IMG/VR virus record: IMGVR_UViG_3300006204_000001
Strand: one strand, 5' to 3'
DNA length: 64,000 bases
Origin: a virus
Taxonomy: Duplodnaviria > Heunggongvirae > Uroviricota > Caudoviricetes
Part shown: piece after piece, positions 1 to 64,000 of the stretch
How the letters are laid out: the number at the start of each line of letters is the position of its first letter
Numbering within the stretch: position 1 is the first letter of the stretch
The notes under the pieces: model-generated
Seen by the model: only the letters and a program-made list of their open reading frames with translations
The model's database searches: none
Told to the model about the DNA's origin: nothing
Made by a program: the position numbers and the translations under genes

Positions 1-28
1 TGCTTGTGAAAAGAAAAGGAGACTAACT

Positions 29-895
29 ATGAAAGAAGATATTATAAAACAAAACCGTGAAATGTTAAAATTATTTATTAACAATAGACCTATAGCAAAA
101 GATTATCAAATTGATAGAAATCATTTTGGTCTACCATTTGGATACATATATTGTATTGAAAACCTTAAAAATCATAAAAAATATATAGGTTCTACTTATT
201 CTAATTGGACAGGTGTTCCTGAAACAAATACTATTGTTCAATTAAGAAAAAGAGCATCTGACTATCTTTATGAATATAATATGATTATGAAAAATAAAAA
301 TTTAACCACAGCAAGTAGATTTAATAGACCTATTATTCAAGCTATGGTAGCTGAAGGCTTTAATAACTTTATTATGTATCCAATGGCTGAAACAACAAAA
401 TTTGATCATAATGAAAAAGAAAAATATTTCATTAACTTCTTTGATACTATTAAAAATGGATATAATATAGTAAGAGGAGGAGCATCCAATAATAGAATTG
501 GAACAAAGTTAATGGCTAGAGATAAACTCCTCAGATCTGAAGGTGTTATATGTATCCATGTTAATAATAAAAAGATATTATTTTCTGATTCTATGAAACT
601 CTTTGGAGACTATATGAATAGCTCTAAAGATATGATCAAAAACTCTGTACGCAAAGGTAGACCTTACAAAGGTTGGTTTATATTTTATATTAATCCTGAT
701 AAAAGAGCTTATATCCTAAATAAAAATGTATTAGGAGATGGATTGCCTGTAGGTGACCGCCATTCAGATAAATCTAAACAGTTTTATCAGGAATTATATA
801 CTACTGTAAATTTATATTTAATGGATAATGCTAAATCAGATCAATTTCCAGGATTTGAATTATTACCACCATTAGAATATAAAGATGAAAAATAA
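29..895 (+). CDS. GIY-YIG family homing endonuclease (free-standing HEG)
   Basis: N-terminal GYIYCIENLKNHKKYIGST = GIY-(x10)-YIG motif; RBS AAAAGGAG 7 nt upstream of ATG; convergent with RNAP beta' fragment gene. Confidence 0.8.
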   Translation: MKEDIIKQNREMLKLFINNRPIAKDYQIDRNHFGLPFGYIYCIENLKNHKKYIGSTYSNWTGVPETNTIVQLRKRASDYLYEYNMIMKNKNLTTASRFNRPIIQAMVAEGFNNFIMYPMAETTKFDHNEKEKYFINFFDTIKNGYNIVRGGASNNRIGTKLMARDKLLRSEGVICIHVNNKKILFSDSMKLFGDYMNSSKDMIKNSVRKGRPYKGWFIFYINPDKRAYILNKNVLGDGLPVGDRHSDKSKQFYQELYTTVNLYLMDNAKSDQFPGFELLPPLEYKDEK

Positions 896-1205
896 TAAAT
901 AAAAAAGTTAATTGAAATTGGACTATCTCTTCACCCAAAGAAATATAAAAATAAAATTCTATGGAGAGTGGCACTTCGAAATACAGCATTCCACCATATT
1001 CCTACATAACTAGTCTCTACACTTGTTCCTCGATATCATATCGATTCTTTAGCACGGTATTAAAATCTATCCTATTATATAGGAAATCATTATCTCTTAT
1101 GAAGCGTATTCGACTGTTTAAATTAGATATATCGGGCTATTATATATCCCAGCTTATTTAACTTCTACCGTTAGCAATAATAAAATCATATTATCACACC
1201 GCTTG

Positions 1206-2681
1206 TTAAGCGTTCACCACTTTATTCTTGTAGAATATTACTATTCTAGCCGACCCCAATTTTGAAATCAAATCGGCACCCATACCATCCAGATGTGCAT
1301 TTGCCATAACCAATGTATCTATAAATTGAATGCCCACCTTGTCTTCTTCTGTATTAAAATTAATATCAGGATAAAAAGGATACTCTTTTCCATTAAATAT
1401 CAATTTAATATGTCTACGTGTTGATGATACTCTTATCTTATTAAAATAAATACCCTTGTCTGTACCAACTGGGTATCTGCTAACCATAATATGACGTTTT
1501 TCACATACATCAACACATGCTAAATATAATAGATCCGTTACAGTCATTGCTCTATTTAGAACTGTACTTGCATTATTAGGTAATATCACTTTACCTTTCA
1601 ATATCACAGAGCATTTCTTTACTATAGAGCCTTTTTGTAATGGAATTTCAACATCAACAATTAATTTTTTAAATCTATTATCTGGATTTAAAATATAATC
1701 ATTAATAATCTTTTTAATATTTTTTTCAGAAAATTGAGCTTCAGCATCTTTTATACTACCTACTACTTCTCTATTCGTTTCTTGATCATAGAAAACTATT
1801 GCATTTGGATCATTAATAATTTCTCTTTGAAAGAAATTAGTTAACCATGCTTCAATAAATGGATAGAATAATGAACAACAATGTGATATTGGTACTGCTG
1901 AATGATCCATATCTACCATACTATCTTCTAATCGCTCATTATTATAATTATTAGATGATATAACTGCTCTAGTACCATAATCAACTGATTTACCCAATAG
2001 ATTCTTTCTAATCAAACCATGTTTTTTTGATATTTGATTTTTGAAATAATCTATTATTTCTACTAATGTTTCTTGTACTTTATATTGAGTAGAATATTGT
2101 CTATATGCAAATATTCCTCCCTCTGATAATAATGCTACTGATCGTAATAATTTTAAATATAAATCATTTAATTCATTTACATGATCACTATTATCAATTG
2201 TACCTGCAATAGTTACATCACGATATGCAGGAGGACATACTAACATTTTATCAATAAAAACATCATCTCTTTTTAATGTCTTCATTAATTCTTTATTAAC
2301 TTGATTGGCTGATTTACTTTTACTCCAATCAATTTCATCCCAATGTTCATATAATTTGTCTATACCTGTCCATCCTGTTTCATCTTCAACCATTATGCCA
2401 TCGCGTATAATAAATTTTCTTTGACCTGAAATACAATATGTGATATTACGTTGCATTCGTTTAATTACTTTATCATATAAATGAGGATGAATAAAATGAC
2501 GTTTTAATGTAATATATGCAAATGTACTTCGTCTATCACTTTTAGATTGACCAAATATATCATGTGATAATAATCCACCTGGCTCAAATGTCATCTTATT
2601 TGAAAACAATCGCACAGACGTTACTTCACGTAATTTATTAACATCAATTAATGTATCAATATCTAATAAATCAATTTTCAT
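1206..2681 (-). CDS. multisubunit RNA polymerase beta' subunit, N-terminal fragment (split rpoC-like)
   Basis: Colinear similarity to bacterial RpoC: HDIFGQ ~ [20 protein letters not shown] ~ [23 protein letters not shown]..NDLY ~ [38 protein letters not shown] ~ [32 protein letters not shown] ~ NRAPTLHRLGIQ; ends 21 aa after catalytic-loop position; RBS AAAGGAGATAAAT. Confidence 0.8.
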   Translation of the reverse strand: [491 protein letters not shown]

Positions 2682-2799
2682 TATATTTATCTCCTTTCTT
2701 TAATAAACTTTATAATCACTGTAACTAAATAAGAGCAATATAAGATAGGACCATATGGTCCTATCTTATATCACATGAATTGAGAGTTGTGAGCATATA

Positions 2800-3273
2800 T
2801 CAAATATTAGAAGTTGTCTTTTTCATTTTGTAATCATAAACAACTTTTTCAATCATATTGTCTATAATTACTTCTAACTGTTCCTTTCCACCAATGATAG
2901 TCAATAGATCACTATCATCATCTTTAAGTTGAGGTGGTAATGATGCCATTATACATTCTTTAGCAGCATCTAATAATATCTGCTTTTGTTCATCAGTAAG
3001 CTTAGGACATTCAATTTTAAATTGATCTGCTGTTTGCATATTTGAACCTACTGCTGTTTCTACGATCTTTTGTAATTGCTCCAAAAGCAATGTTTTAATT
3101 GTATTCTTTTGTGATATAGATTCAAGGTCATTTTTTGCAATGATAGAATCTACAATTTTCTTTCCATAGCTTTTAACTATTACGACTGCACTTGAAGCTA
3201 ATGCTAAAAGCAATGGAATCATAATTGAATTAATTAAAATATCTAATACTTCATTAATAGTTTGAGTTGACAT
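2800..3273 (-). CDS. hypothetical membrane protein (one N-terminal TM helix)
   Basis: ORF with RBS GAAAGGAGATAG; hydrophobic IMIPLLLALASSAVVIV segment. Confidence 0.5.
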   Translation of the reverse strand: MSTQTINEVLDILINSIMIPLLLALASSAVVIVKSYGKKIVDSIIAKNDLESISQKNTIKTLLLEQLQKIVETAVGSNMQTADQFKIECPKLTDEQKQILLDAAKECIMASLPPQLKDDDSDLLTIIGGKEQLEVIIDNMIEKVVYDYKMKKTTSNI

Positions 3274-3335
3274 AGTTACTATCTCCTTTCTATACTTTGT
3301 TATATATTCGTATATGAAATATAAATTATAAATCT

Positions 3336-3374
3336 AAATAATTACTATATTTATTATAAATATAGTAATTATTT
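3336..3374. promoter_or_regulatory. 15-bp perfect inverted repeat (AAATAATTACTATAT-n9-ATATAGTAATTATTT) in divergent intergenic region
   Basis: Read directly: 3336-3350 is the reverse complement of 3360-3374; sits between divergently transcribed genes 2800..3273(-) and 3397..4035(+). Confidence 0.4.
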
Positions 3375-3396
3375 AGTATATTGGAGGTATAATAAT

Positions 3397-4035
3397 ATGA
3401 AACAATTAAAGGATAATGGTATAAAAGAATTAATAAGATTAACAAAGAATGAATTAAAAAATAAAGCAAATATTAACCATAACCATGATAGTGTATATAG
3501 TAAAACTAATCATACTCATAGTAATTATTCATTAACTACACATAATCATGATAGTGTATATAGTAAAACTAATCATACTCATAGTTATGCAGCATCATCT
3601 CATAATCATGATGATAGATATTATACTGAGAGCGAAATGAATACAAAATTAAATAATAAGCAAGATAAAGTTAAACTTAACATGTATGAAAGTATTGCTA
3701 AATATAGAAGTTACATAGATAAAAAATTAGAATTTATTCATTTTTATCCTATTAGACAAGGTGCTAAAGGTGATACTTATACATTAGACTCATCAACTAA
3801 TAATCATTTGATATTTATGGCTTTATTTAAAAGTAGCAATAAAGATTCATGTGTAATGATGTATATAATTGATTCAACTACTGGTTCATGTAAATATAGT
3901 AATATAATAAACGCTACTGCCAGTACTAACTTTTTTAATCCAGGCTCTTATTGTAATTTCAATAGTGATAATAATAGGTTTACTTATTCATTTGATAATG
4001 ATGTATATGGATTTTTCTTAACTTTTAATTTTTAA
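3397..4035 (+). CDS. tail-fibre-like protein with HxH (NHTHS) repeats
   Basis: Repeated NHNHDSVYSKTNHTHS units, the H-x-H repeat signature common in phage tail fibre/receptor-binding proteins; RBS TTGGAGGT. Confidence 0.5.
   Translation: MKQLKDNGIKELIRLTKNELKNKANINHNHDSVYSKTNHTHSNYSLTTHNHDSVYSKTNHTHSYAASSHNHDDRYYTESEMNTKLNNKQDKVKLNMYESIAKYRSYIDKKLEFIHFYPIRQGAKGDTYTLDSSTNNHLIFMALFKSSNKDSCVMMYIIDSTTGSCKYSNIINATASTNFFNPGSYCNFNSDNNRFTYSFDNDVYGFFLTFNF
3484..3588 (+). repeat. 66-nt period tandem direct repeat inside fibre-like gene
   Basis: ATGATAGTGTATATAGTAAAACTAATCATACTCATAGT occurs twice (about 3484-3522 and 3550-3588), encoding HDSVYSKTNHTHS twice. Confidence 0.7.
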
Positions 4036-4052
4036 ATCTTATAAAAATAAAA

Positions 4053-4085
4053 TAGGGATATATTTCAATCCCTAAATTATTATTA
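4053..4085. terminator. hairpin terminator TAGGGAT-n8-ATCCCTA + AT-rich tail
   Basis: 7-bp perfect stem directly after stop of 3397..4035. Confidence 0.5.
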
Positions 4086-4087
4086 TT

Positions 4088-4116
4088 GAAGAATCAGTAA
4101 TAATTACTGATTCTTC
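4088..4116. terminator. 14-bp perfect inverted repeat GAAGAATCAGTAAT/ATTACTGATTCTTC overlapping stop codon of 4104..4361(-)
   Basis: Read directly; bidirectional-terminator-like hairpin between convergent genes. Confidence 0.45.
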
Positions 4117-4361
4117 ATCATTTCTTCTTTAATTTCTTCATCGATGATTTGATTTGCAATTTCACGCTGTGCATCAAACACTGTTTTGATGATAAGATCT
4201 GATACTAATGCCATAAGTAATGAGCTAATGAATGTTCTAATCCAGTTGTCTTTTTTCATGATCTTTTTAATCACGTTACTTATAGCTACATTGATTGGCC
4301 ATGCTGATAAACCTGCAATATATATCAAGCACTGAATTTTTCTTAATTCCTTTAATTTCAT
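4104..4361 (-). CDS. small two-TM membrane protein (holin-like topology)
   Basis: 85 aa, two hydrophobic segments (LIYIAGLSAWPINVAISNVI; TFISSLLMALVSDLIIKTVF), charged C-terminus; RBS AAAAGGAGGAT. Confidence 0.4.
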   Translation of the reverse strand: MKLKELRKIQCLIYIAGLSAWPINVAISNVIKKIMKKDNWIRTFISSLLMALVSDLIIKTVFDAQREIANQIIDEEIKEEMMKNQ

Positions 4362-4376
4362 TTTAATATCCTCCTT

Positions 4377-5018
4377 TTAATATCCGATTCTTTCTATGAT
4401 ACTGTTTACAAATTTCTTAATTCCGTTATATAAAGTATTCTGATCATCATCTACAATGATCATTTCAACTAATGATTTAAATAAATCTGCCTCCCCAGAA
4501 AAATCCTTTGAAAATTCTTCTGCTAATGATCCATCGGATCTTATTGGAGTGATTCTAATATAATCTTTATAACATATGATGTCCCATACCTTCTCATAAG
4601 CTGCTTCAACATCAAGTGTATCTCCAAACATACTCACATGATCATTTGAATATCTTAATTGAAATACTTTCTGATTAATATTATCTGCTGGCATGAATGG
4701 AACCAAGATATACGATTTTGTTTTCAATACAAAATCAATAAATTCCTTAACTGTAACACTGTTTTTCTTTTTAGGTACATTAAGAGAAGGAATTGTTGAT
4801 GTATGAATTCCATCTTTAAATGAACCTGAACAAACAGTAGTAATTGGAGTGTAGTGCATAAGATTTCCATCACAACGTTCAAAATAATTATTATCTACTT
4901 TGAATGAAAAATCCTGTATGTTAAAATGATCAGCTGCATTTAATACTGCCTCTATGAAATATTTAGAAGCAATTTCCTTTCCAAGTTTCTCTTCAACTGT
5001 TATGTCATTTTGATCCAT
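4377..5018 (-). CDS. hypothetical protein
   Basis: 213-aa ORF with RBS GAAAGGAGAG; no recognisable motif. Confidence 0.5.
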   Translation of the reverse strand: MDQNDITVEEKLGKEIASKYFIEAVLNAADHFNIQDFSFKVDNNYFERCDGNLMHYTPITTVCSGSFKDGIHTSTIPSLNVPKKKNSVTVKEFIDFVLKTKSYILVPFMPADNINQKVFQLRYSNDHVSMFGDTLDVEAAYEKVWDIICYKDYIRITPIRSDGSLAEEFSKDFSGEADLFKSLVEMIIVDDDQNTLYNGIKKFVNSIIERIGY

Positions 5019-5115
5019 AATAAACTCTCCTTTCTTTTTATATTATTTTTTATTATAGATTCATAATTATAATATATCATGCAATAAAATAAATATACGA
5101 TAAAAATAAAGGGGA

Positions 5116-6015
5116 TTAAATCCCCTTTTCAATTTTGTAGATATGTAATATATTACCGTGCATAGCTTCATTTGGTCCTGCAGTTGCAGTTCCATTTGAT
5201 TTTACATAACGATTTAAATATTTTAAATCCACAAGATATTCAATAACACCGGCACATGTACCATGTTTATGAATTGTAAACATGTTAGTTTCATTCGTAT
5301 CTTTATCTGCCTTTTCATCACCAGTTATTATAGTGAATGAACCAGTATCAGTTACTATAAGAAACCTTTCTCCTACAGTGCCCTTTGTCTTATAAAATGT
5401 ACCTAATGCCACAACATAATCATCAATTCCATCTACAGAAAATTGTTCTTCAGTTATCTTCCATCTTCTAAATCCATCAGAATCAGTATAACATCTTTCA
5501 TCTCGATTAAACCTATATGCAGGAGAATTTTTATTAGTTATAGCATCATATGGTTCAAATGGTTGAAATGATGAATAATCTATATTATAATATTCAGATG
5601 GTAACTTCATCTCATATAAGATTGCATCATCTTTTATTATAGGATCTCCTATAAATTTTGAACTCAGTTTCTTTGGTGGAATATATGTTAACTTTTCATA
5701 ATTTATAACATTTTCAGATCCTATGATTTCATCATTATGAATAGTAGTAGTTGAATAACATACAATCGGTTTAGATGTAGTTTCTAATAAAGTTTTTTCT
5801 ACAACTTCTTTCTTTTTTGTATCAATATATTCATTGACACATATTCCTGCAATAATTTGTGCTACTAACACTATACTACAGATTATTTTTGTTTTTCTTA
5901 TTTTCTTATATGTAGTAATATCATCCTTTCTAAGTGCTATTATTTTTTTTCCATTATCTCTTCTTTTATAACGATAATGGATTTGGTTCTTGTGGATATA
6001 GTATCTCGTATTCAT
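5116..6015 (-). CDS. hypothetical membrane-anchored protein
   Basis: ORF; preferred start at second ATG (MNTRYY..) which has AGGAGG 10 nt upstream; N-terminal TM segment IICSIVLVAQIIAGICV. Confidence 0.45.
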   Translation of the reverse strand: MNTRYYIHKNQIHYRYKRRDNGKKIIALRKDDITTYKKIRKTKIICSIVLVAQIIAGICVNEYIDTKKKEVVEKTLLETTSKPIVCYSTTTIHNDEIIGSENVINYEKLTYIPPKKLSSKFIGDPIIKDDAILYEMKLPSEYYNIDYSSFQPFEPYDAITNKNSPAYRFNRDERCYTDSDGFRRWKITEEQFSVDGIDDYVVALGTFYKTKGTVGERFLIVTDTGSFTIITGDEKADKDTNETNMFTIHKHGTCAGVIEYLVDLKYLNRYVKSNGTATAGPNEAMHGNILHIYKIEKGI

Positions 6016-6150
6016 ATTCCACTTTCCTCCTATCGTTTGCATTGTTGTTATAACCTCCCTTGTTTCTCACAATATTAGAATATATACTTAAAATTATATA
6101 TTCTATTAATAGAATAAAATAAATTTTATGAAATGGAGTGTGAATTATAA

Positions 6151-6957
6151 ATGTCTAGAATTATACAACATAAAAATCCAGAATTAGATATGTTACTGGA
6201 TTTGAATTATATGATACATCATGACAATAAAAAATTTGATTATCATATGAAACATATTAAATTAGTTAAACAATATGCATGCATTGTAAATAAAATGTTA
6301 AATTCTCCAATAAGTAATCATAAATTATCATACATTGCATATGCACATGATCTTTTTAAAGAAAGATCTTTAGATCCAAATAAACCTATAATATGGAGAA
6401 ATATAACTATACCCTGTGATACTACAAGATATGTTAGAGAGAATCTTGATGTATTAGAGAGATTTGAATTGGATGATTATTTTAATTCAAGTTTACAATA
6501 TCATGCATTATCATCAGGATTATTTTTAATTAAGGAATTTAAAATATCTGATAATGAAATATTATATCCTATAATGTTTCATTCATGTCCTATAATAGAA
6601 ATATATGAAAAATTAAATTCTAAATTACAAACTATGATTGACATTATTATGTTAGCTGACAAATTATCATCTAATTATTTAAAAATCAATTATTTAAAGC
6701 GAAAAGTACGTATTGATTTGGATCAAGCTGTATTTGGATCAAATGGTAATGAGTTTAATTACTCATTAGGATTATTGTTAGCTAGAATTTTAAGTCAAGG
6801 AAAATCACAAGAAGAACAAACTGTGTTAGCAACACAATATTATTTTAATAGGTTAAAAAAGATTAACCCATTAATAGGAAATAATATAAACATAAAACAG
6901 ATAGGAGAGAATAAATTATGGCCGGAAAGAAAAAGCCAAGTCCTAATGAAGCATTAG
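6151..6957 (+). CDS. hypothetical protein (weak HD-domain-like H..HD pattern)
   Basis: 268-aa ORF; HMKHIKL...AYAHDLFK pattern only; ends with TAG. Confidence 0.35.
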   Translation: MSRIIQHKNPELDMLLDLNYMIHHDNKKFDYHMKHIKLVKQYACIVNKMLNSPISNHKLSYIAYAHDLFKERSLDPNKPIIWRNITIPCDTTRYVRENLDVLERFELDDYFNSSLQYHALSSGLFLIKEFKISDNEILYPIMFHSCPIIEIYEKLNSKLQTMIDIIMLADKLSSNYLKINYLKRKVRIDLDQAVFGSNGNEFNYSLGLLLARILSQGKSQEEQTVLATQYYFNRLKKINPLIGNNINIKQIGENKLWPERKSQVLMKH

Positions 6958-7436
6958 ATATATTTAAGGATATAACTGATAGAGCATCATTAAAAATGTT
7001 TTATTATAACAATCGGCAAATGATATCAAAAAATCCAAAGGGAGCTAATATAATAATTATACCAGATATAGAATTATGGAATATGATATTAGAAAGCTTT
7101 AAGGATGTAATTAGAGAAATTGATATGTTAGATGTGGATCAATCTAATATGGCAGAGTTATTTAAATATACATCTGATTTATCAAATAACTGGTTAGATT
7201 TAGATACTAATAATCTATATCAAGGTGATGTATTAAAAATAACTATAGATGGTTTTAATTATGAATTGTCAATTAATAAAGGATTAATCCCATTGAAATT
7301 ACGTAAAGCAGAATACAATAATATTTCATATAAAATATTTAAAGATGAAGGTTATTTATTAGGACTAAAGAAAAGATTTGATTATCCTTTAGAAGGATAT
7401 GGATTTACAATAGTAAGAATATTCCAAATAATATAA
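6918..7436 (+). CDS. hypothetical protein
   Basis: 172-aa ORF, RBS AGGAGAG, 40-nt overlap with upstream gene. Confidence 0.45.
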   Translation: MAGKKKPSPNEALDIFKDITDRASLKMFYYNNRQMISKNPKGANIIIIPDIELWNMILESFKDVIREIDMLDVDQSNMAELFKYTSDLSNNWLDLDTNNLYQGDVLKITIDGFNYELSINKGLIPLKLRKAEYNNISYKIFKDEGYLLGLKKRFDYPLEGYGFTIVRIFQII

Positions 7437-7441
7437 AAAAT

Positions 7442-7476
7442 AAAGGGTGGAATTAAACCACCCTTTATTTTTTATA
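7442..7476. terminator. bidirectional rho-independent terminator AAAGGGTGG-AATTAAA-CCACCCTTTATTTTTT
   Basis: 9-bp GC-containing stem, A-run upstream and T-run downstream, between convergent genes. Confidence 0.7.
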
Positions 7477-8578
7477 ATTTAATATGGATTTCTTTATTTT
7501 TTGCATCAGATAATTTTAAACGTCTATGACATGTTGTAGGTTCAATCCATATAGTCTCTTGTGAATTTGGTTTCCTTCTGTAATGGCCTTCTCTTTCCCA
7601 TTCATCTAATGTATAAATTCTATCTGAAGAACTTTCTGAATTCATTTTCTTTACATATTCTTTTGCACCATATGATGTTTTAAGAATCCTTCTAATAATA
7701 ACATTACTTTCTTCTTTAGATTTATTCTTATTAGACTTAGAATTATTACTAGATTTAGAATGTTTAGTTTCTGTTACGGTTCTATAATTCTTAGGTCTAT
7801 CATATAATGTAATCATTATGGAAAGAAATCCTATTAAAATATCTATTAGTTTTAGCGGTGATTTAAAGAAATCATCAATACCATCATATATATCTGCATA
7901 TAGATTAGGCATATCATTATTTATTTTCAAATTTAATGAACTAGTAATAGCTTTTATGCATCCATTAACAAAATTAAAGTTTTCTATATTCCAAATTAAT
8001 GTAGATAAATATATATCATTACTACCAAATGTGCATTTTGAATGTATTTCTATACTGCTATCATATATCTGTATATAAAATATAAATGTGGATTTTAATA
8101 AATCACCAGATTCCGTTTTAAATTTAATAGTCATAGAAAATTGATTACCATATCTCCTAGTCATAGTTGATAATATTTCTTTCAAATTGATATATACAGG
8201 TTCATTTTCATTTGTTAAACCTTTTTCTTCTATATAATTAATAATAAATTTTATTTCTCTTTCTGTAAGATCTATAATAGGAGATTTAGGATTAACTATT
8301 TCAGCTTCTTCAGGTACTTCATTATTAGATAACCATTCTCTAATTTCATTATCATGTTCATAATCTTTCTTCAATATATAATCAACTAATACAATATCTA
8401 CACTATCCATATCGGCATATCTAAATTGTCTTCGAAATAATGATAATTCTAATTTACTATTAGGAATAACATTATTTATTTCAAAACTACCATTTTTAAA
8501 TTGACAATATTCCTCACATTTTTTTATCATATCTATAGCAGTAAATGTAATCATTGCTGATTCATTTGTTATATGCAT
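7472..8578 (-). CDS. hypothetical protein
   Basis: 368-aa ORF. Confidence 0.45.
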   Translation of the reverse strand: MHITNESAMITFTAIDMIKKCEEYCQFKNGSFEINNVIPNSKLELSLFRRQFRYADMDSVDIVLVDYILKKDYEHDNEIREWLSNNEVPEEAEIVNPKSPIIDLTEREIKFIINYIEEKGLTNENEPVYINLKEILSTMTRRYGNQFSMTIKFKTESGDLLKSTFIFYIQIYDSSIEIHSKCTFGSNDIYLSTLIWNIENFNFVNGCIKAITSSLNLKINNDMPNLYADIYDGIDDFFKSPLKLIDILIGFLSIMITLYDRPKNYRTVTETKHSKSSNNSKSNKNKSKEESNVIIRRILKTSYGAKEYVKKMNSESSSDRIYTLDEWEREGHYRRKPNSQETIWIEPTTCHRRLKLSDAKNKEIHIKL

Positions 8579-9219
8579 AATTTTTTACGTGATTTATTCT
8601 CAAGATAATTCGATACATATCTTTCTTTTGATGATATAAATATAGGCGTGAAGAAATTTGTGTTCCAACTACATTCTTCATGTTCTTTTTCTATTACATT
8701 CATTTCATAATAAATGCATATATTGTTTATTAGATCAAAATCAAATGTAATAATATTTACAATAATATTATTTTTAATAGATTTATTATTCTTATATGCA
8801 TTAATAACATAATATACAATATTTGTCTTATTATAAGCTTTAAAATTTACTCTCAATTCATTTTTATCGTACATATGTTTTTTGAATAAATTTATAATAT
8901 CTTCTGCAGATTTATCTATAGAATCATCATATGTTTGATTCATTTTTTTATCATAATTAGAAATATCATAGAATCCCTCTTCCACTTCAAATGAATGATA
9001 TGTACTAAGATAAAATGATATTAACTTTGTTTTACATCTTTCATTTATAATTTTTCTATGATGTATTGGATCTTTAAGATCTAATTTTGAATATTTTAAT
9101 TTCATATTAAAATCATTTTCATCCCAATAAATATCGTCATCAGAACGTAATCTAATACCTTTATTAGATATATTATCTGCTATCATTTTTTTACTGTAAC
9201 TTTGAATATGTTGTTTCAT
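8569..9219 (-). CDS. hypothetical protein
   Basis: 216-aa ORF, RBS TAGGAGGAAAAA. Confidence 0.45.
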   Translation of the reverse strand: MKQHIQSYSKKMIADNISNKGIRLRSDDDIYWDENDFNMKLKYSKLDLKDPIHHRKIINERCKTKLISFYLSTYHSFEVEEGFYDISNYDKKMNQTYDDSIDKSAEDIINLFKKHMYDKNELRVNFKAYNKTNIVYYVINAYKNNKSIKNNIIVNIITFDFDLINNICIYYEMNVIEKEHEECSWNTNFFTPIFISSKERYVSNYLENKSRKKLCI

Positions 9220-9312
9220 ATATTTTTCCTCCTATGAAGTATTTTAAGTATATATTTTTCTTATAACTATAGAATATATAATTACATTAAATAGAAAGGA
9301 AGTAAATTAATT

Positions 9313-10746
9313 ATGAATTTAGATGTTTATAATACTCATATGGAATTATATCCATATACCAAATTAGATTATCCTGTAATAGAAAAATGGTATACAGCAA
9401 CAGATAAATTTACAGGAGAAGAAAAACCATGTGGCTATATAATAGAAGATGGTAAATTATTTTTACCTAGAGGAACTTCAATTAGTAGATTGGAACATAT
9501 GTGTGATGTGAAAGCTAACTATATAATGGAGAGTGATCCATATGAAGAAATGGATTATCAACATTCAGCTTTATATGATCCTAGAGATAAATTACAAGAA
9601 GATAGTATAAAATTTCTCCTTGAAACCACAGCACAATCCGGCCTTAACTTGAAAATGGGGCTTGGAAAGACATTTGTAACAACATATGCTAGTACTAAAT
9701 TAAGAGAAAGAACTTTAATTATCACTCCTAATGACAGTTTAAAAATGCAATGGATAAATACGTATTTAAAAATGTTTGATTATAGAAGTAAACATTTAAT
9801 GAACATAACTGGTTCAAATGTTATGAATGATATTTTAGAAGGATTAATTCCTCCTAGAGATGTTTATTTTGTTAATCATCAAACATTACAGAGTTTTATG
9901 ACTTCTACTAATGGATTTACTCTTCATAATTTCTTTAAAAAATTAAATATAGGAATAAAAGTATATGATGAATCACATTTACAGTTTAACAATATTCTTA
10001 TGATAGATTTTTATTCTAATACTAAAAGAACTTGGTATCTTACAGCTACTTTTGATAGAAGTGATAAAACAGAATCTGCTTGTTTTAAGAAAGCATTTAC
10101 ATCAGTAGTAACATATGGAGAAATAGAATCTAAAGAAGATGAAGTTAAACATATTTTATATCATGTGGTAAACTTTAATAGTCATATATCTCCTAAAGAT
10201 AGAGCATCTGTTATTGGATATCAAGGATTGACAAGTGCATCATATGGTAAATATGCTTTTATGAATGATACTAATGAAACTGCTTATAGAATAATTCTTA
10301 TGATATTAAATATGATGAAAAATGTTGAAGGTAAAACTTTAATATTTGTACCTTTAATAGATGCGGTTGATAAAGTGGTTAAGAAATTAAAAACTGACTT
10401 TAGTGAAAAAAGTATAGCTGCATACCATAGTAAAATATCTAAGGATGAAAAAGAATCAGCTAAAAAGAAAGATATTATAGTATCTACAATTAAATCATGT
10501 GGAACTGGTCAAGATATACCAGGGTTACGCGTAGTAATATGTTTAGATCCCATAGCATCTAAAGTAACTGCAGAACAAGTTATTGGACGTATTAGACCAT
10601 ATAAAGTAGATGAGGAAATAAAAGACACATATTTCTTTGATTGTGTAGATGTATGTATTCCTCCTCTCAATTTTTGGTTTAGAGCAAGATATAAAAAGAT
10701 ACAGACATTAGTAAAAGAAAGCATAAATCTTAATTTAGAAAAATAA
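9313..10746 (+). CDS. superfamily-2 (DEAH/SNF2-like) helicase
   Basis: Motif I MGLGKT, motif II DESH, motif VI QVIGRIRP. Confidence 0.75.
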   Translation: MNLDVYNTHMELYPYTKLDYPVIEKWYTATDKFTGEEKPCGYIIEDGKLFLPRGTSISRLEHMCDVKANYIMESDPYEEMDYQHSALYDPRDKLQEDSIKFLLETTAQSGLNLKMGLGKTFVTTYASTKLRERTLIITPNDSLKMQWINTYLKMFDYRSKHLMNITGSNVMNDILEGLIPPRDVYFVNHQTLQSFMTSTNGFTLHNFFKKLNIGIKVYDESHLQFNNILMIDFYSNTKRTWYLTATFDRSDKTESACFKKAFTSVVTYGEIESKEDEVKHILYHVVNFNSHISPKDRASVIGYQGLTSASYGKYAFMNDTNETAYRIILMILNMMKNVEGKTLIFVPLIDAVDKVVKKLKTDFSEKSIAAYHSKISKDEKESAKKKDIIVSTIKSCGTGQDIPGLRVVICLDPIASKVTAEQVIGRIRPYKVDEEIKDTYFFDCVDVCIPPLNFWFRARYKKIQTLVKESINLNLEK

Positions 10747-10751
10747 AAAAT

Positions 10752-10786
10752 AAAGGTGGGATTAAACTCCCACCTTTATTTTTTTA
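10752..10786. terminator. bidirectional terminator AAAGGTGGGATTAAACTCCCACCTTTATTTTTTT
   Basis: hairpin + T-run after helicase gene. Confidence 0.7.
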
Positions 10787-10875
10787 TTCATTATCATTAT
10801 CAGATGTTTCTTCTACTTTTAATTCGGTATCATAAACATCCCTATTCGTTGATTCATATTCCATATTTTATTCTC

Positions 10876-11589
10876 CTATTCTATACACTGCATACCTATC
10901 TTATTTCTAATCTGCTCATCTGCTAATTTTAAGTCATCTCCATTTTGTTTTCTTGTGTATAAAATAAGGCCAAATACACGATATGAAAATTTATCGTGCA
11001 TTTGACTTTCCATTATAGGACTAAATGAAATTAATCTATCAGAATTGTTTATTACCATTTCTGACCTTTCATTTTTTATTGTTAACAGTTCCTTTACCAA
11101 TGTTTTTATTGCTAGATTCTTTCTAGCTAATACATTAAATTGACTGATAAGATACTCATTAGTTAATGATTGGATAGAATATGAAGTAAATTCATATTCT
11201 TTCAAATATATCTTTATACCAGCATCAATAATATCATCAGTGGCATATAATTCCATATTTAAAAAAATGCTTCTAATAAATACTTCTATTATAGTCTGAT
11301 GATCCATTTTAAAGGCCCCAAATAAATCTACTGATGCATAAATATCAGCAGATTCTTTTTCCATTTTAGTCCATGTTGTTTCAGGAGCTAAAATCCATGG
11401 AACAACTAATGCAGAATGATTTGGATTTATTTCATGGGATGGATTAACCTCCATCCCAATCTTTCCAAATTCAGTATCTAAGAAAAAGTGAGTTTGACCT
11501 TGGTTAATTTTCTTTTCAGCAAATAACACACTTTCTCGAATACGTAACTTAATTGTTCGAATTTCAGATTCATTATTCATCTTCTTCAT
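10876..11589 (-). CDS. hypothetical protein, paralog of 11573..12580 (shared FFL[DE]TEFG[KS]IG[MI]E[VI]N motif)
   Basis: Protein-level similarity between tandem neighbours. Confidence 0.5.
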   Translation of the reverse strand: MKKMNNESEIRTIKLRIRESVLFAEKKINQGQTHFFLDTEFGKIGMEVNPSHEINPNHSALVVPWILAPETTWTKMEKESADIYASVDLFGAFKMDHQTIIEVFIRSIFLNMELYATDDIIDAGIKIYLKEYEFTSYSIQSLTNEYLISQFNVLARKNLAIKTLVKELLTIKNERSEMVINNSDRLISFSPIMESQMHDKFSYRVFGLILYTRKQNGDDLKLADEQIRNKIGMQCIE

Positions 11590-12580
11590 TCGTAACCACC
11601 GTATCCTCTGCTTCTGAATTTGAATTTACTATCATGCTGCCTACCATGTTTAAAAGCATTTCCGCTGTAGGAGATGTATCTCCTGATGCCGAATCAACTA
11701 TTTCTTCAAATTTATCAAGAGCTTCCTCCTTTGCAGATTCATCCTTTTCGCAATTGATTTCTTCATCTGTAATAAAAGCATATGCCATGGAAAGCAGCTT
11801 AACATCTGTAAACACATCATCTTTCTGGTTTAATGCAAACTTAAATGTATCATTCAGATTCTTATGATATTCCCAAGGCTTTTTCCTGCCCTCTTTGTTT
11901 AATTGCAGAGCCAGAATGTTGTACAGAACATCGAGATACTTTGGATTGATTTCTTTTCTGATGCAATTATAATTCAACATATATTCATTAATCAACTCAT
12001 AACTATCATATGCATGACAATGTGCAGATTCCATGAATGTAGAAATCCGATCTGTATGAAGATCCCGATAATCTTCATAGGTACCGTTTAAATTCATTGC
12101 CAATAATTGTAGATTGTTAAATCTGAAGCTCTTGATTTCCTTGTGAAGTTCAGAAGCTGTAAATTTCACTGAAACAAGTGTTTCAACCGCCCTATATAAC
12201 ATCCAAATTGGAACATCTGCCACATTCCATTCATCACATGAATAAACATAACTGATTAATGCATGTGATAATGCTGCCCCTACGATCAACTGCAGGAACT
12301 TGTAACTCATGCGAGGATGAATGTAAAAATTGATGTACCATACACCAGGATAGTTCCTGTTTTCAGATGCCCATTTTGTATATGGCCGTTCATCCCATTT
12401 CATGAAATCAAAGTAAATTCCTTTACCTTTAAAACATAAAGGATTCGGACGTCTGTTAATTTCAATGCCAATGCTGCCAAATTCTGTTTCCAAGAAGAAA
12501 TTATCCCAATTTGATTGGATCCTTGATACTGCCATTTCTACTGCATTTTTGATGTTTAATTCACTATTTGATTTTAACAT
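11573..12580 (-). CDS. hypothetical protein, paralog of 10876..11589, acidic C-terminal tail
   Basis: KNAVEMAVSRIQSNWDNFFLETEFGSIGIEIN ~ IRESVLFAEKKINQGQTHFFLDTEFGKIGMEVN. Confidence 0.5.
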   Translation of the reverse strand: MLKSNSELNIKNAVEMAVSRIQSNWDNFFLETEFGSIGIEINRRPNPLCFKGKGIYFDFMKWDERPYTKWASENRNYPGVWYINFYIHPRMSYKFLQLIVGAALSHALISYVYSCDEWNVADVPIWMLYRAVETLVSVKFTASELHKEIKSFRFNNLQLLAMNLNGTYEDYRDLHTDRISTFMESAHCHAYDSYELINEYMLNYNCIRKEINPKYLDVLYNILALQLNKEGRKKPWEYHKNLNDTFKFALNQKDDVFTDVKLLSMAYAFITDEEINCEKDESAKEEALDKFEEIVDSASGDTSPTAEMLLNMVGSMIVNSNSEAEDTVVTNEEDE

Positions 12581-12819
12581 AATAAATTCCTCCTTATTTT
12601 TATTTATTTTCTATTATGTCATTATTAGAATATATTATTTTTATAGATCAATATACAATGATATATTCTATTTTAGTGTTAACATAAAATTATTGTTTTA
12701 ATAGTAGGAGGAATTATTTATGTCTAAGAAAAAAAAATAACAAAACAAACAAAACCTTGATCAGTACTATAAATTCAATCGTAAATCGATTGAATAATAT
12801 TGATGAATTTTTAGGAGAA

Positions 12820-13230
12820 ATGTCTGAAACAATTGATATCAATACCGCTCGTTGCTTAGATTATTATAAGAATAATAAAAAAGATATTAAAAAACTTAGA
12901 ACGAAAATAAGAAAAATTGAAAAGGCAAATAAAAAGGAATATGATAAAGTCTGGAATGAGCTCAAAAAGTTAAGAAGGGAATTTAATAATTATCGTTATT
13001 ATTCACATTCATTATCTTCTTTTTCAAAATCTCCTTTTTCAAAAATACTAGTAGAAGGATTAAAAGGTAAAATAGATCATCCTGTAGATGATTCTACTAA
13101 GAAAGAAGGAAATCCAGAAACACCTGAGGAAACAGTAACTAAAGAAAAAAATGAAAACATAAAAGAATCTTATTGCACATGTAAAAATAATTCAGAAGAA
13201 AAGAAATGTTCTGAATTAAAAGCAGAATAA
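12820..13230 (+). CDS. small highly charged (K/E-rich) hypothetical protein
   Basis: ORF from ATG with RBS AGGAGAA; the track's longer version begins at TTG. Confidence 0.4.
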   Translation: MSETIDINTARCLDYYKNNKKDIKKLRTKIRKIEKANKKEYDKVWNELKKLRREFNNYRYYSHSLSSFSKSPFSKILVEGLKGKIDHPVDDSTKKEGNPETPEETVTKEKNENIKESYCTCKNNSEEKKCSELKAE

Positions 13231-13239
13231 AAAACATAT

Positions 13240-13272
13240 AAAGAGGGAGATTTAATCTCCCTCTTTATTTTT
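13240..13272. terminator. bidirectional terminator AAGAGGGAGATTTAATCTCCCTCTTTATTTTT
   Basis: hairpin between convergent genes. Confidence 0.7.
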
Positions 13273-13273
13273 G

Positions 13274-16200
13274 TTATGTTAAATCATATATTACTGGATT
13301 TGGAATTATTCTACTTATTTTATTTTTTGTATTTATTTTAAGCATACTTCTTCCTGTCACATGATATGCAGCATTATTGAGTATATGAACTAATACCCCA
13401 TATTCATCATATAATCTTGTAGATAACCCATACCAATCATCATTAGTAAGTACTGTATGTTCTGGGAAATATGGATTATCATTTATTTCATCACCCCATA
13501 CTTCATTCATTATATCAATTAACATTTGATTTGTTATCGGTATATATCCAAAATGTCTAAATGTTAGAGTTTGTTCTACTATAGCCTTTCCTTCCAATGT
13601 AGGTTGATTAATAACTAGAAATTGATATGATGGATTTTCTAAATCATTAATTGGATAATCTTCAGGATTAGTTCTTAATAAAACATCATCTTCTATATCA
13701 ACATTAGGTGGATAGTTTTTGAACTCAGGATGATCTTCTGATACTTGTTTCCATATAGGAGATAATAAATATTCCTGTTCTTCTTCAGTATAATTATCTT
13801 TACCTAATCTACATTCTAATGCTGCATCTAAATATGTATCATAATCCCAACCATAATATGGTCTGCCATATGTCGATGTTTCTACTTCATAAAAATTATC
13901 ACTAAAATATTCATTTGAATCACGATTGATTTCTATAATTTCAAAATTCTTTAATGATTTTAATCCATGAAGAATTAATTTAGTTGGTGTGATAATAGTA
14001 ACTTCATCATGCAGTAATTTTCCATTAACCCAAAATTCAAAATATTTTTTGTTTAATGGTTTATTAAGTTTACCTTTGAGATTAATAAAACCATGAGAAG
14101 GTATCCTTCGTTTTACATATACAGATCTCATAGGATATGGTGTTACACATATATTCATATGCTCATATCTTCTATATAAATTCATAAATGTTACATCTGT
14201 TCCATTCTGTGTATTTACAACATGTAGTGTTGGTTTATTCGTAGATGGATTAATTAATGGAAACCTACCCTTTTCTGTTAATATATAAACTCTATCCTGT
14301 GGCACATTTTCATTTTTGATATGAAATGTAGGATTCATTAACCATTTAGGTTCTATGAAAGTATATCTCTTTGGTGTCTTGTCTAAAATTATATCATATT
14401 CAAAAGGTCTATTTAAATCAAGTTGAGATATAATTTTAAATTCTTTTGGTAATGGAGCTAATGGGTTAATTACATTATGTATATAACCATCACCAAACAC
14501 TTCTACCTTTTCAGTTATAAACTCTATGACTATTATAGCCATTTGAACTTCAGTCTGAAAATCTTTTTGAAACACATTAAATTCTAATGCTATATTTTCT
14601 TCTGGTGCATTAATAAAATGAATTGGTTTAAATGTTATAATATGACCATCTTTTTTATAATCAGCTGTTACTATACCAAATACAGTAACATCATATTCTG
14701 AATTATAACACCATACAGGACCATCATGGAAATTAGCTCCTGATTTGCCAATCAATGATTGTAATATTCTGGTATTAGTTTCCCAACCTTGTGTTTCAGA
14801 TTTATCATCTTTAAATCTTACTTCAAATAATGATCTATCTAATATATCTTCATAACGTCCTGCAGTCCTATTATAAACTTTAATATCTTCTAAATGTAAT
14901 TCATTTTTAAAATGCATATAATTAGCTATCTTAAAGTCCATTTCATAACCTAAGAATTCCCCATTTCTATCAAATCCTATTGTATATGATTCGGTTTGTT
15001 CATATGGGAATAGTTTACGTATTCTAAGATGCCTTCCAGTATGAACTAATGTATCTATAGCCTGTTTATTAACTTCACCTACTATAGTAGTTTTAATACT
15101 AAATATAGCATCTTTCTTCAATACTGCATTTTTCTTTAATGTTTCAGGTGTTTTATTTAAGAATAATTCCATATCATATGAGTAAATTCCCTCTTCATAA
15201 TAAAATAATTTAAAATTGAATATTTTATTATCAATATCTTCTGTAACAATTAATTCCCATTTCTCTGAATGTAAATCTTCCCATTCATGTTTTGTCCAAT
15301 TAAATACAGATATATCATTTACTGTAATATCTTTGATATATGATGTATTATTCATTATCTTTGGCATAGAAGTTCCTATTACTCTTCCCTCTAATATAGA
15401 ATTTTCTATATTCATATATGTATTCTCTGCTCTCCAATCAGCAGAAGGATATTGAGCTTTCATAGTAGGATAATCCTGATAACAATCTATATTCATCCAA
15501 TCAACTAAGAAATGATTCCAACTCATATCACATATCTCAGGTAAATCGTATACAATATATCCATTAGGTGAAAATGTTCTTACCGTATATAATGTTCTAT
15601 GGCTATTGTTAGTTTCATCTGTTAATACTATAACAACCTTTCCAACTTTAATCCCAGGATAATCATTAATATGTTTAGGTATATCATTATAAGTTGCTAC
15701 TGTAATATCTCCTTTTGTCATAGCTGAATTTAATATAGATCCATTATGATATTTTTTATTTGTGAGATTATTTGTTTCACCTTCTGAATTATGGATTCTT
15801 TGTCTTACTATAGATTGATATTCGCCTTTTAATGGTTGATTAGGGGGTAACCTTTTTTCATCTGATATAATATTATCAGAGGGAGGTATTACATTTTGTA
15901 TACCATTCCATACACGCTCATCCTTTGTATTAGAAACTGAATTATCTATTCTACTACCTTGATACCATCCCTCATCAGAATCACCATAAGTAGTTTTATC
16001 TGTAGGACCTGGAATACTGACATCAGGATATAAAAATTTTTCATTTCTATCTCCACTTTCAGTATCAGTATATCGTTTAGTAGTAATAGTAATATTTGCA
16101 AATGATGATGTAGCAGGTTTTGTAATTCCTTCTTGTGGTAATAAATCATATTTACAATTATGAAATTCATCATCTATGTTATTCAATGTATCATTAATAA

Positions 16201-19200
16201 CCTTTGCTTCATTACAATCAGTGCTTTCATCAATATTAATATTTTCATTTATTAATGCAACTTCTTTAATTCCTTTAAAAGGAGTACCATCCAATTCAGT
16301 TACTCTTAACTTTATTGCAAATTCTCCTACATCTACATAGATATTTTGACCTACTGCATAACCTGCTCCTGGATCTTTTACATCTAATCTATCAAGTCTA
16401 TATATAAAACTATGGGAATTCGTTATATCAAGTTTTGATTTTTGTAATTCCATTAATTGATTTGCATTAATATAAATAGCATCAATACCTCTTGGTTGCA
16501 TATGATTCTCAGCCAATTCATCTATAGTAAAATGTCTGTGAATATAATTTGTTATCTGGTTACCTCCAAGAAATACATCATATTTGATATTCAAATCATG
16601 TATATTTTCAAATTTATACATAAATAAATCATTTTCATTGAATTGAGGTAATGTTAATATATCTGCTTTTAATGGATTAAAATAAGTCATATCGCCTATA
16701 CCTATTTCATATGAATATGCATCTATTTTTAAACCATTACCAATTCCTACTCTGGTTATAGTTTCTCTAATACCCCAAATTAAATATGGTATAGCATAAT
16801 TCATCATTGGTTCTACTTCTACTACTTCACCATATTCAACTTTCATTACTTGTAATAATATTACATCATTCAATATTATGTCTTCCATATCATGGATTTC
16901 ATTACCATTTTTATCAGTTGGAAGTTGAGGTATAATTTCTACTATATCACCTACTCTATATCCTATTCCTGATTCAGCTATACCTGCCTTATGGAACATA
17001 TACCATTTATCTTTTTGCAATTCTGGTTTATTTTTGATATTCTTTTCAAGTCTTTCTATAGTAGGATCAATCATAGTTGATATTGTACTAGGAATTGATA
17101 TTATTTCTGATTTTATAAATGATATAAATTTAATAATATTATTAAATTCATCTATAAAATTTTCTATATCAGGATTTATTTCAAAAATATCTAATACATT
17201 TTCTTTATAAAATACAATACCTAAATTAACTTCAGTTAATATATCAGATAATTTTTTACCGTTTTCCCATGTAGTACCATTACCATAGAATTCAGATAAT
17301 TTATTTCTGATAAGTTTAAATTTATCACTGTAATAAATAAAATCTTTATTTACTAAATCATTATTATTTGCATATTTATAAATGTCTTTAATAAATTCAT
17401 TTATTTGTGATAATAACTCTCCTATAGTAATATGATTTCTTCTTTCCATAAATCGATTACATGATTCTATTAATCCAGATAATGGTTGTATCAATTGATC
17501 AACATATTGTTTACTATTATTTGATATATGAGTACCAAAATCATCTAATATATTAGACCATTTAGTTTCTATATCCGATAATGTTTTTAAATCATGCTCG
17601 AATGTATTGTTATTATATGAATTATATGATTTCAAATTCTTTCTGATTAAATATAATCCATTCTTTATAGACATAATAATTTGATCAACTATCTCATCAT
17701 TGATAATTACAGTATGTTTAGAAGAAATTGCCTTAATCATAATTCCCATTCCATCACCAGAAGTTATACTATCATAGATATATTGTTGCCAGCATGGATC
17801 TCTAAAAGATGTTGTTCTATAATTAACTTCTGATATAGATGATGCAATACAAATATTATTCTCTATAGAATCAATTTGATACGTACCAAGATTTTTTATA
17901 AATACATAATCACCTTCTTGATGTTTAAATCCGCCTGATACCATTTCTATTTTATCTATTTCATATATATCTGAATATGTTGGACACTGTATATCAGGTT
18001 TATATTCTATATTAACACTATCCATATATTCCATTAATACAGTTAAAGTTTTATTAATTTCTTCTATATTAATTAAATATTTATTTTCAGGATTAGTAAA
18101 ATCTATAATAGATAGAAATACTGATTCTTCTGTATTTATAAATTCCATCCATTTACTTATATTATTCTGAATATCATCATATGCATTATTAGCATCTTTA
18201 GCATTATTTATGCCTGCTATATATGATAATGCATAAATTATCTTAGACAAATCAGCAAGTATAGTAGATAAATATGATTTTTCAGTATCACTGATATTAT
18301 ATTTTTCTAATTCAGATAATAATGTTTCTATAGTATTAATGCATTCTAATAACTCTTCTCTATATCCTTTATATCTTTCTATTATGACAATAAAATCATT
18401 ATAAAGCATATATGAGATTTGATCTAATCTGTCTATAACAGTTTTATCTACTTCATAATCAAATTTTTCGTAGAAATTATTGATTGAATCTTTAAATTCA
18501 ATAGTATCTGTCATTACATTATCTAGTGAAGTTAAGAATTCATCTATCTCTTCATATGTATATGATTTTTCTGAATCAAAATTACCATATAATATTGCAG
18601 TAGATTGAAATAATTTATTACGTTTTTCTTTTACATCTACTGACCATGGATCATTAAATTGATTAATATGACCTAATAAAGATTTATCATTAAGATTTAC
18701 TTTATTATAGACAAAATATGTCTCTAAATCATTAGTAACTTTCATAAATTTTTCCATATCAAATGTTTGAATAATATCTGACATATGATCTATATGGAGT
18801 TTTAATTCTATTATAGAAGTTACTATATTTTCAATATCCATTCTCTTTTGAATATATACTTTCTTTTCAATAGTATCATTATAAATATTCATTTGCATAC
18901 CATTGATTGCATCTGTAAGAGTTTTATGTAAAGACAATAATCTTATTATGATATTAATATCATCTATAGAATAAATATCAAGATCCAGATTAGCAGTATT
19001 ATCTATTACTTCTTTCATATTATTTTCCATAATAGAAACATATTCTTTCAAATCTGTTATATTAGATATATTAAGATTATAAGATTCCCTATCTAACATC
19101 TCTAATATCCATTTTATAATTAAATTTATTTCCCTTAATTCATTTTTGATATCAATTTGTGTTTGTTGTAATATAGGTAAAAATCTTTTAATATCAAAAG

Positions 19201-21490
19201 TAGATCTTGGTCTTTTTATCCATCTATCAGAATAATCATAATCATCCATTATTTTTACTATATAATCAAAATAAGATGGTATCCATGTTTTATTAAGATA
19301 CATTTCATAATTAGTAATTCTTTTATATCCTAAAAATTTTTCATTGATACTTTCTTCTAATTTAGATATAGCATCATCAAAAGGAAATTCATAATGTTCA
19401 CTTTTTAAATATGTAGCTATACCTAATTTGAAATATGGATCCATTGTTTCTAAAAATAATTTGTTAAATCTTTCATATGAAGGATTATCAATTATATACT
19501 CTATAATTTGCCATCTAGTATTCGTTGTTAATAATCCTTTATATATAGATTTTATTCCCATCCAATAGAATTTTTCCATAAAAATATCTCTATAAACTGA
19601 TACTTGATCAAAATGATATTCTTCTATATCGTTATCCCATATAGGAGATGATTCTATAATATCTCTATATTGATCTAATACATTCATAGTATCATTATAA
19701 AAGAAAAATGATTTAAAAATTCTATTCAGAGTAGGTTCTTTTTCTTTTCCATCTCTGAGTAAATATACATCAGGAAAATGATTTTCTACTATCAAAGGTG
19801 ATGGTCTCCATACTTTATCATCAGGGAAATATTCAAATGTCCAAAAATCGCTATTTTCTATAGGTCTTTGAAATCTAACTTTATCTTTATAAAAATCTTT
19901 TTCTTCCCATAATACTTTTTTACTCATAGAATGAATAATATTTACCATATAATAGCTATCAGCTAGTTCTCTAGGTATAAATATACATGGTGATATCATG
20001 AACCAAAAATCAGATTTACCATCTACTATATTATCAGTAGGAAATCTATCTAATAAATCACTTGAGCTTCCTTCATTTCTTAATTGATCCATAGCTATTA
20101 TAAATCTTTTATAGAATTTTTCATATTCTTGATCATATTCTATCAATAATACATCTAATAAATCATGATCAGCTTGATGTATTTTTTCCATTATATCTAA
20201 TAATTTATCAATATAATCATTAAATCTATTATCTGCTATATTATCCTCTAATAAATAGAATCTAAATTCTTCTATTATATCAGCACCTTTAATAGTTAAA
20301 TCTCTAAGATTATTTATATAATCTACTAAGGATTCATATGGTTCTTCAAATTCTACAAAAGCATCTGATAATACTATGGGTCTAATAATTTTAGTCCATC
20401 CATCAAACTTTTCTTTCATGTGACCATTAATATCAACATAAACTTGTTTATTAGTATCATTCTTATTAATTTTTGCATGTTGTACTATATAATTTTTCAT
20501 TGTTGATACTGGTTGAAAATTAGGTTGATATGGTCTATATATAACATCTGTAGGTAATAATACTGGATATTCATGAAAGTATTTAGGTACCATTATAGAC
20601 ATCCATAAATATTCTTTCGCTTCTGAATTAATAATTTTTTTATTAAAATCACTAATAGAATTTAAATTAATATATCCATCCTTTATATTTAAAAATTCTA
20701 AATTATCGCCTAATGCATCTATATATTCTGCATTATCATTTCTTTCATTAATATCAGCAATTCTATTAATAGCTACCATAATTTTATCAACATTAGTAAT
20801 TCTACTATCATTAATATAATTTATAGGTAACAACCAATTCCATTGATTATTACATAATTCTCTACTAATTTTTATTCTACATGAAAAATTAGTATCGAAT
20901 TTATAGATATAAACAGGATAATTATTTTTTACCCAATGATCGTAATAATCAAATCTTATAGTAACTTCATGATCATCTATTCGTAATAAATATTCTGAAT
21001 ATATTCTTTTATTAATAAATAATAAACATGCAAATTTGAATATATCCCAATTATTTAGTATATCCTGAATATCTATCCATTTTCTATAAAACTGTGATAA
21101 TTTAAATTTATCACGTTGAGATGGTGGTATAAATTGATCTATAGGAATCACAAAATCACATATATTTACATTTTCTAATAGATTTAAATCTTTCATTCTA
21201 CCATTCCATTGATAAAAATTACAACTATCATGATTACTTGCTTTTAGTTTATGACTATTATTCAAATAAATATCTTTTAAAGTATTTCTTAATGCTTCTT
21301 CATTAAAAGAATTATTCAATACAGCTTCATTTCTAAATATAGATGATCTACTACCATCTTTATCAGGTATATGATATCCTTGTTCTATAATATCATTTGT
21401 ATTGAATAATTGAGTAGCAGTAGAAGTATATTTATCAAATGCTTCACTATACCATTTTGGATCAAATGGACTCCATCTGTCTCTATCCAT
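13274..21490 (-). CDS. giant hypothetical protein (2738 aa), probable virion/structural protein
   Basis: 8.2-kb uninterrupted ORF with strong codon-bias consistency; no catalytic motifs recognised (no DxDGD, no Walker motifs). Confidence 0.7.
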   Translation of the reverse strand: MDRDRWSPFDPKWYSEAFDKYTSTATQLFNTNDIIEQGYHIPDKDGSRSSIFRNEAVLNNSFNEEALRNTLKDIYLNNSHKLKASNHDSCNFYQWNGRMKDLNLLENVNICDFVIPIDQFIPPSQRDKFKLSQFYRKWIDIQDILNNWDIFKFACLLFINKRIYSEYLLRIDDHEVTIRFDYYDHWVKNNYPVYIYKFDTNFSCRIKISRELCNNQWNWLLPINYINDSRITNVDKIMVAINRIADINERNDNAEYIDALGDNLEFLNIKDGYINLNSISDFNKKIINSEAKEYLWMSIMVPKYFHEYPVLLPTDVIYRPYQPNFQPVSTMKNYIVQHAKINKNDTNKQVYVDINGHMKEKFDGWTKIIRPIVLSDAFVEFEEPYESLVDYINNLRDLTIKGADIIEEFRFYLLEDNIADNRFNDYIDKLLDIMEKIHQADHDLLDVLLIEYDQEYEKFYKRFIIAMDQLRNEGSSSDLLDRFPTDNIVDGKSDFWFMISPCIFIPRELADSYYMVNIIHSMSKKVLWEEKDFYKDKVRFQRPIENSDFWTFEYFPDDKVWRPSPLIVENHFPDVYLLRDGKEKEPTLNRIFKSFFFYNDTMNVLDQYRDIIESSPIWDNDIEEYHFDQVSVYRDIFMEKFYWMGIKSIYKGLLTTNTRWQIIEYIIDNPSYERFNKLFLETMDPYFKLGIATYLKSEHYEFPFDDAISKLEESINEKFLGYKRITNYEMYLNKTWIPSYFDYIVKIMDDYDYSDRWIKRPRSTFDIKRFLPILQQTQIDIKNELREINLIIKWILEMLDRESYNLNISNITDLKEYVSIMENNMKEVIDNTANLDLDIYSIDDINIIIRLLSLHKTLTDAINGMQMNIYNDTIEKKVYIQKRMDIENIVTSIIELKLHIDHMSDIIQTFDMEKFMKVTNDLETYFVYNKVNLNDKSLLGHINQFNDPWSVDVKEKRNKLFQSTAILYGNFDSEKSYTYEEIDEFLTSLDNVMTDTIEFKDSINNFYEKFDYEVDKTVIDRLDQISYMLYNDFIVIIERYKGYREELLECINTIETLLSELEKYNISDTEKSYLSTILADLSKIIYALSYIAGINNAKDANNAYDDIQNNISKWMEFINTEESVFLSIIDFTNPENKYLINIEEINKTLTVLMEYMDSVNIEYKPDIQCPTYSDIYEIDKIEMVSGGFKHQEGDYVFIKNLGTYQIDSIENNICIASSISEVNYRTTSFRDPCWQQYIYDSITSGDGMGIMIKAISSKHTVIINDEIVDQIIMSIKNGLYLIRKNLKSYNSYNNNTFEHDLKTLSDIETKWSNILDDFGTHISNNSKQYVDQLIQPLSGLIESCNRFMERRNHITIGELLSQINEFIKDIYKYANNNDLVNKDFIYYSDKFKLIRNKLSEFYGNGTTWENGKKLSDILTEVNLGIVFYKENVLDIFEINPDIENFIDEFNNIIKFISFIKSEIISIPSTISTMIDPTIERLEKNIKNKPELQKDKWYMFHKAGIAESGIGYRVGDIVEIIPQLPTDKNGNEIHDMEDIILNDVILLQVMKVEYGEVVEVEPMMNYAIPYLIWGIRETITRVGIGNGLKIDAYSYEIGIGDMTYFNPLKADILTLPQFNENDLFMYKFENIHDLNIKYDVFLGGNQITNYIHRHFTIDELAENHMQPRGIDAIYINANQLMELQKSKLDITNSHSFIYRLDRLDVKDPGAGYAVGQNIYVDVGEFAIKLRVTELDGTPFKGIKEVALINENINIDESTDCNEAKVINDTLNNIDDEFHNCKYDLLPQEGITKPATSSFANITITTKRYTDTESGDRNEKFLYPDVSIPGPTDKTTYGDSDEGWYQGSRIDNSVSNTKDERVWNGIQNVIPPSDNIISDEKRLPPNQPLKGEYQSIVRQRIHNSEGETNNLTNKKYHNGSILNSAMTKGDITVATYNDIPKHINDYPGIKVGKVVIVLTDETNNSHRTLYTVRTFSPNGYIVYDLPEICDMSWNHFLVDWMNIDCYQDYPTMKAQYPSADWRAENTYMNIENSILEGRVIGTSMPKIMNNTSYIKDITVNDISVFNWTKHEWEDLHSEKWELIVTEDIDNKIFNFKLFYYEEGIYSYDMELFLNKTPETLKKNAVLKKDAIFSIKTTIVGEVNKQAIDTLVHTGRHLRIRKLFPYEQTESYTIGFDRNGEFLGYEMDFKIANYMHFKNELHLEDIKVYNRTAGRYEDILDRSLFEVRFKDDKSETQGWETNTRILQSLIGKSGANFHDGPVWCYNSEYDVTVFGIVTADYKKDGHIITFKPIHFINAPEENIALEFNVFQKDFQTEVQMAIIVIEFITEKVEVFGDGYIHNVINPLAPLPKEFKIISQLDLNRPFEYDIILDKTPKRYTFIEPKWLMNPTFHIKNENVPQDRVYILTEKGRFPLINPSTNKPTLHVVNTQNGTDVTFMNLYRRYEHMNICVTPYPMRSVYVKRRIPSHGFINLKGKLNKPLNKKYFEFWVNGKLLHDEVTIITPTKLILHGLKSLKNFEIIEINRDSNEYFSDNFYEVETSTYGRPYYGWDYDTYLDAALECRLGKDNYTEEEQEYLLSPIWKQVSEDHPEFKNYPPNVDIEDDVLLRTNPEDYPINDLENPSYQFLVINQPTLEGKAIVEQTLTFRHFGYIPITNQMLIDIMNEVWGDEINDNPYFPEHTVLTNDDWYGLSTRLYDEYGVLVHILNNAAYHVTGRSMLKINTKNKISRIIPNPVIYDLT

Positions 21491-21584
21491 ATTATTATAT
21501 CCTCCTTATTATATTACTCTATGATAACGTTATAATTGCGTTTAACAACTAATATCTTTAATATTTATTATAGGAGGATAAAAA

Positions 21585-22748
21585 ATGAGTGAAGTTAGTT
21601 TAGCAATGGAAATGAATAAACTTAATAGTAGAATAGAAGAATTATTATCTAGAATAGATGAATTGGATAAAAAGGTAACTTCTATAGAATTGAATGAACA
21701 AAGATATCTTAAAAAGAATAATCCTATATCACCAGCTATGGGTATTAAAGTTGCTTATGATGAAAATGGTTTAATTAAAACATCTATGGGATTATTATCA
21801 TCTGATCTACCAGAGATTACTATACCATCTATTACAGGATTACAAGAAGTGTTGAATAATAAAGCTGATATTAATGATATACCTAATATAGATCATATTA
21901 AAATTCGTAGTAATAAAATTTATGCTACTGGTACTAAAATTAATTATGATGAGAATGGTTATATCATATCATCATCTGAATTATCTACAGATGATATTCC
22001 AATTTTACCCATATCAAAAATAGAAGGATTATCTGATGCTATAGAATTAGCTATGAGTATTAGTAGTAGTTATAATGCAAAACCTTTAGTAGAAGATTTA
22101 CCTCAGGAATCATTTCCTGCAGGAATATATACTAAAGTTAATATAGATAGTATGGGTAGAATAATTGCTGCATCTAATATTACTATAGAAGATATTCCTG
22201 ATGAATTAGTATCTAAAGTTAATGTTATAGAAAGTATGATACCTAATTTAGCTAGTCAAACATCTATAGATGGATTATCAGCATCATTAAATAATAAATT
22301 AGATAAAAATTTACCTGTAGAACCTGGTACATATACTAAAGTTACTATAGATAAACAAGGATTAGTTTTATTAGGGAAGAATTTAACTAAAGAAGATTTA
22401 CCTGATATCGGTATAGATGATATAGATGGATTAAGATTAGAATTAAATAATAAATCTACTATAGAACAATTTCATGATTTAAATGAATCTATGCAAATAT
22501 TAATGAGATCTATCAATGATATAGGTGATTTAATTAAACTTAAAAATGAATTACCTAAATTAGTTAGCGATGAAAAATTTAGATTATTGCAAGATGAAGT
22601 ATCATTATTACATTCTACATTTGATGAATTAAATGAAAAAATACCTAATGATACGATATTAGAGCAGTTAAAAGTAATAACTACTAATTTATCTAATTTT
22701 AATCAAAGATTATCAGTAATGGAAAATAAAATGGGAGTGACCGTATAG
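21585..22748 (+). CDS. coiled-coil protein with four ~45-aa internal repeats (fibre/needle-like)
   Basis: Repeats ..YDENGxI..S..L...DxPxI.I..IxGL..; N- and C-terminal heptad-like segments; RBS TAGGAGGAT. Confidence 0.55.
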   Translation: MSEVSLAMEMNKLNSRIEELLSRIDELDKKVTSIELNEQRYLKKNNPISPAMGIKVAYDENGLIKTSMGLLSSDLPEITIPSITGLQEVLNNKADINDIPNIDHIKIRSNKIYATGTKINYDENGYIISSSELSTDDIPILPISKIEGLSDAIELAMSISSSYNAKPLVEDLPQESFPAGIYTKVNIDSMGRIIAASNITIEDIPDELVSKVNVIESMIPNLASQTSIDGLSASLNNKLDKNLPVEPGTYTKVTIDKQGLVLLGKNLTKEDLPDIGIDDIDGLRLELNNKSTIEQFHDLNESMQILMRSINDIGDLIKLKNELPKLVSDEKFRLLQDEVSLLHSTFDELNEKIPNDTILEQLKVITTNLSNFNQRLSVMENKMGVTV

Positions 22749-22768
22749 GTCACTCTTTTTTACTTTTT
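22737..22768 (+). terminator. rho-independent terminator GTGACC-GTATA-GGTCAC + TCTTTTTTACTTTTT
   Basis: Perfect 6-bp stem incorporating the TAG stop, followed by T-run. Confidence 0.65.
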
Positions 22769-22844
22769 AATACAAAAAATAATTACTATAATAAATCTTA
22801 TAATAATTTTTATTATTTTTTCTTATTAAGAAATACTCCCGAGA

Positions 22845-22960
22845 ATTATTTTACGCAAATATTAGTAGATATATCAATATCTACTAATAGTAGTATGACG
22901 TAAATATCTTTAGGATTTTACGTCAAACTAACGTTTTACGTAAAATATATCATTTAAAAT
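22845..22960. promoter_or_regulatory. regulatory region: 28-bp perfect palindrome flanked by four TTTACG(T/C)(A/C)AA repeats
   Basis: ATTAGTAGATAT-ATCA-ATATCTACTAAT at 22861-22888; TTTACGCAAA (22849), TGACGTAAAT (22896), TTTACGTCAAA (22917), TTTTACGTAAAA (22934). Confidence 0.45.
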
Positions 22961-23105
22961 TTGACCTTTTGAAATGGCTAAAAAATTTGTGCGTTAAAAC
23001 GGCAGGTTCATATAAAAAGTATTTTTTATATGAATTTTATTTATATATTATAATTATATAGATACATATGTTATGTATGAATAAAAAGAAAGAGAGGTTG
23101 TAAAA

Positions 23106-23816
23106 ATGAGTAAATTTGAATTACAAGATAGAGTATTAATTAATACTTATCCTGAAAAAAGAAGAGGAACTATTGTAAAATATATTGAAGAAAATAATTT
23201 GTATCTTGTAGATATTGATAGTAAATTATGTGGTAATTCAATGTATAATATTAATTTATTTAAAGAGGATGAATTGGAAAAATTAAATATTATGGATGAA
23301 TATGTAGATAATAAATCAAAAGATTTATCTATATTTGAGGAACATGATGATTATCTTACAGAAATGGCAACTATTATATTTACCAATAAATATAATATTG
23401 CATTTAATAATGAGACTGATAGAGCTGGAATTGCATATTTTAAAGTATATGATAGCGGTAAAATCAGTACTGCAAAAAGAGTTGCTAGATTACATTTTAA
23501 AGATAGTGGAATGGAATATCATAAACATGATAGACTTAAAAAAGAGATATGGAAATTAACATTAAATGAGGCTAAAGAAATTATAGAAATATTAAAAATG
23601 CCTCATAAAGAACATGATTCATTATCAAATTGGGTTATTCTATGTTATAGATGGAATTCAGATAATGGATTAATTCCATATAATGCTACATTAAACTACT
23701 ATTTAAATGGTAAATTTGATCATCAAAAGTTCTTAGATGAAAGATTTGAGAAAATGTTTATTCCATCAGATACTCCAATTCCAGATCCATGGATATATAA
23801 TAATCTAAAGAAATAA
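23106..23816 (+). CDS. hypothetical protein
   Basis: 236-aa ORF, RBS AGAGAGG. Confidence 0.5.
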   Translation: MSKFELQDRVLINTYPEKRRGTIVKYIEENNLYLVDIDSKLCGNSMYNINLFKEDELEKLNIMDEYVDNKSKDLSIFEEHDDYLTEMATIIFTNKYNIAFNNETDRAGIAYFKVYDSGKISTAKRVARLHFKDSGMEYHKHDRLKKEIWKLTLNEAKEIIEILKMPHKEHDSLSNWVILCYRWNSDNGLIPYNATLNYYLNGKFDHQKFLDERFEKMFIPSDTPIPDPWIYNNLKK

Positions 23817-23832
23817 TAAAGGGGGATAATAA

Positions 23833-23994
23833 ATGTTTAATATAGGAGAAAAAGTAAATATTAAAAAAGAAGATGATAGTATAATCAACGGAATTATTAT
23901 AGATTACTATCCATTAAGTAAAAGATATTTAGTAAAGTTTGATAATGATCTATATCGTATGATATTAGAGGATTTTATAACAAGAAATGAATAA
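23833..23994 (+). CDS. small hypothetical protein (53 aa) resembling N-terminus of 23106 gene
   Basis: RBS GGGGGATAATAA; GEKVNIKKEDDSIINGIIIDYY ~ QDRVLINTYPEKRRGTIVKYI pattern. Confidence 0.35.
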   Translation: MFNIGEKVNIKKEDDSIINGIIIDYYPLSKRYLVKFDNDLYRMILEDFITRNE

Positions 23995-23996
23995 AA

Positions 23997-24037
23997 AATA
24001 AAGGGTGATTCAAATCACCCTTTATAATTATTTTTTT
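23997..24037. terminator. terminator AAAGGGTGATTCAAATCACCCTTTATAATTATTTTTTT
   Basis: hairpin + T-run. Confidence 0.65.
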
Positions 24038-24044
24038 ACAGATA

Positions 24045-24185
24045 TTAGTAACCTCTGTAGGTCCACCGTAGTTTTCGACGTCGGTCCGGTCTTCAATAGC
24101 TAATCGGGCACCGTGCAATAAGTGTTCCATAAAGTTACGCAAACTCTATGCGAAAGTCAGTTGTCCTCCTTAACGATAAATATTA
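24045..24185. other. GC-rich (~50%) non-coding block in convergent spacer - candidate structured RNA / element of unknown nature
   Basis: Composition sharply different from surrounding ~25% GC DNA; no ORF; local stems (ACCG..CGGT, CGCA..TGCG, GACGTC palindrome). Confidence 0.2.
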
Positions 24186-24310
24186 TATCTTAATAGATAA
24201 ATTACCTCGACTCCTATATTCATTTATCCAATATAATATCCACGACCATATGGGCTCACCATTATGGATTTAATTATTTATATACATTTTTAGAATATAT
24301 AATTTAATTA

Positions 24311-24919
24311 TTATGATATACGATTTAAAAGGATATCACCCAATAATGTTTTTACTTCTATTCCTTCATCCCCAATTAAATTAAACCACATCACATCTGA
24401 TATATCACTAATATGTTGATCTGTATTAAATTCAAGATATTCTCCTTGGTTATCTACTTTATGTGATCTGATAGTTACTTTAGTCCTATTAAAGAAGCTA
24501 AATGATACAATCTTTTTTAGATTAACCATATCATTAGTTGCTTTATATAAAATACATCTTAATCTATCATCTGATACTTCTATAACCCATTTAGGAAATC
24601 CTTCTGTATTATTACAGAATAACAATTTGAAACCTTCCATATTAACATCGCATTGATCAATATATAGAAATAAATCTGCAAATGTAATATTTTTTGTTCC
24701 TGTAATATTCATATAAATATCTTTTACATTATTAATATCCTGATTAGAATAGTTCATTAATCCATCAATAATATAATCCAAATTAAATTCTTTATTGTAT
24801 GAATTAATTTTAACTCCAGTAGTAGGAGTAACTAAACATACATTAATATTTCTCTGCCTAGCTAATTCCATAACTTCATTCATAAACTTTACTTCATTTT
24901 CATTCATTTCGATTTTCAT
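24311..24919 (-). CDS. hypothetical protein
   Basis: 202-aa ORF. Confidence 0.45.
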   Translation of the reverse strand: MKIEMNENEVKFMNEVMELARQRNINVCLVTPTTGVKINSYNKEFNLDYIIDGLMNYSNQDINNVKDIYMNITGTKNITFADLFLYIDQCDVNMEGFKLLFCNNTEGFPKWVIEVSDDRLRCILYKATNDMVNLKKIVSFSFFNRTKVTIRSHKVDNQGEYLEFNTDQHISDISDVMWFNLIGDEGIEVKTLLGDILLNRIS

Positions 24920-24950
24920 ATTTTTTTATCTCCTTTTTATTTATATTTTA

Positions 24951-25355
24951 TTAATTTAATAAATCAATTAATAAATTCTGAATTGTAGATGCATAAATAC
25001 CAAAATATTTTATATATTTATCATCTAATATGCTACGATTTAATTCTGATACTATACCTGGAATTATTTTATTATCTTCTTTATATAATAGCAACAAACC
25101 AACATGCTCATCATCTATACCATATTTGAAACTTTTCCATCTGAATTGTATTATGGGATATCTGTGATTATCCCACTCTTCTTGTATACATAATGTAACA
25201 TGTTTCTTTGGTCGTTTCATACTTAATAACCAAATTGGATATTGATCTTTTGGTGTTAATATTAAATTTTGATTTTTATCTTTTTCGCAATTGATACAAA
25301 ATTCTTTTAAATCTTTAAATGTTTTATTTGTTATTACATTATTCATTTTAATCAC
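24951..25355 (-). CDS. hypothetical protein
   Basis: 134-aa ORF, 4-nt overlap with upstream gene. Confidence 0.45.
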   Translation of the reverse strand: MIKMNNVITNKTFKDLKEFCINCEKDKNQNLILTPKDQYPIWLLSMKRPKKHVTLCIQEEWDNHRYPIIQFRWKSFKYGIDDEHVGLLLLYKEDNKIIPGIVSELNRSILDDKYIKYFGIYASTIQNLLIDLLN

Positions 25356-26446
25356 CCTATTAACCCTGGTAAGTTTATTGGAAATTCTAAAAATCTTCTA
25401 TTATTTAAAGATTCCAACGATTGTCTATCTTCTTTATCAACTATTTGCATTTTAATGTTATCTATATCTAATTCAGATAATATTGAATATTGTGTATCTA
25501 TAGAAGTACATTTGAATGCATTCTTGATATCTTCTCTGTATGTTTCAGGAAACAATTGTATTATAGAATCTAATGACTCAAAATCTTTTAATATTACATT
25601 ATTTTCTATACCTTGTTTCAATATTTTCATAAATTTTCCATAACCAAATCCCTTAGCAGATTTAATATTTCGAATTTTACTTCCTTTTATAGATAATAAT
25701 AATCTATAATACATTTCTGAATTAAATATTGATAAATCAAATGGTGATTCATCTTTAACTATGCTTTGTACAGTACAATCTATAGATGATGTTACTTCAA
25801 AATTACCATATTTTCTTTTAATATAAATTACTAAGAAATTTGGATTTAACATATATAATGTATCAAATATATCTCCTGTAATAATAACATTTTTACTATT
25901 AGAAAATGTTGATACTATATATGGTATAATACTACTATCAAAAGTTTTAGATTTTAATAAATAACAATTATTGACATAAGTCAATATTAATTCTAATTCT
26001 GGGATTATAATTTCATTCATTAAATTACCCATACTTTTGAATTGTGGATTAGTCATATATCTATTATGATAAAAATTTCTATAATATTTATTATAAATTT
26101 CCATCTGTTGTTTATTTTCACTTAAATCTGTAAAGTAAAAATATAATTTCACATTACATTTTTCTTTTTGAAAATACATTCTGTAATTAGCCATTAAATT
26201 TAATATAGCCGATTCTAATTCTAATACAACTTGTTGTTTCTTAAATTGAATTAATGTATTTAATCCTTTTTGCATATTGAGATTTCTTAATATACATTCT
26301 AGATTAATAAACACATTTACATCATCACCAGGCAATATTTTATATAGATGATTATGAATATGCTGGTCTAACAGATGCCATTTCAACATAAATGATCCTG
26401 CACTAATACCAATATTCACTTTATAATTTCCTTCCATTAATATCAT
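25352..26446 (-). CDS. hypothetical protein (in primase operon)
   Basis: 364-aa ORF immediately downstream of primase gene. Confidence 0.45.
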   Translation of the reverse strand: MILMEGNYKVNIGISAGSFMLKWHLLDQHIHNHLYKILPGDDVNVFINLECILRNLNMQKGLNTLIQFKKQQVVLELESAILNLMANYRMYFQKEKCNVKLYFYFTDLSENKQQMEIYNKYYRNFYHNRYMTNPQFKSMGNLMNEIIIPELELILTYVNNCYLLKSKTFDSSIIPYIVSTFSNSKNVIITGDIFDTLYMLNPNFLVIYIKRKYGNFEVTSSIDCTVQSIVKDESPFDLSIFNSEMYYRLLLSIKGSKIRNIKSAKGFGYGKFMKILKQGIENNVILKDFESLDSIIQLFPETYREDIKNAFKCTSIDTQYSILSELDIDNIKMQIVDKEDRQSLESLNNRRFLEFPINLPGLIG

Positions 26447-26452
26447 TCCTTT

Positions 26453-27433
26453 CTATAATTGATATTCTAATAATTCTATATTTTCTATTATAGTGCCTAC
26501 ATCTTGATATTTTATATTTTGATATAAATAAATCTTCTTAAAGAAATATTTATATCGTTTTAATAAATATTTAATTCTCTCTGGTTTTATATTGCTATCT
26601 AGATATATCCTAATAATAACATTAGAACCAATTAAACCCTTCATTATCGCAAAATCTATTGCTCCTATATAATCTGATCCTAATGTTGCTATATATGCAC
26701 TATTTATACCAGTATTAAAATTTTTATATACTGATAATATATCGAATAGCCCTTCAGCTATATTTACATAGATATCTTCTATAGTAAATAAATTAAATGT
26801 ATTTTTTATTGTATAAAATATTCTATTATCTAATGAAAATAATGGTGTTTTCTTCCATGGATCATCTTTTTCAAAACCTCTTGTTAGAAGTGTTGATTTA
26901 TCATCAGATAAAAATGATATTGTAAAGTCATTTGAAGGTAATGTATTTTTTGTTTTCTGATCACTAATATATTGAAATAAATTTTCTATCTTCCAAACTA
27001 TTTTAAATTTATCATAATCTTCTATACTTAATCCTTTTCCTAATCTTTTTTCAATATATCTTATTTGAGGAGAATCTATTATTGGTGTACCTGTAATAAT
27101 TTCAATATTAGAATCTTTTATACTTTTAATTTTTGAATATCGTTGATTTTTCATTTCTTTAATATATTTACTTTTAACACCTATTCTTTCCATAAATTCT
27201 CTATCTACTTTACCTTTAGCTCCACAATTTGCTAAAAAACAATTATAAAGTATTGGCTCATTTGGATTATCTAAATCACATTTTAAATATAAATGCATAT
27301 CTTTTGGATCATCTTGTTTATCACCACAAAATGGACATCTCATTCTATATCTTATTATACTAACTTTTTTGAAAGGTTGACAATTTTTTTCTATCTCATT
27401 TATTAAATTTATTTTTAATTCTCTATTATCCAT
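26453..27433 (-). CDS. DnaG-type DNA primase (zinc-binding domain + TOPRIM)
   Basis: CPFCGDKQ..(x28)..YNCFLANCGAKG matches DnaG zinc ribbon CPFH.E...YHCFGCGA.G; TOPRIM-like AEGLFDIL; start chosen at MDNRELK with AGGAGG RBS. Confidence 0.65.
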   Translation of the reverse strand: MDNRELKINLINEIEKNCQPFKKVSIIRYRMRCPFCGDKQDDPKDMHLYLKCDLDNPNEPILYNCFLANCGAKGKVDREFMERIGVKSKYIKEMKNQRYSKIKSIKDSNIEIITGTPIIDSPQIRYIEKRLGKGLSIEDYDKFKIVWKIENLFQYISDQKTKNTLPSNDFTISFLSDDKSTLLTRGFEKDDPWKKTPLFSLDNRIFYTIKNTFNLFTIEDIYVNIAEGLFDILSVYKNFNTGINSAYIATLGSDYIGAIDFAIMKGLIGSNVIIRIYLDSNIKPERIKYLLKRYKYFFKKIYLYQNIKYQDVGTIIENIELLEYQL

Positions 27434-27557
27434 TATACTATTATTTCCTCCTATTGCATCTATTATAAATATAATATATAATTTAAGATTATATATTATT
27501 ACAATATAACGTATAATTATATACAATATTAATATTAAATTTAGGAGGTACTTAGTA

Positions 27558-28724
27558 ATGAAAAATGTAATGTTGATTGGTGTTGGTAACTGTGGATCTC
27601 AGGTTGCTTGTTTAGGAGAAAAATTATATCCTACCTTATTTGATGCAATGTATATTAATACAAGTAAAACTGATCTTTCTATGGTAACTGCAGAATCTGA
27701 ACTTAAATACAAAATTGGTTCAGATGAAGATGTTGAAGGTTCTGGTAAAAATAGAACTAAGATGCAAGAATATCTTGAGAAAGATATTGAAAAGATCTTA
27801 GGCGATGAAAAACTTGAAGATTCTATAATTGATAAGAGTTATGCATTTATTATTACAAGTGCAGCGGGGGGGACAGGATCTGGTGCTTCAACAATTCTTT
27901 ATGAATTTATGAAAGAAAAATTTCCTGATACATTCTTTATCTTAGTAGGTGTATTACCAAAACTTGATTCAACATCATTAATGGAACATGGTAATACATT
28001 AGAGTTTCTTGATGATCTTTATAGAGTATTAGGAGATAATGTAACATATATGCTATATGATAATGAATCAACTGCAAATATGGCAGATACAGTTGCATTA
28101 GAAACAGTTAACAGAAATATTATTGAGGATATTAGAATTCTTACAGGCATTGATAATCATCCTACACCATATGAATCTATTGATAAAGCAGATATGGAAT
28201 CTATAATTACAACACCAGGAAGATTACTTGTTGCAAGAATTAATAAGAATCTTACAGAAAAGAATCTTGAAGATAATAATATTGATAATATTGTTATTAA
28301 AGCAATTAAAGATTCTTGCCATGTTGAGACAGATCGTAATAAACATGTTGTTAGATGGGGTATAATCACATATTTTACAAATGAAGTATATCAGCTGTAC
28401 AAATCATCTTTAACTGCAGTAACAGAATTTTTAGGAATACCTAAAGAAAGATTTAATCATAATGCAATTAATAATAAGGATGAATCATTGTCATTTATGT
28501 ATATGATTGCATCCGGTTTGTCACCTATTAATGATAGGGTAAAGAAAATTACATCAAGAGTAGAATCATTACAAAAGACTTTACCATCTGAAGATACTAA
28601 CAAATATATTCTTGGAGAAGGTGTTTCATATGGAATAATGGAAGAAAGAAGAAAACAGGTAAGAAGAGAAGCTGCTCCATCTGAAATTAATAAAAGTTCA
28701 GTATTTAATAAATTTAAGAAATAA
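27558..28724 (+). CDS. tubulin/FtsZ-superfamily GTPase (phage PhuZ/TubZ-like)
   Basis: N-terminal LIGVGNCGSQVA glycine loop and tubulin signature SAAGGTGSGAS (GGGTGSG); RBS TAGGAGGT. Confidence 0.8.
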   Translation: MKNVMLIGVGNCGSQVACLGEKLYPTLFDAMYINTSKTDLSMVTAESELKYKIGSDEDVEGSGKNRTKMQEYLEKDIEKILGDEKLEDSIIDKSYAFIITSAAGGTGSGASTILYEFMKEKFPDTFFILVGVLPKLDSTSLMEHGNTLEFLDDLYRVLGDNVTYMLYDNESTANMADTVALETVNRNIIEDIRILTGIDNHPTPYESIDKADMESIITTPGRLLVARINKNLTEKNLEDNNIDNIVIKAIKDSCHVETDRNKHVVRWGIITYFTNEVYQLYKSSLTAVTEFLGIPKERFNHNAINNKDESLSFMYMIASGLSPINDRVKKITSRVESLQKTLPSEDTNKYILGEGVSYGIMEERRKQVRREAAPSEINKSSVFNKFKK

Positions 28725-28732
28725 TACATACA

Positions 28733-28772
28733 TAATCAATAGGGCTTATTTATATAGCCCTATTGATTTTAT
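28733..28772 (+). terminator. terminator AATCAATAGGGC-TTATTTATATA-GCCCTATTGATTTTATT
   Basis: 12-bp stem + T-rich tail after tubulin gene. Confidence 0.6.
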
Positions 28773-28802
28773 TGTATGAATAAAATAAAAAGGAGAGAAG
28801 AG

Positions 28803-31178
28803 ATGTTAAAAACAATTGAGAATGCTGTAAAGGGTTATGTTGCTAATAAAATAGTTAAAACAGTATTAACCCCATTAGACACAATAGTAGATCAAAATAT
28901 AATGGATGTAACAACTACTATTGGATCATTTATCGTTAGAAGCGTACGAGGAAAATTTCAAAGGTCTATAACATTTACAATCGGAAATCATTATGCAGAT
29001 AGATGGATGGAAGAAGCTTTATATGGTATTTTGTATAAATACAACAATATCAAAGGTTCCTCTAGATTAGAATTAACTAATAAAGCTGGTATGTCTGATG
29101 GAACTGGAATTTATTATAGACTGGATGATGGTACACATAATCTCAAATATAGAGATTATAATATTTTATTAGGTATATCAACAAGTACTACTCCACTGAC
29201 ATCTGGAAGATCAACACAAGCAAGAATTTATACAGTGATAACTTACGATTTAGATCCAAAATTTATGGAACTATTTGAAAAAGATATGATAGAACACAGA
29301 AATTCTTTATTACAAATAAAGAAGGATAGCCCAGTGGTAAATGTTTATAAAGATTATCATGAATCTGATGGTTATACTTACTGGGAAAAAATGATGACTA
29401 TAAATAAAAGAAAAATAGGTACGGTTTATCTTCCTTATGATCAGAAAAAGAAGTTAGTGGATACCATCAATAATTTCTTTAGTAATAAGGAATATTATAA
29501 AGAACATGGAGTTGCTCATAATCTCAAGATACTTCTTTATGGACCTCCTGGACCACAGCCTGAATCAACTAACATTCCTAATCCAGATGGATGGGATAAA
29601 TTAATGAAAGATTTTAAACCTGGGGACAAAATATTTACAGAAGATGGTTCAATAACAGAAATAGAAGATATAAGAAAATATGAACCTATGGATGTATATA
29701 AAATATATTTTTCAGATGGATCATTTACAAGATGTGCATTGACTCATAGATGGAATATTATACAAAAAGATGGCTCAATTGTTGATAATTCTGTTGAAGA
29801 TATTATTAATTATCTTGGTACTACTAAAGATAATATAACAACATTTGATAATGATTTGTATGTACCAATGGGAGCAGAAGTTCAATATGATCATTCTACT
29901 AATTATAAAAATCTACATCCATATGTTATTGGAATATTAGCTATATGTGGAAGATTTATTGGTAATAATACTAATAAAAAAGTTTGCATTAATACAACTG
30001 AATCTGAAATTTTATATTATTTAAGACAATATTTCCCGTTAGATATATATTTTGAAAAATATGATGATAACAATAATTGGATCATGATGAATAATTGCAA
30101 TCCAGTTTATTTGGATGAATTATTAAAAATAATTCCTCCTGGAATGGTTGTATATAATAATTCAGATGGTTGTGAAACGATTCCATCTAATTATTTATAT
30201 GATGATATTATGACCAGATCTGAATTATTATCTGGAATAATGGATACAACAATTACTGATATAATTAAAACTGATTTGCAAACAATTTTAACATTATCAT
30301 TTCCAACACCAAATTTATGTTTAAGTACTAAACGGTTGATGAATAGTTTAGGAGTTAGACCAACCTTTGTTGATGCTACTACATTAACAGTTGTATGTAA
30401 TTCAAAGGTTTATTCATTTATAAAATATAGCAGTAAAAAGAAATTAATAACTCTTAAATACGATTTAACAATTCCTAATTATGTAAGGAATGCATCATGC
30501 GAATCTGATTCTGTAGTAAAAATTGAACGCATTGAGAAAACAAATGAACAGGAAGCTATGATATGTTTTCATGTCAAAGATGAATCTCATACCTATATTA
30601 CGGAAAATTTTATTTCTACTTGTAATACAGGTAAAGATTCTATTGCAAAAATGATTGCATCAGAATGGAATAGAAATATTTACTATATTACAGGTGGTAA
30701 AGATGGTAACTTTATTCCAAATGCAATTACAGATTCTGATACAGATGATATTAATTACCCATTAATGTTAATATCAGATATTGATAAATATCCAATGTTT
30801 ATCACGGAACCAAAAGATCTTGATGAAAATAGTGATTCTGGCAAAGCAGAAAAAGTTGCTTGGAAACAAAAATTTGGATCTATGATAAATGCCTTAGATG
30901 GAATACTGTCAGGCGAGGATAGAATTATTATAATGACAACTAATCACATTGAAAAGTTTTCTGAAACATTTAGAAGACCAGGTAGAATCGATTTGGAATT
31001 ATTAATTGATTATGTAACTCCAGAGGTATTTAGGAAATTTATATATGATAATTTTAATTATGAATTACCTAAAGATATTAAATTAAAAGATGACAAATTA
31101 ACTATTGCTAAAGTTCAATTTGATATTATGTTCCAAAAGATGACAGTAGAAGAAATTATAAAGAAATATATAAAATAA
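28803..31178 (+). CDS. BCS1-like AAA+ ATPase precursor containing a 358-aa intein-like insertion in the Walker A loop
   Basis: FFSNKEYYKEHGVAHNLKILLYGPPG | insert | TGKDSIAKMIASEW ; sensor-1 IIIMTTNH; SRH box RPGRIDLEL; RBS AAAGGAGAGAAGAG. Confidence 0.75.
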   Translation: MLKTIENAVKGYVANKIVKTVLTPLDTIVDQNIMDVTTTIGSFIVRSVRGKFQRSITFTIGNHYADRWMEEALYGILYKYNNIKGSSRLELTNKAGMSDGTGIYYRLDDGTHNLKYRDYNILLGISTSTTPLTSGRSTQARIYTVITYDLDPKFMELFEKDMIEHRNSLLQIKKDSPVVNVYKDYHESDGYTYWEKMMTINKRKIGTVYLPYDQKKKLVDTINNFFSNKEYYKEHGVAHNLKILLYGPPGPQPESTNIPNPDGWDKLMKDFKPGDKIFTEDGSITEIEDIRKYEPMDVYKIYFSDGSFTRCALTHRWNIIQKDGSIVDNSVEDIINYLGTTKDNITTFDNDLYVPMGAEVQYDHSTNYKNLHPYVIGILAICGRFIGNNTNKKVCINTTESEILYYLRQYFPLDIYFEKYDDNNNWIMMNNCNPVYLDELLKIIPPGMVVYNNSDGCETIPSNYLYDDIMTRSELLSGIMDTTITDIIKTDLQTILTLSFPTPNLCLSTKRLMNSLGVRPTFVDATTLTVVCNSKVYSFIKYSSKKKLITLKYDLTIPNYVRNASCESDSVVKIERIEKTNEQEAMICFHVKDESHTYITENFISTCNTGKDSIAKMIASEWNRNIYYITGGKDGNFIPNAITDSDTDDINYPLMLISDIDKYPMFITEPKDLDENSDSGKAEKVAWKQKFGSMINALDGILSGEDRIIIMTTNHIEKFSETFRRPGRIDLELLIDYVTPEVFRKFIYDNFNYELPKDIKLKDDKLTIAKVQFDIMFQKMTVEEIIKKYIK
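29553..30626 (+). mobile_element. intein-like (Hint + degenerate LAGLIDADG) element, in-frame
   Basis: Block-A-like DKIFTEDGSITEIEDI, block B CALTHRW, LAGLIDADG-like YVIGILAICGRF, C-terminal ..HTYITENFISTCN followed by Thr; exact restoration of GPPGTGKDS on removal. Confidence 0.55.
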
Positions 31179-31182
31179 CTAA

Positions 31183-31212
31183 TAAGGGAGAGAATATTCT
31201 CTCCCTTTAAAA
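31183..31212 (+). terminator. terminator AAGGGAGAGAATATTCTCTCCCTTTAAAAG
   Basis: 10-bp stem hairpin. Confidence 0.5.
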
Positions 31213-31226
31213 GAAAGGATAATATT

Positions 31227-31394
31227 ATGCCTGGTTTAGTTTTAGCAGTTATAATTGGAGCTATAATAATTTGGTTCACTATATCATTTGCTTTTCCTAC
31301 TATAGGAAAATTCTGTAAATCTATGTGGGAAAATGCAGTTGGTATTGATGAAAATAAAAATGAAAAAGGAGAAAAAGAAAATGAAGAAAAGTAG
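31227..31394 (+). CDS. small single-TM membrane protein (55 aa)
   Basis: MPGLVLAVIIGAIIIWFTISFAF..; RBS AAAGGAT; overlaps start of next gene. Confidence 0.35.
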   Translation: MPGLVLAVIIGAIIIWFTISFAFPTIGKFCKSMWENAVGIDENKNEKGEKENEEK

Positions 31395-31695
31395 TAAAAT
31401 TGTAGGAGCTTATTTTACAGGAATAATTATTATTATTGCATTAATTTTCATGCATATATGTTTATCAAGAGTTCCTACAGGATATTGTGGAGTTGTATAC
31501 TCTATCAATGGTGGTGTAACAGGTAAAGTTGTTGATCAAGGTTGGCATTGGCATGGTATCGGAGAAAGAATTACTAATTATTCCATTGGAATAGAGCAGT
31601 CATATTTAACTGCTACAAATAATGGTGATTCTCCTGAGAATGATAGTTTCTCGGCTCCATCCTCAGATGGTAAAGGTTTACACAGATGGAATTAA
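31381..31695 (+). CDS. SPFH/band-7 (stomatin/HflKC-like) protein, N-terminal part (TM + start of band-7 domain)
   Basis: TM helix IVGAYFTGIIIIIALIFMHI then band-7-like ..VPTGYCGVVYSINGG..; frame ends at 31695. Confidence 0.55.
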   Translation: MKKSSKIVGAYFTGIIIIIALIFMHICLSRVPTGYCGVVYSINGGVTGKVVDQGWHWHGIGERITNYSIGIEQSYLTATNNGDSPENDSFSAPSSDGKGLHRWN

Positions 31696-32330
31696 CATTT
31701 ACATATCGATTTGATAGGACAAGAATATCTGATACCTTTACAAGATTTAAAGGATTGAGTGGTCAAGAAGTATTAACAACATTTATCAAACCAAATGTTA
31801 TTTCTTGGACTAAAGAAATTACTGCAAAATATCCTGTTACTGAAATATTAGGTGATAAACGTGCTGATCTTAATATTGTGCTAACTGATTATCTCAGAGA
31901 AAAATTTGATTCATATGGTATTATAATTGATTCAGCCATGTTAATCAATATTGAACCTGATGAAGAGATAAAAGCAGCAATTCAGAAAAAGATTACTGCT
32001 CAGCAAGAACTTGAACTTGCTAAGGTACAAGCAGAAACAGCAAGGATAGATGCAGAGAAAGAAAAAGAAGTAGCTTTAATTGAAGCTGAAAAGAATAAGG
32101 AGACTGCATCTATTAATGCAGAAAAAGTTAAAATTGAAGCACAGGGTAAAGCAGATGCTAAACGTATTGCTGCTGAGGCAGAAGCAGAAGCAAATGTTAA
32201 GATTGCTCAATCATTAACACCTGAATTGATTGAGAAAATTAAATATGAACATTGGGATGGAAAACTTCCATATGTTCAAGGAAGTTCATCATCTATTATT
32301 GATATGAAAGATTTCAATGAAGGAGACTAA
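31686..32330 (+). CDS. SPFH/band-7 protein, C-terminal part (continues in another frame) with coiled-coil AEAEAEA tail
   Basis: LTFTYRFD..PNVISWTKEITAKYP..DSYGIIIDSAMLINIEPDEE then ELELAKVQAETARIDAEKEKE coiled coil, typical HflK/C and flotillin architecture. Confidence 0.55.
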   Translation: MELTFTYRFDRTRISDTFTRFKGLSGQEVLTTFIKPNVISWTKEITAKYPVTEILGDKRADLNIVLTDYLREKFDSYGIIIDSAMLINIEPDEEIKAAIQKKITAQQELELAKVQAETARIDAEKEKEVALIEAEKNKETASINAEKVKIEAQGKADAKRIAAEAEAEANVKIAQSLTPELIEKIKYEHWDGKLPYVQGSSSSIIDMKDFNEGD

Positions 32331-32331
32331 T

Positions 32332-32424
32332 ATGAATAATAATGATAGATGTTTAGATTGTCTTGAGAAATGTAAACATGCTACTACACAAACCGTATTT
32401 ACTCGTAGTGAAATATTTAAATAA
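32332..32424 (+). CDS. tiny Cys-rich peptide (30 aa, CxxC..C.H)
   Basis: MNNNDRCLDCLEKCKHATT..; RBS GAAGGAGAC. Confidence 0.3.
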   Translation: MNNNDRCLDCLEKCKHATTQTVFTRSEIFK

Positions 32425-32427
32425 AAA

Positions 32428-32460
32428 TAAAGAGGGATTTAAATCCCTCTTTATTTTTTT
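32428..32460. terminator. terminator AAAGAGGGATTTAAATCCCTCTTTATTTTTTT
   Basis: hairpin + T-run. Confidence 0.7.
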
Positions 32461-32539
32461 ATTCATTTTCTATAGTTTTACTCAACACCTTAGTTAAAAT
32501 TGAGAAAAATATAAAGATAAAATAAGAGGTGGTGAAATA

Positions 32540-35500
32540 ATGAGTAATACTATTAATGAAAAAACAACTTCATTATCATTTCTAAAACAAGCGGCTAATG
32601 TTATTACAAATGGATCTATTAGTTATATAAATAAAGTAATGCCCAATACTACAGATACACTCAAAGAAGCAAAAGCTACAGTTAATGAGGTAACATCTAC
32701 ATTTAGTAATACAACTGGCAATGTATTTCCTATATTGAGAAAATTAAAATCTCAAATTAGTTATAAAGGAATACTTAATTGGTTTTATGAGAAAGAAGAT
32801 TCATTTGATTCTGGAGTTGATATACCATCATCATATGATGATGGTAGTGATTTTGAAATGGCTGAGGTTCAAATAAATCAATCAGAAAAAAATGCTAAAG
32901 AAATTTCACAAACTATAGTTGAATCAAGTAGACATATGGTAGAAAGTGAAATTGCATCTACGGCAAATCTTACTCATACTATATCTGCTCAAACAGCAGT
33001 TATTACTTCTGGATTTGATTCAGTTAATAAAAATCTTGAAAATATAGCAGAAATAATATCAAAAAATACATCCGCTATTATAGAATTACAAACAGCAAGT
33101 TCTAAAGTAGAATTGATAAGCAGAACTCAAACAGATGCTGACGAATCACGTAAAAGAATGCAATCGGGTAAATTTAATTTATCTGATTATAAAGCTATAT
33201 TGAAGGATAATTTTGCTAATAGTGAATTAGGTCTTTCTTTAGGTACAGCATCTGGATTACTTAGTAATAGTGGAATGATTAAAGATCTTCTTTCTCCAAC
33301 TAATCTATTATCAGTTGGAATAAGTAAAGCTGTTGATAAAGCATCACCTAATTTTAGAAAAAATGCAAAGGCATTAGATGATGCCATTAGTGAAACTATA
33401 ATGACTTCATTAATTAGATTAGGAGAAAGTAAAAAGGAAGTATTTGGAGTTAATCTTGGTAAAATATTTGGTATTGATTCATCAAGAGAAAAAATTGATA
33501 CTAGCAGGCAAACATTAGAATTACATGCTACACCATTTGATACATTAACTAAAGATACTATTAATAGTGGTATCACTGGTTATCTTAGAAAGATTTTAGT
33601 TGCTGTAGGTGGTGATGATGTAATTTATGATGCTAGAAGTCGTAGCTTTAAAACACAAAAACAATTGAAAAAAGAATATAGAGCAGAATCCATTAATACA
33701 AGTGCTTTATATCAAGCTACTGACAGAGTAAAACAAAATCTTGGTAATGAAGATTTTACTAAGATGATGTATTCTTTAATGATGAATGATTTAAGTAACA
33801 GAACTGGTCCTAATGGTAATGCTAGAAATCAAATAAATCAATTTAAAAATTTTGATGTTACTTATGATTATCTTAAATCATTATTAGGTAATAATGCAAC
33901 TTCTACTGATCTCGATAATATCAAGGTATTAGCAAAACGATTAGGAAGACTACCAACTGGTTATGGCGAGCAAGACATCATGAATCAAGCTGCTAGAGAA
34001 GCAATAAAAAGAAATAATAAAATGAAAGAATATGTTATCAATGCTGATAATTACGGAGTTGATTTATCTTTCATTAATGATAGTACAAAAGCTGATGCTA
34101 ATACAATAAAGAAGACATTTGGTAGATCAGATATAGAAATTAAAAATTCACCCAGTAGAATTTCTACTTTAACGAATATTGATTATACTTATAAAGCTTT
34201 ATATGAAATATATAGAAGGCTTAATAAAGGTATTAATGTATTTAAGGTAGGAGAGAATAATAGAAGATCTAAACCATATACTGATTGGAAAGATAATTAT
34301 CTTTCCAAACCCTCTGGATATAAATCCAAAACTATAAATGATGCTGATACAACTACCAATGGTATTTTAGCAAATATGGGTCGATTAGATGATGGACCTA
34401 ATCAATTGAGAAATAATACATTGGAAGATGGAACTACCGAAGAGTTGACTGGTGGACAAAGATTCTCCAGATGGGGTAAACAACGGGGTGGGGAATTTAT
34501 CAAAGCTATGTTCTCAGGTAATCCTGGTGATGTGAAACGAGTATTTGGAAATATTATACAGGATGTATCAGGAGTAGCTAGTGACAAAATAAAATCTCAA
34601 GCAAATAAAGTTAATGATAAATACGGTAATGCATCTGGTTATCTTAAACATAAACTATTTGGAACATCATATAGATATACTAATGATGAAGGCAAGGAAG
34701 TTGAAATAGAAAAAAATGATAAAGGTGGTTATGCTGGATTTATTAAAAAGAAATTATTTGGTAAATTAGGTGATACAAATAATTCTGTACAAAAATGGTT
34801 TAAGGATGTAGCTGGATATTTTGATTATGGTAATAAAGAAGATAAAAAGAACGGTGTTGAATCAAAAAGAAAGAAACTTATATCAACATCTATAGGTGCA
34901 CTTGGAGGTGGTTTATTAGCTGGACCATTAGGTGTATTAATGGGATCAATGGCTGGATCAGCATTCTCAAATTTTAATATTGGCGATAAATTCAAAGAGA
35001 AATTATTTGGTAGGGATGATAATGGTAAAGCTAAAGGTTTATTAACTAAAGTATTTGATAAAATGACAAGGCCCATTACTTATCAAATTAAGAAGACAAC
35101 TAATTATTTTGGTAATGTATTAAAGAAAAATATATTTGGACCATTATCAGATTTAGGTTTTGCTATGAGAGAAAGAATGTTACATCATGTAGATGGATTA
35201 ATGAAGAAAACTATGAATTTTATTAAGAATTCTTTCATAGGTAAAGCATTCAGTGCTGCTAAAAAGAAAGTTGGAGGTGCAGTAAAAACAGGAGCCAAAA
35301 AAGTATTTGGTGGTTTAGGTAATCTATTATATGGAGGCTCAGTAGGTACATTAGGTTTGGCTGCTAGGCAAACTTTAAATGCGAATACATTACTACCTAG
35401 AGCTGGTTTAAATGGTTTATCAAATTTATTGGTTCATAATACAGGTACTTATGAAGTTGATCCAGATACTGGTGAACGTGTATGGGTATCAGGAAAAGAT

Positions 35501-38500
35501 AAACTAAAACAACGTAGAGAAGAACGTAATGCATCAATTAAACGTGATATGGATCGTTATAGTTTATTTGGTGGATATGCCGAATATAATAGAGAACTAG
35601 ATGCAAAACATGCTACAAATAAGAATGAATTAGAGCAATATATAGCTGAAGGAACTCCTAAGATTGTAGAAAATACAGAACAAACAAATGAAATCTTAGA
35701 TAATCTAACTGATGTAAATAGGGAATCAAATGAAGCTTTACAAAATTTAGATCGTAATAGTAGCGAGGTTGGTTCTCTATTTACACATGATCAAGGTATT
35801 CATGATAAATTAGATAAATTATATGCATTCTTAACTGGTAATACATCTACTAATAAACCAAGTAATACTCCTGAAGGTCATTATAAATCAGATAAAAAGG
35901 CAGATGATGATAGTTTAAAGAATGCATTAGAAAATAAATCATCCAAAGCACCTACTTTAATAGGTGGAGGAAATCAATCTGACCCTATATTAGGTAGCGC
36001 TCTAGGTTCAATTTCTACTATTGCAGCTAATAACGGATTATCTAATGATGAGGCACAAACTACAAATGAGACTATAGCTGAATTATCTAAAGATAAACCT
36101 AATAAAAATTCCATATCAGCTAAATTACAGAAGATTATTAATATTAATAAAACAAAATCGGATGAGGATGATAAAGATAAAAAAAAGAAAAAATCTTTAT
36201 TCTGGGATATATTAGGAAAGATTGGTAATTTTGCAGGAGGATTTCTTGATAAACTTCCTTTAATTTTAGGAGGTATTGCTGCATTTAAACTATTTTGTGG
36301 TGATTTTGAAGGTGTAAAGGATGTTGTTAGTAGAATTGGTAATGGTATAGATTCTATAGCTAGCTTTATTACAGGAAAATCAAAGGATGATGGCACAACA
36401 GCAGGAATGAATGCAGTAACATCATTAGCAGATATACAATCAGATAGTCCAATGAGTTATGCTATACCTGGAGCTGAATTATATCATAATGAACGAGATT
36501 GTGCAGGTAACAGAATTAGAAATCAAAATGCTACTAAAGCAAAGAATACTATTCTTATTGGAGCTAATCTAAAGAATGCTTTTATGAATAAATGGCATGG
36601 TACTAATAATTCTAGTTTTACATCTACAATGGCTAGAACTAGAGCTAGTATATCAGGTAGAATTAATAACATTTCGTCTAGTGTTTATAATAAACTTGAT
36701 AATAGTGTATTAGGTAAATTTGGATTAGGAAGAAAAATAAAGAATAAAGCAAGTAAGATTAGAGATAATAGTGCAGCGGCACAAGCTAATCAAGATCAGA
36801 TTGCAAATAACAATGTTACTACAGTAGATAATTTGAAATCTAGAGTAGGAACTGCAGCTAGCTTAAGTTTCTTATCAGGAGCTGCTGGTTTAGGAGCTAA
36901 AGGCATTGCTAAAGCATTTGGTAGAGATGAAGAGTCTCAAGACAGATGGAGTAGAATTGGTTCAGGTGGTACTGCATTAGTATTAACAGCTAATCATGGT
37001 ATGTCTAAACTTACTGGAAAGAAATCATTAATTGATTTATTCAAAGAATTAGTAAGTAAGTTATTTAAATACTTAGCTGGAAAATTTAAAGAAAATGGTA
37101 TACTTAAAAAATGTGCATCTAAGGTAGATGATATCTTTACTGGATTAGATACAAAAATATTTACTGGTCTTAAAGATAAGATGATAGATATTGTATCTAA
37201 GAAATTATTAGAGTTAGGAGTAGTATCAAGTGGTGAACAAGCATTATCTGCAGCTACATTAGGTATACCAATTGTAGTTGGTGGCATTAGTGGTTTTATA
37301 GATGGTATATGTGGAGTAGAACATTTGTTCAGTGTACTTCCAGGTGATGCAGATGGAACTATGAAAACGATATCTATCTTATTAAATACTGCATTAGGTG
37401 CAGCCGCATTTGTACCAGGTGTTGGTTATGCTGTAGCTTGTATTGATATTATTGATGCTATTATGTCAGCTATTCCTGTATTTAAAGGAAAAGGTTTAAC
37501 ACAATATTTAGCTGAGCTTTTATATAATATTATCAATGGAGCAAAGAATTTAGTTACTGGAAAGAAAGGTAATAAATTAAAAGAAGCACATGCTGAAGTT
37601 ACAAGAAACACAAAGGCTTATAATGAAAAATTTGGTACTAACTTAAGTGAATCTGATATTATTGATGCTACGACTAATAAAGGTTGGTGGGATGCTTTAT
37701 GGCATGGTAAAGCGTATAAAGGTGATAATGGTTTACTTGTTACTGATAGAGCTGGAAATTTCCTTGGAAAAGGTGGTATTACTAATGCTTTATTTGGTAA
37801 TAACAAAATATATGAAAGTGATACCGAAGGCAATGTCTTAAAGAATCAATATGGAGAAGCTGTAGTTAAAACTGATAAATACGGTCTCGGATCATACAAA
37901 AATAATATGAAGATCGGTGACTATGCTAAGTTTGGATTTAATTCAGCTAAACGTTTCTTTACAGGTGGTGAAGTATATAAGACTGATGAAAAAGGAAATG
38001 TCATATATGATGAAAATGGTAATCCAATTGTAGATCATAAGGAATCAAATATCTTTACGAGAGTATTTAAAGAAAAGAAATTTTTAGATGAAGCTACAAC
38101 ACAGTCTATCAACACTACTAAAAGTTTTATCAAGAATATATTTAAGAAAGAAACAATTAAAGATGAGAATGGAAATGAAATTCTTGATGAAAATGGTAAA
38201 CCTATAGAAAGAAGTAAAGCTGGAAATGTTATTGTTAAAGCTACTAATGTTATTAATGGTGCATTATTCGGAGGAGTAGGAGGTGTATTTAAAGCTCTTA
38301 AGAAGAATGAAAAAGAGCAATATGAATTAGACGAAAATGGTAAACCGTTATTAGATGCAGATGGTAACAAAGTTAAGAAAGGAACACTTGGTTCTGTAAT
38401 TACTAAAGGATTAGGTAAGATAGGAAATACAGCATTATCATTCTTAACTGGTGGAGCATTAAAAGATACTGAGTTAGTTAAAAGTGTTAAAAATAGTAAA

Positions 38501-40912
38501 TGGTTTGATACTTTATCTAATATGATTAATGGTATTAATAAAGGTGGTCCCGAAAATATTGCTAATAATATAAGCAATGCAGCTAAGAGTATAGCATATA
38601 ATGCAGCAAATGTTACTAAAGGAGCACCTACGACTGAAGGCGGCAATCCATTAGATAAAGAATATAAAATTACAAGTACTTTTGGTCCAAGAAAATATCC
38701 TCATACTGGAGAACATCATGGTGTTGATCTTAAACCTGCTGGAAATATGAATACATATGCAGATGTATTTAGTAGATTTAGTGGTGTCATTGAAGATATA
38801 AAGTCTGATGTTCCTAATACAGATCATGCAGTTATGTCACAAGATGGAACATGGACTTATGAAGGTAATAATGAAACTGGTAATATGGTTTCTATTAGAA
38901 CTAAAGATGGATTCTTAATTAAAAATATGCATCTGAAACAAGGTACTATACCTACTAATCTTAAAGTTGGATCTGAAATACAAGCTGGTCAGAAGATAGG
39001 TGAAATGGGTAACACAGGTTGGTCAACTGGTCCTCATTTACATTATCAGATACAAGATCAAAATGGTAATTATATAGATCCAACATATACATTACTTGGA
39101 ACTCCAAATTCCAAAAATGGAATAAGTGGCGCAATAAATTCAGTGGCTAATGTAACTGCTTCAACTATAACTGGGTCATCTTATTATCCATCAGCTTCTT
39201 CAGATAACCAAACTACATCTGGTGGTATATTAGCTGAAATATTATCTGTAATAAAGGATGCAGGTAATAGTTTATTAAGTAAGATTACTGGTGGTTTAAT
39301 AGGTAACTCATCAAGTAATAATTCAGATGAATCATCAGCATATTCAACAGGAGTAATGTCTGCAGAAAATACTATGTTGACAAATTCTCCTAATAGTGAT
39401 TGGGTTTCTATAGTAAGAGCAGTAAAACAATTAGTAGCAGCTCAAGCGCCGGTATATAATCAATCAGGTTATATTAATATTACTTATAATGGGAGGACTG
39501 TAAAGACAAGAACTGATTGTACTGGTATCATAGCTACTATGTTAAAATTCTATGGGGTGTTACCAGAATCAACTAATATTACTTCAAGAGTATTATTAAC
39601 TGAAGGAGCTATACCAAATGGATTTACAAAATCACCTTGGCCAGGTTGGGATAAGTTAGTGGAAGGTGATATTATTAGTAGAGCTGGACATGCAGAAATA
39701 TTTGCATTTAATAACGGAAATAAACATATGGTTTATAATGGTGGATCTACTAATGCACTTGCATCACCTGGGGCTACTTATACTGGTCATAAAGATGGTT
39801 ATGATGTTATTTGGAGATGTAATGAAACTTCATCTATTAACAATTTAATACCAGGAATGTCAAATGGTGTATTAGGAACAGGAGCTGAATTATTATTTCC
39901 ACAAGAATATGGTCATAATGAAACATTTGAAAAAGAAATTCTTAAGGATAAATATGACTCACCTACTCATGGATGGTCTCCTTCTTCAAGACAAGGGCAA
40001 CTACGAAAAGATGCTATTGCAAATAATCGTCTTAAACCACAAAATGCATTTGGTTTAACAAATGTGGCAACTATAGATGATAGAATGCTTATAGCAACAA
40101 AAGAAAATATAGGTAACCAATTCCCTGTTAATGTAGGTGATCATGTAGATGTACAGTTTACTGATGGATCTGTATGGAATACAATGATTGGTGATATTAA
40201 GGGTAATGATGCACCACATCCATGGGGTCATAATAATGGTAAAGATTCTGTAGAAATTATTTATTGGGATTATAAAAATAATTCTGGTAATCAAAGAAAG
40301 AAAGTGAATAAACTTGTAAAGACTGGTGGCACTTATATACCAGGAGCTGCTCCATCTAAAACTGATATAAATAATATAGGTATGATAGGTGGTATTTCTA
40401 ATAATTTATTACAGAATATAACCAATGCTGGTATTAATAAAGCTAATACAAGTATATCAAATGGAACTGGTGGACCTGTAGATTCATCAACTACAATAAA
40501 CAAACAAAATTATACATCTACTAAGACACAAATAACAAAGCCAAAAAATAATATCGTTTCTATAAATAATATTGATAGTAGATCAAAATCAATTGAATCA
40601 TCTAAGCGAGAAGTACCAACAGCAAGATCAGAAAGTGCTTCTAATAATATTAGTAATGATAATAAAGAGATAATAAAATTATTATATTCTATAATTGATT
40701 ATCTTGGTTCAATTGATAATAATTCTGGAACTTCAAATGAATTACTTAATTCTATTAACAGTAGTGGATTTGTAGATCAAGGTTTAAGAAATGAATTAAG
40801 CTCTGCTTCTGAGTTAATAAATAAGAAAAGAGCTAATAAACATACCATGAATTATAAACAAACAAATCCTGCAAATAATAGAATGATATCAAATTTAGCT
40901 AGACCTGTATAA
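32540..40912 (+). CDS. giant tape-measure-like virion protein (2790 aa) with M23 peptidase and NlpC/P60-like cysteine peptidase domains
   Basis: Coiled-coil N-half; glycine-zipper TM segment LISTSIGALGGGLLAGPLGVLMGSMAGS; M23 motifs HTGEHHGVD ... GNTGWSTGPHLHYQ (about 38650-39090); Cys/His pair DCTGIIATML ... GHAEIFAF (about 39440-39830); RBS GAGGTGGTG. Confidence 0.8.
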   Translation: MSNTINEKTTSLSFLKQAANVITNGSISYINKVMPNTTDTLKEAKATVNEVTSTFSNTTGNVFPILRKLKSQISYKGILNWFYEKEDSFDSGVDIPSSYDDGSDFEMAEVQINQSEKNAKEISQTIVESSRHMVESEIASTANLTHTISAQTAVITSGFDSVNKNLENIAEIISKNTSAIIELQTASSKVELISRTQTDADESRKRMQSGKFNLSDYKAILKDNFANSELGLSLGTASGLLSNSGMIKDLLSPTNLLSVGISKAVDKASPNFRKNAKALDDAISETIMTSLIRLGESKKEVFGVNLGKIFGIDSSREKIDTSRQTLELHATPFDTLTKDTINSGITGYLRKILVAVGGDDVIYDARSRSFKTQKQLKKEYRAESINTSALYQATDRVKQNLGNEDFTKMMYSLMMNDLSNRTGPNGNARNQINQFKNFDVTYDYLKSLLGNNATSTDLDNIKVLAKRLGRLPTGYGEQDIMNQAAREAIKRNNKMKEYVINADNYGVDLSFINDSTKADANTIKKTFGRSDIEIKNSPSRISTLTNIDYTYKALYEIYRRLNKGINVFKVGENNRRSKPYTDWKDNYLSKPSGYKSKTINDADTTTNGILANMGRLDDGPNQLRNNTLEDGTTEELTGGQRFSRWGKQRGGEFIKAMFSGNPGDVKRVFGNIIQDVSGVASDKIKSQANKVNDKYGNASGYLKHKLFGTSYRYTNDEGKEVEIEKNDKGGYAGFIKKKLFGKLGDTNNSVQKWFKDVAGYFDYGNKEDKKNGVESKRKKLISTSIGALGGGLLAGPLGVLMGSMAGSAFSNFNIGDKFKEKLFGRDDNGKAKGLLTKVFDKMTRPITYQIKKTTNYFGNVLKKNIFGPLSDLGFAMRERMLHHVDGLMKKTMNFIKNSFIGKAFSAAKKKVGGAVKTGAKKVFGGLGNLLYGGSVGTLGLAARQTLNANTLLPRAGLNGLSNLLVHNTGTYEVDPDTGERVWVSGKDKLKQRREERNASIKRDMDRYSLFGGYAEYNRELDAKHATNKNELEQYIAEGTPKIVENTEQTNEILDNLTDVNRESNEALQNLDRNSSEVGSLFTHDQGIHDKLDKLYAFLTGNTSTNKPSNTPEGHYKSDKKADDDSLKNALENKSSKAPTLIGGGNQSDPILGSALGSISTIAANNGLSNDEAQTTNETIAELSKDKPNKNSISAKLQKIININKTKSDEDDKDKKKKKSLFWDILGKIGNFAGGFLDKLPLILGGIAAFKLFCGDFEGVKDVVSRIGNGIDSIASFITGKSKDDGTTAGMNAVTSLADIQSDSPMSYAIPGAELYHNERDCAGNRIRNQNATKAKNTILIGANLKNAFMNKWHGTNNSSFTSTMARTRASISGRINNISSSVYNKLDNSVLGKFGLGRKIKNKASKIRDNSAAAQANQDQIANNNVTTVDNLKSRVGTAASLSFLSGAAGLGAKGIAKAFGRDEESQDRWSRIGSGGTALVLTANHGMSKLTGKKSLIDLFKELVSKLFKYLAGKFKENGILKKCASKVDDIFTGLDTKIFTGLKDKMIDIVSKKLLELGVVSSGEQALSAATLGIPIVVGGISGFIDGICGVEHLFSVLPGDADGTMKTISILLNTALGAAAFVPGVGYAVACIDIIDAIMSAIPVFKGKGLTQYLAELLYNIINGAKNLVTGKKGNKLKEAHAEVTRNTKAYNEKFGTNLSESDIIDATTNKGWWDALWHGKAYKGDNGLLVTDRAGNFLGKGGITNALFGNNKIYESDTEGNVLKNQYGEAVVKTDKYGLGSYKNNMKIGDYAKFGFNSAKRFFTGGEVYKTDEKGNVIYDENGNPIVDHKESNIFTRVFKEKKFLDEATTQSINTTKSFIKNIFKKETIKDENGNEILDENGKPIERSKAGNVIVKATNVINGALFGGVGGVFKALKKNEKEQYELDENGKPLLDADGNKVKKGTLGSVITKGLGKIGNTALSFLTGGALKDTELVKSVKNSKWFDTLSNMINGINKGGPENIANNISNAAKSIAYNAANVTKGAPTTEGGNPLDKEYKITSTFGPRKYPHTGEHHGVDLKPAGNMNTYADVFSRFSGVIEDIKSDVPNTDHAVMSQDGTWTYEGNNETGNMVSIRTKDGFLIKNMHLKQGTIPTNLKVGSEIQAGQKIGEMGNTGWSTGPHLHYQIQDQNGNYIDPTYTLLGTPNSKNGISGAINSVANVTASTITGSSYYPSASSDNQTTSGGILAEILSVIKDAGNSLLSKITGGLIGNSSSNNSDESSAYSTGVMSAENTMLTNSPNSDWVSIVRAVKQLVAAQAPVYNQSGYINITYNGRTVKTRTDCTGIIATMLKFYGVLPESTNITSRVLLTEGAIPNGFTKSPWPGWDKLVEGDIISRAGHAEIFAFNNGNKHMVYNGGSTNALASPGATYTGHKDGYDVIWRCNETSSINNLIPGMSNGVLGTGAELLFPQEYGHNETFEKEILKDKYDSPTHGWSPSSRQGQLRKDAIANNRLKPQNAFGLTNVATIDDRMLIATKENIGNQFPVNVGDHVDVQFTDGSVWNTMIGDIKGNDAPHPWGHNNGKDSVEIIYWDYKNNSGNQRKKVNKLVKTGGTYIPGAAPSKTDINNIGMIGGISNNLLQNITNAGINKANTSISNGTGGPVDSSTTINKQNYTSTKTQITKPKNNIVSINNIDSRSKSIESSKREVPTARSESASNNISNDNKEIIKLLYSIIDYLGSIDNNSGTSNELLNSINSSGFVDQGLRNELSSASELINKKRANKHTMNYKQTNPANNRMISNLARPV

Positions 40913-40921
40913 TATATTCAT

Positions 40922-40960
40922 AAAAGGGGGCTATTAATAGCCCCCTTTTATTTTTCTTTT
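40922..40960 (+). terminator. terminator AAAAGGGGGCTATTAATAGCCCCCTTTTATTTTT
   Basis: 12-bp stem + T-run. Confidence 0.7.
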
Positions 40961-41036
40961 TAATTATATATTCTATTAGTATAATTTACTTATGTAAAAA
41001 GAATAATTTTAATTTCTTCAAGGGAGGTTTTTTAAT

Positions 41037-41909
41037 ATGGGTGTATTAAGTAATGATCCTAGTTTGATCATGGCTCAACGAATATTAAAAAATAATGTGA
41101 CTAGTAAACCCACTGCTACATCAGAAGATGTAGATGCAGAAAAGTTAGCATTTTGTAGAAGATTAGTAGAGACAAGTTTTGCTCTATCGGAAGATTTAGA
41201 TGATGAAGAAGATGAAGATTTTGAGGAAGAAGATTATTATGATGAGGAAGAATTAGAAGAATTTGAAGAATATGATGATGAAGCAGAAGAAGAATTATAT
41301 GATAATGATGAGGAAGAAGAAAATATAATTGAGTGGAAGAAATTAAAGAAGAAAGAAAAGAAGAATAAAAAGGAAAATAATAAAAAGCAGAAGAAGATTA
41401 AAAGTGATAAAAAGAAGAATAAGAAAATTAAAGTTGAAAAGACAGCGGAAGAATTGGAAGAAGAAAAGAAAGAAAAAGAATTAAAAATGCGGAAGAAAAT
41501 GGAAGAAAAGAAGAAAAGAGAAAGAGCAGAAAAGGAAGCACTTAGAAAAGAAAGTGAGATTCAATTAATTGAACTTGCAGGGCAGAAGAATTATTTGGAA
41601 GAAAAATTAACAGAATTAAATCCTCGGAAAAAGAAACATGCACAGGCTATTGTTGATATAAATATAGCTATTAGAGAAATAGAAGAAGAAATGAGGAGAA
41701 TAGAAATTATGAGTGGTGTAAAAACTCCTAATTTACAACAAGGATCCAAAGTAAAGAGATTCTTTATAAATATAAAAAATAAAGTAAATAGAGGAATTAA
41801 GAAATTTAAGAAAGGTTTTAAGAGAAATAAGGAGATAATTATTACAGCAGCAACTATATTCGTACCTGCTATATTAGGATTTGCTGCAAGATTAATATCA
41901 AAACATTAG
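41037..41909 (+). CDS. tail-anchored membrane protein with extreme acidic (D/E) then basic (K) blocks and coiled coil
   Basis: EDLDDEEDEDFEEEDYYDEEELEEFEEYDDE.. then KKLKKKEKKNKKENNKKQKKIK..; C-terminal TM IIITAATIFVPAILGFAARLI; RBS AGGGAGGT. Confidence 0.55.
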   Translation: MGVLSNDPSLIMAQRILKNNVTSKPTATSEDVDAEKLAFCRRLVETSFALSEDLDDEEDEDFEEEDYYDEEELEEFEEYDDEAEEELYDNDEEEENIIEWKKLKKKEKKNKKENNKKQKKIKSDKKKNKKIKVEKTAEELEEEKKEKELKMRKKMEEKKKRERAEKEALRKESEIQLIELAGQKNYLEEKLTELNPRKKKHAQAIVDINIAIREIEEEMRRIEIMSGVKTPNLQQGSKVKRFFINIKNKVNRGIKKFKKGFKRNKEIIITAATIFVPAILGFAARLISKH

Positions 41910-41943
41910 GTCATCCATAAAGGACGGCCTAATGTTTATAATT

Positions 41944-43224
41944 TTATTGTGTAGAAGCAATATCATTCAGAAGATGGTTAATTTGTTCACCCATATCTTT
42001 AAATAGATCAGATAAAATCGGATCATTGATATTTTGAAGATTATTAATATTTTTAACATCGAAAGTTATAACTGCTTTAGTCATATAAATAGATGGTAAT
42101 AATGAAAATGCTCCACGTTCATCAATATCATATCCACCTGTTATATCTCTAGCAGATGACATAAGCATAGCAATAAGATTTCTGGTACTATTTTCAACTT
42201 CAGTAATTCTTAACTTATATGCTTCTAAAGCATTATTAAAAGTTTTAACTTTCTCTTCATCGTCAGAGTAAAACTCGGTAGAAATATTTTCTATAGGGAA
42301 TTTTGTCTCAAGTGTATCATAATATGTTGATGGATAAGCAATAGTCATATAATCTTCTTTAGTATTATTAAGAAGAAATAACATATGCTGTATTGGAATA
42401 GATATAACAAAATCAACATATAATGGCGTATTCAATGATCCAATCTTTTTCAATTTATCAATCATATCATTCTTATTGATATTAAATAAGTTAAATAATA
42501 CTTCGGATCTATCAACATTGTCATATTTATGGCAACCAAGTAAAGCAAACTTAAAAAATTTATTATTATGACATGTATTAAGTGGATTATATTTGATAAC
42601 GTTAACATATTGAACGTATCTGTTATCAAATTGAACAAGAGAAGTGTTTTTGATTAATTCTAATGTAAACAACTTATTGAAACTATGATTTTCATCAAAG
42701 ATTTGTTGTAATGTATTAGGATAATCAGAAACAAATATCTTAGTTGATTCTTCTACTACCATATATGATATAAAATTTACAAATGATACAGGTATCTGTA
42801 TAGTAAATTTTCTAGATATCATAGGTAACAGTAATCTTCTAACAGTACCACTAATAATATCGTTATCAGTTTGCATTTGCATGACAAGATTAATATAACT
42901 ATTAATTGACGCCTCAGCAGCATCAGCAAACTTAATAGGTGATTTATCATTACCAACAGTAAATTCACCAGGGAAAAATATTTTAAGTTCTTCCATAGAT
43001 GGAACTTCAGCTTTACTTTCTTCAATAATGCGTAATTTATCTCTATAAGTCTGAGTTAATCTAAATAACTCAAATAGATTTACATTATCTAAAGTGATGA
43101 TATAACATAATTCATCATTAATAAGTGACTGTAAAGCAAGATCTGATACAATATTTGCATTATTAGTTATAGCCCATGAAATAATGTTATTAGATCCAGC
43201 TTCTTTAATTGATACAATATTCAT
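41944..43224 (-). CDS. hypothetical protein
   Basis: ORF; start moved to MNIVSIKE.. ATG which has AAGGAGG 8 nt upstream. Confidence 0.5.
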   Translation of the reverse strand: MNIVSIKEAGSNNIISWAITNNANIVSDLALQSLINDELCYIITLDNVNLFELFRLTQTYRDKLRIIEESKAEVPSMEELKIFFPGEFTVGNDKSPIKFADAAEASINSYINLVMQMQTDNDIISGTVRRLLLPMISRKFTIQIPVSFVNFISYMVVEESTKIFVSDYPNTLQQIFDENHSFNKLFTLELIKNTSLVQFDNRYVQYVNVIKYNPLNTCHNNKFFKFALLGCHKYDNVDRSEVLFNLFNINKNDMIDKLKKIGSLNTPLYVDFVISIPIQHMLFLLNNTKEDYMTIAYPSTYYDTLETKFPIENISTEFYSDDEEKVKTFNNALEAYKLRITEVENSTRNLIAMLMSSARDITGGYDIDERGAFSLLPSIYMTKAVITFDVKNINNLQNINDPILSDLFKDMGEQINHLLNDIASTQ

Positions 43225-43304
43225 TATTTTATCCTCCTTTATCATAAATGATATATTATATATGTATCAGTGGATAAAAATAATTTTATTAATGGAGGGA
43301 GAAA

Positions 43305-43550
43305 ATGTACACAGGAAAGAGAGGAAGAATTTATGATGAATTTGATCCAGATGATTTAACAAAGAATCAATTGGAACAATTTGCTGATCATTTAGACAAT
43401 TATCTTGAGATGTTTCAAGATGTAATGGTTATTCCAAAAGAATTACTTGATAAAGAAAAAGAAATGGAAATAGCTATTGGATTGGTTAAGGAATTAATTA
43501 GTAAACTAAAGAAAGGAAAAAAATCTGTATTTAAAGATATGGATGAATAA
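43305..43550 (+). CDS. small hypothetical protein
   Basis: 81-aa ORF, RBS GGAGGGAGAAA. Confidence 0.45.
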   Translation: MYTGKRGRIYDEFDPDDLTKNQLEQFADHLDNYLEMFQDVMVIPKELLDKEKEMEIAIGLVKELISKLKKGKKSVFKDMDE

Positions 43551-43590
43551 AACAAAGATGAATAAAAATTAATAGGAGGAAATAAATGTA

Positions 43591-44616
43591 ATGACAAGAA
43601 CAAGAATAATTATTCATATAATTCCATCGAAATATGTTGTAGGTGGTAATATTGATAAATATATACCAAATGCAAAGAATTGGAAAATCAGTTCAGTAGC
43701 TAATATATTTGTAAATGAAGTAGATGGAATGTATCATATTATATTTTATAGTGATATATTTGATCAATTGGAAAAAGATGTATTGATTAACGGCATTATA
43801 TCATTAATTGAGAATAATATTGAAAGACCAAAATTAATATCGATATCATATGATTCGATAATATTAGAAGATGGTGTTAACATGTTAACTGTTCCATGTG
43901 TAAAAAATATTATTGAATTGCAAAATATATTATCTGATGTAATATCAAATAAAGATAAAAGAAAATGGGAATTTGAAATATTACAGAATGTTGTTGATGC
44001 AGCAAATTTTTATGTAAAACATCAAAAGAAATTGAACGAATGGAGAGAAGAACATAAAGATGATAATAAATATAAGAAAAAGATTTCAAATAGAATTTAT
44101 GACAAACCAGAAATACGACAAGAAGAACCACAAAGAAGAAGTATTGATCTTATTACAAAAGCAATAGAAGATATGCAAGATTTTGAAGATGAAGATGATA
44201 GCGTATTTGGTAAAAATAAAAAGAGAAAGAAACGTAAGTCTCTTCGTAGTGATAAAAAGAAACATTATTCTTCTTCAAAATTAATAAAAATTAAAGATGC
44301 TAAAAAATCTTATAATAGACATGGAGTTATTGTATCAAGTAAAAAATCTATTATAGAAAGAGATGAAAAGGTTATCAAAGATTTCTTAAAGGATTTTATT
44401 CCTGGTAATGGATGGAAAAAAGACTTGAGAAAAGATCTTTTAGAAAGATGGATGAGCGTCTTTGTTATTACAAAGAAACAACTTAAAAGGATTGAGAAGA
44501 GGGAAAAAGAACGAAAAGAATCAAATGATAAATATAAAAAGGCAAGAAAAGTAATAAACGTAGCAGGTAGATTAATATCTACACCAATAGATCATTGGAA
44601 TGATCCTAGTAGATAA
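43591..44616 (+). CDS. hypothetical protein with lysine/arginine-rich C-terminal half
   Basis: 341-aa ORF; KKRKKRKSLRSDKKKHYSS and further K-rich stretches; RBS TAGGAGGAAAT. Confidence 0.5.
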   Translation: MTRTRIIIHIIPSKYVVGGNIDKYIPNAKNWKISSVANIFVNEVDGMYHIIFYSDIFDQLEKDVLINGIISLIENNIERPKLISISYDSIILEDGVNMLTVPCVKNIIELQNILSDVISNKDKRKWEFEILQNVVDAANFYVKHQKKLNEWREEHKDDNKYKKKISNRIYDKPEIRQEEPQRRSIDLITKAIEDMQDFEDEDDSVFGKNKKRKKRKSLRSDKKKHYSSSKLIKIKDAKKSYNRHGVIVSSKKSIIERDEKVIKDFLKDFIPGNGWKKDLRKDLLERWMSVFVITKKQLKRIEKREKERKESNDKYKKARKVINVAGRLISTPIDHWNDPSR

Positions 44617-44627
44617 GGAGGAATAAA

Positions 44628-44885
44628 ATGAGCCAAGTAATTGAAAACTTAGAAAAACTTACTAATCCTGATAACTTTCAAAAGTATGTATTAGGATATA
44701 AAAAGAATGGGCAACCAAGAGCAGCTTATGATGTAATAAAAGATGTATATATTGAACCAAAAAAGAAGAAAAAGAAGAAACATGACAAAAATAATCCGTA
44801 TAACACATATTCATTTTATATGAATGCGAAGAAGAAAAAGAAGAAACATAAAAAGAAAAACAAAAAATTCTCTTGGCATATATAA
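44628..44885 (+). CDS. small lysine-rich protein (85 aa) with internal DNA repeat
   Basis: KKKKKKHDKNNPYNTYSFYMNAKKKKKKHKKKNKK; AAGAAGAAAAAGAAGAAACAT repeated twice; RBS AAGGAGGAATAAA. Confidence 0.4.
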   Translation: MSQVIENLEKLTNPDNFQKYVLGYKKNGQPRAAYDVIKDVYIEPKKKKKKKHDKNNPYNTYSFYMNAKKKKKKHKKKNKKFSWHI

Positions 44886-44958
44886 AATGGATATTATAAT
44901 AATAAAGATGGAATAATTATAATTATTCCATCTTTATTTTTTATGGAGGTATTATGTT

Positions 44959-46824
44959 TTGTTAAAAAGTAGTAATCCTACATTGTTGAATGTAACTTAT
45001 ATAAAACCTAATAAAGAAGATGGTACAAAAGAATCTTTTGAAGTAATATATAAAACTGAAACAGGTGAAGTATATAGATCAGAAGAACCACCATTAGCTG
45101 ATATATTTTTCGTGAAACCTGAATATAGAAATTATAATTATAATAAACCTGAAGAACGAATGGAACGCATGGAAAAAGTTCGTGTTCCTATTAGTAAAAT
45201 TCGTTATAGAATTGCTGAAGAAATAGGAGAAGAAGGACAAAAATTTATAAGTCAATGTTGTCAGGAAAAAAATTTCTCTAGGTTAAATGAATTATATGCG
45301 TGGCCATATTCTTATGGAGCTGATTTTCAACCTGAATATTATTTCATGAAGAATTGGTATGAAAAATATGAAATAGGAACTCCAAAAATTACAACGGCAT
45401 TTCTCGATATTGAGTGTGATTCATTAGAGAATGAGATTGATATGGATAATATTTCTGTTACAGCATATTCTCCTGTCAATTGTGCTACAGTAATTTTGGA
45501 TGATACTAAAGAAGCATGGACATTTATACTGAGACCACGTAAACCATCTGAATTAGGTAAAAGCAAAGAAGATTATATTAGAGCATATAATTTATATAAT
45601 AAACAAAAATATGATCATGAAAATTTAATGAATAATATGAATGATTTCATAGATAAACTTCATAAAACTTTTGATGGAAAATATGGTTATATAAATTATC
45701 ATGTGAGGGAATTTTCTGATGAAATTGAATTAATAGCTGATATATTTAGATTAATTAATAAGCGTAAACCAAATTTCTGTTTATGTTGGAATATGAGATT
45801 TGATATTCAGTATCTTTATTATAGATTACAAGCCTTGCATATTAACCCAGCTTCTATAATGTGTCATCCTGACTTTAAGAATAGTAAACCAAAATGCTAT
45901 TTTAAAGTTGATAGATCAACTTATCAATTGGAAAAACAATATGACTACTTCTATTGTAGTTCATATACTATATATATTTGCCAAATGAGAAATTATGCTG
46001 CTATACGTAAATCACAGCATAAATTACGTTCTGTATCTTTGAATGCTATAGCTGATATAGAATTAAAAGATAAAAAAGTAGATTACCCAGAAGAATCTAA
46101 CATGACTGAATTCATGTATAATAATTGGCCTTTATTTATTTTATATAATGTGAAAGATGTATTACTCCAGTTAGGAATTGAACGTAAAACAAAAGATACT
46201 ATGACATATTATATGCGTTCACAAGCGAATCTTACTCCATATAATAAAATATATAGAGAGACACATTTGTTACGAAACGTTCGTGAGCAGTCATTTAATA
46301 AACAAGGATGGGTTCAGGGTAATAATATTAATATCATCCATATGCGTGATGTAGATGAAGTTGAAAAAGCTTTCTATAATAATGATGAAAATGAAGAAGG
46401 TAATGAAAGTTCATTTAAAGGTGCAATAAATGCAGATCCGGTATGGAATGATAGGATAGGCATGAAGATATTAGGTATTAGATCAAATAATATCTTTTCA
46501 AATCCAATGGATTATGATATGGGAGCATTTTATCCATCAATAAAAATTGCATCTAATATGGATCCAATTACATTGTTATATAAAGCATCATTTGTAAATG
46601 AAGAATTTATGAGTGGTGAATTTATCAATAGATCTTTAAATCAACAATATGTAGAAAAAGATAAGAAAGGTAAAACACGTAAATTAGATTTTACTGGTGA
46701 AGCAGTAAACACATATGTTAGTGGTAATATATTAACATTTGGAGTGAATTATCTTAATCAACCATCTATAACAGAAGTTTTGGCTGCTTGCAGAAAGGAA
46801 TGTAAACGAAAAGAATTAGTATAA
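44959..46824 (+). CDS. family-B DNA polymerase, N-terminal fragment (3'-5' exonuclease domain + palm motif A only)
   Basis: Exo I FLDIECDS, Exo II NMRFDIQYLYY, Exo III YNVKDVLL, motif A DYDMGAFYPSI; no motif B/C (KxxxNSxYG / YGDTDS) before stop; probable TTG start 9 nt after GGAGGT. Confidence 0.6.
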   Translation: MLKSSNPTLLNVTYIKPNKEDGTKESFEVIYKTETGEVYRSEEPPLADIFFVKPEYRNYNYNKPEERMERMEKVRVPISKIRYRIAEEIGEEGQKFISQCCQEKNFSRLNELYAWPYSYGADFQPEYYFMKNWYEKYEIGTPKITTAFLDIECDSLENEIDMDNISVTAYSPVNCATVILDDTKEAWTFILRPRKPSELGKSKEDYIRAYNLYNKQKYDHENLMNNMNDFIDKLHKTFDGKYGYINYHVREFSDEIELIADIFRLINKRKPNFCLCWNMRFDIQYLYYRLQALHINPASIMCHPDFKNSKPKCYFKVDRSTYQLEKQYDYFYCSSYTIYICQMRNYAAIRKSQHKLRSVSLNAIADIELKDKKVDYPEESNMTEFMYNNWPLFILYNVKDVLLQLGIERKTKDTMTYYMRSQANLTPYNKIYRETHLLRNVREQSFNKQGWVQGNNINIIHMRDVDEVEKAFYNNDENEEGNESSFKGAINADPVWNDRIGMKILGIRSNNIFSNPMDYDMGAFYPSIKIASNMDPITLLYKASFVNEEFMSGEFINRSLNQQYVEKDKKGKTRKLDFTGEAVNTYVSGNILTFGVNYLNQPSITEVLAACRKECKRKELV

Positions 46825-46827
46825 ATA

Positions 46828-46862
46828 TATGAGGGGCCCTGTATAACCCCCCCCCTCATACT
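46828..46862 (+). terminator. GC-rich hairpin TATGAGGGGCCCTGTATAACCCCCCCCTCATA with C8 homopolymer
   Basis: Read directly; follows polymerase-fragment stop. Confidence 0.4.
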
Positions 46863-46924
46863 TTATAACATATTTTTATGATATATTATTATATCGAAAT
46901 AAAAATAGGAAGGAGTTTATAAAG

Positions 46925-48484
46925 ATGGCAAAATATCAAGATGATGTATATGACCATTTAAAATCTGATATTGATAAAATTAGAGTAAGATTTAGGCAAT
47001 ATATATCATATTCAAATGAACAAGGAGCAAAGTCTGTAGTAGACGAGATAATTTATAATGCTCTTGATGAATGTAAGAATCCAAGATCTCCAGGTGATAC
47101 TATTCATATTGTAATGGATGATAGAGATGGATTTATTACTGTGACAGATAATGGTAGAGGTATACCTACTAATTTATTAGAGGAATTATTTACATCATTA
47201 AATATGGGATCTAATATTAATACATCAAATAAATCAGATTTAAAAGTAGAAATATTGGGTCAAAATGGTACTGGAACACTTGCTATATGTGGTTTAGCAG
47301 AACATGTAGAGATTACTTCATATAGAGGTGGTACAGAAAATATTAGTAAGACATTAATATTTGAAGAAGGAAAAAAGATCCATGAAGAAGAGCATAAATG
47401 TGATAAAAATAAACATGGATTATGTATTAAATATAAACCTTCTAAAGTCATGGGTAAAAATACTAAAATAGTTTGGGATCCAGTCCATAAAGGATTATTA
47501 GATTTACAGTATTTAAATCATAATAGAATAAAGATAGATTCTGTTCATTATGATAAAAATGGAGATTATACTGAAGAGAAATATAAGATCTTAAATTTTG
47601 ATGATATTTTATTACGTAATGATCCTGAGTCAATTACAAGTAGTAAAATATTGATCAATATTAAAGATGATAATATATTAGAAGAATTTGAAGATATGTC
47701 TGTAAAAAGATTTTTAGATATGGATATAGCATTTGCATATGTAAATAAGTTAAATCCATATATAGATAGTTTTTCAAATTCAAACAATACGGTTGATAAT
47801 GGCGATCATTTAGATGGTGCATTGGAAGCTATTTGTAGATATTTTCAATTAGCAACAAAGAATATGCTATCAGAGAAAGAAAAAGAATCTCTTGATATCA
47901 AATGGGATGATGTTAAAACAGGATTATCTATAGTAGTATCTTTACGTACTGATTATGAAAGATTATATACTGGACAGACTAAACATAAAGTTGTTAATGG
48001 AGATATTAGAAAGATTATAATTAATCTTACAATAGAGGCGTTAACATCATATTTTAGTAAGAATAATAGTCAGTTAAAAGAATTATGCATGATAGTAAAG
48101 ATGAATGCAAAAGTACGTCGAGAAGGTGATAAAGTACGTACAGCAGTAATCAAAAATACAATAACTAATTGGTCATCATACAAGATGAAAAATTATGATC
48201 CGTGTACAAGAAAAGGAGTTAAGGAATATAAAGAAATATTTATTATTGAGGGAGATAGTGCAAAAGGTAGTTTAAAGAATGCTAGATTTCCTGAATTTCA
48301 AGCACTATTTAGTATACGTGGCGTTAGCTTGAATGTTTTCAAAGCAACTATAGATCAAATATTTGGTCCTAAAGGTAATAAAGAATTTACTGATTTAGTA
48401 ACTATATTAGGATGTAATGTAGGACCTAAATTCGATTTAAGTAAACTTCAGTTTAGTAAGATTATTATAGCATCAGATGCGGAT
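46925..48484 (+). CDS. type II DNA topoisomerase ATPase subunit (GyrB / T4 gp39-like), exon 1
   Basis: GHKL ATPase motifs EIIYNALDE, DNGRGIP; TOPRIM EIFIIEGDSAKGS .. IIIASDAD, then the ORF reads KLSMSA-stop in the intron. Confidence 0.8.
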
Positions 48485-49691
48485 AAATTATCTATGTCCG
48501 CTTAAAATTCTTTTAATTGCTGGGAGTTCTTGTTAAGTTAATTCAACCGCGGTATTATAGTAATATAATATGCAGCATATATCATAATGGATATAGGATG
48601 GTAAAATCGAATTAAATAGAGATAATCAGCAAATAATTATATTGATTCTAATTTTAATTATAAATTACTAAAGAAAGGAGGTATATAATAATATGAAATA
48701 TAATAAATCTATGTTAAATAATGCATATAATGATTTATTACAAGAAAAAGATATTAGATCTATGGAATTATTTGATAAACATTATTGTGAATTATCAATA
48801 GCAGAAATAGATAAATTAGAAAAATATATGTATGATTTATCTAATCCTATATGGAAACCTATAATGATAGATGGTAAAGATAGTGGATATAAGATTAGTA
48901 ATATAGGTACAGCAGTTGATTCAAATAATAATGAATTAAAATATTATCAAAATTCATCTGGTTATTTAGTTATCTGGATTCATATAAAAGGTAAACGTAA
49001 TAATGTACCTAAATCTATTCATAGATTAGTAGCAGAATCATTTATTCCTAATCCTGATAATAAATCAGAAGTGAATCATATTAATTGCAAACAAAATATG
49101 AATTGGGTTGGAAATCTTGAATGGGTAACGCATGAAGAAAATATACGATATATGATAAATTGTGGTAATCAAGTTATAGGAATGAATCATAAAAACTCTA
49201 AGTTTACTGATGAACAAATACATTTAGTTTGTAAAATGCTTGAAAATCCTAATAATGATATTAAAACTATTTCAGAAAAAACTAAAGTATCACTTAGAAC
49301 TATTCAAAATATAAGATTTTATAATGGGTGGAATCATATAAGTGGATTATATAATATAAATAGATCTAAGTATGTTAAAGGTCCTAAATTTAGTTATGTT
49401 TCTAAAATAATATCCGATATGGTTAATAACGGAAAAACAAATTCTGAAATACGAAATAAATTGCATGAATTAGGTTTAGATTTAAATATAACAAGTAAGA
49501 GTATTAGTGATAGAATATATCATATACGAAAATTAGAATCAAATAAAACTTCATCGACTATCGAAAAGCTATGATATAGGATTATTAACCATATCAATAT
49601 AGTTAGTAGAGTATACTTATAATAGTAGAAATGAAGGACATTATGAAGATATAGTCACAACATTTATAGAAATATAAAGATAAGATAATTG
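48485..49691 (+). mobile_element. putative group I intron (about 1.2 kb) carrying an HNH homing endonuclease ORF
   Basis: 5' exon ends GCGGAU; intron nt 12-17 GUCCGC can form P1 with a U.G wobble at the splice site; intron ends in G; splicing joins ..IIIASDAD to VDGLFIRSLLMAFFFR, recreating the conserved TOPRIM DxDxDG and GyrB continuation. Confidence 0.65.
48693..49574 (+). CDS. HNH homing endonuclease (intron-encoded)
   Basis: HRLVAESFIPNPDNKSEVNHINCKQNMNWVGNLEWVTHEEN = HNH_3-type motif; RBS AAAGGAGGT. Confidence 0.8.
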   Translation: MKYNKSMLNNAYNDLLQEKDIRSMELFDKHYCELSIAEIDKLEKYMYDLSNPIWKPIMIDGKDSGYKISNIGTAVDSNNNELKYYQNSSGYLVIWIHIKGKRNNVPKSIHRLVAESFIPNPDNKSEVNHINCKQNMNWVGNLEWVTHEENIRYMINCGNQVIGMNHKNSKFTDEQIHLVCKMLENPNNDIKTISEKTKVSLRTIQNIRFYNGWNHISGLYNINRSKYVKGPKFSYVSKIISDMVNNGKTNSEIRNKLHELGLDLNITSKSISDRIYHIRKLESNKTSSTIEKL

Positions 49692-50612
49692 GTGGATGGA
49701 TTATTTATTAGAAGTCTACTTATGGCATTCTTCTTTAGAGTATTACCAGAAATTATTTTGGATGGTAGATTATATATAGCAGAACCACCTCTATATAGAG
49801 TTGATAATCCAAAAGATCCATTTGTAATTAATAAAGAAGATTATAACAATCGATATGTAAAAGAGTGTATGAAATATTATCAGATAGGATATCCTATTAT
49901 AGATAATGGAGTAATAGTTGACGTTAATATTTTAAATAAAAATGATATTAAAGAATTATTATCTGATACATCATCTTATGTTAAAGACATAGAATTATTA
50001 GCTAATCATTATAGGATTAATGAAAGATTATTTGAGATAATAATTGAAGAAGTAGCATTAATGAATATCGATGTCAATTTATGTGCAGATATACAGAAGG
50101 ATATTATTGATAAAATCAATATACAACATCTTGTGACAAGAATACAAGCAGAATTTCCAGAAGTATATTATGATGACAAATTTAAGTTAATACGAGGATC
50201 AATAAATACTGTTAGACAATTAATTGAATTATCACCTAACATAATTAAGAAGTCTAAAGTAATAATTAATTATATTATAAAATGGAAAACTGCACAGACT
50301 AAATTAGTATTAAGAGATAATAAAACAAAAGCAGAAAGATTATTATCATTATTAGAATTATTAAAAGTTTTAAGAAAATATCAACCTGATATCAAGCATC
50401 GTTTTAAAGGTTTAGGCGAGAATGATACAGATGATATACGAAAGACTATTATGGATCCTAATACTAGATCACTTATAAAAGTAAATATAAGTGATATAGA
50501 AAATGATGAAAAAATCTTTCAGATGTTAAGGGGTGGAACTGCACAAAATGCATTAGATAGAAAAAATATGATGCATAATTATAGTATACCAGTCGAGTTA
50601 ATTGATACGTAA
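49692..50612 (+). CDS. type II DNA topoisomerase ATPase subunit, exon 2
   Basis: VDGLFIRSLLMAFFFRVLPEIILDGRLYIAEPPLYRV ~ GyrB [37 protein letters not shown]. Confidence 0.8.
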   Translation: MDGLFIRSLLMAFFFRVLPEIILDGRLYIAEPPLYRVDNPKDPFVINKEDYNNRYVKECMKYYQIGYPIIDNGVIVDVNILNKNDIKELLSDTSSYVKDIELLANHYRINERLFEIIIEEVALMNIDVNLCADIQKDIIDKINIQHLVTRIQAEFPEVYYDDKFKLIRGSINTVRQLIELSPNIIKKSKVIINYIIKWKTAQTKLVLRDNKTKAERLLSLLELLKVLRKYQPDIKHRFKGLGENDTDDIRKTIMDPNTRSLIKVNISDIENDEKIFQMLRGGTAQNALDRKNMMHNYSIPVELIDT

Positions 50613-50692
50613 AATTATAATTGTATATATGATAATAGGATATTTCCTATTATCATATATAACATATTTTATTTGAATGGAGATATTTTATT

Positions 50693-51136
50693 ATGAAATA
50701 TAATGAAATAAAAGGAATGAACCAATGTGGTATAGATGGTTTACCAGAAAGATATAATGATCATGTATTGGTCTTAGATAAACAATATACAGTAGGATCA
50801 TTATATAAAGAATTACATGAAGAACATATAGAACAAAAAGTAATTAGTTTATTCTGTATTAAAGATCAAAATCATAATGATATTGCATATAAAACAACTT
50901 TTCCTAAAAATAAAGATTTATTTGATCCAGAAAAGTATAAAGATATTTTAGATATACCAGTAGATGATTGCACATATGAAGAAGTTAGTTTCAATGGTAA
51001 TTTTAAAAAAAGATTGTATGTTATAAATAGAGAACCAGATAAATATGGTAGTCTAATGTTTAGTAAAGAATTTGATAAATATGCTAGTAGTGATACATCA
51101 CATATAATATATGCACTTTATGGTGATAATATCTAA
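50693..51136 (+). CDS. hypothetical protein
   Basis: 147-aa ORF, RBS TGGAGAT. Confidence 0.45.
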   Translation: MKYNEIKGMNQCGIDGLPERYNDHVLVLDKQYTVGSLYKELHEEHIEQKVISLFCIKDQNHNDIAYKTTFPKNKDLFDPEKYKDILDIPVDDCTYEEVSFNGNFKKRLYVINREPDKYGSLMFSKEFDKYASSDTSHIIYALYGDNI

Positions 51137-51183
51137 AATTATATATTCTAATAATGTAAAAAATTGAAAGGAGATATTTTATT

Positions 51184-51984
51184 ATGCCAAGAAAGAAACT
51201 TGAAACACCAGAAGAAGAACTTGATATCAAAAAGGAGGTAAAGAAGGAAACATTCATAACACGTTGGTTCAATGATTATGCAGTTAATAACAAAGAAGAA
51301 ATGAAAATTATTTGCGAATTAACTGCAAGATCTGTATATGAACAATTTACATTATATGTAGAATCAAAGAATTATGAATTATATGCAGCTGTATTCTATG
51401 CAACTTTTACAACAATTCTTGATTTTCTTAGGGGAAAAGAAAATAAGTATAATAATTTTACTATTGAAGTTGCTAATAGCATAAATATAGGATATAGTAA
51501 TAGCACAAATGAGGACAATGAAAAAGTAGGTAACTTTATGCCTATATTGGAGTATATAGGTACAAATATGAAAGTTGTTGACAATAGTCCTGAATCTGAA
51601 AAGAAAAAGGATGTTAATAGAACAAAAACGAATTGCATGAGATGGAAACAAATTAATGTTAAACAAAATATCAATTTCGTTTCAGAAATACAGGAAACTG
51701 CATATGAACGTATCAAGAAGGAATATAGAACTGATATGAGAACATCAGAATGTGTAATTCCTATATTCTGTATATTCATGGATAACATTATTCATGTTAT
51801 CAAATTAAAATACCAAGAATTGGAAGGCACAGATGTATCAGAAGTGTCGATGAATGTATTAGGATTATTTGATATATATTATTCTTTTAATTCAGAAGAT
51901 AATATTGAAATTATAGAATTCCAACCTAATATAAGAATGAAGTTGGCATTGAAAAATGATGTTGCAGCTGGAAAGGATGAATAA
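51184..51984 (+). CDS. hypothetical protein
   Basis: 266-aa ORF, RBS AAAGGAGAT. Confidence 0.45.
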   Translation: MPRKKLETPEEELDIKKEVKKETFITRWFNDYAVNNKEEMKIICELTARSVYEQFTLYVESKNYELYAAVFYATFTTILDFLRGKENKYNNFTIEVANSINIGYSNSTNEDNEKVGNFMPILEYIGTNMKVVDNSPESEKKKDVNRTKTNCMRWKQINVKQNINFVSEIQETAYERIKKEYRTDMRTSECVIPIFCIFMDNIIHVIKLKYQELEGTDVSEVSMNVLGLFDIYYSFNSEDNIEIIEFQPNIRMKLALKNDVAAGKDE

Positions 51985-51992
51985 TAAAAATA

Positions 51993-52352
51993 ATGAATAA
52001 GAAAATGAAATATTCTACTAGAACGAGAGAAAAAAATATATTAAGTAAACTTGGTACAGTTGTTCTAATGTTAGTTGTATTATGTATAGGATTTCTACTT
52101 ATATCATGTATGACAAGTTCAACTGTAAATGCCTTTGGATCAAGAGGCAATAAAGCAGGAAACACTTTTGATATGACATATACTTATGATAAAGCTTATA
52201 TCAATACTTTCGATGGTAAAATTGAAGTTGATGTTAAGAACTGGAGAGAATGGGACGACGGAGAAGGGTTAGTAGAAGTAATATCTACAACAGGAGTTCA
52301 CTATTATACATCATATGAAAATGTTATACTGATTAATTCTGGTAAAAATTAA
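51993..52352 (+). CDS. small secreted/lipoprotein-like protein
   Basis: N-terminal signal-like LGTVVLMLVVLCIGFLLISC (possible lipobox LISC). Confidence 0.4.
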   Translation: MNKKMKYSTRTREKNILSKLGTVVLMLVVLCIGFLLISCMTSSTVNAFGSRGNKAGNTFDMTYTYDKAYINTFDGKIEVDVKNWREWDDGEGLVEVISTTGVHYYTSYENVILINSGKN

Positions 52353-52355
52353 TAT

Positions 52356-52390
52356 AAAGGGAAGGTATATACCTTCCCTTTATTTTTTGT
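52356..52390. terminator. bidirectional terminator AAAGGGAAGGTATATACCTTCCCTTTATTTTTT
   Basis: hairpin + T-run. Confidence 0.7.
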
Positions 52391-52396
52391 ATTAAA

Positions 52397-53134
52397 TTAC
52401 ATCCATTTATCATACGGAAGATCCAAATGAAATGTGTCTCTAGCTTTTTCTAACCATGTTTCCTTTTTATCCTTTGCATTAGCATAATCATCTATTTCCA
52501 AATTTAAATTTCCATGAGCAGATGGAATATTTTTATATCTTTTTAAATTATTATATAACATAATTTGCACATCATATGTTGCTAATTCTAAAAATGAATC
52601 ATAACATCCATCTTCTATAGTTTCTCCATTAGGTTCATGATTACATGCTACTTCAAATGTTAATATAGTTTTAGGAAATCCATATAATTTAATTTTATTA
52701 TTTCCTAAATATTCAAATGTAGGTTCTGCTCTCATTTGACCTGCTAACATCATATATGATTGAGCTGTTATTACACCTTGTACTGATCGATTAATTCCAT
52801 AACCAGGAGCTACATCACCATATGTACCCCTTGTATTATGAAATGGCATTCTAACATCGACTACATATTGGATTGGAGTTAATGTTAATGCAACTGGTAA
52901 TTGGTATATACTTTCTCTTTGATCTATAACTTTTAAATCTGTAATGCTACAATCTCCAATCCTAATCCATGGAACAAATTGAGAATATTGAGGTATCGTT
53001 ACAGCAGCTATAGTTCTAAATAATACTTGTTCTATAGGTATAATTTCTTTTGTTGTGGCATCTTTAAATGGCAATCCTAAATTATATAATCCTTCACTTA
53101 CAATTATTGAATTTATAATTTTATTCATATTCAT
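52397..53134 (-). CDS. hypothetical protein
   Basis: ORF; start placed at MNMNKIINS.. (RBS AAAGGATG) rather than the AT-rich 5' extension in the track. Confidence 0.45.
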   Translation of the reverse strand: MNMNKIINSIIVSEGLYNLGLPFKDATTKEIIPIEQVLFRTIAAVTIPQYSQFVPWIRIGDCSITDLKVIDQRESIYQLPVALTLTPIQYVVDVRMPFHNTRGTYGDVAPGYGINRSVQGVITAQSYMMLAGQMRAEPTFEYLGNNKIKLYGFPKTILTFEVACNHEPNGETIEDGCYDSFLELATYDVQIMLYNNLKRYKNIPSAHGNLNLEIDDYANAKDKKETWLEKARDTFHLDLPYDKWM

Positions 53135-53240
53135 ATTTAATTCCACATCCTTTCTTATATTATTGAATATTTCATATAATGTATTATATATTATAATATT
53201 GAAGTAAAGATGAAATACATATGAAAAGGAGAAATTCATC

Positions 53241-53348
53241 ATGAAAAATATTTTAATTGCACCGAAAAGAAAGAAAAAGATTATCGTAAATGATAATGCT
53301 GCTTTTCAAATCCGGCTCAATAAAATTTTAAAGGAAGAGAAAAAATAA
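53241..53348 (+). CDS. possible small basic peptide (35 aa)
   Basis: MKNILIAPKRKKKIIVNDNAAFQIRLNKILKEEKK with AAAGGAG RBS 8 nt upstream. Confidence 0.25.
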   Translation: MKNILIAPKRKKKIIVNDNAAFQIRLNKILKEEKK

Positions 53349-53378
53349 AAATGAATTTAGTGAAAAGGGGAATGAATT

Positions 53379-53585
53379 ATGGAATATGCATTTTCAGCTA
53401 TGAGAGGATTAACAAAAAAAGATGTAAAGGTAATATTTAACATTGCAAATGATCCAAACAATGTTAAGACAATTCAATCCGCAGATGTGATTATTTATCC
53501 GAACGGCGTTGTAAGAATCAATGATCTTAAGGATATGCAGGAGATTATTTCCAGTATTAATAATGTTACGATCTTTTCAAAATAA
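53379..53585 (+). CDS. small hypothetical protein
   Basis: 68-aa ORF, RBS AAAGGGGAAT. Confidence 0.4.
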   Translation: MEYAFSAMRGLTKKDVKVIFNIANDPNNVKTIQSADVIIYPNGVVRINDLKDMQEIISSINNVTIFSK

Positions 53586-53610
53586 AAACTGAATAATGAG
53601 AAAGGGTGAT

Positions 53611-53647
53611 TTTAAAATCACCCTTTATTTTTTTATAAAAATACTGG
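53611..53647. terminator. bidirectional terminator AAAGGGTGATTTTAAAATCACCCTTTATTTTTTT
   Basis: hairpin + T-run. Confidence 0.7.
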
Positions 53648-54184
53648 TTTATTTTTTGTAGAATTTCCCTTTAATACTTTATTAGCATTATATCCGCTCA
53701 TATTAAGAAATTTTTCCATCATTGGATGAAATCTATTATTCATTTCATCTATAAATTTATCTGTGTATTCTGTTATCATTCCAATATATTGCGAATCTAT
53801 ATCTTCTGATTTCAAATTACTAATACATTCATTAATATTTTTAATGGTATTATTTATTCCTGATATATATGATTCTATAAATTTTGGTATTTCATTATAT
53901 TTATTTTCTGTATCTTCAAATAATTGGGTATCAATATACCCAATACCAGCTTCATATATAACTTTATATGGAGATGAATTTTTATTGTTTGATTCTTCTA
54001 TTATGTATTTACAGCATTTATTTACATACTCATTAAATCTATCAAATGCCTCATTAATATTAAATAATGTTATTTTGTAATCTTTTATATTTAAACCCCA
54101 TTCATTTGCTAATTCATTTATAGAATCCATCATACCTCGATTATATTTTTCAAGAAATTCTTTTATAGCATTATCAATTTTCAT
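53633..54184 (-). CDS. hypothetical protein
   Basis: 183-aa ORF, RBS AAAGGAGTTT. Confidence 0.45.
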   Translation of the reverse strand: MKIDNAIKEFLEKYNRGMMDSINELANEWGLNIKDYKITLFNINEAFDRFNEYVNKCCKYIIEESNNKNSSPYKVIYEAGIGYIDTQLFEDTENKYNEIPKFIESYISGINNTIKNINECISNLKSEDIDSQYIGMITEYTDKFIDEMNNRFHPMMEKFLNMSGYNANKVLKGNSTKNKPVFL

Positions 54185-54494
54185 ATATTAAAACTCCTTT
54201 CTTATAATAAACGCTTAAATTATATACACGTTTCTAAATTCAATGATATATTATTAGTGTAGATATAAATAAAATTATATCTTATTTCATATATTTTTTC
54301 TTTATATTAATTTACTGCTACTTTTATAAATAATAAATTTCTCCTTTCATATTGGATTATATATAAATTACTCCAAATATTATAAGGGTAGCAGTAATTA
54401 ATATTATATGAAATATTAATTTTGAAATAAACATGAATTATTTTCATGCTTATTAATATATTAATAAAGTTTTAATTTTAAGGAGGAATTTAAA

Positions 54495-54752
54495 ATGAGT
54501 AACATTGAAGAAAAGTATCTTTTAAAAGATGGAGAAACAGTGCCTGAGGGTTATGTTGTAAAAACATGTGAAGTATGTAACAGATCATTTGCAATGCCTG
54601 CAGATGTTGCAGAGAAATCAGGACCAATTTGTGAGTCAGCTGAGTGCAAAAATGAATATGAAAGAAGATGCATAGAGCAAACAAAAGCTCTTATGAAATC
54701 AGATACAGCAACGCAAACAGAAGCGGAAATCAAAACAGCACTTGGAAATTAA
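54495..54752 (+). CDS. small zinc-ribbon protein
   Basis: CEVCNRSF..(x16)..PICESAECK; RBS AAGGAGGAAT. Confidence 0.45.
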   Translation: MSNIEEKYLLKDGETVPEGYVVKTCEVCNRSFAMPADVAEKSGPICESAECKNEYERRCIEQTKALMKSDTATQTEAEIKTALGN

Positions 54753-54759
54753 ACATATA

Positions 54760-54796
54760 AAAGAGTGGGATATAATTCTCACTCTTTTATTTTTGT
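54760..54796 (+). terminator. terminator AAAGAGTGGGATATAATTCTCACTCTTTTATTTTT
   Basis: hairpin + T-run. Confidence 0.6.
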
Positions 54797-54815
54797 TGTT
54801 AAAGGAGAAAAGTAT

Positions 54816-55565
54816 ATGGGAAACAATAATGAGTTAAAATATATAACAGAAGAAGAATTAGATAAAATTTTTAAATTTTGGCCATTTAATTTATTACATG
54901 AAATATTTGGTGTAAATATTGATTGTATCTATACGAATATTAATAATATTCATACAGTATTAACAGCACCTGATTTGTTAAGTGAAAAAGAATTAGATGT
55001 AATATTATATAGATTTAAATCATATATGATATTTAGTGATATTGCAAAAAAGGTGAATGTTACTAAACAAAGAGTGACTGAATTGCAAAATCATGCAATA
55101 TTTAAGTTAAGAAGAATAATGAATTTCGATTTGAAGAGCATTGATTATAGAACGTATAACGAGATTAATGGAAAATATAATACATTACTTAAATCATATA
55201 AAGAATTAGAAAAATATGAAATCATAGGAGAGGATATAAAGGAAAAAAATAAATCTGAAATGTATAAAGACATTAATATTGCAACTTTAAGACCAAAAAT
55301 GTCTAATAGGTTGTTTAATTGTTTATATAGAGGAGATATATATACAGTATATGATCTAATTAATATGGATATTTATAGAGCTATGAAAATTAGAAATTTT
55401 GGTTTAAAAACTTTTGAAGAATTATTAGTAATTCTTAAAGCAAATGATTTAACTTTAAAAAGAGTAAGAAATAGAAAATATGAATATGATGATATATTAA
55501 ATGCTTCTAAATTATATATAGAATTAATTGGTAAATCACCATTTATAGAAGAGGAGGAAGAATGA
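54816..55565 (+). CDS. putative transcription factor: sigma-70 region-4-like HTH fused to RNAP alpha-CTD-like helix-hairpin-helix domain
   Basis: LSEKELDVILYRFKSYMIFSDIAKKVNVTKQRVTELQNHAIFKLRR ~ sigma region 4.2; LRPKMSNRLFNCLYRGDIYTVYDLINMDIYRAMKIRNFGLKTFEELLVILKANDLTL ~ alpha-CTD (LLRP..[9 protein letters not shown]...I.GDL....E.ELL...N.GKKSL.EI...L...GLSL); RBS AAAGGAGAAAAG. Confidence 0.6.
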   Translation: MGNNNELKYITEEELDKIFKFWPFNLLHEIFGVNIDCIYTNINNIHTVLTAPDLLSEKELDVILYRFKSYMIFSDIAKKVNVTKQRVTELQNHAIFKLRRIMNFDLKSIDYRTYNEINGKYNTLLKSYKELEKYEIIGEDIKEKNKSEMYKDINIATLRPKMSNRLFNCLYRGDIYTVYDLINMDIYRAMKIRNFGLKTFEELLVILKANDLTLKRVRNRKYEYDDILNASKLYIELIGKSPFIEEEEE

Positions 55566-55891
55566 GTTTTAAAATAAATAATACATTAAAAGATACCATT
55601 GATATGAAATCAGTTTATACAACTTTTATCGTATGTGATTCTCCTGATCAGTTAAAATATTTACATAGAAAATTTATGGATCTGGTATTATCAACAGACG
55701 AATTCTTATATGCTAATAAAGATTCTATTATGACAGATGATAGACATAAATATGTATTTTGTTTTTATTCTAATTATGAAAATCTTAACCGTGGTATTGG
55801 AATGAATCAAAATAAAATTACTGGAATAATTTTTGAATCTATGATGAATTCATTTATTAATGGAGGAAGCAAAGAATGGGCAAGTATATAA
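55562..55891 (+). CDS. hypothetical protein, translationally coupled (ATGA overlaps on both sides)
   Basis: 109-aa ORF between the two sigma-R4/alpha-CTD-like genes. Confidence 0.45.
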   Translation: MSFKINNTLKDTIDMKSVYTTFIVCDSPDQLKYLHRKFMDLVLSTDEFLYANKDSIMTDDRHKYVFCFYSNYENLNRGIGMNQNKITGIIFESMMNSFINGGSKEWASI

Positions 55892-56487
55892 CTGAAGATG
55901 ACAAAGAAAAAATATTAATGTTATGGCCGTATAATCTCAGTAAAGTTATATTTAAAGATGATAACCCATTAGAAATATCTTTAACAGGATTAGATTTAGC
56001 ATTATCACATTTAGATGTAGATAAAATTAAATTAATTTTATTACGTTATCGAGAATACATGACTTATGATAAGATAATGAGTATAACTGGATTAGAAGAC
56101 GTAGATAAAATTAATGAAAAAATTCATATTGCTATAACAATATTAAGATCATATGCTGATTGTATTAAAAGTAAATCAATAAAAGAATTTGAATATCCTA
56201 TAAGCAAAACTAAGATACATTCAGATATATTAAATATAAATTTATCTGTTATTGATATACATCCTTTAGCTATATGGGAATTAAAACAAAATGGAATTGA
56301 TAATATTCTTAAATTAACTAAGATGGCACCACATGAATTATGGTACACTAAATATATAGGTCAATCTAGATTTATTAAAATATTAGAATATTTAAAATCC
56401 CATGAATTGTCATTATCATGTGACGATAATGTTGAACTTAATTATCGTAAATCTTATAAGATTTACAAACAATATTTTTCAGATTAA
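55876..56487 (+). CDS. paralog of 54816..55565: sigma region-4-like HTH + alpha-CTD-like domain
   Basis: LDVDKIKLILLRYREYMTYDKIMSITGLEDVDKINEKIHIAITILR ; LSVIDIHPLAIWELKQNGIDNILKLTKMAPHELWYTKYIGQSRFIKILEYLKSHELSL. Confidence 0.55.
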   Translation: MGKYITEDDKEKILMLWPYNLSKVIFKDDNPLEISLTGLDLALSHLDVDKIKLILLRYREYMTYDKIMSITGLEDVDKINEKIHIAITILRSYADCIKSKSIKEFEYPISKTKIHSDILNINLSVIDIHPLAIWELKQNGIDNILKLTKMAPHELWYTKYIGQSRFIKILEYLKSHELSLSCDDNVELNYRKSYKIYKQYFSD

Positions 56488-56500
56488 AAAAAATAAATAT

Positions 56501-56535
56501 GAAAGGGTGGTATTATTATACCACCCTTTATTTTT
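56501..56535. terminator. bidirectional terminator AAAGGGTGGTATTATTATACCACCCTTTATTTTTT
   Basis: hairpin flanked by A-run and T-run; serves convergent genes. Confidence 0.7.
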
Positions 56536-56696
56536 TATCCATATTTATATCCAGGCTGATTAGATTGAGCATTCAAAATTCTATTTCTAATTTCTGTATC
56601 AATAAGATCTTGACGTGCTTTTTCTTGTTGTGCTTTAACAGCTTCCTGAATTTTCTTTTCTTCTTCTGCTGTAAATTTAATTGTTGAATTAGCCAT
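56535..56696 (-). CDS. small hypothetical protein (53 aa)
   Basis: MANSTIKFTAEEEKKIQEAVKAQQEKARQDLIDTEIRNRILNAQSNQPGYKYG; RBS AAAAGGAGGTG; start overlaps upstream stop (TAATG). Confidence 0.45.
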   Translation of the reverse strand: MANSTIKFTAEEEKKIQEAVKAQQEKARQDLIDTEIRNRILNAQSNQPGYKYG

Positions 56697-56884
56697 TATA
56701 AACACCTCCTTTTGTTAATCCAATTATTTCTTTTTTGATTTCTTTCTAACAAATATATTCTCTTGTTATTTTTATTAGTTTCTTCTTTAATAATATCAAG
56801 AACACTTGTTATACTACTCTGTTTAGTAACATATTCATGTAATTCTTGTGAATTTGGTATTGTAGTTTTAACATGTTTAATCAT
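56696..56884 (-). CDS. small basic hypothetical protein (62 aa)
   Basis: MIKHVKTTIPNSQELHEYVTKQSSITSVLDII..; RBS AAAGGAGGAAAATAAAA. Confidence 0.45.
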   Translation of the reverse strand: MIKHVKTTIPNSQELHEYVTKQSSITSVLDIIKEETNKNNKRIYLLERNQKRNNWINKRRCL

Positions 56885-57028
56885 TTTTATTTTCCTCCTT
56901 TCTTTATTATAATAAAAATATTTCTCAATGTATATTTTCAAAATATATAATTATTTATTCACGTATATTATAGTAACATATTTAATTTCTACCATTTAAT
57001 TTAAATAATAAAAAAATGAGGTGATTAA

Positions 57029-57478
57029 ATGGATAATACTATTATTGGTTATGATACAACATTTGAATTGAACGAATTTAATCAACCAAGGATACGTAGT
57101 GAAATAGAAACAGTAAAAAATACTATTCTTTTTATTTTATTTGCAAAACCTGGATCATATCCATCTATACCCTATTTAGGTATGGATATACAAAATACTC
57201 TATATTCTTTTTATGATGAATTAGATACATCTAAGATGGAAGATGATTTAATTCAACAATGTGAAGCATTACAAGTATTTTTTAATAAAGGAGATATAGG
57301 AATAAAGAAAGTAAAATATAAAGGAAAAATACCTTCATTACTTATTCATATAGAAGGTGAAGAAACATATCCTGAAGGTTATATGAAGAATCCAATAAAT
57401 AATATTAATCGTTATTTAATAGGATTAACTTATAATGAACTAAATGAAATGTTAGTGAATATTAATAGTGAAATATAA
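57029..57478 (+). CDS. baseplate wedge protein, gp25/GPW-like
   Basis: VKNTILFILFAKPGSYPSIPYLGMDI resembles the GPW/gp25 core (I..I..IL.T..GER...P.FG); RBS AATGAGGTGATT. Confidence 0.5.
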   Translation: MDNTIIGYDTTFELNEFNQPRIRSEIETVKNTILFILFAKPGSYPSIPYLGMDIQNTLYSFYDELDTSKMEDDLIQQCEALQVFFNKGDIGIKKVKYKGKIPSLLIHIEGEETYPEGYMKNPINNINRYLIGLTYNELNEMLVNINSEI

Positions 57479-57493
57479 AGGAGGTTAATTAAT

Positions 57494-58216
57494 TTGGTTA
57501 CTAATAGAAAATATATAGAAAAGTTAATATATGATACATATGATGCATTAGATCCATCTGGTACTAATACTCAAAAATATAGATCTATATTAGAAAATTT
57601 ATCTGATAAAGAATTTGAAAAGTTTTTTAAAGATTTTTTAAAAGACGAACATGAAAACTTTGTGTTAGATATTGTAGAGTTAGAAAGACCAATAAAAATG
57701 GAATATTGTCAAAAAGCAGCTAAAGTTGTTGGTATACCATTAATGGAATATGTATATATGCCACATCTTACTATGGATAAATCTAATGTAATAGTATCAA
57801 AAGAAAAATGTCTTGTAGGATTTATGAATATTAAAAGACCACAACAAATGGTTTATAAAAAGAATTCATTATCCATATCAGATGAAAAACGTTCGGCTAC
57901 TACTGGTCAGGTTGTAGCTAAAGATAAAAATGCACGTGATAGTGATATTGAAGCTTCATTGTTAGTATCTTTAGGAGCAAATAAAATACTAGCTGAGTTT
58001 CATGGACCAAGAGCTGATGATATTATAATGAAACGACAAATGAATCAAAGTATAAAGAATAAGGGATATGTAATATTAGATGAATTAGAGAATCTTCCTA
58101 CTAACAAGGTTACTCTTAATACTGTAAATACATATTTATTATCTATGATGCTTAAGTCAGATCTTGTATCAGATACATATATTTTACCTAAAACATCTGA
58201 AGAATTATTTACTTAA
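57494..58216 (+). CDS. hypothetical protein (structural-module neighbour)
   Basis: 240-aa ORF, RBS AAAGGAGGTT. Confidence 0.45.
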   Translation: MVTNRKYIEKLIYDTYDALDPSGTNTQKYRSILENLSDKEFEKFFKDFLKDEHENFVLDIVELERPIKMEYCQKAAKVVGIPLMEYVYMPHLTMDKSNVIVSKEKCLVGFMNIKRPQQMVYKKNSLSISDEKRSATTGQVVAKDKNARDSDIEASLLVSLGANKILAEFHGPRADDIIMKRQMNQSIKNKGYVILDELENLPTNKVTLNTVNTYLLSMMLKSDLVSDTYILPKTSEELFT

Positions 58217-58297
58217 TATATTTTATTTCTAATACTATATTATTAAGCTTACAATAGCGGGATAATACAAATAATATTTAAAAAGGAGATGACAAAA

Positions 58298-58795
58298 ATG
58301 GCAAGTTTAAGAATTCAGGTTCTTGGAACAGGATTAATTCCTAGAGGTTTAGGATTAGCTCCTAGAAAAGAGCCATTCCCTGCAGATTTTACATTAATTG
58401 GAACTATAATGGCTACAAATGGATTGAAGATTAATTTCTTGAATCCTACAACAAATAAGTTTGTTGAGCTTACAAATAAAAATGTAAAACAAATGTGGGA
58501 TAAATATTCTGATTATGATTTTACAGGATCAAATAATGTGCCTGTAAAAGAAACAGTAAAGAAACCTGTTGTAGAAAAAACTACAACGCCTCCAGTTGTA
58601 CCTGTTTCCAATGATTCTAATACTATAGAGAAAGAGAAAGAGGAAGATAAACCTGTTGTAGAGGAAGAGTCAGTTATTAAAATAGAAACTTCTGATGATA
58701 ATACAGAATCTAAAGAATCTGATACCCAGGTAAATAATAATTCAATGAAACCATCATTCAATAATGGTAATAACAAGAAAAAGAATCATAGATAA
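58298..58795 (+). CDS. hypothetical protein with Pro/Thr/Glu-rich linker
   Basis: ORF from MASLRIQ (RBS AAAAGGAGATG); KPVVEKTTTPPVVPV..EKEKEEDKPVVEEE linker. Confidence 0.45.
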   Translation: MASLRIQVLGTGLIPRGLGLAPRKEPFPADFTLIGTIMATNGLKINFLNPTTNKFVELTNKNVKQMWDKYSDYDFTGSNNVPVKETVKKPVVEKTTTPPVVPVSNDSNTIEKEKEEDKPVVEEESVIKIETSDDNTESKESDTQVNNNSMKPSFNNGNNKKKNHR

Positions 58796-58799
58796 TATA

Positions 58800-58836
58800 A
58801 TGAAGAGGACATAATGTCCTCTTCATTTATTTTTAT
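58800..58836 (+). terminator. terminator TGAAGAGGACATAATGTCCTCTTCATTTATTTTTATTTT
   Basis: 12-bp stem + T-run. Confidence 0.65.
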
Positions 58837-58915
58837 TTTAATGATATATTTTTTAAATGTATATAGAACAATCTATACATAAAATAAATCAAAAAATGGA
58901 GGTATAAAGAATATT

Positions 58916-61069
58916 ATGTCAGATAACGCCTATGAAGAGCTTGAAGTCTACGATTTACCTACTATACGTACAATCGAAGATTGTGAACGTGAATTTCCTG
59001 ATGTCATAATTATTTCAAGGTATGATACATATGAAAAATTTGATGAATTGTATTATAAGGTTTACTACGCATTATGCGCATGTATAGAAATAAAGGAATG
59101 CGCAGGATATCCTATAAAATTCAAATTTTATCCAGATGAAGATCATATTTATAGTTTATCTATGGCTAAATTCTTATTGAATTTAAATGCATGGAGACCA
59201 TTAATAGAATTGCATAGTCTTAGTGATTATTATAAAAGACAGATAGAAGTTCTTGATGAAAGTTTCATAGTTGGTACAATGATGTCTGATTCAATGAGAA
59301 TGGGTTTAGAATCAAAAGTATTAAAAGTATTAAATGATTATGGAATTGATTTTAGTAGAACTTCTATATTGTTAAAAACAGTTATTGAGAGATATCAAGA
59401 AGCATCTATCGAGTTTGCTCTTACACGAGGTAGTAGTGTTCTAACATATGAAAGTATATTTCTTAATGACTATAGGACATCAGAAAAAATTAGAGAATTA
59501 AATAACTTAAAAATACCACAAAGTTTACAGACATCAGAAGTAGAAGATGTATTACGTGAAAAGACTAATGAACTTATTACAGAACTAGGTAGAACAAAGA
59601 ATCCTATATGGTATATAAGTAAAGCTGGTAATCACATAAAACAAAAACAGGTACAGGAATTATATATTTCATATGGTCAGATTCCAGATGTATCAGGTAA
59701 TGTTATTCCTTATACAATGCAAGGTAATGGTTTTTCTACTGGCTATCTTGATCCTGCTACATATTATATTGCTGCAACTGGATCTAGATTATCAGCTATT
59801 ATGAATAAAGCACATATGGGTGAAGCAGGTTATTTATCACGTAATTTGATATTAGCTAGTAGAACTATGACATTATCTAGAACTATGTATGATTGTGGAA
59901 CAAAACATATGTTACATTTAAAAGTAACTGATAGTACATTCTTACATAGATTAGAGAATAAATGGTATTGTGAGCATTTAGGTCAGCCTTTAAGATTAAT
60001 TCATTATGCAGATTGTAAACATCTTATAGGTAAAACTATATGGGTACGATCACTAATAACATGTGCTGGTGGAAATGAAGTATGTCATGTATGTTATGGT
60101 AATGATAGTAATCTTGTTATGAATATGCCAGGTATGGCTATATTTAATACAGAGGTGTACTCGGAGCCTGTTGGACAAAATATTCTATCTACAAAACATT
60201 TATTATTTACAGCTGCTAATAAAATTGTATTCAGTAATTCTTTCAATAAATATTTTAAATATGATTCTGGTGATATATATATGAAAGAAAAAGATGAATG
60301 GGATTTAAATATATCTGCAGAAAATTTTACTATAAGAATAGAAATAGAAAATGTAATTCCTATCAATAAACAAGACTTAGCAGAATATAATACATTTGGT
60401 AATCATATTGAATCACCTTTCTATATTTATAATAAGAAAGATAATACATATGATAAAATTGAGATTATAAATTATGAATCCATGTTTATTGATGCAACAT
60501 CTATGAAGAGTTTCAAAATAATTACTGATAAAAAGAATAATAAACAATATTATGAAATTCCGTTAGATGTTTTATCATCTGATCTTGAAGGTAGATTATT
60601 GTCCATTGATATTAAGAATAATGGATTAACAGATAATCTTTATATGATCATGAATATTCTTAATAAAAATGCAAATAAATATGAAACCTATGATCAATTA
60701 GCACAGGAATTCTTTGAAATACTTATTAATTCAGGAATTAGGTGCAGGCATGTGCAAGCAGAAGTTATTCTTAATAGACTTATTAGAGATGCTAATAATC
60801 TTTATAATAGACCTGACTTCTCACAATTCAAACAACCTGAATACAAGATACTTACATTGAATCAAGCTTTATTAAATACTAAAGCTCCTACTATAGGATT
60901 TTCATATCAAGAAGTTAAAAGACAAATTTTATCAGATGCATTATATGAAGATAAAGATGGATCATCATTCTTGGATCCTTTATATGCAGATAAAATTAGT
61001 ACGGATCATTTAAGAGAGTTAGTACAAAAGATAAGTGAAAGGAGAAAAATGAGACATGCAACAGCCTAA
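58916..61069 (+). CDS. multisubunit RNA polymerase beta' subunit, C-terminal fragment
   Basis: [22 protein letters not shown] ~ RpoC [49 protein letters not shown] ~ [42 protein letters not shown] ~ [37 protein letters not shown]. Confidence 0.8.
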   Translation: [717 protein letters not shown]

Positions 61070-61547
61070 ATGTAATTATGAAAATGCAATTAATGCATTG
61101 AATGAAATGAATCAAAGTATCGAAAAGCAAATGAAGGAATCAGAAGATGTAAAAAATGGTACTATGACATTAGATGAAAAACTCGATCAAGAAGGTTATA
61201 CTTTATTTAAAATGATAACCGAAGATATCGAAAAAATGATGAATGAAAAAGTAGTACAAGATGTATTTGAAATTATTAAAAATTCTACTGATAAACAAAT
61301 GGCAGATGCTGTTTGTAGTTTAATGATGACATTAATGGCATTTTCTTCTCATGATGCAGTTAGTAGATATGATGAGATGATTACAGAAAAATTAAATCAT
61401 CAATTTGATATCATTAATAACAATATGTTGATGTTGAAGAGTTCTATAGAAGCTCATGATGCAGTATTAAAAGTACAGAAGAAAAAGATTGATGATCTTG
61501 AAATGAAATCAAAGAAAATTCCTGAAAGTAAATTCTTTAATAATTAA
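61056..61547 (+). CDS. hypothetical coiled-coil protein
   Basis: 163-aa ORF overlapping end of RNAP gene by 14 nt. Confidence 0.45.
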   Translation: MQQPKCNYENAINALNEMNQSIEKQMKESEDVKNGTMTLDEKLDQEGYTLFKMITEDIEKMMNEKVVQDVFEIIKNSTDKQMADAVCSLMMTLMAFSSHDAVSRYDEMITEKLNHQFDIINNNMLMLKSSIEAHDAVLKVQKKKIDDLEMKSKKIPESKFFNN

Positions 61548-61549
61548 TT

Positions 61550-61586
61550 TAGGAAGGGGATTAATCCCCTTCCTATTATTTTTTAT
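61550..61586 (+). terminator. terminator AGGAAGGGGATTAATCCCCTTCCTATTATTTTTT
   Basis: hairpin + T-run. Confidence 0.65.
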
Positions 61587-61619
61587 GATATATTCTCTAT
61601 ATAGAAAGGAGATGGATAT

Positions 61620-62336
61620 ATGGGTTATAATCCAAAAAAATCTGTATGGTTAAATCCTGATATAGAATACATATTTGGTGATGAAATTATTGAATATGAT
61701 ATCAGAGATGCAGGGTTTAATTTGATACGACAATATAAATTATTACCTGAAGAAAAAATAAAAGAATTATTATATATGGAAAAAATGGAAAGGCATATTA
61801 CTATAGGTAAGATACAAGGAGCAGATAAAGATTTTTCTGATGTATTGATGAATAAATTTGCAGAAATCAGATCTATATTTATTAATACAAATAAAATCCG
61901 TGATAATGATATTATTAGTGTTAAAAAAGATGCTCTATTTATTATCGGTGAACAACAACGAACAAAATTTGGAATGGTTGAGTTTCGAGATAAGAATAGA
62001 TATTCTTCATATATTAGATTTCCAAATATAAGAGATTTAGAAATTTATTATGGAGAAGATAATTTTGATATAAAAGGTATGGGTGATTCTGCAATATCAA
62101 GGCATAGACTTTATATGATAGAATTTTTAAGAAATATAATTTCTATGTTGGAAAATAGTGATATTCGAATTAAGAGATATTTAAAAAAGTTTATTGATAA
62201 TTATAAATTCCATAATCTGGATGAAGAATATTATTTAGAATTTAATAGTAAATCTACAGATATCAATTATTTATTTAATTATCAAAATATAATATTACCG
62301 ATAACCCAAATTGTTATAAAACTTATAGGTGAATAA
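61620..62336 (+). CDS. hypothetical protein
   Basis: 238-aa ORF, RBS AAAGGAGATGG. Confidence 0.45.
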   Translation: MGYNPKKSVWLNPDIEYIFGDEIIEYDIRDAGFNLIRQYKLLPEEKIKELLYMEKMERHITIGKIQGADKDFSDVLMNKFAEIRSIFINTNKIRDNDIISVKKDALFIIGEQQRTKFGMVEFRDKNRYSSYIRFPNIRDLEIYYGEDNFDIKGMGDSAISRHRLYMIEFLRNIISMLENSDIRIKRYLKKFIDNYKFHNLDEEYYLEFNSKSTDINYLFNYQNIILPITQIVIKLIGE

Positions 62337-62337
62337 T

Positions 62338-63009
62338 ATGGATAAATATTATTTAGTATATCGTATATATACTAAAAAAGAGAGGCCTAATGTAAAAGAT
62401 AGATCTATATTTTATGGATGGTCAAAAAATAAATCTATAATAAATGCATTTATGAATCAACGAACAAAATCGAAATATATGAGTATAAAACTATATAGTG
62501 ATGACCCAAGATTAGAAAATATGAGGTCAGATTATATAGATGAACATCATATGATTGATTTTGTTATATTACATTCATCAGCAGATCCTTTAATAAATAT
62601 AAAATTCTTTACTACTACAAATGAAATGATGAATACGGAAATACAGATTCAAAGATTATTTCATGAAAGTAGTTCATTAAGTAATATTGATCCTGATGAG
62701 ATAAGTGTATACGTAAATATGATGTTGAATTTAAAGGATAAATATTTTGATGCATTAGATTTTATAGGTTTTAGACCACAAGAGATAGATCAATTATATG
62801 ATTCATCAGATGAAAAAGATAACTTTAATAATTTAGAGGATATAGAAAATCAGATTACAGAAGCATATGAAGATTCAATGTATCAATGTAGCGAAGGTAT
62901 AATAAAAGGATATAGAGAACCTTTTGGTAGTAATGTAATAGATGATATAGCTAGTAAAGTTATTTATTCAATAGAATCTTTTGTTAAAGTATTAAAAGAT
63001 GATTTATAA
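62338..63009 (+). CDS. hypothetical protein, paralog of 63021..63557
   Basis: GWSKNKSIINAFMNQRTK ~ AWTDSKNMLDQYLSFHKC; start at ATG after AGGTGA. Confidence 0.45.
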   Translation: MDKYYLVYRIYTKKERPNVKDRSIFYGWSKNKSIINAFMNQRTKSKYMSIKLYSDDPRLENMRSDYIDEHHMIDFVILHSSADPLINIKFFTTTNEMMNTEIQIQRLFHESSSLSNIDPDEISVYVNMMLNLKDKYFDALDFIGFRPQEIDQLYDSSDEKDNFNNLEDIENQITEAYEDSMYQCSEGIIKGYREPFGSNVIDDIASKVIYSIESFVKVLKDDL

Positions 63010-63020
63010 GGAGAATTGCC

Positions 63021-63557
63021 ATGAAAAAATATGAACCTGGAGATGAAGCAACATTTTATTTCATTTCCATAAAAGATGATGAATTATCAGAAAGAAGAAT
63101 ACATGCATGGACTGATAGCAAAAATATGTTAGATCAATATTTATCTTTTCATAAATGTAATAATATGAAGAAACATATTATTACTAAACGAATTGAAGAG
63201 ATAATGAAATTTGTTGAAGAAAATCTACATGATGAAATTGAAGTCTATAATATTAGATATAAAGATCCTGATAAAAAGAGAAAATGTAAAACAATAACTA
63301 TACCGGCAACTGGTACAGAGATGCAATTTGTATCAGAAGAATGTAATACATTTATGTCATCGGTAATTAATTATAATTATTTGCAATCTGCAATGCCATA
63401 TTTAAAAAATAAATATCAAAAAGCATTAAATATGATATTAACTCATGAAGTATCAAGATCAATATGTGGTGGAAAAACTTCTGAGAGATTACAAGAAATA
63501 GAAATGGATCAATTATTAGTATTTATTAAGTTACTACCTGATTTATTTGGTAAATAA
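63021..63557 (+). CDS. hypothetical protein, paralog of 62338..63009
   Basis: 178-aa ORF, RBS AAGGAGAAT. Confidence 0.45.
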   Translation: MKKYEPGDEATFYFISIKDDELSERRIHAWTDSKNMLDQYLSFHKCNNMKKHIITKRIEEIMKFVEENLHDEIEVYNIRYKDPDKKRKCKTITIPATGTEMQFVSEECNTFMSSVINYNYLQSAMPYLKNKYQKALNMILTHEVSRSICGGKTSERLQEIEMDQLLVFIKLLPDLFGK

Positions 63558-63601
63558 TAATTATATATTCTTATTATAGATAAGAAGGGAGGTTTATATA
63601 C

Positions 63602-64000
63602 ATGAGGAAAATTCTTAGATCATTAATATTAGAAAAATTTCCTTTAGATCTAAGAGTAAAATTAGATTTATTGTCTAGACGTAGAGATATTACAAATGAA
63701 GAAAAACATGATGAGTTATTAAATATTCTCAAAAATAGTGATGTCAAAATTGATAGACAATTAGGACCTGGAACTAATCGATATGCTGTAAATATTAATG
63801 GTTTCGTTGTTAAATTTGCTACTGATCATGATGGAAAAATTGATAATATGAAAGAATTTAAAATGGCAAAAAGATTATTTCCATATGTATCAAAGACATA
63901 TGATGTTAGTCAAAATGGAGTATTATTAGTAGCAGAATATATTCCGCCATTTATAAGCTTTACTGAAATGTTACAATATGCAGATCAGATAAGGGAAATT
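63602..64000 (+). CDS. hypothetical protein (3' truncated by window edge)
   Basis: ORF MRKILRSLILEKF.. with RBS AAGGGAGGTTT runs to window end. Confidence 0.4.
   Translation, partial: MRKILRSLILEKFPLDLRVKLDLLSRRRDITNEEKHDELLNILKNSDVKIDRQLGPGTNRYAVNINGFVVKFATDHDGKIDNMKEFKMAKRLFPYVSKTYDVSQNGVLLVAEYIPPFISFTEMLQYADQIREI

Follow-up and report, generated by a model that had tools for sequence, protein, structure and literature searches.

The question raised by this locus is whether a phage topoisomerase gene, whose reading frame breaks off inside its catalytic domain and is resumed more than one kilobase downstream, produces one protein or two. The window analysed here is a stretch of 64,000 nt from a virus of the Caudoviricetes (IMG/VR record IMGVR_UViG_3300006204_000001), and the parts of the locus described below lie on its plus strand. 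In databases the locus is divided into gene calls of 526, 293 and 296 aa, and the two topoisomerase parts are catalogued as P0242 and P0243. The interpretation that we consider highly probable is that the gene for the B subunit is transcribed as one RNA, from which a group I intron of 1,207 nt (48485-49691) excises itself. The recognition of this intron reunites two or three seemingly unrelated gene calls into one topoisomerase subunit of 826 aa.

Exon 1 (46925-48484) is preceded by the Shine-Dalgarno (SD) sequence GGAAGGAG and comprises 520 codons of a type IIA topoisomerase B subunit (GyrB/ParE-like): the GHKL ATPase, the transducer and the start of the Toprim domain, identified by Pfam (HATPase_c, DNA_gyraseB, Toprim) and by alignment with GyrB/ParE chains of the PDB. 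As an earlier note on this DNA had described, its open reading frame (46925-48505) reads ...IIIASDAD, passes through six intron codons (KLSMSA) and ends at a TAA stop (48503-48505). Exon 2 (49692-50612; 306 codons and the stop) starts with GTG GAT GGA and encodes VDGLFIRSLL..., that is, the remainder of Toprim and the GyrB C-terminal tail; it matches Pfam DNA_gyraseB_C, and the PDB alignments cross the junction. When the exons are joined at 48484|49692, giving GATGCGGAT|GTGGATGG, the resulting protein of 826 aa is colinear with GyrB/ParE through DADVDG (best E = 2e-54), and the PDB chains cover residues 3-573 and 744-803 of this joined query. Over both exons the domain order is that of a type IIA topoisomerase B subunit by Pfam (GHKL ATPase, transducer, Toprim with DxDxDG, C-terminal tail), and about 100 uninterrupted homologues are 820-830 aa long.

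The insertion point, between DAD and VDG of the Toprim DxDxDG motif, is fixed by alleles without the insert. Two loci (L001 and L139), with 97.5-99.8% nucleotide identity to the window, lack exactly the 1,207 nt, with breakpoints at 48484 and 49692, and the agreement of L001 with the window is complete over about 350 nt to either side of the junction. Because the flanking bases differ at each boundary, the position of the junction is unambiguous. In the sister genomes without the insert, 99.4-99.8% identical in DNA, the gene encodes an uninterrupted protein of 826 aa (P0241; 14 contigs, the longest of 289 kb), which agrees with the predicted spliced product at 100% of its residues. The intron-containing allele is present with the same sequence in at least six independent samples and occurs on 12 contigs; one further locus (L132) carries a rearranged or frameshifted version. 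At the level of sequence, the observation of a split gene is confirmed far beyond chance.

The two ends of the insert have the features expected for group I splice sites. P1 (48479-48501) is formed by the last six bases of exon 1, GCGGAU (48479-48484), and the guide sequence GUCCGC (48496-48501), with a wobble pair U48484·G48496 at the 5' splice site; RNAalifold and the minimum-free-energy (MFE) fold predict it as well, and it is paired 6/6 in all six complete introns at this site. The adjacent guide AUCUAU (48490-48495) pairs 6/6 with the start of exon 2, GUGGAU (49692-49697), as P10, and a terminal G (omega-G, 49691) marks the 3' splice site, as it does in all six same-site introns. The T at 48484, the P1 of six base pairs with its U·G and the G at 49691 had all been pointed out before and were found again here. 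Both helices follow synonymous substitutions in the two codons, for Ala and Val, that border the splice sites. In one relative (L037) the exon reads GCC instead of GCG and the guide has changed from C to G in a compensatory way, and the P10 guide base that faces the Val wobble position varies among relatives as U·G (GUG), A-U (GUU) or U-A (GUA). The TAA stop of the exon 1 frame lies just 3' of this guide sequence.

The catalytic core can be traced along the insert, where each of the classical elements (P, Q, R and S) is identifiable. The 5' strand of P3, UUCUUU (48508-48513), is paired 6/6 with GAAGGA (49633-49638), and in relatives these columns read CUUCUU/GGGAAG, CUCUUU/GGAGAG, UCUCUU/AGGAGA and CCGCUC/GGGCGG. 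The P4-P5 domain (48517-48632), which has an MFE fold with z = -1.96 and is supported by covariation, consists of P4 (UUGCUGG/UCAGCAA, 48517-48523/48626-48632, corresponding to the P and Q elements), P5 (48528-48531/48619-48622), P5a (48538-48544/48609-48615), P5b with a GUAA loop (48553-48570), P5c (48578-48595) and an A-rich return strand, GGAUGGUAAAAUC. There is no P2 in this intron, and a three-way extension resembling P5abc is present. P6 is a perfect helix of 14 bp between UUGAUUCUAAUUUU (48642-48655) and AAAAUUAGAAUCAA (49529-49542), the latter lying within the open reading frame that the helix encloses; pairing of this length was reached in only 7 of 2,000 shuffles, and in five relatives (L004, L006, L037, L134 and L137) the P6 sequence is wholly different yet perfectly paired.

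In the 3' part, the P7 strand GACUAU (49556-49561), belonging to the R element CGACUAUCGAAAA, pairs with AUAGUC (49651-49656). P7 is invariant across all the same-site introns and, because of this, yields no covariation signal, but its 3' strand falls within the Rfam match described below. Between the P7 strands, reading of the sequence and comparison with relatives placed a P7.1 hairpin (49569-49602) and a small P7.2 hairpin (49614-49627), separated by a conserved AGUAGAG motif (49605-49611). Insertions of the P7.1/P7.2 kind are typical of subgroup IA, and the intron is provisionally described as IA-like, with its reading frame in the P6 loop. After the 3' strand of P3 comes a vestigial P8, CAUUAUG (49639-49645; no more than 2 bp and a UUA loop), and then J8/7 (AAGAU) with the P7 3' strand, in a module that extends over 49644-49678 and ends with P9 (UUUAUA-GAAA-UAUAAA, 49663-49678), closed by a GAAA loop. 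Three other pairings were considered and discarded. A local hairpin at 48633-48661, obtained when the 5' fragment is folded alone, gave way to the long-range P6 of 14 bp, which is backed by the relatives; a pairing between the 5' strands of P3 and P4 proposed by RNAalifold was rejected, as both strands co-vary with distant partners instead; and the placement of the P3 3' strand inside the P7.2 loop, as Rfam has it in the compact family member L081, was not applied to the introns at this site, for which the covariation of P3 was decisive.

Introns homologous to this one occupy the same codon junction in related phages, and their comparison showed compensatory changes in P1, P10, P3, P4, P5a-c and P6. 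In the 5' half of seven same-site introns, 95% of the cells are paired, versus 30-45% in slid controls, and 21 of the 38 pairs present compensatory changes, a value that none of 500 shuffles equalled; RNAalifold independently recovered P1 and P5a-c. The check with the Rfam group I model that had been suggested gave a divided result. No match to RF00028 reached the gathering score (50 bits) anywhere in the window, but J8/7, the P7 3' strand and P9 were recognised locally (49644-49677, model positions 219-251) with 24.1 bits and E = 0.0013. In this intron the model is interrupted by the reading frame of 880 nt and by the IA-type insertions; same-site relatives without the reading frame are also below the threshold, and L081 reaches 87.9 bits. 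The presence of P1, P10, P3, P4-P6, P7, P9 and the terminal G supports the group I reading of the earlier note, which had named the lack of a P3-P7-P9 core, together with the detection of unspliced RNA only, as grounds for abandoning it; P3, P7 and P9 were all located.

The reading frame inside the intron (48693-49574, 293 aa) encodes an HNH homing endonuclease of the I-HmuI type and has its own ribosome binding site, AAGGAGG (48675-48681), in agreement with what had been reported from the sequence. It matches the HNH endonuclease family phrog_59 (E = 1.9e-30) and the I-HmuI structure 1U3E (E = 6e-5, residues 54-172, including VNH...NLEWVTHEEN); with Pfam HNH_3 it obtains 21.9 bits, under the cutoff of 24.8. 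The protein is identical on 12 contigs. Among the same-site introns, the reading frame is of full length in the window, is cut by the contig end in L003, is reduced in L004 to a C-terminal remnant of 96 aa (53% identical) and is absent from L006, L037, L134 and L137. As expected, this series of full, truncated and absent reading frames fits the homing cycle, and the junction of the intron-less alleles L001 and L139, GCATCAGATGCGGAT|GTGGATGGATTATTT, is the candidate target of the enzyme. The 3' end of the reading frame overlaps the 3' strand of P6, J6/7, the 5' strand of P7 and the start of P7.1. Since, in addition, the frame of exon 1 crosses the guide sequence, translation could compete with folding of the RNA.

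Taken as a mechanism, these elements would act as follows. The guide (48490-48501) would hold the last six bases of exon 1 in P1, with the U·G pair at the cleavage site, and the first six bases of exon 2 in P10, while the P4-P6 and P3-P7 domains would constitute the catalytic core and the 14-bp P6, closing round the looped-out reading frame, would unite both halves of the ribozyme. Splicing would open with a guanosine-initiated transesterification at 48484|48485; an attack at the terminal G (49691) would then ligate the exons in frame and restore the metal-binding motif DADVDG of Toprim, giving the enzyme of 826 aa. Alleles lacking the intron, in co-infecting phages, are presumably nicked or cut by the HNH endonuclease encoded in the P6 loop, and their repair would copy the intron in (homing). 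The boundaries, the fold with its covariation and the presence or absence of the insert in near-identical genomes are shown by the analysis; from them we infer that the RNA is catalytic, that it is spliced in vivo and that the endonuclease is active.

A different outcome would be a gene permanently split by a homing-endonuclease cassette, as genes 39/60 of T4 are, with halves translated apart and assembled with no RNA splicing. The phage T4 and its relatives do tolerate a split of the large topoisomerase II subunit inside Toprim by the HNH element MobA (bioRxiv 2022.08.31.505936), the databases list the halves as separate proteins, and at the junction there are in-frame TTG (49689) and GTG (49692) codons from which a second half of about 307 aa, to accompany the first of 526 aa, could be started. 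Nevertheless, exon 2 is not preceded by an SD sequence, which is found before 34 of the 42 other reading frames of the window (81%), and this argues against a two-subunit enzyme of the T4 kind. Moreover, the TTG is part of the conserved 3' end of the intron (AAUUG), reads ACG in L037, and a start codon is missing altogether from the junction of some relatives. The extension peptides, C- or N-terminal, that all MobA splits keep are also absent, exon 1 gaining six residues only, and a split at the DNA level would not select for a full group I fold in which P1 and P10 co-vary with wobble positions of the exons. We therefore judge a permanent split to be very improbable. The removal of the insert at the protein level, as an intein or other element, finds some background support, given that inteins favour conserved catalytic motifs, DxDxDG being one of them. 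Gut jumbo phages do carry inteins (PMC12880540). The insert, however, does not form an open frame running on from the exons, owing to the stop after six codons, its reading frame has its own ribosome binding site, and Pfam found no Hint or intein domain; this reading is refuted by the reading frames, and its probability is practically nil.

It could also be that the intron is in decay and has lost splicing through the collapse of P8, in which case this strain would have a topoisomerase pseudogene, or else its contigs would derive from defective genomes. The P8 of 7 nt, compared with hairpins of 5-10 bp in same-site relatives, the Rfam score below the threshold and the disturbed locus of L132 would be in line with this. 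On the other side, all the other helices are intact in the window, as are the exon frames and the HNH frame, and the protein encoded by the exons is precisely that of intron-less strains. Identical copies of the intron come from at least six samples, 289-kb contigs included, and at least six other members of the family have an equally short stub (C-NNN-G after the P3 3' strand; L081, L021, L038, L034 and L102 among them), including the one that scores well above the Rfam threshold. Loss of splicing is, in our estimation, improbable, and a self-excising intron continues to be the preferred reading. Even so, the P8 stub could impair folding. A count of P8 stems across the intron family with a simple script gave no discrimination, and a literature search for group I introns without P8 returned only irrelevant papers. 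That the window intron and at least six other family members, in which a stub of 5-7 nt takes the place of P8, are, if spliced, natural group I ribozymes working essentially without P8 is a tentative proposal that we hold to be rather unlikely; the P5abc-like extension, absent in simpler relatives, might compensate for the loss in the window intron. If true, it would shift ideas on the minimal group I core.

Several known systems resemble this locus in part. The T4 introns of td, nrdB and nrdD (sunY) belong to subgroup IA2 and, like the window intron, have P7.1/P7.2 insertions and a looped-out endonuclease gene; their upstream frame ends early in the intron and their presence varies among close relatives, as is the case here. 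They encode GIY-YIG or other endonucleases, unlike the HNH enzyme of the window, whose intron differs from them in the absence of P2, the P5abc-like three-way extension and the vestigial P8. The DNA polymerase introns of the Bacillus phages SPO1 and SP82, with I-HmuI and I-HmuII, are also group I introns in an essential replication gene with an HNH enzyme of the same family, and the window protein matches the I-HmuI structure across its N-terminal DNA-binding and HNH region. The host genes differ (topoisomerase II B subunit versus DNA polymerase), as do the endonucleases in length (293 versus 174 aa), and outside the HNH core and the J8/7-P7-P9 module no nucleotide similarity to the SPO1/SP82 introns was detectable.

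The T4 MobA/gene 60 cassette is likewise an HNH element of about 1.1-1.2 kb in the Toprim region of a phage topoisomerase II, near the metal-binding motif. MobA is free-standing, and its system involves two translated subunits, extension peptides and a translational bypass of 50 nt (bioRxiv 2022.08.31.505936). There the gene stays split and the insertion lies about 45 codons upstream of the DAD|VDG site, whereas in the window the ribozyme is predicted to restore the frame at the RNA level; an SD-led start of the downstream half and the other features described for MobA splits, extension peptides and bypass, are absent at the window locus. In gut jumbo (Jug) phages, as excerpts of PMC12880540 report, group I introns are frequent, many have HNH genes and interrupt essential genes, and about half of those tested have metatranscriptome support for splicing; in the same excerpts topoisomerase IV is listed as a conserved single-copy core gene and is not named among the interrupted ones. 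Group I introns also occur in PhiPA3, and an intron endonuclease serves competition between phages (PMC11620839). The lineage of the window phage is another one, with genomes of about 289 kb, 25% G+C and at most 30% protein identity to any catalogued phage.

Among catalogued phages the locus has no close relative: it drew no megablast match, a sensitive blastn search with the intron reached the HNH core alone, and the intron with its reading frame deleted matched only in the J8/7-P9 module. A second intron was considered in the neighbouring PolB region (43591-44616 and 44959-46824), where a reading frame of 341 aa showed no PolB signal, and was rejected, as the gap holds a small Lys-rich reading frame, a terminator-like hairpin and the ribosome binding site of a TTG start. 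The window intron is a well-supported but ordinary case of a known kind of selfish element, the mobile group I intron with an HNH gene, and leaves current concepts unchanged. Its near-identical genomes with and without the intron, and relatives whose endonuclease genes at the same codon junction are full, truncated or missing, make a clean data set for studying how introns home and decay in jumbo phages that are uncultured. The coding sequence of the Toprim DxDxDG motif appears as a recurrent target, of a group I intron here and of the MobA/gene 60 cassette in T4, and the topoisomerase gene family contains at least four intron sites.

The element at 48485-49691 of the window (1,207 nt, + strand) is a mobile group I intron of IA-like type with an I-HmuI-type HNH homing endonuclease; the topoisomerase II B-subunit gene that it interrupts, within the Toprim DxDxDG motif, belongs to a jumbo phage. 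The ORF at 46925-48505 encodes, according to Pfam, a GHKL ATPase, the transducer domain of GyrB and the start of a Toprim domain, and its frame runs through ...IIIASDAD into six further codons (KLSMSA) and a TAA. The downstream ORF, called from a TTG at 49689, reads M-VDGLFIRSLL... and contains the GyrB C-terminal domain (Pfam). When 48484 (U) is joined to 49692, which follows the last intron base (G49691), an 826-aa protein is obtained, and GyrB/ParE structures align with it unbroken through DADVDG (E down to 2e-54). The earlier note had proposed this colinearity, with exons at 46925-48484 and 49692-50612, and all of its coordinates proved correct when reading frames, boundary bases and junction were checked.

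A search with the spliced protein retrieves uninterrupted homologues, about 100 in number and 820-830 aa long, together with a set of 517-539 aa proteins ending at the end of exon 1. In two contigs (L001 and L139), whose DNA is 97.5-99.8% identical to the window, exactly 48485-49691 is missing: the alignments stop at 48484 and restart at 49692, and this junction is unambiguous because the bases on either side of each boundary differ. If these contigs are DNA-derived they represent intron-less alleles, and if they are RNA-derived they would be direct evidence of splicing. The database protein of the uninterrupted allele (P0241) matches the predicted product of splicing with 100% identity and is found on 14 contigs, 6 of them longer than 200 kb; the intron-containing allele is found on 12 contigs from at least 6 samples, and the intron is identical wherever a contig covers it. 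Since near-identical contigs occur with and without it, the intron is a presence/absence polymorphism inside one phage species.

Between the gene halves, the 293-aa ORF described before was found at 48693-49574, preceded by an AAGGAGG ribosome-binding site. Its product matches the HNH endonuclease family phrog_59 (E = 1.9e-30) and the structure of I-HmuI (E = 6e-5), an endonuclease encoded by an intron of Bacillus phage SPO1; the Pfam HNH_3 score is slightly below cutoff. At the same codon junction, all that is left of the ORF in the L004 intron is a remnant of 96 aa from the C-terminal half (53% identity), and the introns of L006, L037, L134 and L137 (255-508 nt) have no ORF. Full ORF, remnant, ORF-less and intron-less alleles line up as in textbooks: invasion, decay of the endonuclease, then loss. 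The intron is counted as one of a known kind because large phages often carry such introns, many of those in gut jumbo phages being validated by metatranscriptomes (PMC12880540).

The RNA fold begins with P1, in which intron nucleotides 12-17 (GUCCGC, 48496-48501) pair with the end of exon 1 (GCGGAU, 48479-48484), as claimed before, with a U·G pair marking the splice site; P10 is formed by the guide AUCUAU (48490-48495) and GUGGAU of exon 2. P2 is absent from this fold. P3 joins UUCUUU (48508-48513) to GAAGGA (49633-49638), and P4 (UUGCUGG/UCAGCAA) corresponds to the classical P and Q elements. A three-way P5 extension (48538-48615) comprises P5a, P5b with a GUAA (GNRA) loop, P5c and an A-rich return strand, GGAUGGUAAAAUC. 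P6 (48642-48655/49529-49542) is a perfect 14-bp helix enclosing the ORF, a length matched by only 7 of 2,000 shuffles. P7, equivalent to the R and S elements, is formed by GACUAU (49556-49561), which falls within the final codons of the ORF, and AUAGUC (49651-49656). As in subgroup IA, two hairpins, P7.1 and P7.2, separate P7 from P3'; P9 is UUUAUA-GAAA-UAUAAA. The minimum free energy fold of the 5' 190 nt alone gives P1, P4, P5 and P5a-c (z = -1.96). The Rfam search suggested in the earlier note gave partial support: the group I model matches J8/7-P7'-P9 at 49644-49677 (24 bits, E = 0.0013) below its gathering score, as might be expected with an 880-nt ORF and IA-type insertions in the way. 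This model also fails to find the ORF-less same-site relatives; in L081 (7814-8035), a compact member of this intron family scores 87.9 bits on RF00028.

Homologous introns occupy the DAD|VDG junction in L003-L007, L037, L134 and L137/L138. When seven 5' halves were aligned with MAFFT, 95% of cells were paired in the proposed structure; sliding the partners by 1-3 columns left 30-45% paired. Of 38 pairs, 21 show compensatory double changes (0 of 500 shuffles as good), and RNAalifold independently recovers P1 and P5a-c. The P5abc-like extension, with strong covariation support, is present in the window and L003-L007 and altered in L137; L037 and L134 have a simple P5 hairpin instead. Long-range strands were tabulated over six complete same-site introns. 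P6 is fully paired in all six by unrelated sequences, and the same columns give P3 as UUCUUU/GAAGGA, CUUCUU/GGGAAG, CUCUUU/GGAGAG, UCUCUU/AGGAGA and CCGCUC/GGGCGG. The fold places P3, P7 and P9, the core on which the group I assignment had been made to depend, within the insert; with the covariation and the intron-less alleles, it bears out the earlier reading of a group I intron with an HNH endonuclease in a GyrB-like gene.

An intein is ruled out by the reading frames. A T4-like enzyme of two separately translated subunits has a real precedent, as MobA divides T4 Topo2L within Toprim (bioRxiv 2022.08.31.505936). However, a Shine-Dalgarno motif, which 34 of 42 window ORFs possess, is missing for exon 2, whose in-frame TTG is no more than the conserved end of the intron, AAUUG (ACG in L037), and extension peptides are absent. 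Besides, in L037 a synonymous change of the Ala codon from GCG to GCC is matched by C to G in the guide, and the guide base facing the Val wobble is U (GUG), A (GUU) or U (GUA) among relatives. Selection for pairing of the insert with the two exons is expected under RNA splicing and not under a gene split at the DNA level.

The more serious doubt is that this group I intron could be dead through loss of P8, since only seven bases (CAUUAUG) separate P3' from J8/7, versus hairpins of 5-10 bp in same-site relatives. An assembly error was rejected, the sequence being the same in independent samples. P3' followed only by C-NNN-G is also seen in other introns of the family, in L081, L021 (two introns), L038, L034 and L102, so that a P8 stub is a recurrent natural state, though one that may lower activity; no literature was found on compact group I introns without a P8 hairpin. 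The window intron is considered competent to splice with high, though not complete, confidence.

Some contigs are irregular. L132 (JGI 3300006203, 9 kb) is 99.6% identical to the window until 49103, diverges halfway through the HNH gene, and shows an exon 1 frameshift and a second intron-5'-like segment, while exon 2 is missing from its expected place after the HNH gene; it is the outcome of recombination, of a deletion or of chimeric assembly. Three independent Logan assemblies (L128, L129, L131) all end at 49651, in the conserved J8/7-P7 motif, possibly due to a repeat that confuses assemblers.

The topoisomerase genes of relatives (L037, L134, L135/L136, L137/L138, L006, L090, L084) have introns at three further positions (residues 444/445, ~467 and ~760/761), up to three per gene; that of the window has only the 520/521 intron. 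In L002, a strain whose topoisomerase exon 1 is 96% identical, positions 1-105 are the 3' end of a further group I intron (P8, GAAGAUAUAGUC, P9, ...CUG|) within the DNA polymerase gene at ...YNVKD|VLLQLG; the equivalent window position (46158|46159, PolB) has no intron.

The window is AT-rich (G+C ~25%) with phage-like gene content, coding for a family B DNA polymerase, a tubulin/FtsZ homologue, helicases and two ORFs of ~2,750 aa. The same locus is found, identical, on 289-kb metagenomic contigs, and the best protein match of the topoisomerase among catalogued phages is ~30% (AR9/PBS1); the source is therefore an uncultured jumbo phage. Some jumbo phages have tubulin/FtsZ-family GTPase genes, and the one in the window lies at 27558-28724 (Pfam Tubulin, E = 7e-13), near ORFs of 2,738 and 2,790 aa, the latter with a Peptidase_M23 domain. 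At 44629-44940, directly before the TTG-initiated PolB gene, a small ORF very rich in Lys precedes a strong hairpin resembling a terminator (GATGGAATAATTATAATTATTCCATC and a run of T).

Follow-up and report, generated by a model that had tools for sequence, protein, structure and literature searches.

Two genes in the window, the 64,000-nucleotide stretch of jumbo-phage DNA analyzed here, encode divergent members of a widespread, unnamed phage family that joins sigma-70 region 4 to the alpha-subunit C-terminal domain (CTD) of RNA polymerase (RNAP), a combination new to the libraries and literature that we searched. It seems quite possible, if a little short of probable, that one of these proteins (P1) is a DNA-binding regulator and the other (P3) a modulator that does not bind DNA, both carried in an accessory cassette. 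Bacterial RNAP uses two modules, sigma region 4 and the alpha CTD, to read DNA upstream of the −10 element. At strong promoters these two are in contact, and both activators and phage takeover proteins target them by preference. The features of the cassette are collected in Table 1.

Table 1. Features in and around the cassette, in window coordinates
Feature	Position	Strand	Description
Candidate AR9-type early promoter element AATGATATATTATT	54242..54255	+	In conserved intergenic region 5' of the cassette
85-aa protein, first cassette gene	54495..54752	+	CxxC...CxxxxC, probable zinc ribbon; ORF with strong RBS
Stable hairpin followed by T-run	54757..54790	+	Terminator-like site between Zn-ribbon gene and P1
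Protein 1 (P1), 249 aa	54816..55565	+	N-terminal motif, sigma region 4-like HTH, heptad linker, alpha CTD, acidic C-terminal tail
P1 N-terminal family motif KYITEEELDKIFKFWPFNLLHEIF	54837..54908	+	Sub-profile match, E = 7.5e-8
P1 sigma-70 region 4-like HTH, aa 55-100	54978..55115	+	Pfam E = 5.1e-5; family sub-profile E = 6.8e-16
P1 linker with perfect a/d heptad pattern YRTYNEINGKYNTLLKSYKEL	55146..55208	+	Possible coiled coil
P1 alpha CTD domain, aa 143-214	55242..55457	+	Pfam 43.2 bits
Protein 2 (P2), 109 aa, middle gene	55562..55891	+	Translationally coupled; ATGA overlap with P1
Protein 3 (P3), 203 aa	55876..56487	+	Degenerate member of P1's family
P3 sigma region 4-like segment, aa 38-91	55987..56148	+	Degenerate recognition helix; sub-profile E = 4.1e-4
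P3 alpha CTD-like segment, aa 125-180	56248..56415	+	DNA-contact residues lost; NCBIfam rpoA E = 4.8e-5
Bidirectional terminator-like hairpin ending the cassette	56502..56529	.	Faces convergent genes; terminator scan and folding

A phage family that fuses sigma region 4 to an alpha CTD

The family was found by an exhaustive HMMER search; word-indexed searches with single proteins gave near-identical sequences only. The hits number 861 in all. Both domains occur in at least 129 clusters at 50% identity (129 of the best 149 cluster representatives), and both Pfam domains were recognized in 69 of the 71 members of alignment A3. Members carry an N-terminal aromatic-Pro-x-Asn-Leu motif, a SigA-like region 4, a helical linker, and an alpha CTD. 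The motif was present as aromatic-Pro-aromatic-Asn-Leu in 87 of the 129 two-domain representatives. We defined the family by a sigma region 4 after the N-terminal motif and an alpha CTD past a linker of 30 to 70 aa, and P1 and P3 both conform.

An earlier note on this DNA, made from the letters alone, had assigned segments of both proteins to sigma-70 region 4 and the alpha CTD. Pfam, PDB, NCBIfam, and hhalign results all agree with that assignment, and the profile searches did not place the segments in unrelated HTH or HhH families, the outcome that the note had named as speaking against it. The note had also called the architecture nonstandard. It is so in that no combined model exists in Pfam, NCBIfam, or PHROGs, no PDB structure has both domains, and no description of the fusion was found in the literature searched, but it is far from unique, as the cluster count shows. 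A genome scan with the member P0183 as the query returned P0183 itself and ordinary rpoA genes only.

Each half of the fusion resembles its host counterpart closely. The family profile matches the Bacillus subtilis alpha CTD (PF03118) at E = 5.6e-31 and SigA region 4 (PF04545) at E of about 2e-22; the latter match is an HTH with regions 4.1 and 4.2 and the C-terminal "RHPSR" tail. Pfam HHH_5 models hit the alpha CTD as well, a domain built of two helix-hairpin-helix units that is only modestly sequence specific.

The rest of the host proteins is missing. Neither Sigma70_r2 nor Sigma70_r3 matched P1, P3, or the 10 family members scanned, and no Pfam model of the alpha N-terminal domain (RNA_pol_L, RNA_pol_A_bac) matched P1, P3, or the scanned members. 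NCBIfam rpoA models aligned through their C-terminal ~90 positions only, with scores far under their cut-offs. At about 200 aa, the proteins have no room for a sigma region 2. Unlike sigma factors, they lack regions 1 to 3 and so would have no core binding and no −10 recognition; unlike alpha, they carry the CTD downstream of a sigma region 4 and without the N-terminal assembly domain, so they cannot be RNAP subunits. They are therefore neither sigma factors nor polymerase subunits but free-standing proteins.

Host-type DNA contacts in both domains are the family norm. Among 67 members, the alpha CTD contacts R265 and G296 were kept in all 67, N294 in 63, N268 in 61, and C269 in 60; for sigma, Q589 was kept in 61, R586 in 60, R588 in 57, and E585 in 51. 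Typical members retain the −35-reading residues of SigA, including R584, E585, R586, R588, and Q589. They also retain sigma R603 and the acidic 261 determinant, the pair through which the alpha CTD and sigma region 4 touch, and their sigma C-terminal tail is present as far as the L607 position. Three typical members with a recognizable module context lie in early/replication modules of temperate siphophages, beside SSB, RecT, DnaC-like, and replication-organizer genes, and no RNAP genes were found in their 10-kb flanks. P1 has the alpha CTD set only and P3 has neither, which makes both of them atypical, divergent members.

P1 keeps the DNA-contact surface of the alpha CTD

P1 matched Pfam RNA_pol_A_CTD at 43.2 bits (cut-off, 23.8; E = 3.2e-11; aa 143 to 208) and Sigma70_r4 at 23.1 bits, just under the cut-off of 24.1 (E = 5.1e-5; aa 55 to 99). 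A PDB sequence search retrieved Firmicute RNAP alpha CTDs, down to E = 1.5e-6, and RpoS region 4 at E of about 0.05. Full-length comparison by hhalign with a family alignment (A4) built without the window sequences gave 99.9% and E = 2e-36. The N-terminal motif reads WPFNL (aa 22 to 26), of which P23 is nearly invariant across the family. We found no close relative of P1 in IMG/VR.

All seven DNA contacts of the alpha CTD are retained in P1 (R165, N168, C169, N194, G196, K198, and T199, equivalent to Escherichia coli R265, N268, C269, N294, G296, K298, and S299); this "265 determinant" is kept in nearly all family members too. The sigma recognition helix has changed extensively (R584K, E585Q, R588T, Q589E, K593H, R596F, and R603N), with R586 retained. 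Since many basic and polar contacts have been lost (R588T, K593H, R596F), the helix may not bind DNA at all. The surfaces that contact protein partners are also gone, with the 261 and 287 determinants of the alpha CTD and sigma R596 and R603 all altered.

The linker of P1 has hydrophobic residues at 6 of 6 a/d positions, a pattern matched by none of 200 shuffles in what is a crude test. Passed at p ≤ 0.05 by 23 of 67 family members, the heptad test found nothing in P3. AlphaFold2 models, made from shallow three-sequence alignments, had pLDDT values too low for use, 37.5 for P1 and 43.0 for P3.

P3 is a degenerate member of the same family

P3 had no match in Pfam or the PDB and only a weak one to the C-terminal part of NCBIfam rpoA (E = 4.8e-5; aa 78 to 182). 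Full-length profile-profile comparison with the family by hhalign gave 98.9% and E = 4e-17 (aa 11 to 186), and the N and C halves each matched family members independently. The C-terminal half alone matched the member P0140 at E = 6.6e-10, and the homolog P0004 matched the alpha CTD sub-profile at 3.4e-4. On these matches, the alpha CTD-like part of P3 is real and strongly degenerate. The N-terminal motif reads WPYNL (aa 17 to 21; sub-profile E = 1.9e-4). None of the sigma contacts is kept (R584V, E585D, R586K, R588N, Q589E, K593I), and G296 is the only one of the seven alpha CTD contacts that remains (R265L, N268W, C269E, N294Y, K298S, S299R).

Aligned directly, P1 and P3 match over their N-terminal ~70 aa only (37% identity; E = 4e-8), and the segment with the N-terminal motif is the stretch most alike between them. 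They had been described as paralogs. This holds in that both belong to one family, but they are not each other's closest relatives within it and so do not stem from a recent tandem duplication.

The cassette has four genes and a candidate early promoter

The P1 start codon is preceded by the RBS AAAGGAG, and an identical 249-aa product has been called in other assemblies. ATGA-coupled starts had been proposed across P1, P2, and P3. Such an overlap exists at the P1/P2 junction (55562-55565), but P2 and P3 overlap by 16 nt instead (55876-55891). The ORFs and starts of the proposed three-gene operon are as described, but the transcription unit probably also takes in the upstream Zn-ribbon gene; only a conserved hairpin stands between that gene and P1.

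The Zn-ribbon gene was found in every related contig listed, and its product gave only subthreshold zinc-finger matches in Pfam; P2 had no significant family match in Pfam or PHROGs. Relatives of these two proteins are absent beside the fusion genes of other phages, and thus the fusions have no conserved partner. All four cassette genes are under purifying selection, with dN/dS values of 0.05 (against the relative L001) for the Zn-ribbon gene, 0.42 for P1, 0.26 for P2, and 0.22 for P3. Upstream of the cassette are genes for DNA polymerase B and gyrase/topoisomerase, and the genome has a GC content of 26%.

The candidate promoter element had a weight-matrix score of 10.9, the top site in the 310-nt upstream region, and its core agrees with the annotated AR9 early promoters AAATATATATTAT and AATATATTATTAT. 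The 146 nt around it (54185-54330) are 100% identical in L001, against a dS of 0.17 to 0.48 in four compared genes. As a site it is a moderate match only, and it lies at an unusual distance from the first start codon, ~250 nt versus 43 to 71 nt for most sites. These features suggest that the cassette is probably driven by an AR9-type early promoter and hence expressed early. A scan for sigma-70-type promoters around the cassette found 27, versus 32 expected from shuffles.

No conserved −35-like or UP-like element was seen upstream of the window's early-promoter motif. There is thus no conserved element upstream of the motif for P1 to read, a point against the reading that we prefer. The TTTACGTMAA repeats at 22850-22944, which the earlier note had put forward as a target, are not matched by any similar repeats near the cassette, and no link between the two could be demonstrated.

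The hairpin between the Zn-ribbon gene and P1 has a free energy of −19.9 kcal/mol (z = −6.5) and is kept in L001, where the single stem change converts G.U to G-C. It is a candidate attenuator, partial terminator, or RNA-stabilizing element. Just 25 nt separate it from the P1 start, leaving no room for a separate P1 promoter. The hairpin that ends the cassette has values of −18.9 / −18.8 kcal/mol (z = −4.5 / −4.7).

The cassette is missing from the same locus in close relatives

A distance of 2.4 kb separates the cassette from the nvRNAP beta' gene downstream of it, and the genes in between are structural or unrelated. One of them, the ORF at 57494-58216, bears the label "RNA polymerase beta subunit" (PHROG 3233; RefSeq), which is doubtful, because it is a structural protein according to the original phiR1-37 record. 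The cassette thus does not sit within a cluster of RNAP genes.

In four relatives whose nvRNAP beta' is 71 to 77% identical, the flanking genes are kept and the whole cassette (Zn-ribbon gene, P1, P2, P3) is absent, and the sigma region 4 and alpha CTD sub-profiles found no match around beta'. The comparison covered 10 kb upstream of beta' in three relatives and 6.2 kb, to the contig end, in L084; all four are partial contigs, and the absence holds for the syntenic locus. This argues for an accessory cassette rather than a conserved RNAP partner.

With P1 (E ≤ 1e-3), tblastn matched no AR9-like or phiKZ-like genome, and no AR9/PBS1-, phiR1-37-, or phiKZ-type phage was among the matches listed for P1, the typical member P0007 (E ≤ 1e-8), or P0021 (E ≤ 1e-3; 40 of 109 matching records listed). 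AR9 gp148, annotated as a sigma factor with an HTH domain, proved unrelated to the family (2.8% probability).

Discussion

Under the reading that we prefer, P1 and P3 would be two old, divergent members of a phage-borne family in which a captured sigma region 4 and alpha CTD gained an N-terminal motif of the family's own and a helical linker. The jumbo phage would keep them in a lineage-specific accessory cassette, probably transcribed early. P1 is predicted to be a DNA-binding protein and may dimerize by way of its heptad linker. The alpha CTD surface, which is intact, would read an A/T-rich minor groove and the respecified HTH an adjacent major-groove site, no longer the host TTGACA, and P1 would thereby regulate transcription, or occlude it, on DNA of the phage or the host. 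P3, with its fold and N-terminal motif kept and both DNA-contact surfaces lost, would work by contacting other proteins; it might modulate P1, for example, or share a partner with it.

That region 4 can bind DNA as a free-standing module is supported by engineered alpha-sigma region 4 chimeras from bacterial two-hybrid and transcription studies, in which a flexibly tethered region 4 reads an ectopic −35 element. In these artificial proteins, region 4 replaces the CTD on the alpha N-terminal domain, giving an RNAP subunit, whereas the natural family joins region 4 to the alpha CTD without an RNAP-assembly domain. Phages have also captured the host alpha CTD independently, as in Bacillus phage vB_BmeM-Goe8 gp005 (Pfam, 78 bits), and we found proteins with two to four tandem alpha CTD repeats in 20 representatives. 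Unlike the fusions, these uncharacterized proteins lack both a sigma region 4 and the N-terminal motif of the family.

It is possible, though on the unlikely side, that the fusion serves host takeover by mimicry, imitating the part of the host holoenzyme that recognizes promoters upstream. It would occupy the −35/UP DNA of strong host promoters or vie with the host's sigma region 4 for the beta-flap, and in either case it would shut down −35/UP-dependent host transcription, an outcome similar to that of T4 AsiA or G1 gp67 but reached by another route. Among phage factors, T4 AsiA/MotA, Staphylococcus aureus phage G1 gp67, and T4 Alt/ModA target sigma region 4 or alpha CTD function. Rac of phiKMV is another such factor (PMC7552054). 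All of these act on the same node of upstream recognition as early or takeover functions, but they have unrelated sequences and work by binding, modifying, or cleaving the host domains, whereas the fusions are copies of those domains. The residues retained by typical members, from the −35-reading set and the alpha CTD DNA determinant to the 261 determinant, R603, and the tail through L607, fit mimicry, as does their expression from early/replication modules. The window cassette is probably early too, and according to a 2026 review, jumbo phages that encode RNAPs have factors for taking over host transcription as well (PMC13282480). Against mimicry by P1 and P3, all of R584, E585, R588, Q589, R596, R603, and the 261/287 determinants have been replaced in P1 and almost no contacts are left in P3, so neither protein is expected to read a −35 hexamer of the host or to contact host partners in the canonical way. 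We also doubt a combined version, in which the family is a new takeover class of holoenzyme mimics and respecified jumbo-phage copies were recruited as an upstream-recognition accessory of the viral msRNAP.

The earlier note had proposed that P1 and P3 give one of the phage's own msRNAPs the sigma region 4- and alpha CTD-like upstream recognition that it lacks, which we now consider improbable. Jumbo-phage msRNAPs have no alpha or sigma homologs (PMC13282480), the P1 helix has been respecified away from the host −35 element with the minor-groove reader intact in an A/T-rich genome, and the beta' gene is near, all of which would suit such a partner. But AR9 and phiKZ nvRNAPs already own a sigma-like specificity subunit, gp226/gp68 (PMC7598289). 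Like P1 and P3, these are small proteins of the same broad phage group, with proposed or shown promoter specificity (PMC7598289, PMC13282480). They bind core and occur in all msRNAP phages, whereas even close relatives lack the cassette at the syntenic locus and the P1 search matched no AR9-like or phiKZ-like phage, which suggests that the two are distinct. A dedicated msRNAP role is further weakened by the three typical members without RNAP genes in their flanks, the lack of cultured AR9/PBS1-, phiR1-37-, or phiKZ-type phages among the tblastn matches listed, the structural or unrelated genes between the cassette and beta', and the absence of a −35- or UP-like element at the early-promoter motif.

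An equally improbable alternative is a nontranscriptional role, in which the captured domains serve as generic DNA-binding modules for origin or partition-site binding or genome compaction. The replication genes upstream of the cassette and around typical members would suit this, as would the modest specificity of the alpha CTD. However, no iteron-like repeats were seen near the cassette, and the SigA −35-reading residues are very strongly conserved in typical members, which points to promoter-like targets rather than generic DNA. Finally, the proteins may be decoys that titrate host RNAP contacts, as the earlier note had suggested, but P1 has lost the host-partner surfaces and kept the one that contacts DNA.

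P1 and P3 offer a concrete contrasting pair, one likely to be DNA-binding competent, as predicted from its residues, and one without canonical DNA contacts. If they are ordinary site-specific regulators, their interest would be mainly evolutionary, as a case of domain capture from the host transcription machinery. That two divergent copies occur in a phage with sigma-less and alpha-less polymerases indicates that the module can be repurposed. More broadly, a large phage family that copies and fuses both modules and keeps their DNA-reading residues, undescribed in the libraries and literature searched, suggests an unexplored route by which phages may interfere with, or piggyback on, promoter recognition.

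Membership of P1 and P3 in a fusion family

The three open reading frames are present as the earlier note described them and encode P1, P2 and P3 (coordinates are tabulated below). The claimed ATGA coupling holds at the P1/P2 overlap but not between P2 and P3, which share 16 nt. The same note had read P1 and P3 as fusions of sigma-70 region 4 (sigma4) to an RNAP alpha C-terminal domain (alphaCTD), and this was borne out by Pfam matches for P1 and by profile-profile family matches for both. P1 matched RNA_pol_A_CTD at 43.2 bits (E = 3.2e-11; cutoff, 23.8), Sigma70_r4 at 23.1 bits (E = 5.1e-5; just under the cutoff of 24.1), a sigma-factor PHROG (E = 1.3e-5) and, among PDB sequences, Firmicute alphaCTDs (E down to 1.5e-6). 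P3 had no match in the PDB or in Pfam, the latter even at E ≤ 1; NCBIfam rpoA models matched its residues 78 to 182 (E = 4.8e-5). Direct alignment of P1 with P3 was confined to the N-terminal ~70 residues (37% identity, E = 4e-8). For each domain, the nearest relatives of solved structure come from Firmicutes, the sole hint to the host.

Word-indexed searches returned near-identical homologs only. When the P1 alignment was run exhaustively with HMMER against 1.84 billion cluster representatives, 861 matched at E ≤ 1e-3, and the best 150 were mostly 190 to 330 aa long, with a single alignment stretch spanning both domains. The layout is constant: an N-terminal (Y/W)P(F/Y)NL motif, a region near-identical to primary-sigma region 4.2, a helical linker and a canonical alphaCTD (LSVRSYNCLKRAGI...IRNLGRKS). 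Some members carry an additional N-terminal XRE-type or HTH_17 domain. Both Pfam domains were found in 69 of 71 aligned sequences (E ≤ 1e-3); by elimination, since P3 lacks a Pfam match, P3 and its homolog P0004 probably account for the other two. Ten distant members scanned singly scored well over the cutoffs (Sigma70_r4, 42 to 73 bits; RNA_pol_A_CTD, 54 to 91 bits). When sub-profiles were run on the best 149 of the 861 representatives, 129 had both domains, 87 with the N-terminal motif too; the remaining 20 (P0005, P0026, P0041, P0049 and 16 others) form a separate group with two to four tandem alphaCTDs and no sigma4. Another captured alphaCTD occurs singly on an unrelated N-terminal part in gp005 of Bacillus phage vB_BmeM-Goe8, a Herelleviridae terminal-region protein annotated "RNA polymerase subunit alpha."

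Membership was tested by profile-profile comparison against the family alignment without the window proteins. P1 matched at 99.9% probability (E = 2e-36, aa 15 to 218) and P3 at 98.9% (E = 4e-17, aa 11 to 186), and the C-terminal half of P3 alone matched family members (E = 6.6e-10). P1 was not among the best family matches of P3, which argues that the two would be old or separately acquired paralogs and not products of a recent duplication.

The fusion was not found described in a full-text literature search. NCBIfam has no model for it, its rpoA and rpoD models matching partly and far under their cutoffs, and in PHROGs only generic sigma-factor families matched, via the sigma4 part. Against all PDB sequences, the family profile found the Bacillus subtilis alphaCTD (5.6e-31) and SigA region 4 (2e-22) on separate chains; none of the best 60 chains listed matched through both domains. 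Members go under automatically assigned source names, such as "sigma-70 family." In annotated phage records, the full-length matches among those listed all lay in "Bacteriophage sp." contigs from the human gut that lack annotation.

Genomic contexts of other members

Three members lie in early/replication modules of temperate siphophages, among genes for integrase, cI/Cro-type repressors, SSB, RecT or Sak, a replication organiser, a DnaC-like loader, RusA and methylases; one of them is ~3 kb upstream of HNH-TerL-portal-capsid. A further member sits amid many small genes on an ~88-kb phage contig. No RNAP genes were found in the flanks of these phage-borne members. In two other cases the surroundings resemble a cellular genome more than a phage. 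The member P0172 is on an NCBI genome contig of 1.97 Mb, and the genes around it include none recognisable as phage genes. The other context, in the uncultured gammaproteobacterial MAG GCA_964499655.1, holds two tandem 398-aa paralogs among housekeeping genes, directly upstream of rplJ-rplL. Here the family occurs in cellular form and, like the window copies, in duplicate.

Functional residues in typical members, P1 and P3

The roles of the residues compared are established for sigma-70 and alpha. In the host holoenzyme, sigma4 and alphaCTD sit side by side, reading the −35 hexamer and the UP A/T tract, and the alphaCTD 261 determinant contacts sigma R603.

Residues at functional positions (E. 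coli numbering; counts over the 67 typical members, those with host-type residues)
Position	Typical members	P1	P3
alphaCTD DNA determinant R265	67	R165	L131
N268	61	N168	W134
C269	60	C169	E135
N294	63	N194	Y160
G296	67	G196	G162
K298	45 K + 12 R	K198	S164
S299	49 S + 9 T	T199	R165
Sigma −35 contact R584	41	K84	V76
E585	51	Q85	D77
R586	60	R86	K78
R588	57	T88	N80
Q589	61	E89	E81
Other sigma position K593	53	H93	I85
R596	56	F96	T88
R603	47	N103	gap
261 determinant D258, D259, E261	acidic in most	A156, R159, K161	S124, V125, D127

Given their host-type DNA-contact residues, typical members would be expected to recognise a −35 hexamer and an adjacent UP-like A/T tract, like the side-by-side host modules. 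The suggestion that the window proteins are decoys for host RNAP suits these members better than the divergent P1 and P3. P1 keeps 7/7 of the alphaCTD DNA determinant and P3 only the glycine; the 287 determinant of P1 is also unlike host-type residues. Over 21 residues the P1 linker follows a perfect heptad pattern (equalled by 0 of 200 shuffles), and that of P3 is shorter, contains proline and lacks the pattern; across the family, 23 of 67 linkers passed at p ≤ 0.05. The heptad and promoter analyses used simple purpose-written scripts.

At its C terminus, P1 also has an extension specific to its lineage. This ends in SPFIEEEEE, is invariant in both P1 homologs and absent from typical members, and may be a protein-interaction tail.

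Transcription and selection of the cassette

Coordinates of features (window unless stated)
Feature	Position	Strand	Size
Giant ORF	13274-21490	-	2738 aa
TTTTACG repeat cluster	22849-22945		
Giant ORF, Peptidase_M23	32540-40912	+	2790 aa
Divergent gene	53633-54184	-	
Segment identical to L001 2368-2513	54185-54330		146 nt
Best promoter-motif site before cassette	54242-54255		
Zn-ribbon gene	54495-54752		85 aa
Hairpin + T-run	54757-54790		
P1	54816-55565	+	249 aa
P1 extension (aa 215-249)	55458-55562		
P2	55562-55891	+	109 aa
P3	55876-56487	+	203 aa
Hairpin + T-run, downstream of P3	56502-56529 (as stem-sequence site, 56502-56531)		
"RNA polymerase beta subunit"	57494-58216	+	240 aa
nvRNAP beta'	58916-61069		717 aa
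Shared-stem hairpins	7440-7468, 23998-24025		
Further stem-sequence site	53619-53628		
Promoter-motif core starts	5077, 6085, 6096, 9279, 12635, 12661, 23043, 24300, 27479, 40966, 43251, 46881, 51141, 53186, 58844, 61588, 63563		
Goe8 gp005	L010 1959-2591		
MAG tandem paralogs	L013 7465-8661, 8779-9972		398 aa each

The hairpins flanking P1 to P3 are stable. The one upstream of P1 (−19.9 kcal/mol, z = −6.5) is just 25 nt from the P1 start and is kept, with a G.U-to-G-C change, in L001, a diverged relative. The short gap and the conserved hairpin indicate that P1 to P3 are probably transcribed through it, jointly with the Zn-ribbon gene. L001 has all four cassette genes (78 to 98% amino acid identity), with dN/dS values of 0.05 (Zn-ribbon), 0.42 (P1), 0.26 (P2) and 0.22 (P3).

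A de novo motif, AAT(T/G)ATATATT(C/A)TA, lies 43 to 71 nt upstream of most gene starts that it precedes. Its copies are intergenic, often in divergent pairs, and its core agrees with the annotated early promoters of Bacillus phage AR9 (AAATATATATTAT and AATATATTATTAT); a weaker copy precedes the non-virion RNAP (nvRNAP) beta' gene. AT-rich motifs of this type mark virion-RNAP early promoters in these phages (review, PMC7598289), and ours is probably that promoter. Before the cassette, the best site scores 10.9, a moderate match, and lies ~250 nt ahead of the first start. It falls in a segment 100% identical to L001 that forms the first part of the divergent intergenic region; between the window and L001, dS was 0.17 to 0.48 in four genes compared, and 15 to 35% of synonymous sites differ in coding regions. 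The identity indicates dense regulatory constraint or recent local exchange. Together, the motif and the conserved intergenic region make early expression of the cassette plausible.

Two terminator-like hairpins elsewhere have a common stem (ATAAAGGGTG/CACCCTTTAT), of which the cassette terminator and one further site each hold one copy. The shared 10-mer is enriched ~70-fold over expectation, which suggests a reused terminator module.

Four TTTTACG(T/C)(A/C)AA(A) repeats in both orientations, with a perfect palindrome (TTTACGTAAA), lie upstream of gene 23106 in an intergenic region of 358 nt. No exact copy occurs in the window beyond this cluster, other sites having mismatches (24 matches overall versus 12.8 expected). 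The cluster looks like a putative operator or iteron array for some DNA-binding protein. Of the giant ORFs, one has no Pfam match; in the other, Peptidase_M23 (aa 2099 to 2181) is the sole Pfam domain, so its product may function in the tail or in ejection and carry a lytic domain.

Relation to the phage RNA polymerases

The source jumbo phage, AT-rich in the window (about 22 to 32% GC), was assembled in several metagenomes (longest contig, 289 kb). No annotated phage record matched positions 54000 to 62000 at the DNA level. The beta' product is a distant homolog (24 to 27% identity) of the nvRNAP beta' C-terminal subunit of AR9/PBS1, phiR1-37 and staphylococcal jumbo phages. Between it and the cassette lie small convergent ORFs, a baseplate-like gene and a gene whose protein is conserved among phiKZ-like and AR9-like jumbo phages. 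This protein's matches, PHROG 3233 and one RefSeq product, are both named "RNA polymerase beta subunit"; this label is doubtful and probably an annotation error, because the original phiR1-37 deposit calls its homolog g203 a "phage structural protein."

Four IMG/VR relatives with beta' 71 to 77% identical keep the flanking block, with homologs of 57029, 57494 and 58298 followed by beta' and after it those of 61056 and 61620. In their partial contigs, homologs of the Zn-ribbon protein, P1, P2 and P3 are absent around beta' (10 kb upstream in three, 6.2 kb in L084), as are sigma4, alphaCTD and N-terminal motif matches. Cultured AR9/PBS1-, phiR1-37- and phiKZ-type phages were not among the tblastn matches listed for P1, P0007 and P0021. 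The cassette thus appears to be a lineage-specific accessory element, which, as far as these partial contigs extend, counts against a conserved RNAP-subunit role. Homologs of alpha, sigma and omega are missing from jumbo-phage multisubunit RNAPs (msRNAPs), which form no stable association with those of the host, and some jumbo phages encoding msRNAPs carry factors acting on host transcription (2026 review, PMC13282480). The proposal that P1 and P3 serve a phage msRNAP is the least supported, the cassette being missing beside beta' in the four relatives.

Interpretation

We have high confidence that P1 and P3 both stem from a fusion that joined host sigma region 4 to alphaCTD, that they are neither sigma factors nor alpha subunits, that their family is large, uncurated and carried mainly by phages, and that they are held by selection within an accessory cassette. 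With moderate confidence, P1 would be a DNA-binding regulator, possibly dimeric, with an intact minor-groove reader and a re-specified helix-turn-helix, and P3 would be a non-DNA-binding paralog working via protein contacts.
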